Part shown: piece after piece, positions 1-64,000 of the stretch
Numbering within the stretch: position 1 is the first letter of the stretch
Layout of the letters: each line of letters opens with the position of its first letter
Source of the DNA: Cyanophora paradoxa CCMP329
Lineage: Eukaryota; Plantae; Glaucophyta
Length of the DNA: 64,000 nucleotides
Direction of reading: 5' to 3'
Assembly (NCBI GenBank): GCA_004431415.1
Contig: QPMI01000562.1
Span: forward strand, 85,462-149,461
Made by a program: the position numbers and the translations under genes
The notes under the pieces: model-generated
The model's input: the letters and a program-made list of their open reading frames with translations, nothing else
Database searches by the model: none
What the model was told of the DNA's origin: nothing

Positions 1-895
1 GGAACGTCTCTGCAGCTGGGGGCGCCTTGTTTCGGTCTTTGAGCAACGGCACGGGCAGCGTCCGGACAGTCTGCTTCACGCCCGACGGCGCCTCAGTGCT
101 GGCAGCGGGCCCGGGCTCGGTCGCGCGGCTCTGGCGAGTCAGCGACGGAGCTCTTCAGCTTGGCCTCAAGCATCCCGATGGGGTCTCTGTGTATGCAGGC
201 GCTGTTTCGCCGGACGGAGCTCTCGCCGTGACTGGCACGACTGTTGCGCTGGCGTATGTCTGGTCCCTCAGCAACGGCGGCTCGCAGCTGCGTTCTCTGA
301 ACAATCACTCGGACGCAATTACGGCAGTCGCCTTTGCTCCCGGATCCAGCGATGTCGTTGCCACAGCGTCGCTCGATAACACTGTCGTCCTGTGGAACGT
401 CTCCTCCGGAGCCGTTCTTCGGGTGCTCAGGGGCCACACGGACTGGATCTACGGCATCGCGTTCGTTCCGCGCGCTGCGCTGCTCGTCAGCGTCGCGAAC
501 AGAAATGATCCTCAACGGATCCGCACGTGGTCAACGTCGACTGGCGCTCAACGATGGGCGAGCTTTGCAACTGCGGGCTTGGGTGCAGTTCACTCGGTCG
601 CCGCCGCAGCTAATGGGTCTATGTGCATTACTGCAGGTGCGATCAATTTGAACATTATTTCTGTATTGCAATTGGTTAATTCTTCTGAGAACGCGACCGC
701 GACTTTGCGTCGATTAGGAGAGGACGGGCGCGTGCGTTTCTGGAGCGTCGAGAGTGGCGCGGAGCTACCAGGATTCCGCCCGATCGAAATCAACTCCTTT
801 CAGTCCTCGACTCCGCAACCGGTCAACATTCGGTCTGTCGCATTGTCTCATAACGACACGTTTGCTGCAACTGGCGACGAGAAGGGCAACGTCAC
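1..895 (+). CDS. Host gene part 1: WD40-repeat region (starts upstream of window; interrupted by element 1)
   Basis: Repeated WD40 signatures (HSDAITAVAF..ATASLDNTVVLWNV, GHTDWIYGIAF). Probable 81-bp GT-AG intron at 637-717 gives ITAG/EDGRVRFW. Last repeat GDEKGNVT is completed by IWDL at 13218. Confidence 0.9.
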
Positions 896-1211
896 TCGGG
901 ATTTGCGCTCTCAATGCGTAAATCGAGTTTTGCGCCGACGGAATGCGAACAAAGAAGACCGTAGCCGAGCGCCAGGCACGAAAGAGCTGAGCGACTCGCT
1001 AGCCGCGGAGCGGCGCGAGGCGAGCACGGGATAAGCAGCAGGCTGCAGCGAGCGTCCCGCAAGGGACTAGCTGAGCTAGCCGTTGGGCCGAGCCGGCGGG
1101 CTTGAAGCCGCCGAGCGCCGGGGGGTACGCTGATTCGGGGTTTCCCTTCACGCCCAGCTTCGCTCGCGGCCGCCCCAGGCCACGAAGCGACCAGCGGCGA
1201 AGCGAAATCGC
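896..1211 (+). repeat. Split direct repeat A1 (316 bp)
   Basis: Matches 11692-12007; about 96% identical to the inverted copies at 17742-18057 and 27790-28105. Confidence 0.95.
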
Positions 1212-2859
1212 CACAGCCAGCACTTCTAGCACGCCAGCTCACCATGTCGGCACGACCGCCGACCATCCCAGCTCTTCCGGCCACGGGCCTCCCAGGCGTC
1301 AACTGGAGCCCACTAGCCGAAGATTACCTGCGGCGCAACCGCGCAGCAGCAACCGTGCAGCAGTTCTGCGTAGACGGCTGGCCCGAAGGCACCCTCTCAC
1401 CAGCAATCCTGCCGGAATCGTCGGCGGGTGGCGGTTCCCGCTTAGATTTGGTTCCTTACTGCCACGGCGGTACGTAGGTTCACGACCGGGCTCGCCCGCC
1501 TCGCTAGCGTATAGCGAAGGCTATTCCGGGGGCCCATCGTCAATCCGCGGCCGCCGGCCTCTCTTTTCCGTTTAAGCGGCTACCGCACCTCGCCACCTGA
1601 TTCCCGGCGGTTGGCTGACCACCACCTGCGCGCATGTCGAGACCGCCTCGACGCGACGGCCGGCCGCGCATCATCGGCGCCCCGGCGGCTTCCGCGCAGG
1701 ATCGCCTCGGCCCGCGTGCGCTCGCGCTGTAGGCCCACCTCCGTCGATCGGGGCTGGGTCTCACAGCTCCCCGGCGGCCGGTGCCCGGGCCGCTCGCGCG
1801 ACCCGGGGAGACGACGGAGTACGGTCCTCGCGTGCGCCTCGCGCTGCGGGACGGCCCGCGAGCGTGCGCGCTGTGGGCCCCAAACTCGGAGTTCGGAGGC
1901 CGCGCGCGACCCTCGCTGTGGCCCGACCCGCCTCGGCGGATTCCGGCGATTCGCGTACCCCGACCTGGAGAGAAAGTAGGTAGCGGGCTCCTGCCCGCTG
2001 GGCGCCTCTCCGGCTGCCGCGAATCGCCTCGGCGGTGCCTTTAGCCCTCCTCTAGCTGGTTAGCCGCGCGTCCGTTAGGAATCCGCTCCGTGGGTCGGTT
2101 CGGCGAGCTACTCCAGCGGACACCAGCGGCGGCTTCAGCAGCTGCTCTCTCGTTCAGCCCAAGCACTTCTCTGCGGCAGCGATCGGCCGCCCGCGGCTAT
2201 GGGGCCGGCGACCTGCGCTGCGCCCGCGCAGATGATCGTCGGTCGTGTGAGTGCACGCCCGCGTCGCGGCCGTGGGCGTCGCGGCCGCACAGATGCTTGG
2301 ATTCCTGGCGAGGCGACGTGCTTCTGAGCACTCGGGCGGCCCGGGCCTCCCAACCCCGCCGCAGCGGACTCCGCGCGCGCGCGCGCCAGCTGGAGGAGGT
2401 ATCTCTCGGCCGAGGAGCACAGGTCGCCGGCTGCGGCCGGCGATGCTGTGCGCCCGCCGGTTTTCACCCGGGCTCTCACGGGCTCCGGTTTCCGGCCCTC
2501 CCTGGGGTTAGTCGGCCTTGCTCTCTTAGTGCGCTTCTTCCCTGCCAAATTGAGGGCTATAGTTCAGGCTCAGCCGCTTCGACCTCATCCTCGCTTATAC
2601 ATCGGTCCTCTCTGTAGGCGCCCTTGTCCTGAGGGGGGTTATAGTAGCTCTGCTCTGCTTCGGCTCTCTAGGCAGGTGTAGGCAGTGTTTCTAGGCAGGT
2701 ATAGGCCCCTTTCTCCAGTACAATAGCTCCACCCGGTCCGATGTCCGAAAGGCTTGTTCCCGTAGGCTCATCTCTCGACTTGACACAGATGGACACTGCA
2801 GTCATATCCCTAGCCATTTGTCTCGGTGTGTGCGAATTCATTTGTATGTCGGCGGATTC

Positions 2860-4170
2860 CGGCCGCACCGCGGCCGGCGAACTCCCATCAGGGCACGGTT
2901 CTCGCGAGCACCTCGCTGTGAGACGGGCCCGCGGGCGCGTCGCGCTGTGGGCCCCCGTGCTAGGAGTTCCGGGGCCGCGTGCATTCCGCTGTGGCCCCGG
3001 GCCGCGACCGCGGCACCGGCCGCTCCCGCGGCCGGCTACTCCCAACCTGGCCTTCAACCCCGCGTGCGCCTCGCGCTGCGGGACGGCCCGCGGGCGCCTC
3101 GCGCTGCGGGCCCTCTACTCGGAGTTCAGAGGCCGGAGGCCGCGCGCGACCTTCGCTGCGGCCCACCCCGTCCCCAACGGAGTCCGGCCGCGCCCGCGGC
3201 CGGCGAACTTCGACCAGGAGCACGGGTCTCGCGAGCACTTCGCTGTGAGACTGCCCGCGAGCGCCCAGCGCTGTGGGTCCCGTGCACGGAGTTCCGGGGC
3301 CGCGTGCGTCCCGCTGTGACCCCGGGCTGCGACCGCGGCGCCGGCCGCCCCTGCGGCCGGCAACTCCCAACCCGGCCTTCACCCCGCGTGCGCCTCGCGC
3401 TGCGGGACGGCCCGCGGGCGCCTCGCGCTGCGGGACGGCCCGCGGGCGCCTCGCGCTGCGGGCCCTCTTCTCGGAGTTCGGAGGCCGCGCGCGACCCTCG
3501 CTGCGGCCCACACCGTCCCCGACGGAGTCCGGCCGCACCTGCGACCGGCGAACTTCGACCAGGAGCACGGGTCTCGCGAGCGCATCGCTGCGAGACCGCT
3601 CGCGAGCGCTCGGCGCTGTGGGCCCCGTGCAAGGAGTTCCAGGGCCGCGCGCGTCTCGCTGTGGCCCCGGGCCGCGACCGCGGCGCCGGCCGCTCCGCGG
3701 CCGGCAACTCCCAACCTGGCCTTCAACCCCGCGTGCGCCTCGCGCTGCGGGACGGCCCGCGGGCGCCTTGCGCTGCGGGCCCTCTACTCGGAGTTCGGAG
3801 GCCGCGCGCGACCCTCGCTGCGGCCCGCCCCGTCCCGACGGAGCCCGGCCGCGCCGGCGGCCGGCGAACTTCGACCAGGAGCACGGGTCTCGCGAGCGCC
3901 TCGCTGCGAGACCGCCCGCGAGCGCTCGGCGCTGTGGGCCCCGTGCAAGGAGTTCCGGGGGCCGCGTGCGTCTCGCTGTGGCCCCGGGCTGCGACCGCGG
4001 CGCCGGCCCTCCCCTCGACCGGCAACTCCCACCCTGGCGTTCAACCCCGCGTGCGCCTCGCGCTGCGGGACGGCCCGCGGGCGCCTCGCGCTGCGGGCCC
4101 TCTACTCGGAGTTCGGAGGCCGCGCGCGACCCTCGCTGCGGCCCGCCCCGTCCCCGACGGAGTCCGGCCC
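2860..4170 (+). repeat. GC-rich tandem array; ~316-bp unit made of two diverged ~158-bp monomers (a further monomer at ~1780-1950)
   Basis: cttcgaccaggagcacgggtctcgcgagc recurs at 3208, 3553 and 3869. Homologous to the 160-bp array of element 2. Confidence 0.85.
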
Positions 4171-4249
4171 CGCCAGCCAGCGCTGACGCCCCGCCCCGCG
4201 GCCGCGCCACGGCAGTGCCGCCGCCACCAAACCCCACTAGACCCTCGCT

Positions 4250-7200
4250 CGGGGCCTCCTCCCGCCACCTCGCTGCGTCGCTTACGACGATCCGCAGGCC
4301 AGAACCTGCTGGCGGCCGAGTTGCTCGACAAGTCCCCCCCTTTCACGAAGGCGGGGATGCGGGCCTGGGTCTACTGGCGCGACCTGCCGCGGCGCTCCCG
4401 CTTCCTCGCGTGCAGCAAGTTTCTCCGCCTCACCGGCTACTTCCCGCCGTTCCCCTTCGCGGGCTCTCAGACAGTCCCGCGCCTCGCGGTACGCCGCGCC
4501 GGGCGCACCCGCGCAGGCGGCTCTCATTCCGCGCCAGTTCTCCGACGACCCCGAGTTCGACGCCTCGCACGCTTTTCTTGCCGGGCTCGTGCCGGTCTAC
4601 GTGATCCGCGTCATCGGCCAGTCGCGCGGGTCGATCTGCGTCGCGATCCACTCCAAGGACGACTACTCGGGCCTCGAAGCCACCGGCGTCAACCTCGCCG
4701 ACCTGGGCATCACCCAGGAGGAGTGGGGCACACTCCACTCCCGCCTCGGCGACGTCCCCACGGTCCTTCACGCCCTCCGGGCCTTCGGTCCCACCGGCGC
4801 GCGCCAGCTCGAGCTCTTCGAGTTCCACACGCTCGCCTACCCGCTCGGCGTTCCGCTCGTCTTCCCGGCCGCGAGTTTTGACGACGACGCGGCCTGGCGG
4901 TACGCCGGCGCGGCGCGTTTCTTCCTCTTCTCCCGCCGGCTCACCGCGGACACACAGCGTCACGCACGAACTCCTGCCGTGGGAATTCGCGGCCGGCCTC
5001 GCGGGCGCCGGCATGATCCACGCCTGGCTTCACGACTCGGTACGGCCGCGGTCGATATCCCGCCGAACCGACCTCACGGCCTTGCAGGAGAAACAGAAGT
5101 TCTCCAAGACGTTTGGAACCGGCCTGCAGCCCTGGTTCCGCGACTTCGTGCGGGCCTTCACCGGGCAAGAACAGGGCGCGGCCTCCGGCATCGCGGAGCT
5201 GCGCACCGCCCTGCGCAGCGACTACGCCGCCGCCCTTGGCCTTTGCCCCGGCCCGTCGCGGGCCGCGCCGTCCCGCTCCTGGCCGGCAAGCCTTCAGCCG
5301 CTGGACCTGCCCGACAGCGAGGTCCGCCTGAACCGCCCTCGCCCGGCACCCCTCGCTACACCTCACTCCGGCATAGATTCCATGGGACCAGCTCGTTGAG
5401 CCCTGGGGTCTCGCGGAGACGCACTTCCATCTCGGGGCGATCGAGGAGGCCTGGAACTCCCCGGGCAGGAAGGGCCGTAGCCTCTACGCTCGGCCCGCCC
5501 GTGGGTCAACTCGGCTGCGCAAACCAGCGGCCGACGTCATCGACGTCGACGCCGGCGCCGACGCCCCAGCCCCCGCCGAGCCGGTCGCCCCCGCCTCGGG
5601 CTCCGCCCCCGGCGCCTCCAGCTCGTCCGCCCCGCCACCGGCGCCGGCGAAGCGCTCGCTTCCTCCGACGGGACGGAAGCGCGTACCGCCCCCGCTGAAG
5701 GCGGCGGACGCCGCGACCGGCGGCGACGGCTCGGCCCCGCCTCCGGCGGAGAAGCCGAAGAAGACGAAGGCGCCGGCGCAGCCGCGCCGCACGGCCCCGT
5801 CCAAGCCCGCCTCCTCCGCCGAGGAGGAGGCGCCTGAGGAGCCGGCCCCGCGCCCGGCCAAGCCGGCGAAGCGCAAGCGCCGCCCGGTCGTCCCGGAAGA
5901 CGACTTCTCCGACGACTCCTGGGGCCCGCCCCAGCGGCGCCGCGCGGCCACACCCCCGCCGCCCGCTTCGGGCGACGAGGGCGAGGAGTCCGACGACGAC
6001 TCGGACCCCGACCCGGAGCCCAAGGTCGTGGCGGCCGCCCGAAGCGGCGCTCCGCCACCAAGGAGATCGTGCGGCTCCCACCGCCCCTCACGGAGTCCGA
6101 GCGCCTGGCCGCCATCCAGCGCTCCCGCGAGGAGGCCCAGGCCGCCGCCGGCGCGAAACCGCTCGCGGCGGCCGCCCGCCATCTGCTGGCCGTCCTCCCG
6201 CCCCCGTCGGCAACACCCGCGGCGCAGCCCGCTCCGCACTACGCGCCCCACGCCGCCACCCAGCCGCCCAGGCGCCGCCCCAGCCCCGGCCGGGCCCCCG
6301 TTCGTCCCACCGGCCGACCCCTGGGCCGCCACGCGCGCGGCGCTGCTGGCGGGCAACGGCCCGCCGGACCTCGTCTGGCTCGCCCAGCACGCCGCGGCCG
6401 CCGCATCGCCCGCGACGGGAACGTGGGCCCCACAGGCCGGCTTCCAGCTTGCCGCACCGACCCCCGCAATCGCCGCGGGGACAGCCCCCACCCAGACCGG
6501 GCCCCGGCCGGCGCCGCTGCAGCCGGGGACGCGCAGAGCCAGCGCGACCACCGCGAGTCGCGCCGCGACCGCGCCAAGGACCGGTCCGCCGGCAAGGACC
6601 GCCGCAAGTCCTCGCCGGCAACCAAGTCGGCCGGCAGCAAGCACGCCCGCTCCGCCTCCCCGCCCCCGAGCCGGAAGTCCGCCGCGTCCGGCGACCCGTC
6701 CGACGCGGACGACTCCAGCTCCGCCTCGTCGGGCGCCAGCCTCCCCGAGTCAGATTCCGACTCCTCCTCCGAGGCCTCCGCCGTTCCCTCACGGAAGGAG
6801 GCGAAGCGGGCAAAGCCGTCGGCCGCGGAGCCGGCTGGCCGCCTCCCGGCCGACCTCGTTCGCCCCGCCAACCTCGTCGGCCTCCAGCTGCCCGCCGCGG
6901 AGACTGGCCTGCACACCGCGGCCACCGAGCTCGCCGAGCGCCTCCGCCAGATCGAGCAGGGCTTCACCAACTACCTCATGCCCGGCGGCAACAACATCGC
7001 GGGCAGCGCCGCCGGCGCGGTCGATCGCCAAGTCGCGCCCATGATCGCGAACTTCGGCCTCTTCTGCATCCGGGAGACGCTCGAGTTCTGCTGGGCCCTC
7101 GTGACGCAAGGGCTCGCCCAGGCCAACGTGCAGAACGCCATCGGCCTCGTCGCGCGCATCGGCGAGATCCGTGCCCGCATGCCGGGCGGCGCCTGTGGCC

Positions 7201-7756
7201 GCAGCGGCGAGCTCCTCCGCGAGTGGGACGCCCTCACGCGGCCGCTGTACCACCGCCTGCGGGAGGCCGTCCGCGCCCTCTCGGTCCTCCGGGCCTACAT
7301 GCGGCCCTCCGCGGACCTCACTCGCTCTCTCAACCAGGCGGGCCAGGCGGTCGCGGCCTGGCCCGACTCGGCGAAGCTCCTGCGCAGCTCCTCCGGCCGC
7401 GGCACGTCGTCGTTCCTGCAGAACCCGCCCCTCGGCCCCCACGAGCTGCGCAAGTTCGACAAGCAGGCGACCGCCACCCTCGCGGTCGGCACGCCCGAGG
7501 CCATGACGGCCGCCTTCCTGGCCGCCGGAGGTTCCCTCCCGCCCGCTCTTCCGAGACCTTCCATCGACGCCTCGCGCGAGCAGGCTCGGAGCGCCGCGAG
7601 CGCCGCGAGCGCGGCGGCCGGAAGCACGGCCGCGGCGCCAAGCAGCTCCGCGCGCGCGCCGCCGACGACGAGGAGCCCAAGGACCGCGGGGACTCCGACG
7701 AGGACCGCCCCAAGAAGGGCAAGAAGCCCAAGGGCGGCAAGCGCGGCAAGGACTAG
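4250..7756 (+). CDS. Retrotransposon ORF1 (putative Gag-like), broken by several frameshifts; start uncertain
   Basis: Coding-like segments hop between frames (LLAAELLDKSPPF.., VYVIRVIGQ.., WFRDFVRAF.., acidic/Pro-rich linker, ELAERLRQIEQGFTNY..). Ends with basic KKGKKPKGGKRGKD-TAG at 7756, in the position of ORF1 upstream of RT. Confidence 0.6.
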
Positions 7757-7859
7757 CCCGCCCGCCCCTCCGTCCGCGGCTCCCCCGTCGATCCCCGCGT
7801 CGCCCCCAGCCGCTCCCGGGCCTGCGAGCCCGTTCCCCCGTCGTGTACCCGCGTGTACA

Positions 7860-9929
7860 ATGCCACCAGGCATTTCCACCCCCGATCCGTTCGAGCGCTT
7901 GCGCCGCCTGGTGGCGGCGCACGGGGACCCGGGGCCGTACGATTTCGCGGGCGCCGCGGCACGTTTCCGAGCGGGGCAGCTCCAGGACCACGCGCACAAC
8001 TGGCGCGCCTTCTTCCGCCGCGCCGGCACGCAGCTGCCGTCCTGGGTGGGCATCGTGATTAGCAAGGGGTTGCGCCTGCCGCTCCAGACCCTGAACGGCA
8101 TGCCGGTAGCGTCCCCGCTGGACCTACCCCGGATCCGTCCCGAAGGGCCGCGCAACTCGTGCTACCGCACGCCGGAGCACACCGCGTTCGTTGACCGCGA
8201 GGCCGCGAGCATGCTCGCCCTCGGCGTCACACGCGTCGCGACCGAGGAAGACGTCCGCCTGATCCGGCACCGGGCCTCGCTCCTCGTGGTCGACAAAGCC
8301 GGCCCGGACAAGTTCCGGCTCTGCCTCGACGCGACGCCGGTGAACCCGTTCATCCGGCTGCCGACCTTCCGGTACCAGACGCTCGACGAGGTCGCGTCGT
8401 ACCTCACGCCCGGCTGCTGGCTCGTGAAATTCGACCTCAAAAAGGGCTACTACCACATCGCCCTCGAGCCGAGCACGCAGCGCCTGCTCTCTTTCGAGTG
8501 GCGAGGCGTCCTGTACGTCTACCAGGCGCTCTGCTTCGGCGTGAACATCGCGTGCTTCGCCTTCACGAAGTTCACGCGCGCGTTCGCGAAGTACTGGGCC
8601 GCCCTCGGGGTCAAGCTCTGCACGTACATCGACGACGGGCTGTTCATCTGCCCGTCCCGCGAAATCGCGGAGCTCGTGTCGATGCACCTGCGGGCGATCG
8701 CGCCCGACCTCGGCATCACGTTCTCCGAGAAATCGGATTTCACGCCGACCCAGCTCACGGAATACCTGGGCATCGTGATCGACGTGCGCCCCGAGTCCGG
8801 CGTTTTCGCGGTCACCGCGAAAAAGGTCGCGAAGACCCTCGCCCGCGTCGACGAGGCGCTCGACCAGCCCTCTGTCTCGGCCCGCCGGCTCCAGAAGCTC
8901 GCCGGCTCCCTCATCGCCCTCCGCATGGCCTTCCCCGCGGTCCGCCTCATGACCCGGCCCCTGTTCGGCCTCATGTCGACCGCGGACGCGCTCGCCGACC
9001 CGTTCAACGAGTCGCTGGTCACGATTGAGGGCCCCGCGCGCGAGTGCCTCGAGTGGCTGCGCGCCGCCCTCCGCCGCGGCTCGCCCCCGGAGCACCCGAT
9101 CTGGACGCCGCGGTCCTTCTACCGGCTGTTCACCGACGCCTCCGGCTACGGCTACGCCGCCTTCCTGGACAAGGCGGTGTCCTTCGACGCCGGCGCCACG
9201 CGCCAGCGCGAGGCGTGGTCCGTGTTCGGCACGTTCCCGGCGCCCCTGCGCGCCTCCGACGGCCCCATGAAGGCCGGCGACACGAGCAGCAACGAGCGCG
9301 AGCTCCGCGCCATCGTTGCCGCGGCGGACGACCTGTTCCCCCTGCTCCCCGCGGGCGCGCACGTCCTCATCCGATGCGACAACCGCTCGGCGGTCGCCGC
9401 CGTGGCGCGCGGGGGCGGCTCCGCCCGCCTCTTTGACCTGAGCGTCCGCCTCTGGCACCGCTGCGCGGCCCTCGGCGTGTTCATCACCGCCCGGCACCTG
9501 CCGGGCGAGGCCAACGTCTTCGCCGACCGCGGCTCGCGCGACGGCGCCCGCGCCCCGGCTCTGAACCGCTCCCTCCTCGAGCGGTGCCGGCACCTTCTCG
9601 GCCAGCGCGCGGCCGCCCACCACCACGTCGCCTTCGAGGACGACCTCTGGTTGGGCGACTTCCGCCCCGCGGAGCCGACCGTCCTGACGGTCGACTCTCG
9701 CCTCCGCCCGGCGCTGATCGCCGCGCTCCGCGATCGCCCGGCCTCGGCCCCCCTCGGCCTCCTCCTCCCCGTCCAGCCCAGCACGACCTGGTCGGTCGCG
9801 CTGGCGGACCTTCGCGCCCGCGGCGCCTCCGTCGCCCCGCTCGCCGACCTCCCCCCCCACGTCTTCTTCTCCGGGAACATAGGCCTGGGCTCGTCCCCGT
9901 GGCCGCTCGAGCTGACCTTCTGGTCGTAG
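7860..9929 (+). CDS. Reverse transcriptase-RNase H of DIRS type, with a degenerate C-terminal methyltransferase-like remnant
   Basis: RT motifs KFRLCLD, KFDLKKGYYHI, LCFG and YIDD. RNase H motifs FTDAS, NERELRA, RCDN and HLPGEANVFADRGSR. ATG at 7860 is in the frame of ORF 6069..9929. Confidence 0.95.
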   Translation: MPPGISTPDPFERLRRLVAAHGDPGPYDFAGAAARFRAGQLQDHAHNWRAFFRRAGTQLPSWVGIVISKGLRLPLQTLNGMPVASPLDLPRIRPEGPRNSCYRTPEHTAFVDREAASMLALGVTRVATEEDVRLIRHRASLLVVDKAGPDKFRLCLDATPVNPFIRLPTFRYQTLDEVASYLTPGCWLVKFDLKKGYYHIALEPSTQRLLSFEWRGVLYVYQALCFGVNIACFAFTKFTRAFAKYWAALGVKLCTYIDDGLFICPSREIAELVSMHLRAIAPDLGITFSEKSDFTPTQLTEYLGIVIDVRPESGVFAVTAKKVAKTLARVDEALDQPSVSARRLQKLAGSLIALRMAFPAVRLMTRPLFGLMSTADALADPFNESLVTIEGPARECLEWLRAALRRGSPPEHPIWTPRSFYRLFTDASGYGYAAFLDKAVSFDAGATRQREAWSVFGTFPAPLRASDGPMKAGDTSSNERELRAIVAAADDLFPLLPAGAHVLIRCDNRSAVAAVARGGGSARLFDLSVRLWHRCAALGVFITARHLPGEANVFADRGSRDGARAPALNRSLLERCRHLLGQRAAAHHHVAFEDDLWLGDFRPAEPTVLTVDSRLRPALIAALRDRPASAPLGLLLPVQPSTTWSVALADLRARGASVAPLADLPPHVFFSGNIGLGSSPWPLELTFWS

Positions 9930-10897
9930 AGCCGAACGTGGCGGCGGAGGAGCTCGCCGACTGGCAGGGGGCCGCTTTCGCGCCCCGCACCACGGCGGGA
10001 CAGCGGCGCGCGGCGCGCCGGTACTTCGCGTTCACCGCCCGCCACGACCTGGCGCCGGCGGCCGAGCGCTCCGTCCTCCTCTTCCTGGCCGATGCGACCG
10101 CCAGCCGCCGCCGCACGGCGGGGGCGGACCTTGCCCCGAGCACCATCGGCGGCCTGGCGGCCCACATCTGGCGCGAGCTCAAGCTGCGGGGCCTGGTGGA
10201 CCCCGCCCAGCCGCGCTCGTTCATGTACCAGACGGCCTGGCGCGGCATGAAGCGCCGCCTGGGCCGGCCCGTCCAGCAGCGCCGAGCGCTCCTGCCCGGC
10301 GACGTCCGGGCCTGGTTCGACACCTCCTCCTTCGGCAACCGCGCTCCGGCGCAGCGACTCCGCGACGCCGCGCTGCTCGCCGTCGGCATCGCCGGGTTCC
10401 TGCGAGGCGCAGAGCTCGTCGCCCTTCGAATGGGCGACGTCACGTGCGAGACGGAACCGTCCCCTCGCATCGCCCTGCACGTCCGTCGCTCAAAGACCGA
10501 CCAGGAGGCGCGCGGTGCCGTCGTCTACCTGACGCCCGCCCGCCACAGTCCGTCCTGCCCCGTGCGACTGCTCGCGTCCCACCTGAGCGAGAACCGGGCC
10601 GAAGCCCCGGCCACGGCCCCACTATTCCCGCGCCTCTCCGACCCGTCGACCGCGGTCACCGCCGGCTTCCTACGGCGCCTGGTGAAGGAGGTGGCCGGCG
10701 CGGTCGGCCACGACCCCGCGGATTTCTCCGGCCACAGCCTCCGCCGCGGCGGCGCCACGGCTGCGGCCCGCCGCGGCCTGCCGGCGACCTGGATCCGCCG
10801 TCACGGTCGTTGGGCCCTGTACTCCTCGGTTCCCCAGGGGTACATCGAGGATTACCTGTTCCTCCTCTCCTCCGACCTCGCCGACCTCGGCTTTTAG
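9584..10897 (+). CDS. Tyrosine recombinase (YR); open frame overlaps the RT 3' end, true start probably near 9900
   Basis: RDAALL..GFLRGAEL, RRSKTDQ, FSGHSLRRGGAT and HGRW...GYI give the R-K-H-R-W-Y catalytic set. Confidence 0.95.
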   Translation: MPAPSRPARGRPPPRRLRGRPLVGRLPPRGADRPDGRLSPPPGADRRAPRSPGLGPPRPPPPRPAQHDLVGRAGGPSRPRRLRRPARRPPPPRLLLREHRPGLVPVAARADLLVVEPNVAAEELADWQGAAFAPRTTAGQRRAARRYFAFTARHDLAPAAERSVLLFLADATASRRRTAGADLAPSTIGGLAAHIWRELKLRGLVDPAQPRSFMYQTAWRGMKRRLGRPVQQRRALLPGDVRAWFDTSSFGNRAPAQRLRDAALLAVGIAGFLRGAELVALRMGDVTCETEPSPRIALHVRRSKTDQEARGAVVYLTPARHSPSCPVRLLASHLSENRAEAPATAPLFPRLSDPSTAVTAGFLRRLVKEVAGAVGHDPADFSGHSLRRGGATAAARRGLPATWIRRHGRWALYSSVPQGYIEDYLFLLSSDLADLGF

Positions 10898-11138
10898 CCC
10901 GGCGTTGTAGCGTGTTAAAAAAAAATACATTCACGGTTAGCAGTCCTGGCAATCGAGAATGACACGCGAGGGCCCGCGCGGTGCGCGGGCGGAGAAGGAT
11001 AGGGAGCGGGGGATGCTGAGCCGGAGGGGAAGGGGGGCCCATAAAGGGCCCCGCTTTTCTCCCCCCCCGGCCGCTCCAGCGTTTTTTATGATTGGTGCAA
11101 TGTATGCTATTCTGGCTGGCTGTGACCTGACTCTTGTT

Positions 11139-11691
11139 TGGTAGGGGGTACTGCATTCGTGCTGCGTTCGCTACGCTCACCCCCGCGGCCTCCGGCGGCG
11201 GTACCCGGCTTCGGATCCCCGAACCCGGAAGAAACCGCGTACCCCTCCCCGGGGTACGCCGTTCGCCCCAACCGGCCCCACAAGGCGCGGCCCGAGGCCG
11301 AACGCGTACCCCGGAGAGGGGTACGGCGTCAGAGCGGCCCCGATCAAGTGTACCCCGAGCGGGTACCCCGATCGGCCCCGCGACGGCCCGAGCGGAGTAC
11401 CCCGAGCGGGGTACACCGTCTCGACCCGCAACGGCCCTCCCCGGGGTACAGGCGCCTAGCGCGCTTACCCCGGAGAGTTCTTGTTCCGGAACTCGCAAGG
11501 GCGAGGCCGGAATGGCATACGGCGATCCGCCCTGGTCGATCGCCAACGTATTATGATACGTGGTTCCCGGGAAAGCAGCCTTGAGCTGCCGTACCTCAGG
11601 CCCAACCCGATGCGCTATCCGTGCATCTAGCTAAGTAGTGCCAGGCGTAAGATAGCTAGGTCTTCTGCATTCGAATGAAGCGAGGCGTAAA
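11139..11691 (+). repeat. Split direct repeat B1 (~553 bp)
   Basis: Matches 12659-13217 apart from short indels; inverted copies at 16528-17085 and 18058-18606. Confidence 0.95.
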
Positions 11692-12007
11692 TCGGGATTT
11701 GCGCTCTCAATGCGTAAATCGAGTTTTGCGCCGACGGAATGCGAACAAAGAAGACCGTAGCCGAGCGCCAGGCACGAAAGAGCTGAGCGACTCGCTAGCC
11801 GCGGAGCGGCGCGAGGCGAGCACGGGATAAGCAGCAGGCTGCAGCGAGCGTCCCGCAAGGGACTAGCTGAGCTAGCCGTTGGGCCGAGCCGGCGGGCTTG
11901 AAGCCGCCGAGCGCCGGGGGGTACGCTGATTCGGGGTTTCCCTTCACGCCCAGCTTCGCTCGCGGCCGCCCCAGGCCACGAAGCGACCAGCGGCGAAGCG
12001 AAATCGC
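11692..12007 (+). repeat. Split direct repeat A2
   Basis: Copy of 896-1211 directly abutting B1. Confidence 0.95.
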
Positions 12008-12658
12008 TCCCGCCCACCTCCCCGCGATTTTTCCTCCGGGGCGCCGAACCTCGCTACCCAGCGAGCCCCGGCGCCGCGAAAAGTCCGCGCAAAAGGCAAT
12101 GCATACGGCGACCAGCGCCAGCGTTCGCCGAGGGTATTATAATACGTGATTCCTTGTCGTCTCCTGCGCACGCGGTTCCGGATGTTACTCCCGCTCGGTG
12201 CCGGCCACCAGCGCGGACATGGTCGTGCACAGCTGATCCGTGGTAATTTACAATGGTTCCGTCGAAGATTCGGGCACGAACCGCGCAGACTCGGTGTACC
12301 GGTCGTCAGTCGTGTTTTTCACGCGCGCCCGCTGGACCCACTTGTGCCGGGCCGGGGTCCAGCGCGCCCCCAAGAAACAGTTGCGCGGCTTCGTGGAGAA
12401 TCTCGAGTTTCTCCCCGCTGGTGTACCCTGTTATATATTCCTCTGGACCCGCGGGCGCCGAGCCGCGGTCCAGCGCGCATTACCGTTACGCGGTTTTCCC
12501 GCGGTAACTTGCTGGTTTTCGAGTCTGCCGCCCCGGCGCGGGGGTAGACTTCGCGCATGAACTCGGAGTCCTGTTGGTTTTTGATGAGCCTCGGTTGTCG
12601 TATGCGTACGACCCCTTGGTCTCATGGTTGTCTGCGGACGACGGGCACGCTACCCGTG

Positions 12659-13217
12659 TGGTAGGGGGTACTGCATTCGTGCTGCGTTCGCTACGCTCAC
12701 CCCCGCGGCCTCCGGCGGCGGTACCCGGCTTCGGATCCCCGAACCCGGAAGAAACCGCGTACCCCTCCCCGGGGTACGCCGTTCGCCCCAACCGGCCCCA
12801 CAAGGCGCGGCCCGAGGCCGAACGCGTACCCCGGAGAGGGGTACGGCGTCAGAGCGGCCCCGATCAAGTGTACCCCCGAGCGGGGTACCCCGATCGGCCC
12901 CGCGACGGCCCCGAGCGGAGTACCCCCGAGCGGGGTACACCGTCTCGACCCGCAACGGCCCTCCCCGGGGTACAGGCGCCTAGCGCGCTTACCCCGGAGA
13001 GTTCTTGTTCCGGAACTCGCAAGGGCGAGGCCGGAATGGCATACGGCGATCCGCCCTGGTCGATCGCCAACGTATTATGATACGTGGTTCCCGGGAAAGC
13101 AGCCTTGAGCTGCCGTACCTCAGGGCCCAACCCGATGCGCTATCCCGTGCATCTAGCTAAGTAGTGCCAGGCGTAAGATAGCTAGGTCTTCTGCATTCGA
13201 ATGAAGCGAGGCGTAAA
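12659..13217 (+). repeat. Split direct repeat B2 (3' end of element 1)
   Basis: Copy of B1 ending GCGAGGCGTAAA. Confidence 0.95.
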
Positions 13218-16200
13218 GATTTGGGATCTCACGCCCCGTGCGCGCATGCTGGTTTTGATCTTTCAAATTCAGACGCAGTCACGTGATCATGACCCTCCCT
13301 TTCTAACCTCGCCTGTCTCGCGCAGTGCCTCCATCGCCTGTTCCTGAGCCGCAACTCTCCGCTCAGCGATCCTCCATCGAGTGCAGCTCGAATAGGACAT
13401 TCGTCGGCGAGGAGTTGAACTGCACGTTCTTCCCGCGCACCGATTCCGGCGCCCCGTACCCCGCTTTGCCGTCGAACATCAGTCTCTCCGGCGCTGGCGA
13501 CGCCGTCGCTGCGTTCCGATCGCCCCTGTGGTCGAACCGCACCTCAAGCCTCACCTTCGCCGTCCTTTTCAATCACAGCCTGGAGGAGCCCGCGAACGCT
13601 GTGATTGCCATCTGGAGAAACGCTTCGAATTCTGCCGGCCGATCAAACGCGACCCATTCGTCCGCGGCCGGCTCCAACTCGACATTCTTCGTTTCGCGCA
13701 ATATATCCGTCCTCCCTCAAGTTCGGGTCGACCCAAGGTGCATGCGCTTGGCGATAAGTTCTCGTGTTCAATTGACGTAGGTGCACACGCACAGAACGGC
13801 AGTGGAGTGTGTGCCGAGCACGGTGTACATCGGATTCCCGACCGCGTGCACGATCACGTCCTCCACAAAGGTGAATTTGCCTTCAGCTCTAGATCTACCC
13901 CTTCTGCGGGCACCTGTGCACGTTGTGCCCCTGGTTTGCGGTTCGCCTAAAGCATCGCGCGCTTCTGCATGCGCAATCAGATACGGGACGCGGAGGCCAG
14001 CGCTTTGCTTCAGATGCTCGGGGCGCCGATGGTCGAGCTTGGCGGCGGCGTGAACCTCGCCGTCGCCTTCGACATATCTGCAGTGGAGGTTCTGCAGGCC
14101 GGTGACGGACAAGACGTGTCAAGATTTCGATTCACAATTACGGCCCGCGTTGTGGGTGGGCTCGATCAACTAGCGCTTGCTGCAGCTGACCATGGGCGTG
14201 AACTGCGGATCTTTGTGCCTGTCTTCAAGTTCTGCTCATGTCCCACGAACGATCTGCTGCCCCTGACAAGTGTTAACATCACGCTTAAACTGAGTGCGTG
14301 CTTTAATATGCTCTCCGCGTATATCCATGCATCTCGCATTCGTTTCGCACTCACACAAGAGATCGACCGCGCACAGGCCCGTCTCACCTCCCGCCTTCGG
14401 CGACATTGTTTACACCGAAGTCCGTGTCTCTCCCCCTGCGATCCCTGAAACTGCACGCGCTGGCCGTTGGATCCTCGAGTGCCGTGTCTGATCAAGCAGG
14501 CGTCGTCGCCTGGACGAACGCCACCGTCAGCACTTGCGATTGGATATTGGTTCGTTCTCATGCTTAGATATTTAAGCTTGCATGCAATGCTTTGATCGCG
14601 ATTGCTTAAGCATGGATCGCAGACTCCGCTCAACATATCCAACGCAAACGATTTGAGTGATCTGAGCACCGAGGACAGTGAAGGCCAGAGCGCCCAGGGA
14701 TGCGCGACATTCTGGATGAAGCCGCGTCTGGGCTCCTGGCTGCTGAAGCTCACAGTGACGGATAGCGCTGGCTACCGTTCATCTCTCACGCAGGTCGTGG
14801 CAGTCACCCCTCCGCTCAGTGCGTCCGGCCACCCGTCATGCATTGCTGTAGTCACGACTAATTGCCACGGTGAACCAGACGCGACGATCGCGGTCAAGCT
14901 CGACACGGACTACGACGCGTTTGTCGCCAAGTACGCCAACGGATCCTACAGCAGGCTACTCGACCTGCTGGCGACAGCCGGGCGAAATCTGTTCCAGCGG
15001 AGTCAGATCTACGGGCTGTCGGTGACGCGGGGCAGCGTTCTCATCCGGTTCAAGCTTCTTCGGCTCGCAAGCTCGAATCAGGCAAGCTCACAGGCCCTGG
15101 CCCAACGCACCCTACGCTGGCGCATGACGACTGCGCTGCGTTTGCAGACGGAGGAGCAGCTGAAGAATGCGTTGCAGCAAATTCGACTCTCTGATGCTTC
15201 GTTCGGCCAGGTGCCTTCGTTAGAGGGATTTTCGGCTGCCACATCAATATCAATAATACCCACGCACTCATTTTCAGTAGCCCACGTTATAATTAATATT
15301 AATCGAATATTGACAGTAGCCCGCCGGTATCGCTCGCAGGTATTCGATGCCCCAGTCCTGAGCGTCCAGGCGTACGAGGAACCGCCCTCGGCCGGTGTGT
15401 GTGTGTGTGTGTGAAGCGTTTCTATATACCCGCGCCGGCTGCACTGGCGCATTGCAATGGGGCATTTTCGAATGCACTTCGAGTTGACATTAGTATATAT
15501 TCCTTGCACGCGCAGACATCGGCCAGGTTCGGCCCACAGTCTCCCGGGCGGCGTTTCTGTACGTCGACGGCAAGCCCACAATCGTCGCGATGCTCGGGAA
15601 CAACGAAGCCTCCCCAGCCCTGCAAATAACATGGCGCCAGATCAGCGGGCCGCAGGACATCTCGGCGCAGCTCGCCGCATCGAATCAAGCGCAGTTGTCC
15701 GTCGACGCTGCCAGCGCGTTCGACGTATCCGTTCCGCTGTCTTCCAGCCTGAGGAACGGGACGTACGTGCTTGAGCTCACCGTGGTCGACGTGTTCAACT
15801 ACGAGACAAAGCTGCAAGTGGAGCTCATCGTCGACCCGCCCCCCAGTCCGTCGGTCGCCGCTTCGAATTCCGGTGAGCGCTGCGATGTGAAAGCGGAAGA
15901 TGCATTCGTTATACTCTCTTAGCGTGTGATTGCTTTTCGGTATTCACCTTTCGGCCAGAACCGACAGCATCAGCTTTGGGCGCCGCGGTCGGTGCTGCAA
16001 TGACGGCGGCGGCCGCAGTCGCGGCGGGAACTTCGGCGGCAGCTTCGGCTGCGGGCAGCGCCGCTCCGAACGGTGGGTCACAGCTGATTCGCGATCCGAC
16101 TCGGCGACCTTTCTTTTAACAACACATCGCGATCGTGCTTTCAGTCGACGTCGGGGGCGATTTCGGCGGGGACGCTGGCGGCGATGCGGGCGGGGACGCC

Positions 16201-16527
16201 GGCGGGGATTCGGGCGGGGACGACGCGGGGGATGGCGGCGACCTGGAGGCTGAAGGTGGCGATGCGGAGGCGGTCGAGGAAGAGGAGAACGAGGACGAGA
16301 TCGATGCAGAGGACCAGGATATGGTCGAGCAGGAGAGGCGACGCCAGGCACAACTCGAAGCCGGCGGCGACGTGGAGGTAGCTATATAGCCCGATGCATC
16401 GATTGATACACATACGAATTCATTTCGCTCGCCGCAGTGGTCACACTGCATTCTCAGATGGATATCGGTGGACTTGAAGGTGCTGGTGGCACCGGCGCCG
16501 GCGGAGGCGGAGACGGAGCCGCGATGG
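13218..16527 (+). CDS. Host gene part 2: multi-exon extracellular region with Ig/PKD/REJ-like beta domains and Gly/Asp-rich linker
   Basis: IWDLTP, then intron 13238-13325, then LPPSPVPE. Short GT-AG introns. PKD-like motifs GSWLLKLTVTDSAG and ITWRQISGP..GTYVLELTVVD. Many NxS/T sequons. GDAGG repeats at ~16150-16270. Confidence 0.75.
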
Positions 16528-19019
16528 TTTACGCCTCGCTTCATTCGAATGCAGAAGACCTAGCTATCTTACGCCTGACACTACTTAGCTAGATGCACGG
16601 GATAGCGCATCGGTTGGGCCCTGAGGTACGGCAGCTCAAGGCTGCTTTCCCGGGAACCACGTATCATAATACGTTGGCGATCGACCAGGGCGGATCGCCG
16701 TATGCCATTCCGGCCTCGCCCTTGCGAGTTCCGGAACAAGAACTCTCCGGGGTAAGCGCGCTAGGCGCCTGTACCCCGGGGAGGGCCGTTGCGGGCCGAG
16801 ACGGTGTACCCCGCTCGGGGGTACTCCGCTCGGGGCCGTCGCGGGACCGATCGGGGTACCCCGCTCGGGGGTACACTTGATCGGGGCCGCTCTGACGCCG
16901 TACCCCTCTCCGGGGTACGCGTTCGGCCTCGGGCCGCGCCTTGTGGGGCCGGTTGGGGCGAACGGCGTACCCCGGGGAGGGGTACGCGGTTTCTTCCGGG
17001 TTCGGGGATCCGAAGCCGGGTACCGCCGCCGGAGGCCGCGGGGGTGAGCGTAGCGAACGCAGCACGAATGCAGTACCCCCTACCACACGCGTAGCGTGCC
17101 CATCGTCCGCAGACGACCATGAGACCAAGGAGTCGTACAAAAATACGACAACCAAGGCTCATCGGAAAACCGACAGAACTCCGGATCATGCATATGCGCG
17201 AAGTCTCCCCCCGCGCCGGGGCGGCAGACTCGAAACCAACAAGTTACAGCGGGGAAAAACCGCGTAACAGCCATACGCGCTGGACCCCAGCTCGGCACCC
17301 GCGGGTCCAGCGGAAAAAACAGGGTAAAAACCCAGTGGGAAAACACTCGAGATTCGCAACGAAGCCGCGCGACTGTTTTTTGGGGCGCGCGCTGGGCCCG
17401 GCCGGCACAAGCGGGTCCAGCGGACGCGAGTGCAAACACGAATGACGACCGATACACAGAGTCTGCGCGGTTCGTGCCCGAATCTTCGACGGAACCATTG
17501 TAAATTACCACGGATCAGCTGTGCACGACCACGTCCGCGCTGGTGGCCGGCACCGAGCGGGAGTACCATCCGGAACCGCGTGCGCAGGAGACGACAAGGA
17601 ACCACGTATTATAATACCCTCGGCGAGCGCTGGTGCTGGTCGCCGTATGCATTGCCCTTGCGCGAACTTTCGCGGCGTCGGGGCTCGCTGGGTAGCGAGG
17701 TTCGGCGCCCCGGAGGACAAATCGCGGGGAGGTGGGCGGGAGCGATTTCGCTTCGCCGCTGGTCGCTTCGTGGCCTGGAGCGGCCGCGAGCGAAGCAGGG
17801 CGTGAAGGGAAACCCCGAATCAGCGTACCCCCCGGAGCTCGGCGGCTTCAAGCCCGCCGGCTCGGCCCAACGGCTAGCTCAGCTAGTCCCTTGCGGGGCG
17901 CTCGCTGCCGCCTGCTGCTCATCCCGTGCTCGCCTCGCGCCGCTCTGCGGCTAGCGAGTCGCTCAGCTCTTTCGTGCCTGGCGTTCGGCTACGGTCTTCT
18001 TTACTCGCATTCAGTCGGCGCAAAACTCGATTTACGCATTGAGAGCGCAAATCCCGATTTACGCCTCGCTTCATTCGAATGCAGAAGACCTAGCTATCTT
18101 ACGCCTGACACTACTTAGCTAGATGCACGGGATAGCGCATCGGTTGGGCCCTGAGGTACGGCAGCTCAAGGCTGCTTTCCCGGGAACCACGTATCATAAT
18201 ACGTTGGCGATCGACCAGGGCGGATCGCCGTATGCCATTCCGGCCTCGCCCTTGCGAGTTCCGGAACAAGAACTCTCCGGGGTAAGCGCGCTAGGCGCCT
18301 GTACCCCGGGGAGGGCCGTTGCGGGCCGAGACGGTGTACCCCGCTCGGGGGTACTCCGCTCGGGCCGTCGCGGACCGATCGGGTACCCCGCTCGGGGTAC
18401 ACTTGATCGGGGCCGCTCTGACGCCGTACCCTCTCCGGGGTACGCGTTCGGCCTCGGGCCGCGCCTTGTGGGGCCGGTTGGGCGAACGGCGTACCCGGGA
18501 GGGGTACGCGGTTTCTTCCGGGTTCGGGGATCCGAAGCCGGGTACCGCCGCCGGAGGCCGCGGGGGTGAGCGTAGCGAACGCAGCACGAATGCAGTACCC
18601 CTACCAAACAAGAGTCAGGTCACAGCCAGCCAGAATAGCATACATAGGAACAAAGTGAGCAAGAGGGCGAAGGTTGTTTCGCCCTCCCCATTCCCCCCTC
18701 TCCTTCCTCCTTCCCCTGCCACCCCACGTGTCCCAGACGCTAGGCCTCCCTCCCCAGCGCACTGCGCTGTAGGAGGAACGGGCAGAGAGCGTGAATTCGG
18801 ACAAACAACATGGGGCCGGGCGGGCCAAAACGCCCGAGGTAACGAGCCGGCACAGAAGGCTGGGGGGTTCTCGCCGTACCCCTATGGGACAGTCGACGAA
18901 CCGGGGCGGCGCTGGATAGTGGCGCCGCCAGATCCCCGCCGCCGACAAGTCATGCTGGGCGGTGCGGGCCAGGGGCGCGCTACGGGTGGAGGGCGGGCAA
19001 GGCGGTCGCACTGCGCGTC

Positions 19020-22000
19020 GGCGTGAAGTCGCGCGAGGCCGTTACGGACCTCGGGGCCGCGGCGGAATCTAAAACCATCCCAGCCGGTGAGCACCGAAAG
19101 CGAGCCCACCACCGTCCTGCCCTGTGCAAGCAGGGTAGGCGGCGGAAGCGCGCCGCGCGGACGTGGGGGCCGCATAAGACCGCGGGAGCGGTCGCGGGGC
19201 CTCAGGGCCTGGAGCGCCCGTGGCACAGCACCGCGGGCGAGCCAGCGGTCAGCCCACCCTGCGCCAGCAGGCGAGGCGGCGGCGGTTTGGGGCCGCGCGA
19301 GGTCGTTGCGGACCTCGGGGCGGTGGTGGGGTCATGAGCTCCAGCAGGAGAGCGCTGCTGGGGAGCCAGAGGCCGGCCCGCCCTTCGCAAGCAGGTTATG
19401 CGGCGGCGGCGAGCTCAGTGGCGGCGCGGGAACGCGAGAGGTCGCTGCAGACTTCGGGCCGGGGGTGGAGCCTTGAGCTCCAGCCAGGAAGCGTCGCGGG
19501 CGAGCTAGAGGCCGGCCCGCCCTACGCAAGCTGGGGGAGCGATGGCAGCGGGCCGAGCGGTAGTGTGGGCCGCGCGAGGTCGCTTCAGACCTTGGGGAGG
19601 TGGTGGAGCCTCGAGCTCCAGCCGGGGAGCGCCGCGGGCATGCCAGAGGCCGGCCCGCCTTGCGTACGCGGGTCAGGCGGCGGTGGCGAGCCGAGCTGTG
19701 GCATGGGGCCACGCGAGGTCGCCACGGACCTTGGGGCGGCGGCGGAGCTTTGAGCTCCAGTAGGAGGCGTTGCGGGCGAGCCAGCAGCCGGCCCGCCCTG
19801 CGCAAGCAGGTCAGGCGGCGGCGGCGAGCCGAGCGGCGGCGCGGGGCCCCGCGAGGTCGCAGTAGACCTCGGTGTAATGGTGGGGCCTGGAGTTTTAGCC
19901 AGGGGGCCTTGCGGGCGAGCCAGGGGCCGGCCCGCCCTGCGCAAGCAGGATAAGCGGCGGCGGTGGGTCGAGCGGCGGCGCGGGGCCGCGCGAGGCCGTG
20001 ACGGACCTCGGGGTCGCGAAGGAGCCTTGAGCTCCAGCAGGGGGGCGACGCGGGCGAGCCAGAGGCTGGCCCGCCCTGCGCCAGCAGGCGAGGCGGCGGC
20101 GGAGAGCCGAGCGGCGGCGCGGGGCCGTGCGAGGTCGCTGCAGACCTCGGGGCGGTGGTGGAGGCTTGAGCTCCAGCAGGAGAGCGCTGCTGGCGAGCCA
20201 GCGACCGGCCTGCCCTTCGCGAGTAGGTCTGACGGCGGTAGTGGGTAGAGCGGCGGCGCGGGACCGCGCGGGGCCGCTACGGACCTTCGGGCGGAGGCGG
20301 AGCTTTTAGCTACCGCAGGAGGCGCTGCGCGCGGTCCACCGGCCGGCCCGCCCTTGGGGCGGTGGCGGAGCTTCGAGCTCCAGCCAGGAAGCGTCCGACG
20401 GCCGCGGACGGGCTAAGGGCCGGCCCGCCCTGTGCCAGCCGGTCCGGCGGAAGCAGTGAGCCGGACGGTGGCGCCAGGCCGCGCGAGGTCGCTGAAGACC
20501 TCGGGGAGGTGGTGGAGCCTTGAGCTCCAGCAGGAGAGCGCGGTGGGCGGGCCCGCGGCCGGCCCGCCCTGCACCCGCAGGTCAGGCGGCGGCGGCAAGC
20601 CGGGTGGTGGCGTGGGGCCGTGCGAGGCCGTGAACGGACCTCGGGGTGGAGGTGGAGCCTTGGGCTCCAGCCGGAGAGCGCGGCGGACGAGCCAGCGGCC
20701 GGCCCGCCCTGCGCAAGCCGGTCAGGCAGTGGCGGTACGCCGAGCTGCAGCGCGGGGCCGCGCGAGGCCGTGAACGGACCTCGGGGCGGAGGTGGGGCCC
20801 TGGGTTCTAGCTGGGGAGCGCTGCATGCGAGCCAGCGGCCGGCCCGCCCTGCGCAGGCAGGGTATGCGGCGGCGGCGAGTCGAGCGATAGCGCGGGGCCG
20901 CGCGAAGCCGTGACGGACCTCGGGGCGGAGGCGGAGCCCTGGGCTCCAGTCGGGGAGCGCTGCATGCGAGCCCGCGGCCGGCCCTGCGCAGGCAGGTTAT
21001 GCGGCGGCGGCGGGTCGAGCGGTAGCGCGGGGCCGCGCGAGGCCTTGACAGGCCTCGGGTTGAAGGTGGAGCCCTGGGCTCCAGCCGGGGAGCGCTACAT
21101 GCGAGCCAGCGGCCGGCCCGCCCTGCGCAAGCAGACTATGCGGCAGCGGCCGGTCGAGCGGCAGCGCGGGGCCGCGCGAAGCCGTGACGGACCTCGGGGC
21201 GGCGGTGGAGCCTTGAGCTCCAGCCGGGGAGCGCTGCATTGCGAGCCAACGGCCGGCCCGCCCTGCGCCAGCAGGTCAGGCAGTGGCGGTACGCCGAGCT
21301 GCAGCGCGGGGCCGCGCGAGGCCGTGAAGGGCCTCGGGGCAGCGGTGGAGCCCTGGGGTCCAGCCGGGGAGCGCTGCATGCGAGCCCACGGCCGGCCTGC
21401 CCTGCGCAAGCAGGTTATGCGGCGGCGGCGGGTCGAGCGGCAGCGCGGGGCTGCGCGAGGCCGTGACGGACCTCGGGGCGGAGGTGGCGCCCTGGACTCC
21501 AGCCGGGGAGCGCTGCATGCGAGCCAGCGGCCGGCCCGCCCTGCGCAAGCAGGTTCTGCGGCGGCGGCGGGTCGAGCAGCAGCGCGGGGCCGCTCGAGGC
21601 CGTGACTGACCTCGGGGCGGAGGTGGGGCCCTGGGCTCCAGCTGGGGAGCGCTGCATGCGAGCCAGCGGCCGGCCCGCCCTGCGCAGGCAGGGTATGCGG
21701 CGGCGGCGAGTCGAGCGGCAGCGTGGGGCCGCGCGAAGCCGTGACGGACCTCGGGGCGAAGGCGGAGTCCTGGGCTCCAGCCAGGGGGCGCTGCATGCGA
21801 GCCAGCGGCCTGCCCTGCGCAGGCAGGTTATGCGGCGGCGGCGGGTCGAGCGGCAGCGCGGGGCCGCGCGAGGCTTTGACAGGCCTCGGGGCGGAGGTGG
21901 CGCCCTGGGCTCGAGCCAGGGAGCGCTCCCTGCGAGCCAGCGGTCGGCCCGCCCCGCGCCAGCAGGTTATGCGGCGGCGGCGGGTCGAGCGGCGGCGCGG

Positions 22001-24600
22001 GGCCGCGCGAAGTTGTGACGGACCTCGGGGCGGAGGTGGAGCCCTGGGCTCCAGCCGGGGAGCGCTGCATGCGAGCCAGCGGCCGGCCCGCCCTGCGCAA
22101 GCAGGATAAGCGGCGGCGGCGGGTCGAGCGGCAGCGCGGGGCCGAGCGAAGCCGTGACGGACCTCGGGGTGGAGGTGGAGCCCTGGGCTCCAGCCGGGGA
22201 GCGCTGCTTGCGAGCAAGCGGCCGGCCCGCCCTGCGCAAGCAGGGTACGCGGCGGCGGCGGGTCGAGCGGCAGCGCGGGGCTGCGCGAGGCCGTGACGGA
22301 CCTCGGGGCGGAGGTGGCGCCCTGGGCTCCAGCCGGGGAGCGCGGCATGCGAGCCAGCGGCCGGCCCGCCCTGCGCAAGCAGGTTCTGCGGCGGCGGCGG
22401 GTCGAGCGGCGGCGCGGGGCCGCGCGAGGCCGTGACGGACCTCGGGGCGGAGGTGGAGCCCTGGGCTCCAGCCGGAGAGCGCCGCGGTCGAGCCAGCGGC
22501 CGGCCCGCCCTGCGCAAGCAGGTTATGCGGCGGCGGCGGGTCGAGCGGCAGCGCGGGGCCGCGCGAGGCCGTGACGGACCTCGGGGCGGGGGTGGATCCC
22601 TGGGCTCCAGCCGGGGCGCGCTGCCTGCGAGCCAGCGGCCGGCCCGCCCCGCGCCAGCAGGTCATGCGGCGGCGGCGGGTCGAGCGGCAGCGCGGGGCCG
22701 CGTGAGGCCGGGACGGACCTCGGGGCGGAGGTGGAGCCCTGGGCTCCAGCCGGGGGGCGCGGCAGGTGAGCCAGCGGCCGGCCCGCCCTGCGCGAGCAGG
22801 TTATGCGGTGGCGGCGGGTCGAGGTAGCGCGGGGCCACGTGAGGCCGTGACGGACCTCGGGGCGGAGATGGAGCCCTGGGCTCCAGCCGGGGAGCGCGGC
22901 AGGTGAGCCAGCGGTCGGCCCGCCCTGCGCCAGCAGGTTATGCGGCGGTCGTGGGCGGCGGGCGAGTGGCGGCGCGGGGCCGCGCGAGGCCGCTGCAGAC
23001 CTCGGGGAGGCGGTGAAGCCTTGAGCTCCAGCAGGGGAATGTGGCGGGTGCTTCAGCGGCCGGCCCGCCCTGCGCCAGTGATTCACTGAGTCAGGCGGCT
23101 GTGGCGAGCTTATCGGCAGCGTCGGGCCGCGCGAGGCCGTGACGGACCTCGGGGTGGAGGTGGAGCCCTGGGCTCCAGCCGGGGAGTGCCGCAGGTGAGG
23201 AAGCGGCCGGCCCGCCCTCGGGGCGGAGGTGGAGCCCTGGGCTCGAGCCGGGGAGTGCTGCCTGCGAGCCAGCGGCCGGCCCGCCCCGCGCCAGCAGGTT
23301 ATGCGGCGGCGACGGGTCGAGCGGCAGCGCGGGGCCGCGCGAGGCCTTGACAGGCCTCGGGTTGAAGGTGGAGCCCTGGGCTCCAGCCGGGGAGCGCTGC
23401 ATGCGAGCCAGCGGCCGGCCCGCCCTGCGCAAGCAGGTTCTGCGGCGGCGGCGGGTCGAGCGGCGGCGCGGGGCCGCGCGAGGCCGTGACGGCCTCGGGG
23501 TGGAGGTGGAGCCTTGGGCTCCAGCCGGGGAGCGCTGCATGCGAGCCAGCGGCCGGCCCGCCCTGCGCAAGCAGGTTCTGCGGCGGCGGCGGGTCGAGCG
23601 GCAGCGCGGGCTGCGCGAGGCCGTGACGGACCTCGGGGCGGAGGTGGCGCCCTGGGCTCCAGCCGGGGAGCGCTGCATGCGAGCCAGCGGCCGGCCCGCC
23701 CTGCGCAAGCAGGTTCTGCGGCGGCGGCGGGTCGAGCGGCAGCGCGGGGCTGCGCGAGGCCGTGACGGACCTCGGGCGGAGGTGGCGCCCTGGGCTCCAG
23801 CCGGGGAGCGCTGCATGCGAGCCAGCGGCCGGCCCGCCCTGCGCAAGCAGGTTCTGCGGCGGCGGCGGGTCGAGCGGCGGCGCGGGGCCGCGCGAGGCCG
23901 TGACGGCCTGGGGGTGGAGGTGGAGCCCTGGGCTCCAGCCGGGGACCGCGGTATGCGAGCCAGCGGCCGGCCTGCCCTGCGCAAGCAGGTCATGCGGCGG
24001 CGGCGGGTCGAGCGGCGGTGCGGGGCCGCGCGAGGCCGTGACGGACCTCGGGGCGGAGGTGGCGCCCTGGACTCCAGCCGGAGAGCGCTGCCTGCGAACC
24101 AGCGGCCGGCCCGCCCTGCGCCAGCAGGTCAGGCGGAGGCGGCGAGCCGAGCGGCGTTGCCGGGCCGCGCGAGGTCGCTGCAGACCTCGGGGCGGAGGTG
24201 GAGCCTTGGGCTCCAGCCGGGGAGCGCAGCATGCGAGCCAGCGGCCGGCCTGCCCTGCGCAAGCAGGTTATGCGGCGGCGGCGGGTAAAGCGGCGGCGCG
24301 GGCCGCGCGAGGTCGCTACGGACCTCGGGGCGGAGGTGGAGCCCAAGGGGCTCCAGCCGGAGGGCGCTGCAGGCGAGCCCGCGGCCGGCCTGCCCTGCGC
24401 AAGCAGGTCAGGCGGCGGTGGCGGTCGAGCGGCGGCGCGGGGCCGCGCGAGGTCGCTTTCGGGCCTCGGGGCGGAGCCGTGGAGGTGGAGCCCAGGCTCC
24501 CGCCGGAGAGCGCTGCGGTCGAGCCAGCGGCCGGCCCGTCCTGCGCAAGCAGAGTATGCGGCGGCGGCGGGTCGAGCGGCGGCGTGGGGCGCGCGACGGC
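19020..24600. repeat. 139-bp GC-rich tandem array, roughly 40 copies
   Basis: gtgacggacctcgggg recurs at 22015, 22154, 22293 and 22432. Copies are more degenerate toward 19020. Confidence 0.92.
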
Positions 24601-25309
24601 GCGGCGCGGATGCGCGGAAGGTCGCCAGCGGGCCGACTCGCAGCGAGATCTGGAGCGCCAGCGAGGGCTGTAGTCCGCAGCGCCACGCGCCAGCGACAGC
24701 ACTGCGGCAGCGGAAGCGCCAGCCTGGCAGTTGCAGCTGCAGCTCAGCGGCTGCGGTGTCGGGCGCCGCGGCGGAGGCTGAGGCCGGGCTGACTCGCACG
24801 CGCTCGGGAGCTGCAGTACTACTAGTAGTACTGGGGACTAGCTTACGTGCAGCCGGGCATGGCATGCGGCGATGCGCCGCGGCGCTGCTGATGCGCGCTG
24901 CGGGCCTAGCGATAGGCCTGCGGCAGCGGATTCTGAGCGCGGAAGCGCCCGGAAGCACCAGCCAGGTAGCTACCGCCGCAGCCTACCGGTAGCGACTACT
25001 AGCGAGCCTCGGAGACCGCGCGCCGGGCCGCCGGCGCGGCGCGCGCGCGCGCGCGGCCGCGGCCGCCGGCGCCGCGGGCCCGCGGCCGCGGGTTCGCGCG
25101 GAATCGCGCCCTCGCGGGTCCGCCGGTCCGGCCGGGACGTTTGTTGTTTTTTGTTTTTGTTTTGTTTTTAGGTCGAGTCAACCATTGAATTGACTAAAAT
25201 CGACCACAGACAAACAAAAAACAAAAACACTCTGCGATCGCGATCGATCGCGAGGCTGCATGCGCAGCGGGCACTCCGACGGAGTGCGGCCGCGGGGCCT
25301 GTAGAGCGA

Positions 25310-27150
25310 CGCGCCAGCGGTCCCCGACTCCCCGGAACTAGATCCGAGGACGGGGCCCGCAGCGGCGAGCGCCAGCGGGCCATCTCGCAGCGGTTCCGCC
25401 AGCGAGGCCGTACTCCGGGGTGGAGCTCGCCGGCCGCGGGCGCGGCCGGGGGCCTGCGGGGCAGGCCGGGGCCGCGGCGCGCCGCGCCAGCGGTCCCCGG
25501 AACTCCGAGGACGGGGCCCGCAGCGCGACGCGCCAGCGGGCCATCTCGCAGCGGTTCCGCCAGCGAGGCCGTACTCCGGGGTGGAGCTCGCCGGCCGCGG
25601 GCGCGGCCGGGGCCTGCGGGCAGGCCGGGACCGCGGCGCGCCGCGCCAGCGGTCCCCGGAACTCCGAGCACGGGGCCCGCAGCGCGACGCGCCAGCGGGC
25701 CATCTCGCAGCGGTTCCGCCAGCGAGGCCGTACTCCGGGGAGGAGCTCGCCGGCCGCGGGCGCGGCCGGGCCTGCGGGGCAGGCCGGGACCGCGGCGCGC
25801 CGCGCCAGCGGTCCCCGGAGCTCCGAGCACGGGGCCCGCAGCGCGACGCGCCAGCGGGCCATCTCGCAGCGGTTCCGCCAGCGAGGCCGTACTCCGGGGT
25901 GGAGCTCGCCGGCCGCGGGCGCGGCCGGGGCCTGCGGGCAGGCCGGGACCGCGGCGCGCCGCGCCAGCGGTCCCCGGAACTCCGAGCACGGGGCCCGCAG
26001 CGCGACGCGCCAGCGGGCCATCTCGCAGCGGTTCCGCCAGCGAGGCCGTACTCCGGGGTGGAGCTCGCCGGCCGCGGGCGCGGCCGGGGCCTGCGGGGCA
26101 GGCCGGGACCGCGGCGCGCCGCGCCAGCGGTCCCCGGAACTCCGAGCACGGGGCCCGCAGCGCGACGCGCCAGCGGGCCATCTCGCAGCGGTTCCGCCAG
26201 CGAGGCCGTACTCCGGGGAGGAGCTCGCCGGCCGCGGGCGCGGCCGGGGCCTGCGGGGCAGGGCGGGACCGCGGCGCGCCGCGCCAGCGGTCCCCGGAGC
26301 TCCGAGCACGGGGCCCGCAGCGCGACGCGCCAGCGGGCCATCTCGCAGCGGTTCCGCCAGCGAGGCCGTACTCCGGGGTGGAGCTCGCCGGCCGTGGGCG
26401 CGGCCGGGGCCTGCGGGGCAGGCCGGGACCGCGGCGCGCCGCGCCAGCGGTCCCCGGAACTCCGAGCACGGGCCCGCAGCGCGACGCGCCAGCGGGCCAT
26501 CTCGCAGCGGTTCCGCCAGCGAGGCCGTACTCCGGGGTGGAGCTCGCCGGCCGCGGGCGCGGCCGGGGGCCTGCGGGGCAGGCCGGGGCCGCGGCGCGCC
26601 GCGCCAGCGGTCCCCGGAACTCCGAGGACGGGGCCCGCAGCGCGACGCGCTAGCGGGCCATCTCGCAGCGGTTCCGCCAGCGAGGCCGTACTCCGGGGTG
26701 GAGCTCGCCGGCCGCGGGCGCGGCCGGGGCCTGCGGGGCAGGCCGGGACCGCGGCGCGCCGCGCCAGCGGTCCCCGGAACTCCGAGCACGGGGCCCGCAG
26801 CGCGACGCGCCAGCGGGCCATCTCGCAGCGGTTCCGCCAGCGAGGCCGTACTCCGGGGTGGAGCTCGCCGGCCGCGGGCGCGGCCGGGGCCTGCGGGGCA
26901 GGCCGGGACCGCGGCGCGCCGCGCCAGCGGTCCCCGGAACTCCGAGGACGGGGCCCGCAGCGCGACGCGCCAGCGGGCCATCTCGCAGCGGTTCCGCCAG
27001 CGAGGCCGTACTCCGGGGGGAGCTCGCCGGCCGCGGCGCGGCCGGGGCCTGCGGGGCAGGCCGGGACCGCGGCGCGCCGCGCCAGCGGTCCCCGGAACTC
27101 CGAGGACGGGGCCCGCAGCGAGGCGCCAGCGGGCCGACTCGCAGCGAGGC
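25310..27150. repeat. 160-bp GC-rich tandem array, ~11 near-identical copies
   Basis: catctcgcag at 25381, 25542, 25701, 25860, 26019, 26179, 26339, 26498, 26659, 26819 and 26979. Confidence 0.95.
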
Positions 27151-28105
27151 GCCAGCGAGAACCGTACTCCGTCGCCACCCGAGCCGCGCGGGCGGCCGGG
27201 CACCGTCCGTCGGTGGATCACGCGTAAGGCACGATCCAAGCCCCGACGGTGCGGTGGGCCTGCAGCGCGAGCGCCAGCAGGCCGGGGCGTTCCTGCGCGA
27301 GCTCCGCCGGCGTGGCGCGGCGGCGGCGTCCGGTTCGAGCGCCGAGGAGCTCCCGGATCATGCGCGCAGGGAATGGTCAGGGATCCGGAGGAATCGCGCG
27401 GCGGGTCTCAATACACGCTTATAGAGTGTATAGGCAAGCCGGCGGCCGCGGACTGACGGTGGGCCCCCGGGATAGCCAGCGCGCGCTGGATGCGAGCGTG
27501 GCGGGCGGGCCCGGACGTGAATCCACGTACCGGCACGGCAGTAAGGCACCAGATTCAAGCGTGAATCGGGGCCCGGGGCCGATTCCGGGAGGATCGCTGG
27601 GAACAGGGTTTGCTCCGGCCAGCCAACGAGGCAGAACTGCTTCACAGTTGCTGCCGCGGGATCACGCTCCACTGCAGCTAGCCATGGTGCTGCAGAGTTG
27701 GGTCGGCTCCGTGCAATAGGAGGGACGGCCGAGATGTGCGGCCGCCGGTCCGACAGGGCTGTTTAGGAGTGATTGCTGTGCTGGCTGTGGCGATTTCGCT
27801 TCGCCGCTGGTCGCTTCGTGGCCTGGAGCGGCCGCGAGCGAAGCAGGGCGTGAAGGGAAACCCCGAATCAGCGTACCCCCCGGAGCTCGGCGGCTTCAAG
27901 CCCGCCGGCTCGGCCCAACGGCTAGCTCAGCTAGTCCCTTGCGGGGCGCTCGCTGCCGCCTGCTGCTCATCCCGTGCTCGCCTCGCGCCGCTCTGCGGCT
28001 AGCGAGTCGCTCAGCTCTTTCGTGCCTGGCGTTCGGCTACGGTCTTCTTTACTCGCATTCAGTCGGCGCAAAACTCGATTTACGCATTGAGAGCGCAAAT
28101 CCCGA

Positions 28106-28738
28106 GCACCGCGATGACGGGAATGGCACTCGGCGCTGCAGCACTCAGCGCAGTCTCGGCGATCGTGCCGCCCGTGCCATCGCGAGGTCGCCGTGGATCA
28201 GTGTATGCCTCGGGAATCCCGCCTCGCAGAAGATCGAGTGTGAGTCCCGAAGCCGCCCGGACGGCGGCCGCGGCAGAGAGCCGGGCGAGGAAGTTCAGTA
28301 CCGCATCCGTCGGGGCAGAATCGCCGACGAGCGAACGACGCGACAAGCGCCGCTCCAGCGTCCACTCGACGAGCTCCAATGCGGGCCGCACGCACAGCTA
28401 TAGCCCCGTCAGGCGCCGCGGGTCGCTTGCGTACGCTTCCGGCGTCCCGCCGGGAGGGAGGCGTCCATCGGAAACGCCCTCCAAACACGGCGCATCCGAG
28501 CCTCTCTCCGCCAGCGACATCTACCTCCATCTCGCGCAGCAGCGGAGGCGCTGCAGCGTTGACCCCGCTTCGTTCGATCACGCTGCGGCGGCGGCTGCCG
28601 CGACTGCCGCCGTCGCGGCGGAGCGCGCCCTGCAGCTCGCCAGGCCGAGCGTTGACAAGACGTCCACGTCTAGTCACCCAGGTCATCATCACAGTGCTCG
28701 GCGCATCGCCCATTCTGAACGCCACTACATCCCATCGT
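28106..28738 (+). CDS. Host gene part 3: low-complexity Ser/Arg/Ala-rich exon segment
   Basis: In frame with the exon starting at 16458 (..GDGAAM|GTAMTGMALG..) and with 40206 (..RHYIPS|SHFYNWG..). Confidence 0.85.
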
Positions 28739-29142
28739 AGCTCAGCACTGCGCCGTGTCTCCAAAAAAATACCCGCGAAAAAATCAAAAACAAATCAGAA
28801 AACAAACCATTCCCAGTAACCCAATCTTGAATATCAGTAAATCTCAGTAAGCCTCAGTAACAAAAATTGAATTAATCGAAGTTATATCATAATCTCGATT
28901 AATTATATCTTATCGAAGTTATATCTTTTTTATGCGCCGTGTCTCCAAAACAATTCCCAAGAAAAACAAACCATTCACAGTAACCCAATTCCAAATCTCA
29001 CTAAATCTCAGTAAGCCTCAGTAACAAAAATCGAATTAATCGAAGTTATATCTTAAATCTTATTTATCGAAGTTATATCATAATCTCGATTAATTATATT
29101 TAATCGAAGTTATTTCCTTTTTATCCGCCGTGTCTCCCATGA
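28739..29142 (+). repeat. Left TIR of PLV-1 (404 bp, with internal ~185-bp direct subrepeats)
   Basis: Reverse complement of 39797-40200 with few mismatches. cgccgtgtctcc occurs three times (~28751, ~28935, ~29126). Confidence 0.95.
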
Positions 29143-29235
29143 TTTAGCGTTTCGTTAAACCACTTCTCAGATTGTATCTTCTCCTTACAACATTACTTCG
29201 ATTGGGTTTTATGCCTTCCTTTGCTACCAATCGAT

Positions 29236-30203
29236 TCACTTTATTCGTCTTATTAACCTGCTGAATTCTTTTTTGCGATGGATCTTTATGATATCATCTT
29301 TATTCACCTTTTGCAATTCTTGCTTCTTAAATCTCCTCTTCACTTCTTTCGTTTCCTCACCATCATTATCTTCAAGCACTTTGAAACGATTCCTATCAGC
29401 CTTTGCAACAGTGTAGACCTTCTGACTGAATTGCGCACCTTCTTTTTCAAATAACCCCTTTGGTTGCAAAACTCGAACTGTGTCTCCTGGTTTCACTTGA
29501 TTAGTATCAGCCTCCTTTACACGATTGTTGTGAACAGTATCCCTCATGTAAATAAATAACTGTTTATCTTCATTTGTATACACTGCATTTGGAGAGTCAT
29601 TTTTCAATGCAGAATGGGGACTGCTATTATACAAGTCAATTACATCACTAAGTAGATCGATCCATTTCGTGGTTCCCTTTGCTGTCATCGATTTTCTGAG
29701 ATACTGTTTGAAAGTCCTAGTGAACCTATCAATTATCCCCAGTTTATCTCCTACTGTGATGTGGTCATCCTTTGCCACATCTGTGTATAGCATTACACCA
29801 TGTTCACTGCACCAATTTCGGTATACTGCCTGGGAAAACTCATTATCCCAGAGAGAGCATTAACTTTGCCTGCTTCTTGCTTGAACCTATTTAAAATGCT
29901 CGGGATCTCACTGCTGTTTTTAAAAGGATAAACAAATCCTTTGCGACTAAGTATGTCTACGAAACTAAGCATTTTGAAAATGCCATTGTTGGCAGTCTGA
30001 AACCCTCTGAAATATGTTATATCGATTTGAAACGATCTAGGCTTTGCCACTATGCGAAGAAACGATTTGGGTTTCCTTGGTTTCTTGTAAATTTGCTGGA
30101 GTTCTGAGTTTTTGAACTTCTTTTTCAACTCTTTTTCATCAAAACTCACTTTTTCATTAATCAGTTTCTGCCTATACTTTTTGAATGATAATACACTATC
30201 CAT
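29236..30203 (-). CDS. Retroviral-like (rve) integrase, Polinton type; one frameshift near 29848
   Basis: FQIDI..FVDILSRKGF, SG-(shift)-DNEF, LGIIDRFTRTFK, WIDLLSDVIDLYNSSPHSAL, and C-terminal KPGDTVRV. Confidence 0.92.
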
Positions 30204-33200
30204 TATTGGGCGGCACAGTTACACTTAATATGAGAGAGGAAACAATTTTTGGTAATGTGAGCCACAGCATTATTAATTCGATCTACCGAAATATCTTCAA
30301 AGTCCATGGCATTGTAGCATCGCAGGCAATGCCCATACTGCTTCCCATATCGCTGCTTGATCCAATCCCATGTGATGTAATCATGCTCATCGAATTGTCT
30401 GTTTGCTGCTCGGTCCTGATCCTTGTAAGTCGAAATCTTCTCGTTATTCTCTCTTTTCCACACTTTCCAGTGAGCCATTTCGAAATTATCATGGTAAATA
30501 ACAACATCATCCAGCCTTGTGGTTCGAGTGAGAGCAACATATAGCCACTTCTTTGAAACAAATGGCGCCCCAGTTTCGAACACGACTACCCTGTTCCCTT
30601 TGCAGCGAATCGTATCACCTTGAACAACATGGCAGGTGTTTGCGTAAGCCAGGGCGAAATGTTTGACTGCATCCCTGCTGAGAACAATCTCATCCTTCTT
30701 GTTGGCAATGTCAGCAATAATGAAACTGTCCTTTGAGAGCTTGACAATCTTGTAGACAAATCCATTATGAACTATCTTCCCACCCTTTGCAATACGAGTC
30801 TTTGCAACAACTTTGATCCCGCCAGCATAAATGGAAACATTATCCCCGTAGTTCATTTTGTGAAGGGCTAGGTTCACCTCTGCACCCTTGCGGTTTGTAT
30901 ACACAATGCCTTTATCTGTCTTTGCCAATTCGTCCACAACCTTGAACCCGTACTTTGCTAGGACCTCACTTACACTCAAACCTTTCTCGAATAAATCAAT
31001 TCGAATTTGCTCAACCTTTCTGCGATCTTCCTCAGTCTCATGGCGCTTGTTCACTTGGAGTAACAATTCGTTGGGGAACAGGCGATGGAGGATATCAAGG
31101 TAATACTCATCTTGATCAACACTCATATCCTGAATGGGTGGGTTCTGATACGGGTCACCTGTGGCAATGTATACCTTATCTGGGAACTGCTCATTCATGA
31201 TGTGGTCCAGGGCTGCCAGTTCTCCAATCTTAAACTGACAGATCTCATCAATAACAATGCAATCAAATTCTACCAAACCAGATGCATTCCCTCCTACGAT
31301 TTCATCCATGTTCGACTCATCGATTTTGAGATGAAGGGCATCATAGATTGTCTTCACATTTTTCAATCCTTGCTCTTTCATTTCCTTCACTCGCTTGTTG
31401 GTCGGAACAATATAGAGGGGATTTTTGAAACGCTTCCCATATTCAACTGTCATGTGAGTCTTTCCAACTCCTGGAACTGATCCGAGAAGAACCCATCGTT
31501 TTTGTGTAGCCAGCAAATCACAAATCGCGGTTGTGTCATACTCATCAACCACAGAGTGTTTGGTATAACTGTAGTTCTCGATTTTCACAAAGTCAGTCGC
31601 TCTCTCAAACTTTCCGTAACGAATTCGTTTTGCCTCGAGGTCTTTCTTCTCACCTGAAAACTTTTTAGAAAAATTGGGGCAGCATTTCACACTGAATTTT
31701 CCAATATTCTCAAAGGCATTGCGATCGAATGACACTGGGGCAATGGGTTCATAAGCGATCCCATAAACACAATCGGTGTTCAAAGCGAGTGGTCGGATCT
31801 GCTGTTTAGCGAGTTCGACACACTTCTCATACATACACATCCTCATAATTGACAAGAGGGTAGTGTACAATGGCATGAAGCCATCAATGAGCTGCTTTTC
31901 TGCTACCTGATTGACATAGTAGATATGGGGTTCGGTCATCTCTTCCTCACACAGAACGAACTCTGTCTCCTCATAAGTGGCAAGAGTCTCACCAAAGAGG
32001 TAAATTTTAACCTCCCCTCCGTTCTGTTTCTGGAACTCGATCGCATCGTCTCTGTTGTGGAAAATGGTGGTTTTCACTCTGCTATTTCGTTGCTTTCCAG
32101 TTTGCCCAATTGCACTCACCAAGATCTGCTTCTTATCAACAGGATCGAGGTCGCTATCTAAGATTCGAGCAACTGTGTTGCCTGCAAGGTTGGGAATGAG
32201 TTTGTAAGGTCGCAGAACCGCTTTGATGGAGATGTCATCCTTGAAATCCTCGAAATGCTTTTTGAGAACCAAACCAGGAACGACATTGTACTTGGAATCA
32301 ATGATCATCCTCTTGTATCTGTTGTAGGTGTTTGCTTCGTACTCCTTTCCGTTCTTGTCTTTGGCTTTGAAAAAGTATTTGTCGTCCAGTTTCACGTAAT
32401 AGAAGCTGTATTCCTCGATTTGCTCTGCATCTGTGATTGTCACACTCTTGAAGACATCGAACTTGCTGAGAACAGGAACGAATTTGATCATCAAGGCTAC
32501 AATGTAAGGGTATGCTTTGCACATATCGAACTCGTAAATATCTGTGTTATAGCGAATTTCATCAAAGGTCTCCTCATCCACATCAAAGAGACCACGAAGG
32601 GCAGTCTGCACTCCATTCTTGAATGCATTTATGGTTTGCTCATTGTAAGTACTCTTGTTGGAAGTGTTGATTAGAGACCTATACATATCCAGATTTAGTT
32701 TCTCGAATTTATCTCTGTACTCAGCATTCTTGAAGCTAATCTCGAAAGCTGTTTCCACATCTGTATCGTTACCAGGTGGGGTCACGACAACATCCTTATC
32801 GTCAATAGTGAAACGAATATGGGTTGCCTTTCCGATTTGGGAGAACCCAGGTTGGACCTGATAATTATGCACCACAATGAACTCTCTGAGTAGTTCATCC
32901 AGTGAACCACCATAGCAGATTCGAATGCTCGATTGGTTCTTTGGATTGTCAGACCTGACAATTCTCAGAATGTCATCGGGATTTGTGGCAAACTCCTTGA
33001 ACCTTCTTTGCTTTATAATCTTGTAACGAGAACTGAGTGGAACATTGGTATCTTTTGGCTTGGAGCCATTGAAGGACTGTGTGAGAGCCTTAATATTGTG
33101 ATTTAACAAATACATGTGACCATTCTCAATCTTCACATATGCAACAGAAGGGGTCAAGTGTGTGTTCCTGGTCTTGGGCAGGAAAGTCAGTTCAGGGACA

Positions 33201-34251
33201 GGGGTCCTGTCGTCCTTTCCAATTGTAACCATGCCTAGGCGCAGTGGGTCAAGAACCTTCTCCGAAATGGACTTGAAAGAAATGCCCCAATCATCTCCTT
33301 CAACAGGGTCGCGCCCATTTACCATCTTAAAAAGTCCATTGTAAGACCAATCGATGCGCTTGTATTTCCCTTTGGTCTTAGCCTTCTCAAATGCTCCTCC
33401 AAACCATTTGATGAGGACATCGAAAACACACTTGCCAACCTTGAATGAGTTGCCTTTCAAGAACATTTCCCTGAATGTAGTGGCTTGGGGTTCCCTTCGT
33501 TTTTAATGAAATTCGAAATAATCATGGAGCGTTTGTATTGTCTCTGAGGACTTGTTCATTTCTTGGGATGTATTCTTCATTATCTGTCGTGATGACTCTT
33601 TCAATTGTCATAATATCAGGGTAGGTATCTTGCTCAATTAGTTTTAGGTAGCGGAAATCTTGATTGTTCGAGTTAAACTCAATAACTGCTGCAATAAATT
33701 CAGCAATGACAGTCCCTCAACACATGGGAACGTATTGAAGGTGGATTGAACCAGACCGAGAGCATTCAGAAAAGCTGCCTTGGTACACTGGATACCAAAG
33801 GGCGATTGTTCCGAAGCCTCTTCGATTCGATGTAGGTCACACCATTCTCAGTCACTCTGTTCGCATTTGCGGGAGCCTGTTCGCCCTCTTGCAACTCACG
33901 GAAGAGTCTCACATTCAGGGTGACCATGTTTCCAGGTGAGTTTTCAACAAACTCACGAAGGTTAGCCATCATCTGCTGGAAAGGAGTCAATCGCTTCCGC
34001 TCCCTCGCTTGCTCTGCTTTCTTGTTTTGCTTCTCAACATTCTTAGCGGCTCTCTCAGCCCTCTTCTCCTTCTTCTCTTGCTTGCGGACCACACGAGGAT
34101 TGATGATACCATTGAGAGTATCGCGAATATCAATCAATGATTGCAAGCGGAGCCTGCGGTTGATCGTCCTTTCCGAAAAGTAATTCACTTGCTCCTCGCT
34201 CAGAATCTTATTTGCAATTCTGTTTCCAGGGCGAGGCATTTCTTCGTTCAC
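30203..34251 (-). CDS. Family-B DNA polymerase-like / SF1 (RecD/Pif1-like) helicase / HNH-like fusion; 5' part (33467-34251) frameshifted
   Basis: PolB-like motifs A FDMCKAYP, B KQILVSAIG and C NTDCV. Helicase GVGKT, IVIDE, GDPYQNPP, TCHVVQGDT and YVALTR. C-terminal CLRC..SVDRINN..H..N..CN. Confidence 0.85.
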
Positions 34252-34480
34252 TCTATTAATATATACCTACAAAAGTTTTCCTTAAATACTTTTATACTCG
34301 CGTCAATTTTTTCCGGCAAAACCAAAAGTCTCCGACAAAATAAATTTAGTCGAGGGCATTCATAAAAATAACAAAGGGTTGGCTCGATCATCGAACTCTA
34401 AAAATAACAGAATGATTATATTTGTGGTTCCAGCGCGTTTCCCACGGGTTTCTCAGAGCAGATCGCGCTGAGAAAAACGA

Positions 34481-34737
34481 TTAACAGAGATATTTCGATT
34501 TGCGACCACGGTTAGAATACGGGACACCATAGAGATACTTCACAAAGCAGACTGCATTGGAAGCATAGAGACGCTGGGAACTCTCAACGATCTTCATGGC
34601 TCTGTAACACTCATCAGTATGGTATAAGTCACGCATTTGCTTTGCAAATCTGGCATTGTACTTTTCAAATATTCCTGACCTTTTTCAGTTTTACGATAAC
34701 GATAAGTAGCACGCTTCTGAGCCTCACTGATTGGCAT
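34481..34737 (-). CDS. Small basic hypothetical protein (one frameshift), homologous to 63694-63945
   Basis: MPISEAQKRATYRYRKTEKG..RDLYHTDECYRAMKI..NAVCFV; not in the ORF track. Confidence 0.7.
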
Positions 34738-35086
34738 GTTGTCCTTTTCTACTCTCTTAATATATGTTAAGAAATCTTTAAGTAGTTTTTCTGTCTGTAT
34801 ATAGCGAATAAACTCCTGTCAAATTTTGGTCCCGATTGCAGAGCATCCAGTACGAAAGAAGATGCTGGAAAAATGATAAAGCCACCGATACCCAGAAGGT
34901 TCACTTGTCGGCTGCAAGTTTCTACCACTGAACCCGGTAGAACAGGTGATTAAAGTGATTTACCTATGGATATTTCACTTCGCTCTACAACGCCTCCATA
35001 AAAATGAAGAAGTTTTGAGCCTACGGGATAGGATTGGTTACGTAGCGCTAACAATGTTTGAGAAATTATATTATTCAGATTGATCC

Positions 35087-35848
35087 TTAACGGCGATAAC
35101 CGGGTCTTATACCAAGCTTGGCGAATCCAGAGACCATTGGGGCAGCATTTGGAATCGAGTTGACTGGATCAGCCTGCGAAGTGGCAACCCGAAGGATCGA
35201 CTTATTGAGAACCGGCAAATCCGTTTTGTTGGAGTCTTGATACTCAATGGTCTTTGCAATCAATTCTGTAGGTGAGTCTTTTGCCACATGAACAGGTTCG
35301 GGAATAACTTCATGGGTTACTTCTGGTTTCTTCTCAACCTTTTCCTTTGTGATTGGCTGTTCCTTGATCTTGTTTTCGTTTTTGGTCTCTGCTGCAATAC
35401 CATCAACAAGACTCTTAGCATACTGATATGTTACAGATTTCAGTCCACCAGTGGTTGAACGAATAAAGTAGCGGTTGCGATGGTCTTTCTCGGAATAGGT
35501 TGAGTAGAGTCGCTCACCACCATCAAGCAGTTTCAGCAGTGTCGATGATGAGGCAACCTTGTCCTTTGTGGATGATTTGAACTGTCCTTTCTTGATTCCT
35601 CGTTTGGCTCCGGGCATGCGGTTCAGTGGGACTTGGTCAACAAGGGCATTATCATCATTACTGTTTTTCGTAGTGGCTTGGGTGAATTGGTTTCGTTCTT
35701 TATGGACTTCCTTTTCGAGGTCACCAGTTCCGTATGCAGCGAGTCCTTTCGATTTCTTATACCAGTTCCTTCCATTCTCACCATTGCCAACATCCGCTTC
35801 AGCGGCTGGTTTGGCTAAGAAATTCTTGGGTTGAGTCTTGCGAGCCAT
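35087..35848 (-). CDS. Hypothetical Lys-rich protein (possible core protein)
   Basis: Intact 253-aa ATG ORF next to the penton gene; no recognised motif. Confidence 0.65.
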   Translation of the reverse strand: MARKTQPKNFLAKPAAEADVGNGENGRNWYKKSKGLAAYGTGDLEKEVHKERNQFTQATTKNSNDDNALVDQVPLNRMPGAKRGIKKGQFKSSTKDKVASSSTLLKLLDGGERLYSTYSEKDHRNRYFIRSTTGGLKSVTYQYAKSLVDGIAAETKNENKIKEQPITKEKVEKKPEVTHEVIPEPVHVAKDSPTELIAKTIEYQDSNKTDLPVLNKSILRVATSQADPVNSIPNAAPMVSGFAKLGIRPGYRR

Positions 35849-35884
35849 TTGTAATATTGAAACAAATTTATTCTACAGTATTTC

Positions 35885-36772
35885 CTATGACCGTGAGAAC
35901 GGCAGGTAGAGTCCCTCCAACTCTTTTATGACATTCTTCAATGCTTTTTTCGTCAGATCTTTATCATCTTCAGTAATCAGTTCAAGAGTCATCGACCAGT
36001 CGGTAGTAATGTCTGCTGTGGCTCCATTCCAGTAAGAAAGTCTCACATCTAGAGTCTCAACCTCAACCAAGCCATTCTGCTCGTGAACGATCATGGAATT
36101 ATTCGATGAATCATATTTTAATAGACTGCCAACCGTTTGGTCAATCTCAATTTTCGCGATAGCATTGTTATCTCGTTTGTTATTGCTCACATATCTTCCT
36201 TTCAGTGGATCAACATGAAGAAGCAAATAGGAATTAAATAGTAGATCTAATGGCATTTCACTATCAATGTAGTGAGCATAAGTAAAGGCTCCAACTGTGA
36301 CATTAGATGATAGAGGACTCGATTGGTACAGTGTGTTAGCATTTTCAAAACCACAGAAATTGGCTAAGAGTTGAGTGTTCATAGTGATTGAGAATGGAAC
36401 CTCACACATGAACCTTAGAAGCAATGTTGTGGGATCATAGGTTACATAGAAATGGCGAGTGTAAGTTCCGCCACCCGCTTGATTATAGGGCTGGGATCCA
36501 ATGCGAGCGATCAGATAATTCACCAGTGAATCCGGTGTATATGCACCTCGGAGGACTTCGTTGTTTCTATTCTTTGGGTTCCCAGCATTATCGAGTGTTT
36601 GTGTGGTGAGGGTTCCTACTTCAGAGAGGTTGTAAAGATTGTGAAACATCTCAAAGTTCGTTACTCGACAGGCTCTGACCTTTTGGATCGCATAAGGGAG
36701 TCTGTATGTGAAATTAGTTGGGGTTCCATCCGATCGGTCCCTGGAATCAATATTGAGATAGTAACGCGTCAT
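35885..36772 (-). CDS. Minor capsid (penton-like) protein
   Basis: N-terminal LNIDSRDR..F.Y.L, YLLLHV..L..IAKI, and C-terminal LDVRL..NG..WSMTLE; adjacent to MCP and ATPase. Confidence 0.8.
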   Translation of the reverse strand: MTRYYLNIDSRDRSDGTPTNFTYRLPYAIQKVRACRVTNFEMFHNLYNLSEVGTLTTQTLDNAGNPKNRNNEVLRGAYTPDSLVNYLIARIGSQPYNQAGGGTYTRHFYVTYDPTTLLLRFMCEVPFSITMNTQLLANFCGFENANTLYQSSPLSSNVTVGAFTYAHYIDSEMPLDLLFNSYLLLHVDPLKGRYVSNNKRDNNAIAKIEIDQTVGSLLKYDSSNNSMIVHEQNGLVEVETLDVRLSYWNGATADITTDWSMTLELITEDDKDLTKKALKNVIKELEGLYLPFSRS

Positions 36773-36824
36773 TCTGTTTAATAAAGCATTTTAAAAATTT
36801 CTTTTGGTATTTTAAACATAAGAG

Positions 36825-38050
36825 ATGGCACTCACTGGAACTACCCTGAAGGAACTCCTCGTAACTCCCGGTTCCGATCAAATTTATCTTTCCCCTGGTC
36901 TCCAAATCGGAACCAACCCCAAATACAAACCATTCCTCGAGCAAGTTCGTCCCCGGGGCAACACTTTTGGCTTCAAGAATACCGCTTACTTTGATCTACC
37001 TCGCAAGCAACTCCTTGCTGGTGTTTCGCTCTATTTCAAGATTGCCACTGGTGGTGGTGTAGCCTGCACCCTCCCCAATGGTGGTTCTTCTTTTATTAAT
37101 GAGGTCCGTTTCGTTCATGGTGGTTTCAAGTATATTATCCCTGGTGATTGGATCACTGTAAACGCCCTGGTCGATAATGATCACGCTACCATGAGCAGCA
37201 TGTATGCTTCTCTCGGTTACTTCAAAGAGACAGATCGTGAAAGCACAGATGAAGCAATGGAATACATCGTTAGAATCCCCGCTGCTTTCTGGAAGAAGCT
37301 TATTTCCCATTATGTACGCTAGCCGATATGCCAACAATCGAGGTTGATTTCCGTGATGCTGCGATTGTCCAAGTTCCGGCTGGTGGATCTGTAACCTTTG
37401 CGGATTGCTCTCTGATCTGCCAATTCGTAAACATTGCTTCGGCTGAGGCTGAGACACTCCTTAAAATGGCGAACGAACAAGGTGGCATTCGCATCCCGAT
37501 CACAGAGGTCATTCACAAGAAGACCCGAGCGCTCAAAACCGCTGATGCTGGTGAATCTGTTGAGGTTACACTCGCTAATGTTTCTGGTCTGGTTCACTCG
37601 ATTCTGATGACTGTTCGAGAGGTGAACAAACTTAACACCTACACTCACTCGGATTTCTGCGGTCATGAATCTGCTGTTAAGATTGATCAGTTCCAGATCT
37701 TCCACAACAATCGCTCCCTGGATATATCTAACAAACCCATTTCCGGTTTCCTCTCTGCTGTCAATCACATTCCTTCTCACTACAAGGGTGTTACTGTGGG
37801 CAATACCACGTACGGATTCGAGTCTGGAAATGTTTACGGAATTGTTCTTTCCAAGTCTGGAAAAGATTCGCTTCGGAACTCGGTTATGGGTTACCAGGAT
37901 TTCTTCAACAGCAGCTCGAGTTACATGGATCTCACTGTTTCCGGATGCACTGATGCCGCTCCTGTTCAGGTTGATATCTATGCCCTCCGACACAATGTTA
38001 TGGTACTTAATGGCTACAACATCTCTACCCTGAAAGTCTCGAACTTCTAA
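36825..38050 (+). CDS. Putative double-jelly-roll major capsid protein (~400 aa; split near 37320)
   Basis: FGFKNTAYFDLPR..LLAGVSLYF, SFINEVRFVHGG. Lies between penton and A32 ATPase. Homologous along its length to 57197-58559. Confidence 0.75.
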
Positions 38051-38130
38051 AGTTCTTTTCTTTTGTTAGTGTAGGAAGCGCAATTATTTGTAGGTGTGTA
38101 CTTTATTTTGTTTTTTATCTTATTACTGTA

Positions 38131-38889
38131 ATGGATAACACAGTAAATCTTGATGATATTCCGGAGTTCGATCCGAGTAAGACGGTTCGAATCCCGACAA
38201 GAATTTTGAATGTTGGTCGCTCCAATACAGGTAAGACAATGTTCACAAAATACTTACTTTACGAGCTTCGTGACAAGATCGATCAAATCGTTATATTTAG
38301 TTCAACAGCTTTTACTGGACAATTCAATGACATCACCCATCCCGATAACATCTATGAAGAGTGGGATGATAACATTGTTTTGAGATTGATCAGTATGCAA
38401 AAGAAACGAATTGAGAATAACGAAAAGCGAAATAACCTAGTTATCATACTCGATGACATGATAGGTTCAAATTTGGATATGCATAATTCGGCTGTGTTAT
38501 CTAAATTAGTAACGAGTGGAAGACATTATTCAATCTCGGTAATCTTTAATGTTCAGCGTTTGTGTTCTATTTCTACTACCATTCGTCGCAATGTGGAGTT
38601 CGTTGTATTTTTCAATATTCTTGGGAACGAGAAAGAGTTCAATTGCGCCTTTGATGAGTACAATGGTGGTTTGGATAAGAAGACCTACAAGGAATTGCAT
38701 AGACTATGGGGTTATAATTACCAAACTGTCATAGCTAGCCTGCAAGGTTATGATATCAAGACCTATACTGATAGAGCAGTACTAACAGATGATGATATGA
38801 AGGGTTTTAAGAAGTTTGTGAAGAGAAAAGCAATTAAAAGGGGTCAGATGGCTCGGATTCAACGAGAAATGACCACAATCAGTGTGTGA
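38131..38889 (+). CDS. A32-like (FtsK/HerA) DNA packaging ATPase
   Basis: GRSNTGKT, IILDD, GRHYSIS and Q....STTIRRN. Confidence 0.93.
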   Translation: MDNTVNLDDIPEFDPSKTVRIPTRILNVGRSNTGKTMFTKYLLYELRDKIDQIVIFSSTAFTGQFNDITHPDNIYEEWDDNIVLRLISMQKKRIENNEKRNNLVIILDDMIGSNLDMHNSAVLSKLVTSGRHYSISVIFNVQRLCSISTTIRRNVEFVVFFNILGNEKEFNCAFDEYNGGLDKKTYKELHRLWGYNYQTVIASLQGYDIKTYTDRAVLTDDDMKGFKKFVKRKAIKRGQMARIQREMTTISV

Positions 38890-39133
38890 AAGGACGATTT
38901 TTGAGAAATGTTGTATAATAAGGTAGCTTGAAATACTGTGGGGATTGCACAGTTGCGTAGAGCTTAAACAGCGCTTCAAACCGATATGCAGAACGTTGCG
39001 AGATCATAATCTGGTGATGAGATACAAGCGTTTGAAGATGCCGATAATCGATTTACCGAAACTTCGGTGAAACGTGAGCGAAACTTGAACCGTGAGATCA
39101 TATACCCTACTATGGTTTATTCCCCGGGTTTTC

Positions 39134-39368
39134 ATGGCGCATTTAATGGCGCATTTAATGGCGCATTTAATGGCGCATTTTATGGCGCATTTTATGGCGC
39201 ATTTTATGGCGCATTTGATGAAAAGTCCCTACTCTGTGGCATGAACCAATCAGAAGCCAGCAAATTTAAAATTAATATATGAGGTATTATCTGAGATATA
39301 ATCTGAGGTATTATCTGAGATATAATCTGAGGTATTATCTGAGGTATTATCTGAGATGTTATCTGTGA
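39134..39368. repeat. Two 12-bp minisatellites (ATGGCGCATTTW x7 at 39134-39217; GAGRTWWWATCT-like x7 at ~39281-39368)
   Basis: Read directly from the sequence. Confidence 0.9.
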
Positions 39369-39796
39369 TGTAAACCTGGGGAGAAGTTGAAGGGGGATAC
39401 ATTGAAAGTCAGTGAGCCAATCAGATTGCGTCACACATATATACATATACATCATGACAATATACACATCGCCGTGATCGTCATAATCTCCCGAGTCACG
39501 TGGTATGTCATATATATCATATACATATACATCGTCATCATGACGTCATCATCACATATACACAAATTGATATGTTATAGGTTTGACTATAAATCGATTT
39601 CCTATGATATATATGATATATATTACAGTGATATATTGACGTATATACGATTCAAAAACAATTAAAATTCTATTGTTTTTATTGTCGTTTCTATTGTTGT
39701 TTCTAGTGTAACAAATACAGTAAAAAATCGTTCAAAAAATACAGTAAAAAATGAGAGGTTTTTCTTTCGAGGTTTTAACTAAACTTACTTAGTTAT

Positions 39797-40200
39797 TCAT
39801 GGGAGACACGGCGGATAAAAAGGATATAACTTCGATTAAATATAATTAATCGAGATAATGATATAACTTCGATAAATAAGATTTAAGATATAACTTCGAT
39901 AAATTCGATTTTTGTTACTGAGGCTTACTGAGATTACTGTTGAATACGAATAGGGTTACTGGGAATGGTTTGTTTTTCTTGGGAATTGTTTTGGAGACAC
40001 GGCGCATAAAAAAGATATAACTTCGATAAGATATAATTAATCGAGATTATGATATAACTTCGATTAATTCAATGTTTCTTACTGAGGCTTACTGAGATTT
40101 ACTGATATTCAAGATTGGGTTACTGGGAATGGTTTGTTTTCTGATTTGTTTTTGATTTTTTCGCGGGTATTTTTTTGGAGACACGGCGCAGTGCTGAGCT
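39797..40200 (-). repeat. Right TIR of PLV-1
   Basis: Reverse complement of 28739-29142. Confidence 0.95.
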
Positions 40201-40205
40201 ATCGT

Positions 40206-43200
40206 CCCACTTCTACAACTGGGGAGCTCGCCGTCGGTCTTCAGTTAATCTGCCGGTGGCGGCTTCCGACGGAAAATTGGCTCGACGGGCATCGATTCCG
40301 CACGCGCCTTCGGTGGCGGAAGCGACCAAAGAGCGCCAAGCTGACTCCGGATCCTCATTCCACGTGATCGCAATCGATCGCAAAGCAGAGACCGAGGCGT
40401 CGAAGCCCCTATCTTTGGACAAAAAGACACGCAAGTACGGTTGCGGGTCGGATGTTGCGATCGCCGGTGAGCCACATTTGTTTGTTGGGTATTTCTTTTC
40501 CCCGAGTTCTCGTGCGGCCTCCCCACCTTCCGCTCGCGCTCAGACGTGGACGACGGAGAGGAGCTCGAGGTGGTGGAGGCCTCGAAGCTGGAGCGCCTCG
40601 AGGCCCGCGGGGCCGGCATCGTGGTGCGTGCGCGCGCGCTCCCAGCGCTCAGCTGGCCCCGCACCGCGTTCGCCTCCTTGGCCGACACCAGCACTTGCGC
40701 GTGCGCTGACATCCATACTTCCTCTCCGCAGGGAATCATCGGAGTGCGCGAGCCATACATGCGTGTACGGTCGCGGTCTCGTATTCCGAGTGAGCTGACG
40801 AACGCGTTGCGCAGCACGTGAGCTTCCTCGCTTCGACCTCGTATGTTGGCGGTGACTCGACCTCGGAGGCCCAGTCGGCGATGGGCGACTCCCTCAGTGC
40901 GCCTTGTCTTTCTACACGCGGCAATATTAATGCTGCAAGCCGTCGTCTCACTGTGATCGCTCCTTAGATTGGGCGCTGATGCGGCCGACGAACGCGCCTT
41001 GGGTCCAGAACACCTCGAGCCGGTGAGCGCGCAATGCATGCTCCGACACAGCGCCGCGAAAACAGGATTCGGAGTAATCCGCACTTGCAGGACAGCGGCG
41101 CAGAAGTACGCGGACGAATTCAGCACGGTCATCTTCTGGACCTCGATCGCCTTCTTTGGGATCTGGGTCCTGCGCTGGGTCACCATAGCCCTCTGCCGGA
41201 CCGCCCTGAAGAAGTGGTCCGACGGGCGCCTTCCCCCGCTCTTCGTGCGTGACGGAACCGCCGCTCGCGTCCGCGGCTTTGCTCTTTGTTTACCCATGAC
41301 CGGCCTTGCAGCGGTTTCCATTCCTGGAGCTGTGCTTCATTATGATGTGCTCCCCCGGGCTCGTGCTGCACGCTGCCCGCGTTGCTGCGGTCGGCAACGC
41401 GGGGCCGTCGTGGGGACCGCCCGTCGCCTTCATCATGATTGTACGTCAATACGAAACAGGTTCAACGTTGAGCATCGCCGTAATCTGGGCGCAGGTCATC
41501 ATTCCCGGTTTCTTCCTCATCGGTTGTTCGTTCATGCTCGTGACGAATCTCATGGGTCAGACGATCGTGTTCACGGTTGGCCGCGCGCCGCACTTGCGCT
41601 CGCGCTTGAGCTCGTGCTCACGAGCGCGCGAACGTGCAGAAAGAGGACCGGATCGCGGAGAAGCTCGAGGCGAAGTCTGTGGACCCGTCTGACGTGCGCG
41701 TGACGAGGTGGCAGCGCTTTTGGAATGCGCTCAAGCACCCCCGCCGCGGATTCTGGGAGCAGGTTCGCATTTCAAGCGATTCTAGACGCTTCGGATCCAC
41801 AAATTACAATTGTATTGCACGAATATTATAATTGATATCGACACTCGGCGCAGACGGAGTACGACCAGAATGATTTTATGAACCGCTACTCCGCCTTGTT
41901 CGACGCCTTCGCCTACGCCCGCCTGGTCCGATGATTGGTTTTCCTGAAGGCAGCACGCCTTTGGATTACTGATCATGACATTTGCGAGCAGGGGTTCATG
42001 GCCGCCATGCTGGACTCGCTCAAGAAGGTCGTGAGCTCGCTGATCCTCGGTGCGCGCGCCCCAGTACTAGTGCAGTCCGCTCGCTTAAGAAGATAGGGCA
42101 AGGCCTAGCTATAGGCGTGCGCTCCTGTGCATCCAGTGCCATCTGACATCTCACAGGCGTGCACGCGGGGCGGGGAGCCTCGTCCAACGCCGGCACCGCG
42201 CTCGGGGCGCTGCTGGGCGTGAACCTCGCGTACCTGAGCTACCTCGCCCTCAGCCGTCCCTTCATCGACCGGTGCGTGCGGCGACAAGTCTTCGCGCCGA
42301 CGGTGTTCCGCACGCATATGTATGCTACTGGAGCTGACGGATCGAGCCTTCGCAGAGTCGAGAACGTTGTACAGATGACATCGAACGGGCTGCAGAGCGT
42401 GCTCCTCATTCTCATGCTCATGCGCAACGCAAACTACAAGAAGGTCGGAGCGCCCGACTCGCTATCCGATACCTTTGAAATTTCTATTTCAGCGACTAAT
42501 CGCAATGTAATTGGTTGCAGGACGAGGTGTCGACGGGCGTTATGGTGGTGAATATGCTCTCGATGGCCGTGCTGGTCGTGAACCAGCTCCGCGCCCTTCG
42601 CGCCATCTACAACGTGCGTCCATGGGCCGCCCGGCGCTGCATACACGGATGGCGGGCGCGTGACCTTCTTCGCAGCTTACATGCCGTGCGTGTGTGATGA
42701 GGATGCGGGCCGACCGCGAAGGTTGGGGCTCCCTACCCTTCCGATTGATATTCTGGCCTCACATCGAGGGCTGCAGCCAAGAAGGCGGCGGAGAAGCGGG
42801 CGCGCTTCAAAGAACTCCAGCTCGACGCCGGCAGCGACCGCAAGGACAAGGCCGTCAGCGGGCCTCGCGATCGGCCCGCGGTACTGGTCGCAGGCGCCAG
42901 GCAGCAGCCGGCTGCCGGGGCGAGCGCTCGGCACGTCTCCATCGTCATGGCACCCGAGCTTATATCGGTCAGCTCGGGGTCGATCGCGACGTCCAGCGAC
43001 TTCGACTGGCCGTGGCAGCGCGGGCCTGAGACGAAGTTCGTCGAGGTGCCCGTGGCGATGGAGGGCCACGGCCCTCCGGTGCGCAGCGAGCCGAGCGCGA
43101 AGCACGCCGTCCACTTCGACTCGGCGTGGCTGCACGCCGGCCGCCAGCGCCCCGCTGCAATCCCCCCAGAGGGGAAAGCCTCTGCTTCAGCCCCGCACGC

Positions 43201-43381
43201 CCGCAGAGCCTCCAGCTCATGTCCCGACCCGCTGCCGGCCCCGCCACTGGGTCTGGAGGCCGGATTCGTCGGCGCCGCCCCGCTCGTGGTCAGCTCGCAG
43301 CGGGGCCCCGCAGGGCCCGCGATTACGAGTCCTTCCCTTGCGTCTCGCGCGGACCTTTACGTAGATACAATCGAGCTGTAA
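40206..43381 (+). CDS. Host gene part 4: multi-exon, multi-pass membrane domain and C-terminal tail (stop TAA at 43381)
   Basis: Hydrophobic segments (VIFWTSIAFFGIWVLRW, FPFLELCFIMM, LLGVNLAYLSYLALSRPFIDR, VENVVQMTSNGLQSVLLILMLM) separated by short GT-AG introns. Confidence 0.75.
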
Positions 43382-44095
43382 GAAATGCGGATCTCTGGGC
43401 GTCATGACTAGTAGCAGACCGAGTACGCTAATAAGTTATTACAGTAGTTTAGATCTTGCTCTTGCTGCGCTGAATCGAATCATTCTCGCTCGTTTTTGTA
43501 CATGTTTTGAGAGGCTACGATCTTGCTCGCTTATATGGCGTTTTATTTTCGCGCTCGCTACACATAGTAAAATGCGGAGTTTTAACCCTCGGCTTATCTT
43601 AATTGATTTTGTTGATATATCTCGTATATTCTATTTCAATCAATCGATAATCTGTGTATATCTTATCGAATATTCAATTATTTCGATTATTTTGTATTCT
43701 TTTCGATATTTTATCGTAAATTTCTCTTATTTTCCGATTAGTCTTACTGAGTTAATCGATAATCTGTATATATTTCCGAATAATATAACTGAATCTCAAT
43801 TAGATCTTGCCTCTGGTTAAAACTCCGCATTTTACTATGTGTGATTGGTCTAAAAGTTAATTGATTTAATCGATATTATATTCATGTACTTTCTCGATTA
43901 AATTTAATTAAATTTAATTCATTTAATCGGAAATATATCGCTAAACTCGATTAAGATCCATAAATGATTCATTTGTTTATATTAACAAATCGATCTCTTA
44001 TTGAATCCAATCGTAATTATACATGAAACTTATATGATTTTATCATTGTTTTGTTGAGTCTAAGGGGGGACCCTTAGGTTTTTTGAAATAATTGG

Positions 44096-44384
44096 GTGTG
44101 ACAGGTGTGACAGGTCTATCCAAAACTTTTGATAGTTCATTTTTAGGTTATTGAAAAGTTTGGGATAGACCTGTCACACCTGTCACACAAACCATTTTCA
44201 GTAAGATCCTCTTTTATAATGAAAAACTCAGTAACAATATGAAAGAAGTTTATCTATGTAATTCTACTTAAATAAACAAATGAAATAATCGAGTGTGACA
44301 GGTGTGACAGGTCCATCCCAAACTTTTGAGAGTTCATTTTAGTGCTATAGAAAACTTTGGATAGACCTGTCACACCTGTCACAC
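44096..44384. repeat. Two ~92-bp palindromic units with GTGTGACAG iterons (44096-44188, 44293-44384)
   Basis: gtgtgacaggtgtgacaggtc..gacctgtcacacctgtcacac; third copy at 61049-61150. Confidence 0.92.
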
Positions 44385-44814
44385 AAACCATATTCAGTAA
44401 GGACCTCATATATTGTTAAAATCTCAGTGTTAGTTGGTGTAGTTGATTCAAATAATGCATTTTATACTCTGATTCATTGTTATTTCCTGTGAAATTTGAG
44501 TCAACTCAATCCACTTAGTCAACCCTTGCATTGAATTCGTAACAAAATCCATATACTATCGATTAATATGAGTCAACCTTGAGTCCACTTTAATAATAGG
44601 GGGAATCTTGGGGAGATGTTGGGTTTTAGTGTAATGAAATCGAATAGTATTCGAAATACTTGACATTGCTTAATGTAGGGTGCATTCATATTTCGGCTAC
44701 ATTATACAGTAGAATGTCTATTGTAAACAATGTCCGGAATCCGGAAAATAATCATTGTAGAAAGCTATTGTAATAAAAAAGATAAATTACCCTGTTTATC
44801 ATTATAGAAACCCA

Positions 44815-45213
44815 TTAAAACGGGAATCTATCATGTTTATGTCTCTCAGTCTTCTCAAATGTGAGGAAATTCATTGTTTTATCGATCTCATCTGCAACTG
44901 ATTGTGTTTTATGCTGAGCTTCTTTACCACAACTGAATATATCAATTGCTAACATGCCTTCATTGGAATAACAATGAGCTGTGCAATGGCTTTCATCTAA
45001 TAGCAGAACCAATGCAAAACCAGGAGGTGATACTTTGCCATCAAATATCTCACAGTGTTTATGAACAATCCTAATACCTTGTCTCAATATAGCTTGTTCA
45101 AGGGTTCCCATAATCCAATTACCTAGGAAGCTAACATGCTCATGTCCTGTTGCAATAGCTGATTTAGCCTTGTAATCAAGCATAACATGAAAGCCTCTGT
45201 ATTGAGTCTCCAT
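44815..45213 (-). CDS. speD: S-adenosylmethionine decarboxylase-like proenzyme (short prokaryotic-type, pyruvoyl-dependent)
   Basis: PPGFALVLLLDESHCTAHCY..G.LAIDIFSCG with the ESH self-cleavage site; N-terminal GFHVMLD. Confidence 0.9.
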   Translation of the reverse strand: METQYRGFHVMLDYKAKSAIATGHEHVSFLGNWIMGTLEQAILRQGIRIVHKHCEIFDGKVSPPGFALVLLLDESHCTAHCYSNEGMLAIDIFSCGKEAQHKTQSVADEIDKTMNFLTFEKTERHKHDRFPF

Positions 45214-45242
45214 TAAGAATACCTTAGAAAAATTAATTAAAC

Positions 45243-45515
45243 CTAATCGAACCTAATGCAAACATCCCTATATTCCACTGTTATTGATGAAGTAGCCCTT
45301 TTCCTGTAAGCCTGAGAATGTTTTTTGTTGCATTCCCTACACCCTGATCCCTTCACATGATTAAAGGGATATGTCAGGATCACCTTGTTACACTGCAAAC
45401 ATCTAACAGATACTTTCTCTTGAGCTTTGATGTAATGTGTCTCACTGTAATCGAATTTATCTTTACCATGGACTGTCATAGCAGCATCTATAAACTTTTT
45501 CGTTTTACTATCCAT
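45243..45515 (-). CDS. Small zinc-ribbon protein (DUF723-like)
   Basis: FIDAAMTVHGKDKFDYS..Y....KV.V.CLQC..H..GSGCREC. Confidence 0.7.
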   Translation of the reverse strand: MDSKTKKFIDAAMTVHGKDKFDYSETHYIKAQEKVSVRCLQCNKVILTYPFNHVKGSGCRECNKKHSQAYRKRATSSITVEYRDVCIRFD

Positions 45516-45537
45516 ACTCTATATATAATCAACATTC

Positions 45538-46371
45538 TTATGGAGCAGTATCCTGCCCAAAAATGGGGAAATATCGATTTGTCCCATAGTATTCAGCATA
45601 GGTATTCTGCTTTGCAATAAAATCGGTTCTCTCAGCATATAATACACACTTGTAGATACCAAACTTGGTGGCTCTAACCAGGAACTGGTAATCTTCTAAA
45701 CCGAAATTGACTCCATGATAAGCAATACCAAAATTATCATATGGGGTGATCACAACTGCAAAATTAGGAGTTCCACCCTCTACTTGACAAAGAGCATAAA
45801 CATCTGGTGGGATATCCACAACTACCTTGTAGTGGTCACCAATTTCAACAAGAGAGTCTACTACTGCTGTTTGTTCATTTACAACAATGGGGAATATCTT
45901 TATAATGTATGGGGCATTCATGCTGGGGACATAGGTTCGAATTCTTGTATTGGGATCAATGGGATTGGGTTGATCATTCACAAATAAAGGCGCTCCAACA
46001 GCCCCACCAACCCTAAGACCATCACCAATATAAGCTCCCCCCGATTTGCAGTTAATAGCTCCCGACCTAGATTCAAAAGAATAAGTAGACAGAGGATCTC
46101 CATAGCTATCTGGGTCTCCATAATGAGCAGAAAAGTTTGCATTTGTGACAAGTAGCTTAGTTGTCTTAACTATTCCATTATTTTTATCACATCTGAGTTC
46201 CTGTAATCTCAGCTTGTGGGTGGAACCAAATGTATTCATTGTAGGTTGGACCTCTGTGGATTGGAGACCCTCAACATCATCAAAGGTAGCATGCTGCAGA
46301 ACATGGTTTGCTGGTGCAGCTAATGATAGCTGAGGTGTAATAATTCGTTCAAGTGGGGGTTGCTCAGCCAT
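45538..46371 (-). CDS. Hypothetical fibre-associated protein, paralog A
   Basis: Shares ELRxDKNxGxVKTTxLLVTNANF and SGGAxIGxGxRV with 46395-47240. Confidence 0.7.
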   Translation of the reverse strand: MAEQPPLERIITPQLSLAAPANHVLQHATFDDVEGLQSTEVQPTMNTFGSTHKLRLQELRCDKNNGIVKTTKLLVTNANFSAHYGDPDSYGDPLSTYSFESRSGAINCKSGGAYIGDGLRVGGAVGAPLFVNDQPNPIDPNTRIRTYVPSMNAPYIIKIFPIVVNEQTAVVDSLVEIGDHYKVVVDIPPDVYALCQVEGGTPNFAVVITPYDNFGIAYHGVNFGLEDYQFLVRATKFGIYKCVLYAERTDFIAKQNTYAEYYGTNRYFPIFGQDTAP

Positions 46372-46394
46372 TTTACATTAAAGGGATATATCTT

Positions 46395-47240
46395 TTATGG
46401 GGTTGGGTCATCAATAATATCTGGTTCCGAATAAAACCCTGTAACTGAAAGAGTATCAGGAGTTACACCTCTAAGAGCTGATACAGCGGCTATATCTGTT
46501 CTCAAACCGATAAGAGTTATAGTATATAACCCAATATCTGTAACAAACAAGTCAAAGGTGAAATTATTATTATAAACACAGTAGCCATAACCGAAATGAT
46601 TATATCCCTGAACATTGAAATAGTATTTATGACCTACTTGATTGTTGTTGGCTCTACAAAGGGAAAGCATTGCAGATGGAATCGCAAGACCTCTCAGTAC
46701 TCTTTTGGTTCCTTCAATTAATTCCGAGTTTTCAAGAGTAACAGTATATCCAATGTAAAATTGAATTAATGGCTGCTGTGCGACAGGAGTATATAATCGA
46801 ATTCGTTGGGGGTCTTCCACATTTTGCTCTAGAGTATCTGGGACATCATTATACGAAATGGAGGATGAAAGCTGACCTGAAACTCTGCAACCTCCACCAA
46901 TAAATGCTCCTCCTGATCTCACAGTAACAGCAGCAGAATTCTTATCGAAATCAAGGGCTTTCAGATCAACACTGTAAGCATCTGGACCTCCATTAGTAGG
47001 TTGGAAGAAGTTTGCATTAGTCACAAGAAGTCGAGTGGTTTTAACCACACCTGAATTCTTATCAGCTCTCAGCTCTTTAACTCGAATAATCGAATTTTTA
47101 TCAAAGGAGTTGCCATTGGAATTGGGTCTCTCTGTGGATTCTAAACCACGAACCTCATCATTTACTTCATGCTGGCGAAAATGCATTGCAGGGGATCCAA
47201 GGGAATATATAGGCAGTTGCACACGATTATATTCGCCCAT
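46395..47240 (-). CDS. Hypothetical fibre-associated protein, paralog B
   Basis: Tandem paralog of 45538-46371. Confidence 0.7.
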   Translation of the reverse strand: MGEYNRVQLPIYSLGSPAMHFRQHEVNDEVRGLESTERPNSNGNSFDKNSIIRVKELRADKNSGVVKTTRLLVTNANFFQPTNGGPDAYSVDLKALDFDKNSAAVTVRSGGAFIGGGCRVSGQLSSSISYNDVPDTLEQNVEDPQRIRLYTPVAQQPLIQFYIGYTVTLENSELIEGTKRVLRGLAIPSAMLSLCRANNNQVGHKYYFNVQGYNHFGYGYCVYNNNFTFDLFVTDIGLYTITLIGLRTDIAAVSALRGVTPDTLSVTGFYSEPDIIDDPTP

Positions 47241-47280
47241 TGCTTCTTTTACTAAGAAGGAAAGAAAAATAAACGAAGTT

Positions 47281-50200
47281 TTATGCTACCATCTTTCCTG
47301 TTGCAATATAACTCATTTGATAGTGGAAAAGTCCAATGCTTTCATTAAATGCAGAATTTGCCGAAATTGTTGCATGAATAGTAAATGTTGTTGTTGTGGA
47401 ACTTGTGACACCATATACCAATACATATGAACCACCATTATACCCTTGTTTAAGATTGAGAACCACTTCTGGGGCTGCCGCAAATGCTTTTGGAATGTGA
47501 CAACCTGTGGAAATCCCCAATGACCTGGACCTGTGATTGTTAAAGATTTTGAGAAACTCCCTGTTTGAATATACTGGTCTTTATTGACCCGTTGTTCTGA
47601 AACAAGTTTTGCAATCTTTGTATTATCTGTTTCATCCATTGCATAATATGCTCTTGCGTAAGCATTTCCCCGACATAATAACGTTTTATCGTAAATATTT
47701 GCGGAATTGTGGAAAAACCATTGTTCTAAATAAAGAGGTGCATTCGGTTGGTAAATTTGACCGGATCCCACATACATGGTATTGTTGGCTGTAATTGTGT
47801 TACCTGTGATCGTATTGGCTACAAACGGGTCTAAGGTTGGGAAATCTGTGATCTCCGATTTTGTGTGAGTATGGGCAAAATCTGTTATATCGGTCTTTGA
47901 ATGACTGTGTGCGCCAACTGTGTTAGTAGCTGTTGGTTTTCCATAGATATTATCCCAATGGAGATAACCGCTATTTCCTGACGAAGCTGGGTTTTTGCTC
48001 CAACCAATAATACCAAGTAAGTATATTCTTCCTAAAACACCTTGAACACCAATTTTTGTGAACATCTCGCAATTTACAGCAACATATAGCCTGAATGTAT
48101 TTAAGTTGTATGATTGTGCATATGCATTTACTCGCATTGTGGTTTGAAAACCTTCATTTATATTAAACCCTTTAATGTCAAAATATCGACAGTTGAAGTG
48201 CGCTATATAAAAAATGTAGCATGTTTTCATTCCTGTTGGAATATCCCAATACATGTAGCTATTACATACTAAATCATTTTGAGCTGCTGTGTATGCTCCC
48301 GTGTAGTAACTTATATATGATTCATTTGTCCAATCAGCGGATTTCAAAAAATAATCGCCAAGAACACTTATAGCATCAAAGTCAGTAGGAGTAGAGAATG
48401 TTGGTTTATTAATTAAATCATCATAATTTCCACTTGTTGCAACAGTAGCAAATGTTGGTTTGTCTGTGATCTCCGCCCATAAATGAGAGTGGGCGAAATT
48501 TGTTATTTGATCTCTTGTGTGAGTATGGGCGAAATCTGAAATCTCATCTTTTGTGTGAAGATGTGCAAAATCGGGTATCTGTAATCGTGAATGTGTGTGG
48601 TCAAAATCTGTTATTTGTGATTTTGTGTGAGTGTGTATGGGCATGTGCAAGTTGCTAAGAGTTAATCTGTCTTTTCCTACAATATTAAGAGTTTCCCGAG
48701 TTAAGATTGGTTGAGTATTTGGGAAGCCATACATTTGTTGAATATAATACCTCACATCACGTTTTTCATCATTTGTCAATGCTCTGTTGAATACTATAAT
48801 TTCAGCAATACTACCTCCAACAATTTGTCCAAATCCAAAAAAGTTTACTATGGAATCAGGTAAATAGTTAGTCCCTGTAACAGTTTGGATATCTACACCA
48901 TTCAAACCTACCGAATAAGAATCAGAAGTGATTGTTTGGTCTATGTAATACCATTTATTGATCAAAGAGGGAACTGTGATAGAAGGGTTGGTTGTTGGAC
49001 TCCCTCTATTGCAAAACTTGTCATTCCAATTATTGTATTCGACTTAACACCAAACTGAACACTTCTGTTTGATAAATCTGTCTTCCATATTCGTAAATGA
49101 TGATCAACAACAGAGGATGTTTGGTGGTATTTACCTATTACAAAGTATGTGAGTCCTGATGACCAATCAATTGTTACATTTGGATAGGAAAATGCGGACA
49201 TACTGGTTCCGGAAGGAGTTGTTATAGTGAATTGGTTGTTGATTGCTGCATTTGATGTAAAATACGAACTGGTTCCCGAACCCACGTTAATTGATGGAAT
49301 CAAAGAATTTGGGACTCTATTAAAAAGATTGGAAGTGGCTGCCGATTCACCATGAACACCTGATGCTTTCCATGCAAAAAGACAATTCGGAATTTGTGAA
49401 GCTGGGTCACTGCTTGCTGTAACTCTATAATACGTTTCACTGAAAGATTCTAAATAGCTATTGGTTCCCATTTTAATCTTTCCACCCACAGTAAGGTTGC
49501 TTGTCACCACCAAGTTGCTGGCGATGGTTCCACCTTTGAGAGGGAGGTAATTTGATAGTGCTAAGTTAAGTTCAGGTTCAGTCACATATACATCAAGTTC
49601 TGGTTTTGTCACGTAGTTTTCGAGGATATTTGCAAGTTCTGTATCATCTACATAATTTTTGCTTTCAAGGTAATCATCTGTTACAACACCCGAAAGGGTT
49701 TCATTGTGTAAGTTTTTCGCCGCCATTCTCTGATTGACTTCTAAGGCGCCACCTGTTGTTGTTTTGATCCACGCCATCTCACATTTCCCGAAATCATCTT
49801 TTGGTTGTCCTGCAAGAGGTGCGTAATTGAATTTGGAGCGACTAAATATTATTTTCGGTCTTGATCCATCGGTTGCGCTTACATCTGTAACATTCACTTG
49901 TAAGATGGCGTCTTTATCATCATAACTCACAGGATCTAATGGAAGTGGTGGTAAACCTGCTGTTAATGGGATATCATCATTATAATAACTTGTCAAAAAG
50001 ATTCCTGGTTTGGTGTCTATAACCCCACCCCACCTGCTGAAACCATTTGTATCCTCGAAGGTTGTTTAATATATAGTTCGCCATCCATAGTGGTTCCCGC
50101 ATCTATTCCTTTGCGATTCAGGTAATATTCACTTAATTGTAATCTTTCAGCGATGGTATCACTTTGGTAGAAACTGACCCATAAAATCCATCACCATTTA

Positions 50201-53200
50201 CTAAATCGCCTGTTGATGCAAAACGTGGTTTTTCATCTATTTCACTCCATGGGTGCCTGTGGTTAGAGTTTGTAATTTCGGAATAATCATGAGTGTGTGA
50301 ATCCGGAGGAAAGGTTAACGGAGGATTTGTGATATGCTCCCATAAATGAGTGTGTGCAAAATCTGTGATCTGATCTTTGGTGTGAGTATGGGCAAAGTCT
50401 GTGATCTGATCTTTGGTGTGAGTATGGGCAAAATCTGTGATCTGATCTTTGGTGTGAGTATGGGCGAAATCTGTGATTTGCCCTTTGGTGTGTGTGTGGT
50501 TTTGTATCCAACCTTGAACCACATTCGACGTTGGATGATGTGGTAAATTTGCATTACTTGTTACTGTGAGATAATCAATTACTGTTTCGGGTGATGTGAT
50601 CTTTAAACCTCTGTAAATGGTCAGAGGTTGAGTAATTGGGAATCCATACATTTGTTGAATGTAATACCTTACTTGTTGCCTTTCTGCTGTGGTTAATGCT
50701 CTGTTGAAAACAATAACTTCACTAACACTACCGCTAAAAAGGGTTCCGATTCTAAAAGTAGTCACTGTTGAATCAGGTAAGTAATTTACTCCTGTAACAG
50801 TCCCAATATCAACACCATTTAATCCAACTGAATAGCTGTCTGATGTAAGTGTTTGATCTGCATAATACCATTTATTAATCAGAGAAGGAATTGTAAAAGC
50901 CATTTGAGTCTGATTGACCCCATTAATGATGAAATCAGTTGTCCCTAATGTGGTGGAGAATCTCGCTCCATATCTAATAATTCTCGAAGGAGTAACTGTC
51001 TTTGAAATATCTATGTGAGCATGTGATAAACTGTTTGTGGGATGGTATCTACCCACATAGAAATATGTCAAACCTTGCGACCAATCTATTATTCTACCAT
51101 TGACTATTGAAGATGCTGTGACTGAGGTATTCAAAGCGCATGTTAAACTCATCTGATTATTTGTAGATATATTGGAAGCATAAAAGGGTTGCCTGTGGCG
51201 CTCACCGTGAGCGATGGGATCGAACTTGATACTCTATTATAAAGAAGTGTAGAACCTGCACTTTGACCTTCTGTTCCTGATGCTTTCCATGCAAAAATGC
51301 AATTGGGAATATTTGAAGCTGGATCATTGCTGGCTGTTATTTGGTAGTAATCTTTGTTCAACTCTTGCAATGTAGTAAACGCATATGAACCAACTGTAAG
51401 AATTCCATTCACTTTTAGGTTACTGGTCTCTATATTGCTACTGTAAATATTACTATTTACTGTAAGGTTTCCTGTGATTGTCCCACCAACAAGTGGAAGA
51501 TACTTAGATAATTCATCAGCAAGTTCAGATTTTGTTACATAATCTCCAAGCATAGCAAGAGTTACGAAATTTACAAGTATTACAGCAGTAAGGTAATCCT
51601 CTGTGACCACTCTCGAAATATTTTCATTGTGTATGTTTTTGCTGCCATCCTCTGATTGGCTTCCAGAACCCCACCATAATCTGTTTTAATCCATGCAAGC
51701 TCTGCCCTTCCATAATTATCATTTGCAGTTCCCACTATGGGAATGTAGGAATACTTATCTCGACTGAAAACTATCATTGGTCTTGAGCCATCTAAACTGC
51801 TTACATCTGCTACATGAACCTGTATAGCAGAGTTGTAATTTTGGTAGGTTGCTGGGTCTGTTGGGACTCTGAATGTATCTGTGGGAATGTCAGCCTCCAT
51901 GTAGCTTGACACAAAGATATTTGGTATGGTTGCTCCTGGTGGTGGTGGGGTTTCAAAAGAGCCTGGTAATGTCCTAATATGAAGTGGTCCTCTCATAGCT
52001 GAATTTGCAAGTGTCCCATTCACATGTACATAGTGTTCATTCAAAAAGATTCTTTCTGGGACATTACAAGTCTGATAAAGAGAAACCCCCAAGTTATCAA
52101 GAGGCTCAACTTTTGCGAATTCTGGTTGGTCATTGATCTCATCCCAGGTGTGTTCATGGTTGCTTGCTGCAAACTTATCTGGAATCCCATCAATATCACC
52201 CCAATCATGCCTGTGGTCTTCTGGTGGGTATTTCTGTGGTTTGCCTAAGATCTCATCCCAGTCATGATTGTGATCCTCTGGGGGATACTTTGCAGGTTTA
52301 TTATTAATTTGTTCATAATCAGGAAAGAACTCCCAGATCTCAGGTCGAAATCCATCTGGTAGTAATTCCTCATGGGGTTCATAAGGTTGCTCATAATCAA
52401 CAGCTGGTGGATCATGCCCATCTGGCAAATACTCCTCATCAGGTTCATAGTTCTGCTCATACTCAAACTCTTGGGGATCTAAGCCATCTGGTAGTATCTC
52501 CTCCTCATTGGGGTCAAACTGATCATATTCATATTCTTGTGGGTCAAAACCATCTGGTAAATATTCTTCCTCATCTGGAACGAATTGATATTCATCAAGC
52601 TCTAATATATCGACTTCAGGAGGTAAATACTGCTCATCTATTTGCTTTCTGGGTTCAATTATAGGTTTATTGCGAACTTGCTCCCAACTAACAATATGCT
52701 GCCCAAAAGCAACTGTCTCATCTGCTGTGTACTCTCTGCCTGGTTGCTTTTTCGGTGTTAAATCCGGTGGATCCCATGGAAGAGGGAAGGGAACTGGACA
52801 GGTCCATAATACTCAAAGATCTCTCTTATGGTCTTCTCACTAACAAGCTTCTCTCCATTTGCATACACATTGCTGCCATGGATATTTCGCCATTGCCTGG
52901 TTCGAATTCCAAGGTCTTTCACATTGCTATACAAAGGCAAAAGGTGCCTATCCATTTCAACAAGATCAGGATGTAAATGGATTGCTACTGGCTGACTGGG
53001 GCTACTGTTGATTGTAATTGATGGCTTTTTTTGATGGACATCTTTTGGAGTAAAGAACCCAAAAGGCTCATTCCTTGCAAAGTCATATGTAATATCCTTG
53101 GGGTAGACATCATTTGTGTAGGAGACCTGATTTGTGTTGGCAATGGGACCCACTTGCAATACTTGGGGGACCTCAGCTTTTGCAGTGCTGCCCTCATTGT

Positions 53201-53582
53201 AAATTCGCAAACCTGTGTTCTGTTTGCCCTGCTCATCTTGAACATTGAAAATCAATCGACCACTATCAAACCTAGAAGGTATATCTGGGTGAGTGCCACT
53301 GGTTTTGAGTTTCCTAGGTCTCCTTCTTGTTGCTTTGATCTCTGCTACTTGGTTGGCTTTCACATTACCCAAACTAAAAGCAACACTGACATCCTCTTTA
53401 TCTGGATCGGTTTGATTCACAGATAAAGCATGCTCCCTTGATTGAGTCTTGGATGAATTATCGGAGCTGTGGTCGATTGAAACTGAACCCTTTACTTTAA
53501 TGTTATCAAAGTTCACATGCTTGGTGCTGCTTGCATTATCATCTTGAATTGTTTCTAGATTTGGTGGGTAATTGAAGCTCAT
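47281..53582 (-). CDS. Large fibre/adhesin gene (or 2-3 genes) fragmented by frameshifts
   Basis: Phage tail-fibre-like HTHTKDQITDF repeats, two LamG/ConA-like modules (EIIVFNRALT), acidic EEYLPDGxDP repeats, YLPLxGGTI motifs, and a C-terminal VTF.KAFAAAPEVV domain. Confidence 0.75.
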
Positions 53583-53625
53583 GGCTTTTACTATATGGAT
53601 TTATAAAATTCCTGATAAGTAAAAG

Positions 53626-55182
53626 ATGCCTCTCAAAGTAGTTCTCAGTTTGTCAGGGGGAGGTGCAAGGGGCATTATCATAACCAGGCTGCTAAAAGAA
53701 ATCGAAAATCGAACTGGCAGGAGAATAATCGATCTTGTGGATCTTGTGAGTGGAACTTCCACTGGTGGGATCATTGCAATAGGTTTGAATATAAGGCATC
53801 CTGATAAACCAGGTGAACCTAAACTGACAGCAAACGATTTACACAATATTTACCTAACTCAACTGCCCTTGATTTTCGCAAATCCTCGAAATATCATCGA
53901 AAATGCCCTTTTTAATACAAAGTATGATGTGGGACCCTTGGAGACTGCAATCAATTCAGTTACTGGTGAATCACTAATACAGGATTCCCTAAAGGACATT
54001 GTGATTACATCCTTTGATACTCAGAATATGAAACCAATATTTATCACAAATGACAACAATTACAACTTTATGCCTTGTAAGATTGCTGCTAGGGCTACTT
54101 CTGCTGCTCCTACATATTTCTCTCCTGTAAGCATTGTTGATTTCAATCGGGGAGTATATGTCTGTCTAATTGATGGTGCCATTTCGGGAAACAATAATCC
54201 CAGTGTGTGTGGTTACAGCCATGCAAAGAAAATTTACAGTGATGATGATGATATTATAGTAATAAGTATATCTTGTGGAGAGGTGGACCCACATTTAGAG
54301 TCTGATTATGTGGGTTATGCTTATGAGACTGTCAACAGCTGGGGCATTCTCTCATGGATTGCCTCAACAGATGGAAGCCCATTGATTAACATGCTCATGG
54401 CTGCAAGTGAGCTTTCTGCCCTTGATAAGATGGAGGAGTTGTTACCCTACAACTATGATCAGGATTATGGGAGATACTATAGGCTATCAGTCCCACTTCC
54501 AAATCATATAGTAAGCTCCCTGGATGACACTTCTAAAATCCCAGACATGCTTGCATTCACTGAAACATACATTGCAGCAAACAATGATATGATTAATAAG
54601 CTTTGCAGCATTCTAGTAGCAAACTATGAATTAAAGAACCCTTCAAAGGCTTACATATCATCCACTCTCACTACATCACCTCCTTTGGATGCAAATTGGT
54701 ATCAGCTTGCAGATGATGCCTTCACTGCCTCATCCTCTGTGACAGGTAAAGAGCCTTTCATGGCTAGACCTTCAGCATTTGGCTGGGAAGCTGGAGCCTA
54801 TGCTCCTGAGCAGATATGGGAAACCCCCACTGAATACCTTCAAGTTGCTTTCCCATATACTTTCGAACTCTCCTCTGTTATTGCCTATGGTTCAGGGGAC
54901 ACCAATGCTTTTATTAAGACTTTCAATGTGGCAACATCCACTGATGGGATCAACTGGTCTTTTATTCGATCAGATGGGCAGAACAAAATATATGTATGTG
55001 AGAACATTAACAATGCTCACAACTCAGGTGATGTTGCTTTATTGAGTGGATTTCCTCTCAGCATCAAGGATGCTTTTTACATAGGTTTTTCTCTCAGAAT
55101 CAAGTATATTCGCATTTATCCCCTTGTGTATGTGAATGCTCCCACAATGAGAGTGGACTTTACAGGTGCCTTTATTCGATAA
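53626..55182 (+). CDS. Patatin-like phospholipase fused to an F5/8 type C (discoidin) domain
   Basis: LSLSGGGARG, GTSTGG, ATSAAPTYF and DGA. C-terminal EYLQV..F.V.TSTDG.NW..KYIRIYP..MRVDF.G. Confidence 0.92.
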   Translation: MPLKVVLSLSGGGARGIIITRLLKEIENRTGRRIIDLVDLVSGTSTGGIIAIGLNIRHPDKPGEPKLTANDLHNIYLTQLPLIFANPRNIIENALFNTKYDVGPLETAINSVTGESLIQDSLKDIVITSFDTQNMKPIFITNDNNYNFMPCKIAARATSAAPTYFSPVSIVDFNRGVYVCLIDGAISGNNNPSVCGYSHAKKIYSDDDDIIVISISCGEVDPHLESDYVGYAYETVNSWGILSWIASTDGSPLINMLMAASELSALDKMEELLPYNYDQDYGRYYRLSVPLPNHIVSSLDDTSKIPDMLAFTETYIAANNDMINKLCSILVANYELKNPSKAYISSTLTTSPPLDANWYQLADDAFTASSSVTGKEPFMARPSAFGWEAGAYAPEQIWETPTEYLQVAFPYTFELSSVIAYGSGDTNAFIKTFNVATSTDGINWSFIRSDGQNKIYVCENINNAHNSGDVALLSGFPLSIKDAFYIGFSLRIKYIRIYPLVYVNAPTMRVDFTGAFIR

Positions 55183-56104
55183 ACTCCAACTGAAAAGAAT
55201 TGTCGATTCCATTCATATCAATCAGTTCACCAAAGTAATCTTTAAACTCCACAGTGAGTTCCCTTATCACCAGGTTTCTGTCATTTATCTGAATGAATTC
55301 GGCATGCTCACCACTATGGTAAACATAGCCGCCTATATCTTTACTCAATTGCAGTCTAAGGATTGCCCCCTGGTTATGTGGTTGCGATTTCGGGATTATA
55401 TTGTGTCTGCTGGCAAAGGGGGACAGCTCTTTAATATGCATGTACAGATACTGCTCAGCATTCATATCAGACATCTTCCTGCTGTCAAAATAATATTGCA
55501 AGGGCTTAGATGAGAGTCTGGGTCCCGAAAAGGTGGTTCCCCATGCTGGGTGATCAGGTGTAATAGGTTTGCCATCATACTTTAACAGGTTCTCAGGTCG
55601 ATAGGGTGATCCACCAACAGGAGGAGTGCTATAATACCCATTGGTGTATTCAGTAGAACTCACACCCAAAAGCTTCCCTATTCTCTGGTTGCTTGCAATA
55701 AAACGAAACTCATGGTTACTGTAAAACTCCACTTTATAGGTAGTTGGGTTATAGAATATCTTGAACTCAAAAGCTACTGTTTTGCCTGCAATGGTTTGGA
55801 AGCTTGAATAGTTCAGCCCATAATTATAGGGATGTGTGACCCCAAAATGACCCTGGTTAATGTAGCCACTGGGAAGGGGATACACTTTCTGTGTGATGAT
55901 TTCATTGTATGAACCATCTTGGTAGTTAAACTGAACTGTTAAATGATCAGTCCCCACACTGTTATAGATACTGTTTGGAATCTCTGCATATAGAACCCTG
56001 CATTCTCTTGGTCTCTCTACTGGAGTTGTGAGAGTGACCCTGTAAGAGTTTTCATTTTGTCCTTGGCTTCTATCCCTGCTATCAATATTAACAAGTCGAT
56101 TCAT
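55172..56104 (-). CDS. Minor capsid (penton-like) protein 1
   Basis: VNIDSRDR, AEIPNSIYN, YLYMHIKEL and LTVEFKDYFGELIDMNG..SFQLEF. Confidence 0.82.
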   Translation of the reverse strand: MNRLVNIDSRDRSQGQNENSYRVTLTTPVERPRECRVLYAEIPNSIYNSVGTDHLTVQFNYQDGSYNEIITQKVYPLPSGYINQGHFGVTHPYNYGLNYSSFQTIAGKTVAFEFKIFYNPTTYKVEFYSNHEFRFIASNQRIGKLLGVSSTEYTNGYYSTPPVGGSPYRPENLLKYDGKPITPDHPAWGTTFSGPRLSSKPLQYYFDSRKMSDMNAEQYLYMHIKELSPFASRHNIIPKSQPHNQGAILRLQLSKDIGGYVYHSGEHAEFIQINDRNLVIRELTVEFKDYFGELIDMNGIDNSFQLEFIE

Positions 56105-56133
56105 TTTAATATATAAATATAGATAAAAGAAGA

Positions 56134-57143
56134 ATGCCTGTGGATTACATCGAGGTTAGCTCATTTAATACAATCTCTGGTGATGGTCCCACATCAAGCT
56201 TTGTGGCAAGACTCCCAGTAGTTATGAGAATGTGAGGGCTGTGAGACTGGTATCAGCCGAATTTTATAACAGCATCCCTATGGTGAGTGGTGAAACCAAA
56301 GTTGGAGATGTGACAGTTGACAATGCATTTAGCATTTATTATTCTGAACAAACTCCTGGAGCTGGAAGCTCAGGAATTCCAACAGTTCGCCCAGCTGCTG
56401 ACTATGAACAATGGAAACAATTCATTATAAGTCGAAACACCCCCATCCAAAGCCACCAACAACTGGTGAATGTAATTAACTCTAAATTCGAAGGCAGAAA
56501 TCCCCAACCATCCATTCGCTGCAAATGGGATGAATCACTGAAACGAATTATATTCCACTCAGCAGTACCATTTTACTTGGCTTTCTCAGTAGCTGTGAAC
56601 CCAAGCCAACAAACAATCCAAAAGCTATTGAGTTCAGCTAGACTGCTTGGTCTTGATCCTGGAAGATATGGCAATTCCTCAATCCAATCACAAGTTTATG
56701 ATGCTCTCACTGATGGAATCTTTACTGGTGGTCGAGTGAATGGCATTATATCTTCTTTTGAGCCTGAGAAGACCAGGGACAGTGTTTTGTTTGTGAGAGT
56801 AAAGGAGCTGGGTGATCTGGTGCAATGTGGGGATGGTCTTCTGACTGGTTACTTTCACAAAATAGTGGTCCCTGACAAAGATTATGGTGAGCATGTAGTT
56901 TACAATTCGACAGAGGCTCATCCACTTTACAAATACTATAATAAGAAGGTTGGATTATCCACTTTCTCGGTTGATATTGTAAATGCTATTAATGAACCAA
57001 TTGATTTTGAGGGTCAACCTGTTCATCTGACCTTTGAAATTCGCTATGGTGATGAGCCAGCAGGAGACCCAGTTTATGAATACTTTAAGATGCGAATGTC
57101 ACAGCTTCACCCTTCCTATCCAGTAATTACAAGCTTCGCATAA
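56134..57143 (+). CDS. Minor capsid (penton-like) protein 2 (frameshift near 56220)
   Basis: MPVDYIEVSS..FVARLP..NVRAVRLVSAEF, LFVRVKEL..FHKI, and VDIVNA..IDFEG..HLTFEI. Confidence 0.7.
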
Positions 57144-57196
57144 ATTAAGGATCATTGGTAGATTTTTTATGTTGCAGTATAATAAAAGAGATAATC

Positions 57197-58559
57197 ATGG
57201 ATATCACTTCCACTCTTCAAAGACTTTCGCTGAAAGAAGCCCTAACAACCCCAGAGGAGGCGAAAGCCTTTTTCCTGGATAACTCCCTTATGCTTGGACT
57301 CGAATCCAAGTCTAAGCCAGTTCTAGTTGTTGTGAATCCCAGCAATACTTTTGAGAATAATGTTGGAAATCGCATTTCCTTCAAGCTACCTCGCTACAAT
57401 TTCTGTGGAAAACTCGAACTTGCTTTCGACCTACCAGAAATCACTTTTGCTGGTGAAGATCTAGTTCGCAATGGATACACTCGCCCAGTTGGTGCTTTAG
57501 TTCAGCGACTTGAAATTACCTATGGATCTTACACCTACCACATCCCTTCTGATTTCCTTGCTCATTTCCCCTGGTCTATTATTCGGAGGATCAACTAGCT
57601 AAAAGAAACGCTCAATGGGCATGGTTCATGGTATCCTGCTCATGGAACCAACCGACTTGGTGGCTCATTTTTCGTTGAAATCCCAGTGCCTTGGCTAAAT
57701 CACTATCTTCCCTTGGTGCTTTATCTGGTGAAATGGTTGTTACTGTTTGGTTTAAGGATGCTGGAAAGGGTTATGTTGAAACTTCCTATGGTGGTCGCTC
57801 TCTCCCTGTTGTTGGTGGGACAGCTGCTGATAAGACAGAAGATGATGGTCTTGGTGATACTGCTAATGCTACACTTGCCCATGTTGGTCAAAACATCACC
57901 ACTTTCAGTCTTGGTGCAACAACCCTGCTATTTCAATTACTTCTCCTCGCCTTTACATGCATGCTATTAATGTTTCTGATGAGCTTTTCGCTACTGTAAT
58001 TGAAAAAGTAAAGACAACTGGCATGGCTATTCCCTCCCTTGATATTGGATTTGTAGATGCCATTGCTTTTGCTGCCAAGGGCAATGCCCAGCCCAATCGA
58101 ATTAACCTCTCTCAAATCTCAGGTCTTGTCTATGCTCTGCTTGTTTCAGTTCGTGATTATGAGACTGTTGACAAATCCAATGGCTCCCACAGTGTTCTTA
58201 AGACCTATGCCAACTCCAAAGAGATAACATTCACTGTGGAAATAAATGGTCAGCGACTTTTTGCCACTGAGCCAATTTCCCTACTCAAAGGAGCTGAGCT
58301 AATTGCTGATGCCTTCAAATGCTCTAACATGGATAAGGTTGCAGATAAATATGTCCTTTCAGGTTTAAGTTTCTGCATTGATGGAGAGAAGGCGATTCGA
58401 AATATTGCTCAAAGTGGATTTGTTGACCTGACAAATTCCTCATCTTCATTCCTCACACTCTACATGCCCACAGATAAGACAATCAATGTTCAAGTTCGCG
58501 CTTTAATGCATAGTTTCCTCATTATAGACGGTTCAGGTGTTCGTAGAATCAATTTATAG
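57197..58559 (+). CDS. Putative major capsid protein (frameshifted)
   Basis: Colinear with the PLV-1 MCP: LKEALTTP/LKELLVTP, INLSQISGLVYALLVSVR/VTLANVSGLVHSILMTVR, NSSSSFL/NSSSSYM. Confidence 0.75.
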
Positions 58560-58618
58560 ACCATATTCAGTCTCCCTGCATTATTTTTATCTGTCTTTAT
58601 TTAGGAAGATCTACAACA

Positions 58619-59399
58619 ATGCAAGATTTAGAAGAGTTTAATGTTTCTGAAATGATAAAAGGTGTTTTCAGAGCCATTTTTATAGGCAAAAGTTGTACGG
58701 GAAAAAGCGAATGTGTAAAGTATTGGTTAAAGCAATTACATGATGCAAAGTTATTGATGTTGTCCTAGTTGTGAGTGGGACAGCTTTAATCATTTCTGGA
58801 GAGAGGTTGCAACAGTAGAACTTGGTAAATGGGATGCTGGTTACATTTCAAAGCTTTTGGATGAAAGGCAGGAGAAAATCGAAAAAGGTGAACCTGTGAA
58901 CCACATGTGTGTTGTTTTAGATGATTTAATTGATAATGAGATAATTGATTTAACAAGAGACAAGGTGGTGTCATCTCTGTACAGTAGGGGCAGACATTCG
59001 AAAATATCCATTATCTGCATTACACAGAAACTCAGAAAAGTCTCTTCCACTATTCGAGTTAATTCTGATTATGCTGTTTTCCTGAGTGCTGCTAATCGCA
59101 AAGAACTTGAAGCCATAGAGGAAGAATACAATATAATGCGAAACAAGGAGGACTTTTACAAAATGTTTGAAGAATATGTCCACTCCTATCAGTATATCGT
59201 TTGGTCCTCTGCTGGCTACTCAGTTAAATACTTTGTAGATAAAGCTGAGCTTGTCAAAGACTTCCCATTTCCTCGCTTCCACAGAAAGCCAAAAAAGAAA
59301 GAAGATGAACTGAAACCACCAGAGAAAGAGGAAGCCCCCAAAGAAGTGAAGAGCCAAGTCCATAGCAATAAATTGATGCGATATAAACGCGGTTTATAA
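58619..59399 (+). CDS. A32-like packaging ATPase (5' frameshifts)
   Basis: IGKSCTGKS, VVLDD, GRHSKIS and TQ..VSSTIRVN. Confidence 0.9.
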
Positions 59400-59427
59400 A
59401 ATTATCTCTCATTCTAATAAAGATACA

Positions 59428-60083
59428 ATGCCTCCCAAACGAAAGATAGGGATCCCAGCTGGGGCTGTTGGCTATTCAGGTGGTGGAAACAGTGGATCTA
59501 TTAACACTGAACCAATGAAATTCAATGGTATGAACGAAATCAAACCCTCACAACCCCAAGAAGACCCCCTTAATGCTGCCTATGAGGAATCAGTCGATGA
59601 CAAAGCCCACAAAGTTCAACTGCTGACCAACTGAACATTTCCCCTGAGACAGCAAAGATGAAGTCTGTTGCTGAGGGTGCCAGGCGAATTATTGGGGCTG
59701 CTGATGACAAAGGTTTAGGCTTGCAAGATCTTTCACTGGCTCGCAAAGGTGAGGGTCTTAGTAAGGAATCAGACAAGGTAATTCAGTCTATGGCTGGTGA
59801 AGTCACATACAAGACTGCTCCACTCAAAATATTCATCGAATTCCAAGGCTCAATGGATGAGATGACTGCTAAACTCAAAGATCTGGAAGCCAAATCAAGT
59901 GCCTTGGAGCAGTATGTTACTGAGAAGAAAGAGAGAGCCAAGCTAAAGGAGATGCTTCGAAAGGAAGTTTATAAAATGGGAATCACTGGTGTCCCAGATA
60001 AACAGTTTATTGCTAAGAAAGAGAACCAAATCGATGAGCAGGCAGTAGATGAAATGAAAACAAAACCAAAAGGGAACCATTGA
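59428..60083 (+). CDS. Hypothetical protein with coiled coil (probably one gene, frameshift ~59630)
   Basis: Adjacent same-strand ORFs 59428..59634 and 59658..60083 with continuous coding-like composition. Confidence 0.5.
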
Positions 60084-61048
60084 ACCTGGTGCACCAAAGC
60101 TGAAGTAGAAAAGGGAGTTGCCCCAACAGTATATAAAAGACGAGTTTGGCTTTAATTATCTCTGTTTTATTAGAGATATGGACATAATACGAAAGTTCTT
60201 CGAGATGTTCAGTCTGCATGTGGTGAGCAATTGCCACAGTGGATGTTGTGAGACAACAGTGGAGTTTGAGATGTCAGATAATGAGGATAATGCCTCAGAA
60301 GCAAGAGAGAGAAGAGATCAACAGTTTCTGTGGAGTCAATGCCAGCAGACCCCACAGAGTATACATATGAGCAACAGGAGTATCCAAGGAGAAGTTCTTT
60401 GCCAGGCGAAAACGTTTTCTCAGCAAATATTAATGGAGGATACAATTAGTTTGATCGAGTTTACCAGTGATGAGCCTTTAACTGAGGGTGCTATTAGACA
60501 CATTCTAGCAAAGCAGAAACGATATAGAGAGGACCCAGAATATAGAGAGTATAAAAGCAGCAAGCCTGGCATCTATTATCGCAGAAAGCCCAAAAAGAGG
60601 AGCAGAGACCCAGAGGAAGACCGATTAAATATTATTTGCCAACTGAAAGTAGCAATGGAACCCAGGTCTATAAGAAAATTGAGAAAAAGCGGTCTCAGTA
60701 TGCTACTGAGGCAGCTATAAAAATATATACAAAGGAATTGGCTTTATACTTGCAATCAAGTCACAGATAACTTTTGTAAATATGCTTTTGTTGTTTTTTG
60801 TTTGCATTCTCAGACACTGAAACAGTAATGTGAATGTTTACTGATCTATTTCTCTTTGGTTTAGCTGCATACATATTGTAACCTATCAATCTGTGACATT
60901 TCGATATATGCTCCAATATCTCCATGCTTTATGCATTTATCTAACTCAGTCATGGTCATCTCATCAAGAGTCTTTGCCATTTTGTCTTCACTATACACAA
61001 TCAAGTAAGCCTTAAGTATTCTTGTCAAATTTTGGTCTTTTCCGATAG

Positions 61049-61150
61049 GTGTGACAGGTGTGACAGGTGTGACAGGTCTATCCCATCGATTTTGAAAATC
61101 AACTTTTCACCAGGGCTTTCCTTGGGATGGACCTGTCACACCTGTCACAC
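61049..61150. repeat. Palindromic GTGTGACAG iteron unit downstream of the primase-helicase
   Basis: Three direct and two inverted 9-mers, followed by the same aaaccattttcagtaag tail as the 44-kb copies. Confidence 0.9.
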
Positions 61151-61209
61151 AAACCATTTTCAGTAAGGCTATAAAAATACATATAAATCTCAATCATCAA
61201 TCGTTTTGT

Positions 61210-63489
61210 TTAATATTCGGCATCATCTTCATTGTCTTCCTGAACCTTGTTATCTTTCGAATCCCAATATATCCTCTGGCAAGAATACCATTAACTCGTT
61301 TTCTTTCTGATTTAACATTGAAGATCTCCTTACTCTTTTCATAACAGATACACATTCAACTTTATCATCAACACTTTTGTATGATTTGTAAATGATATCA
61401 CTGGAAACAAAGTCGTTAGCATTATGTGTAACCTCGAAATTATCTCGAAGCCATTCACCAATCTTATCATTTTCAGCTATAAAGTTAATTCCCTGTTCAA
61501 TAATCGATTGAGGGGGACTTCTTAAGATCTCTTCAACCTCTTTGTTCTTCCACATATCAGTAATATCTTCATGTGAGCCATCTTATACTCATCATCATTG
61601 TGTAGAAGTGTGAACAGAGTTGGGTCAGCTTTCTTTTGACCAGCTTCTGGCTTCTCTCTGAATATATTATTGAATCTCTGATAGGAAAGTCTTCTTTGAA
61701 TTGCAAAGTCTGGTTTATTTATAGTCAAATTGTCATTAGTTGTAATGTAGACTGAAACATTGGGGTAAGGTAACTGGGTCTTTGAACAGGCTCTCACAGT
61801 CATTTCATTTCCACCTGTGACCTCCTAATCTTGGAGATCTGCAGTTTATCACCATCTTCAGCCTCATTACTGAATACAAGTCGCTTTCCAAGAAGTTGGC
61901 AAGTTCAGGAGTAGCCTCTGATGAGTTCTTTTTAGGCTTAGTCAATAGGATATTTCGAGAGGGCTGTAATAGCGACCAGATATCTGTTTGCAGTATTCCT
62001 GAACAAGTGATTTACCATTAGCACCAGCACCAGTCCACATATAGAACTTCTGGGATTTAGTTGATCCACTAAGGGCAATTGCAATGGATGCCAGAAGATA
62101 CTTTCGCTCTGCTGGATCATCCACAATCTTTTTAAATCTGATTGAGATGCTCTATTTCTTGGGGTCTACATTTCAGTATAGTCATAACCACAGTCTTGCT
62201 CACCATATTTCCAGTTTACCTTTCTGAAAGTCATAGTTGTCAGATCAAATACACCATTTTCGAATCCAATCACATATGGTACAGTGTCAATCTTCTCAAA
62301 GAATTCATCATCATTCAGCAGTGGGACAAGTCAGTCAGAAGGGATTTGCGAAATCCTGATTGTTTAAGATTTTTGGCATGGTCATCAATGTTTTGGATCT
62401 TTCTTCGAAGCTGCTTTGTTTCCTCATCCTTTAAAGCTCTTGACTATAATGCACAGCCTTCCAAGGTATTGGGGACAACAAGACGGCTTATATCTAGGTA
62501 AATCTTTAGGTTTGTGTCATCAAGCTCCCAAATCCAGTATCAGTATTGAGTTTGAACCATGACTTTTTGGAGTATCTCCATGTATGTTTAAGAACCTCTT
62601 TGCATACTAAACTCACATCATAATGAGCGCCACCAGAACCAGCGGATTTATCTATAAGATTAAAGATATCAGATTGCATTCCAATGCAGATGAATCGTTT
62701 TTTGCAATTTCCACTGTAGCTTGACACAATGTATTTGTTATCATCTCCTTTAGCTTTCATAACATACCAGTTATTCGATTCATGTGAACCATTGCAGCAT
62801 GGGCAATTGAGTCCCTTGTTAGCAGCATCAAAGTTAAGCCAAGTTCAGTTTTAGAGATTATATTGGGATGCATAAATCCATATCACCAGCTCTTTGATAA
62901 TATTGTTTTCAAGTTCATCATATGAGGTAGCATTAGCAGTATACTCACTCTTATAGATGTAGTTATCTATAATCACTTTTTGAAGTCATCAGTAGGCTCA
63001 TTGAAATCACAGGTATCATCCATGGGGAGATCACCCAGCCTGTTGACACTGGGAACACATGATCAATCCAGAGTTCAGTTCCAGTGGATTGTTTTCAGGT
63101 CAACCTTTTCAAAGCCTTTAAAGCTGGAGCTTATCGTGATTTTGAGTTTAGTGAAGCTCCTCAGGTCGTTAAAGTAGACATGATAGCCTTTTTAGTTTTT
63201 GCAATGGCTGATTGGCATCAAAGTCATCAGGAACATATCCCGGAATTTCTCAAAGTTCTCCTCATATCAAAGTCAATAACCTCATGTTGTCTGAGAGCAG
63301 AATGCCCAGTACATACTGATTAGTTGCAGCGGCTTCTCATACTTTTCCCAGGACAAGCACGCCCTTATGCTTGAAAACAGGGTCTTGTGCTGTCAGGTTT
63401 CATGGATAAATCATGTTTTTGGCTAGATCCTCATCAGATCTGAGCCAGTTAGCGAGCGATTGGAGCGATTTAGTCTGTTTGGCGTTCAT
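61210..63489 (-). CDS. D5-like primase / SF3 helicase (multiple frameshifts)
   Basis: FYMWTGAGANGKS (Walker A), GKRLVFSNE (Walker B), VTGGNEMTVR, ITTND..AIQRR; N-terminal VIDFD. Confidence 0.88.
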
Positions 63490-63693
63490 TTTCAGCGATT
63501 GGGGGTCTGTTTATATATATAGGGAAGATTTTTCTTTAGTAGTTTTGGGTCCCCAATCATTTTTGTTGGAAGCGAGAAAGTATCCTACGAAATATTTCCA
63601 CACGACTTATCGAGTGGTTTAGATACAAAGGATGAATGGGTATTTCAGCGAATAAACAGCATATCCCAGCTAGTAATATGCTGGGAAAATAAT

Positions 63694-63945
63694 TTAGACA
63701 TGTTTCAATTTTCTCCCTCGTTTGAGTAAGGGACATCATATAAATATTGACAAAGCAGACTGCATTGGCTGCATACTTTCGCTGACATGAACTGCTATTT
63801 TCATGGCTCTATAGGTATCATCGGTTTGATATAGATCTCTAGCTGTGTGGCTATTTTTTCGTTAAACTTTTTTGATTTGAGCCTTACCTTTTTCAGTTTG
63901 CTGGTATCTCTTCATAGCTCTCTTCTGGGCTTCACTGAGTGGCAT
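63694..63945 (-). CDS. Small basic hypothetical protein, homologous to 34481-34737
   Basis: MPLSEAQKRAMKRYQQTEKG..RDLYQTDDTYRAMKI..NAVCFV. Confidence 0.7.
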
Positions 63946-64000
63946 TTTTCCTCTGTCTCTCTTAATATATATAGAGAATTCTTTAAATCATTTTTTGTTG

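Follow-up and report, generated by a model that had tools for sequence, protein, structure and literature searches.

The window, i.e. the 64,000-nucleotide stretch of Cyanophora paradoxa CCMP329 DNA analysed here, contains two retroelements on opposite strands. Element 1 (896-13217, plus strand; 12,322 bp) is a coding split-direct-repeat YR retrotransposon with RT, RNase H and tyrosine recombinase. Element 2 (16528-28105, minus strand; 11,578 bp), delimited by blastn against element 1, by its termini and by the lengths of its parts, is a complete non-autonomous split-direct-repeat retroelement. The parts of element 1, all on the plus strand, are A1 (896-1211), a leader (1342-1807), tandem repeats of a 160-bp type situated between the leader and ORF1 (2857-4122, with a partial unit at 1811-1902), the ORF1 model (4357-7753), the RT-RNase H ORF (5838-9926), the YR ORF (9437-10894), B1 (11136-11691), A2 (11692-12007; 100% identical to A1), a spacer (12008-12653) and B2 (12656-13217). 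The gene models tig00021133_g18918 and g18919 are encoded in full within the window, at this element.

Pfam analysis of element 1 returned RVT_1 at 1.1e-11, with the YIDD motif present, a weak RT_RNaseH match (0.025), and Phage_integrase at 8e-6 (26.2 bits, slightly below the 27.1-bit cut-off). The YR motifs R/HxxR/Y are readable in protein P0002 as LRGAE, HSLRRGGAT and GYI, and the atlas neighbours are proteins that combine RT with a Tyr-recombinase. In PAT-like and DIRS1-like elements a methyltransferase domain separates RNase H from YR; Ngaro elements have none. Element 1 may be Ngaro-like, as judged by its predicted domain content: no Pfam match to a methyltransferase domain was found in it, and in P0002 the end of RNase H is followed after only approximately 130 residues by the N-terminal domain of the YR.

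Element 2 shares with element 1 the layout A1...B1-A2-spacer-B2, and all of its parts lie on the minus strand. It begins with A1 (27790-28105), a 5′ terminal repeat of 316 bp that opens with TCGGGATTTGCG. The leader (27173-27789), with approximately 72% identity to that of element 1, is followed by an array of about 12 units of 160 bp (25298-27172; mean pairwise identity 0.93), for which TRF gave 11.5 copies with 97% matches. An inter-array segment (24589-25297), containing an AT-rich hairpin (25125-25254) and a CG-rich low-complexity tract, leads to the second array, of 38-39 units of 139 bp (19238-24588; mean pairwise identity 0.79). Neighbouring 139-bp units are 65-99% identical; the centre of the array is homogenised, and its 3′ edge is old and diverged. 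The post-array segment (18654-19237) holds a degenerate remnant of the 139-bp unit (19094-19009) and a purine-rich tract (18725-18675). Homology to the 3′ part of element 1 restarts in the 44 bp immediately 5′ of B1 (18610-18653, corresponding to 11092-11135 in element 1). There follow B1, the internal copy of the 3′ terminal repeat (18058-18609), A2, the internal copy of A (17742-18057), the spacer (17089-17741; 89% identity to that of element 1) and B2, the 3′ terminal repeat (16528-17088), which closes with ...GAGGCGTAAA. Tandem repeats account for 62% of the length of element 2.

The outer termini are the same in the two elements. Between their A repeats there are 11 differences in 316 positions (96.5% identity), and their B repeats, of approximately 556-562 bp, are about 98% identical. 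A sequence-only reading of this DNA had described element 2 as keeping the whole cis-architecture of element 1 while carrying two arrays at a similar overall length, and these points are borne out, both in the order and termini of the repeats and in the unit numbers and element lengths given above. The comparison supports the retention in element 2 of the putative cis-acting parts, namely A1, the leader, the 160-bp leader repeats, the segment preceding B1, the B1-A2 junction, the spacer and B2.

In both elements A1 equals A2, B1 equals B2, and the B1/A2 boundary joins the two ends of the element, as in the split-direct-repeat structure of the DIRS order. That boundary, GTAAA/TCGGG in both, is the exact end-to-end junction expected and an image of the circle junction. 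Coding capacity for RT/RNase H and tyrosine recombinase is present in element 1 and absent from element 2. When the gag-like and RT-YR proteins of element 1 and its paralogues were compared with element 2 by tblastn, no gag or pol similarity was detected; the sole match was that of the N-terminal extension of one ORF1 model onto the 160-bp units. Element 2 is therefore a non-autonomous derivative and not a coding member of the family, and ORF1, RT-RNase H and YR are, as judged by these searches, lost from it. A plus-strand ORF (23347-24288), antisense within the 139-bp array, matched no gene models when its translation was searched, and no informative Pfam match came from ORFs on either side of element 2 or in the stretch that separates it from element 1.

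No exact target-site duplication was found at element 1 or element 2; an offset 8-bp CATCGCGG occurs on both sides of element 2, inside repetitive flank, and the flanks of element 2 differ from those of element 1. Assignment of element 2 to the non-autonomous LTR elements (LARD or TRIM) was rejected, as its repeats are split, with A and B at opposite ends and B-A internal, and as there is no duplication.

The place of the coding region is filled in element 2 by approximately 6.6 kb unrelated to element 1, consisting mostly of the 139-bp satellite. The 160-bp units, on the other hand, are homologous to the tandem repeat found in the same 5′ position in element 1, and P0010, a gene model of another coding copy, also extends into units of this type. 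Because a coding element holds such units at the equivalent position, the 160-bp array is native to the family: these repeats are a 5′ feature of its coding and non-coding members, and neither foreign sequence nor a replacement for genes. Sequence of element 2 without a counterpart in element 1 is limited to the 139-bp array and two segments, 25297-24589 and 19237-18654. A profile of the 139-bp unit found no further match when searched against element 1 and the window as a whole, and the unit is unrelated to the 160-bp one; a sensitive blastn of the two segments against element 1 returned only CG-rich low-complexity matches. It is apparent, then, that the description of element 2 as carrying arrays instead of genes is correct for the 139-bp array and incorrect for the 160-bp array.

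The relative ages of the insertion and of the array can be judged from the repeats. A1 and A2 of element 2 show 0 differences in 316 positions (the two copies are likewise 100% identical in element 1), and in each element the only differences that set B1 apart from B2 are homopolymers longer or shorter by 1 bp, so that the 872 bp of A and B repeats in element 2 contain no substitutions. The changes specific to element 2, 11 in A and three in B, all occur in both copies of the repeat concerned, which is what is predicted if the repeats are regenerated at retrotransposition according to the split-direct-repeat replication model summarised in PMC6681497. As the 139-bp units are on average about 21% diverged, compared with zero A/B substitutions, the array is, on this sequence-based reckoning, far older than the insertion of element 2, which is young. 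The same comparison rules out an expansion of the 139-bp array in situ after insertion, and it supports the earlier claim that element 2 inserted as a unit, bringing its arrays with it. Small recent changes in the number of 139-bp units after insertion are possible.

An alternative is that the locus is composite, i.e. that truncated 5′ and 3′ elements flank a host satellite that was there before them, and that nothing moved as a unit. The lack of relationship between the middle 6.6 kb and element 1 would be expected in that case. Such an arrangement would, however, need two elements in the same orientation, with 100% identical A repeats bearing the same 11 private changes, with exactly complementary truncations and with complete outer termini. 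Moreover, a gene model from another contig shows this arrangement again (see below). We regard a composite origin as scarcely credible.

The gene model in question, tig00000344_g24300 (P0001), runs from a diverged last unit of the 160-bp type into the first units of the 139-bp type, with the same position-specific unit variants, order and strand as in element 2. It is on a different contig from that of the element 1 proteins and is not exactly encoded in the window. Five further contigs also have gene models that include repeats of the 139-bp type, matching at an amino-acid identity of only 40-52%. In the reads, the summed k-mer depth of the 139-bp units corresponds to roughly 55-410 single-copy equivalents, as compared with 39 units here, and that of the element-2-type leader to roughly 2-8 copies, both values being approximate since contig depth does not equal copy number. 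The gene-model peptides and the k-mer excess are indirect evidence for related array-bearing copies at other loci. Such elements would explain tig00000344_g24300 as a spurious gene model in a GC-rich array.

These data bear on a further alternative, in which element 2 is a one-off chimera and a dead single copy, the ends of a coding element having been joined to unrelated satellite sequence by retrotransposition or by recombination in situ (e.g. through an RT template switch onto a satellite transcript). In keeping with that view, the inter-array segment is approximately single-copy (k-mer depth of 105-158 over 24600-25063, versus 121-139 in single-copy flank), and no sibling within 10% identity of it was found in the runs used for k-mer depth. 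The 139-bp unit and both segments confined to element 2 are, as mentioned above, without homology to element 1, and the other loci are known from gene-model peptides rather than from the DNA of full copies. A single chimeric event does not, however, account for the recurrence in tig00000344_g24300 of the 160-to-139 order together with its position-specific variants, for the excess of 139-type sequence in the reads and its presence on other contigs, or for the multi-copy nature of the element-2-type leader. That leader is also found, together with the 160-bp unit and the junction between array and inter-array segment, in contigs from runs X15 and X17, whose status as RNA is a guess. A one-off origin is accordingly considered unlikely.

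The possibility was also considered that repeats were wrongly joined or sized in the PacBio RSII assembly, such that the structure or the array lengths are not real. Leftover homopolymer indels are present in B1, several positions in the leader (within 27487-27641) differ from every short-read contig, arrays of 1.9 and 5.3 kb are difficult to size, and correction of the assembly followed a majority rule, with 95% read mapping (PMC6704402). Against this, independent DNA runs from 2024 match the unique inter-array segment with 0 differences, and also reproduce the boundary between leader and array and the flank. Moreover, both termini are exact, the orientation is consistent throughout, and private variants occur in both copies of A and of B. 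An artefact of assembly is thus very unlikely.

The explanation that we prefer, with a probability of about 0.78, is that element 2 is a protein-less member of the C. paradoxa family of split-direct-repeat YR retrotransposons, mobilised in trans, with its arrays copied along. Most likely it relies for its movement on enzymes supplied by full-length relatives, for example the neighbouring element 1, although we infer the mobilisation, the helper and any continuing activity. Element 2 would be transcribed, and its RNA would be copied in trans by the RT of a coding relative, either element 1 or a member of a closer subfamily. The B1-A2 junction would allow the full ends to be rebuilt, such that A1 equals A2 and B1 equals B2 in every cycle, and the YR would insert the product without a target-site duplication. 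As the whole interior would be copied, arrays included, each jump would seed a new locus with approximately 7 kb of tandem repeat, and unit numbers could plausibly change through slippage of the RT on its template inside the arrays.

Element 1 may not itself be the helper, because it is 3.5% divergent from element 2 in A and about 28% divergent in the leader. The sequence-only reading had presented the two as a helper/parasite pair; that proposal is supported in that element 2 is non-autonomous with a complete set of cis parts, and the choice of element 1 as helper is put in doubt by these differences. Origin of element 2 as a plain deletion derivative of element 1 was rejected, given the leader identity of only about 72% and the private changes in A and B.

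With regard to length, it could be supposed that gene-less split-repeat elements are kept to a length close to that of the coding element that helps them; replication or packaging would then include a length-dependent step, and the arrays would serve as a selected 'stuffer'. We consider this improbable, and the similar sizes of elements 1 and 2 are equally expected from common descent. Were it true, non-autonomous YR retroelements would be a regulated source, as well as a spreader, of satellite DNA.

Element 2 is thus a glaucophyte retroelement in which genes have been swapped for tandem repeats and which can presumably still be copied. It illustrates one route by which satellite arrays of kilobase scale can be seeded at new chromosomal sites. 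The presence of tandem repeats in the 5′ leader of coding and non-coding family members alike suggests a possible role for them in cis. Such elements would account for part of the 'unknown repeats', which make up 11.5% of the C. paradoxa assembly (PMC6704402), and for spurious gene models in GC-rich arrays.

The belief, expressed in the sequence-only reading, that no element of this kind had been described does not stand. TOC1 of Chlamydomonas reinhardtii is, as given in papers that cite the original work, a non-autonomous DIRS retrotransposon (PMC9940879) of more than 5.6 kb with an internal array of 76-bp tandem repeats (Day and Rochaix 1991, cited in PMC3623635). As far as titles and citing papers describe it, TOC1 resembles element 2 in lacking enzymes of its own, in its unusual split terminal repeats and in its internal tandem array. 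Like TOC1, element 2 has no enzyme genes and carries the terminal repeats of a family whose coding members share its genome. It differs in being approximately twice as long, going by the length quoted for TOC1, in holding two arrays, one of them common to its coding relatives, and in its host, a glaucophyte rather than a green alga. TOC1 was reportedly also treated by Day et al. in 1988. Elements of this kind have been on record ever since TOC1, and element 2 is a good example of them, not a new class.

Other known systems share single features with element 2. The split-direct-repeat YR elements reviewed in PMC6681497 have, as here, a 5′ A1 and a 3′ B1-A2-B2 block, repeats that are identical at insertion and no target-site duplication; those elements are coding, as is element 1 with its RT-RNase H and YR, whereas element 2 encodes nothing. 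SIRE of Trypanosoma cruzi, a short derivative (approximately 435 bp) of both ends of VIPER that maps to the A2-B2 region (PMC6681497), likewise lacks autonomy and derives from a split-direct-repeat YR element, of whose terminal repeats it has kept parts, but element 2 is of full size, with all four repeats retained. Finally, satellite arrays are found in the untranslated regions of LTR retrotransposons (Vondrak et al. 2020, PMC7004042), and satellites dispersed by transposable elements have been reviewed (PMC10048060). In those cases, as in element 2, tandem repeats lie inside a retroelement, spread with their carrier and can seed satellites; the LTR carriers are usually still protein-coding, whereas element 2 is a gene-less YR carrier.

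The two split-direct-repeat elements lie tail to tail with 3.3 kb between them, as located by repeat finding and blastn: element 1 (896-13217, +), a coding tyrosine-recombinase (YR) retrotransposon, and element 2 (16528-28105, −), its protein-less relative. Both start with TCGGGATTTGCG and end with GAGGCGTAAA, and in both the internal B1|A2 junction, GTAAA|TCGGG, is the exact join of the two ends. The A repeat is 316 bp long, and A1 and A2 are 100% identical within each element; B is approximately 556-562 bp, and alignment of its four copies revealed only 1-bp C- or G-run differences between B1 and B2 of one element, which are the usual residue of long-read assembly and not mutation. Between the elements, 11 of 316 positions in A and 3 positions in B differ, and all of the changes private to element 2 are found in both of its copies. 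The layout, termini and arrays described for element 2 in the sequence-only reading were borne out.

Element 1 matches, residue for residue, two published C. paradoxa proteome models (EukProt EP00741): an ORF1-like protein of 971 aa (tig00021133_g18918) and an RT-RNase H-YR protein of 988 aa (tig00021133_g18919). The RT (RVT_1, 1.1e-11) contains a YIDD motif, the RNase H gave only a weak match, and the tyrosine recombinase (Phage_integrase, 8e-6, slightly under the Pfam cut-off) shows the usual R, HxxR and Y motifs. The ORF1 model (4357-7753, +) requires seven 'introns' of approximately 50-150 bp each. B1 contains homopolymer indels, so the 'introns' may be artificial gaps that bridge frameshifts instead of genuine introns, and whether ORF1 is intact is uncertain.

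Element 2 has no similarity to the element 1 proteins (RT, RNase H, tyrosine recombinase) or their paralogues. Its 160-bp array (27172-25298, −) has 11.5-12 units and its 139-bp array (24588-19238, −) has 38-39; the two take up 7,226 bp, or 62% of its length. Homology to element 1 is limited to three stretches: A plus leader (28105-27173; approximately 79% over the first kilobase, approximately 72% for the leader alone), the 160-type units, and the last 2.1 kb of element 2 (18653-16528; 95%). A profile of the 160-bp units shows element 1 to carry eight to nine of them (2857-4122) plus a partial one (1811-1902), situated between leader and ORF1 and arranged as 317/345-bp dimers. As P0010, the gene model of another coding copy, also extends into such units, the tandem 160-bp repeats are, on this distribution of sequences, a common 5′ feature of the family and not foreign cargo. 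The 139-bp array lies in a 6.6-kb block (25297-18654), between a 709-bp segment and a 584-bp one. Nothing in element 1 or the rest of the window matches this block, which stands in place of 6.9 kb of element 1 (4175-11091) holding all of its genes. The view that arrays replace the genes therefore holds for the block with the 139-bp array, but not for the 160-bp array, which element 1 shares. The 709-bp inter-array segment includes an AT-rich hairpin (25125-25254, −; −47.4 kcal/mol, z = −3.3 versus shuffles), formed by pairing of a T/G-rich with an A/C-rich arm, and short-read contigs tend to end at it.

In the accepted model for split-direct-repeat elements, each retrotransposition regenerates A1/A2 and B1/B2, identical at insertion (PMC6681497). 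The A and B repeats of element 2 carry no substitutions over 872 bp, whereas adjacent 139-bp units are 65-99% identical (mean pairwise 79%), the 3′ edge of the array being old and diverged and its centre homogenised. Judged from this difference, and unless gene conversion has acted on A and B alone, the 139-bp array is far older than the insertion, and so came in with element 2, as previously proposed; expansion in situ is at odds with units so much more diverged than the repeats.

A translated sense-strand ORF of the 139-bp array matches one Cyanophora gene model, tig00000344_g24300 (P0001), which bears another contig name than the element 1-encoded models. P0001 begins in 160-type units, among them the diverged last one (MARWRSPLRAPSSDLVPG, 25386-25350 in element 2), and then enters 139-type units with variants of element 2's first units, order and strand being kept; position-specific variants common to both are AGRWLDR at 24538 and ARLQRPPAGA at 24378. 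Less likely is a composite in which two truncated elements flank a host satellite: the unmatched 6.6-kb block speaks for it, and this conserved succession of the two repeat types against it. Since only 301 of its 354 residues lie within 7-mers shared with the window and a thrice-repeated motif is missing from all six frames of the window, P0001 represents another locus. With P0001 as query, an exhaustive HMMER search brought up gene models with 139-type repeats on five further contigs (tig00021116, tig00000405, tig00000836, tig00021178 and tig00000171); these repeats are more diverged, at 40-52% amino-acid identity to the element 2 array.

Read depth was taken from Logan contigs of two 2024 DNA runs, placed on 23500-28900. 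A flank contig (28158-28617) had k-mer depths of 139 and 121. Contig k-mer depth is not a copy number, and only as rough ratios did inter-array contigs (24600-25063; depth 98-158, no differences from the window) correspond to about one copy, leader contigs (245-1,032) to about 2-8 copies, A to roughly 30-80 copy equivalents, and the bins over 139-bp units (total 7,000-53,000) to 55-410 unit equivalents, versus 39 in element 2. These sequence data suggest that several related arrays and leaders exist elsewhere in the genome, and that the inter-array segment, unlike them, lacks a close sibling in the reads; joint contigs hint that other copies share just its first 30-40 nt. A one-off chimera, with which the single-copy segment would agree and the multiple arrays and leaders would not, is less likely. 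In two presumed-RNA runs, contigs lay over the leader (27091-27806), one 160-bp unit and the array/inter-array junction, the last matched exactly (24567-24677), and in one of the runs the single-copy flank was for the most part without depth. Such coverage suggests that element 2 sequences are transcribed at a low level, the RNA nature of the runs being presumed. Misassembly, too, is less likely, given the exact inter-array matches in the DNA runs, though it is possible for the array lengths: homopolymer errors are present, and no short-read contig of the two DNA runs agrees with the assembly at several leader positions (27250, 27290, 27487-27641), each showing a substituted base or small indel. 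Either the strains differ here, or majority-rule 'correction' has altered this multi-copy region in the assembly.

The most likely route for element 2 is trans-mobilisation by a coding relative. A transcript of element 2 would be copied by RT that is provided in trans, the ends would be restored from the B1-A2 junction, and the relative's YR would insert the product without target-site duplication, the arrays being carried along inside. Homology to element 1 restarts 44 bp upstream of B1, and in each element a purine-rich tract (10985-11045, +; 18725-18675, −) precedes B1 by 60-110 bp, within otherwise non-homologous sequence. The shared stretch and the tracts are consistent with retained cis signals, and the tracts may be plus-strand priming signals. 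Of the suggested helper/parasite pair, element 1 remains plausible as helper, though it is not the closest; the element-2-type leader, being multi-copy, points to a separate subfamily.

G+C content is 65-79% over the first 28 kb of the window and mostly approximately 40% over the remaining 36 kb (28-64 kb); the window comes from the PacBio RSII assembly that Price et al. published in 2019, and the mean for that genome is 67.6% (PMC6704402). A WD40 beta-propeller ORF (27-895, +; Pfam WD40, 8e-20) abuts the 5′ end of element 1, and no open frame is carried across the reconstructed empty site (895|13218). In-silico removal of element 2 (16407-16527 joined to 28106-28737, +) yields a 251-codon open frame across the junction, starting MDIGGLEGAGG and without a Pfam match; a host exon or a low-complexity ORF may have been split by element 2. 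At 630 bp from element 2 lies an 11.5-kb element (28738-40201, approximately 40% G+C) bounded by 406-bp terminal inverted repeats (28738-29142, 39797-40201; 96.5% identical; k-mers approximately 30-100x in reads). It encodes an SF1-helicase-like ORF of 1087 aa (30203-33466), an A32-type packaging ATPase (38131-38889; Pox_A32, 1.2e-15) and a weak integrase-core match (29236-29793), and resembles a polinton-like or virophage-like virus that has integrated. Further low-G+C, intronless, tightly packed ORFs occupy 40200-64000, with a G+C-richer island at 40-44 kb. They include a second A32-like ATPase (58857-59399), a patatin plus F5/8-type-C protein (53626-55182) and a concanavalin-like ORF (50133-51152), with paired 36-bp tandem repeats at 48484-48635 and 50347-50499; this is probably more endogenous viral DNA.

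Taken together, the data confirm what the sequence-only reading observed and partly support its interpretation. That reading knew of no description of such elements, but the kind to which element 2 belongs is already known: VIPER has a short non-autonomous derivative, SIRE (PMC6681497), and retroelement-borne tandem repeats are well documented as satellite seeds in LTR elements (PMC7004042). Particular to element 2 are its scale (11.6 kb with 62% arrays), an array that is itself a leader feature of the whole family, its glaucophyte host, and a length close to that of the coding element, which could be mere descent.
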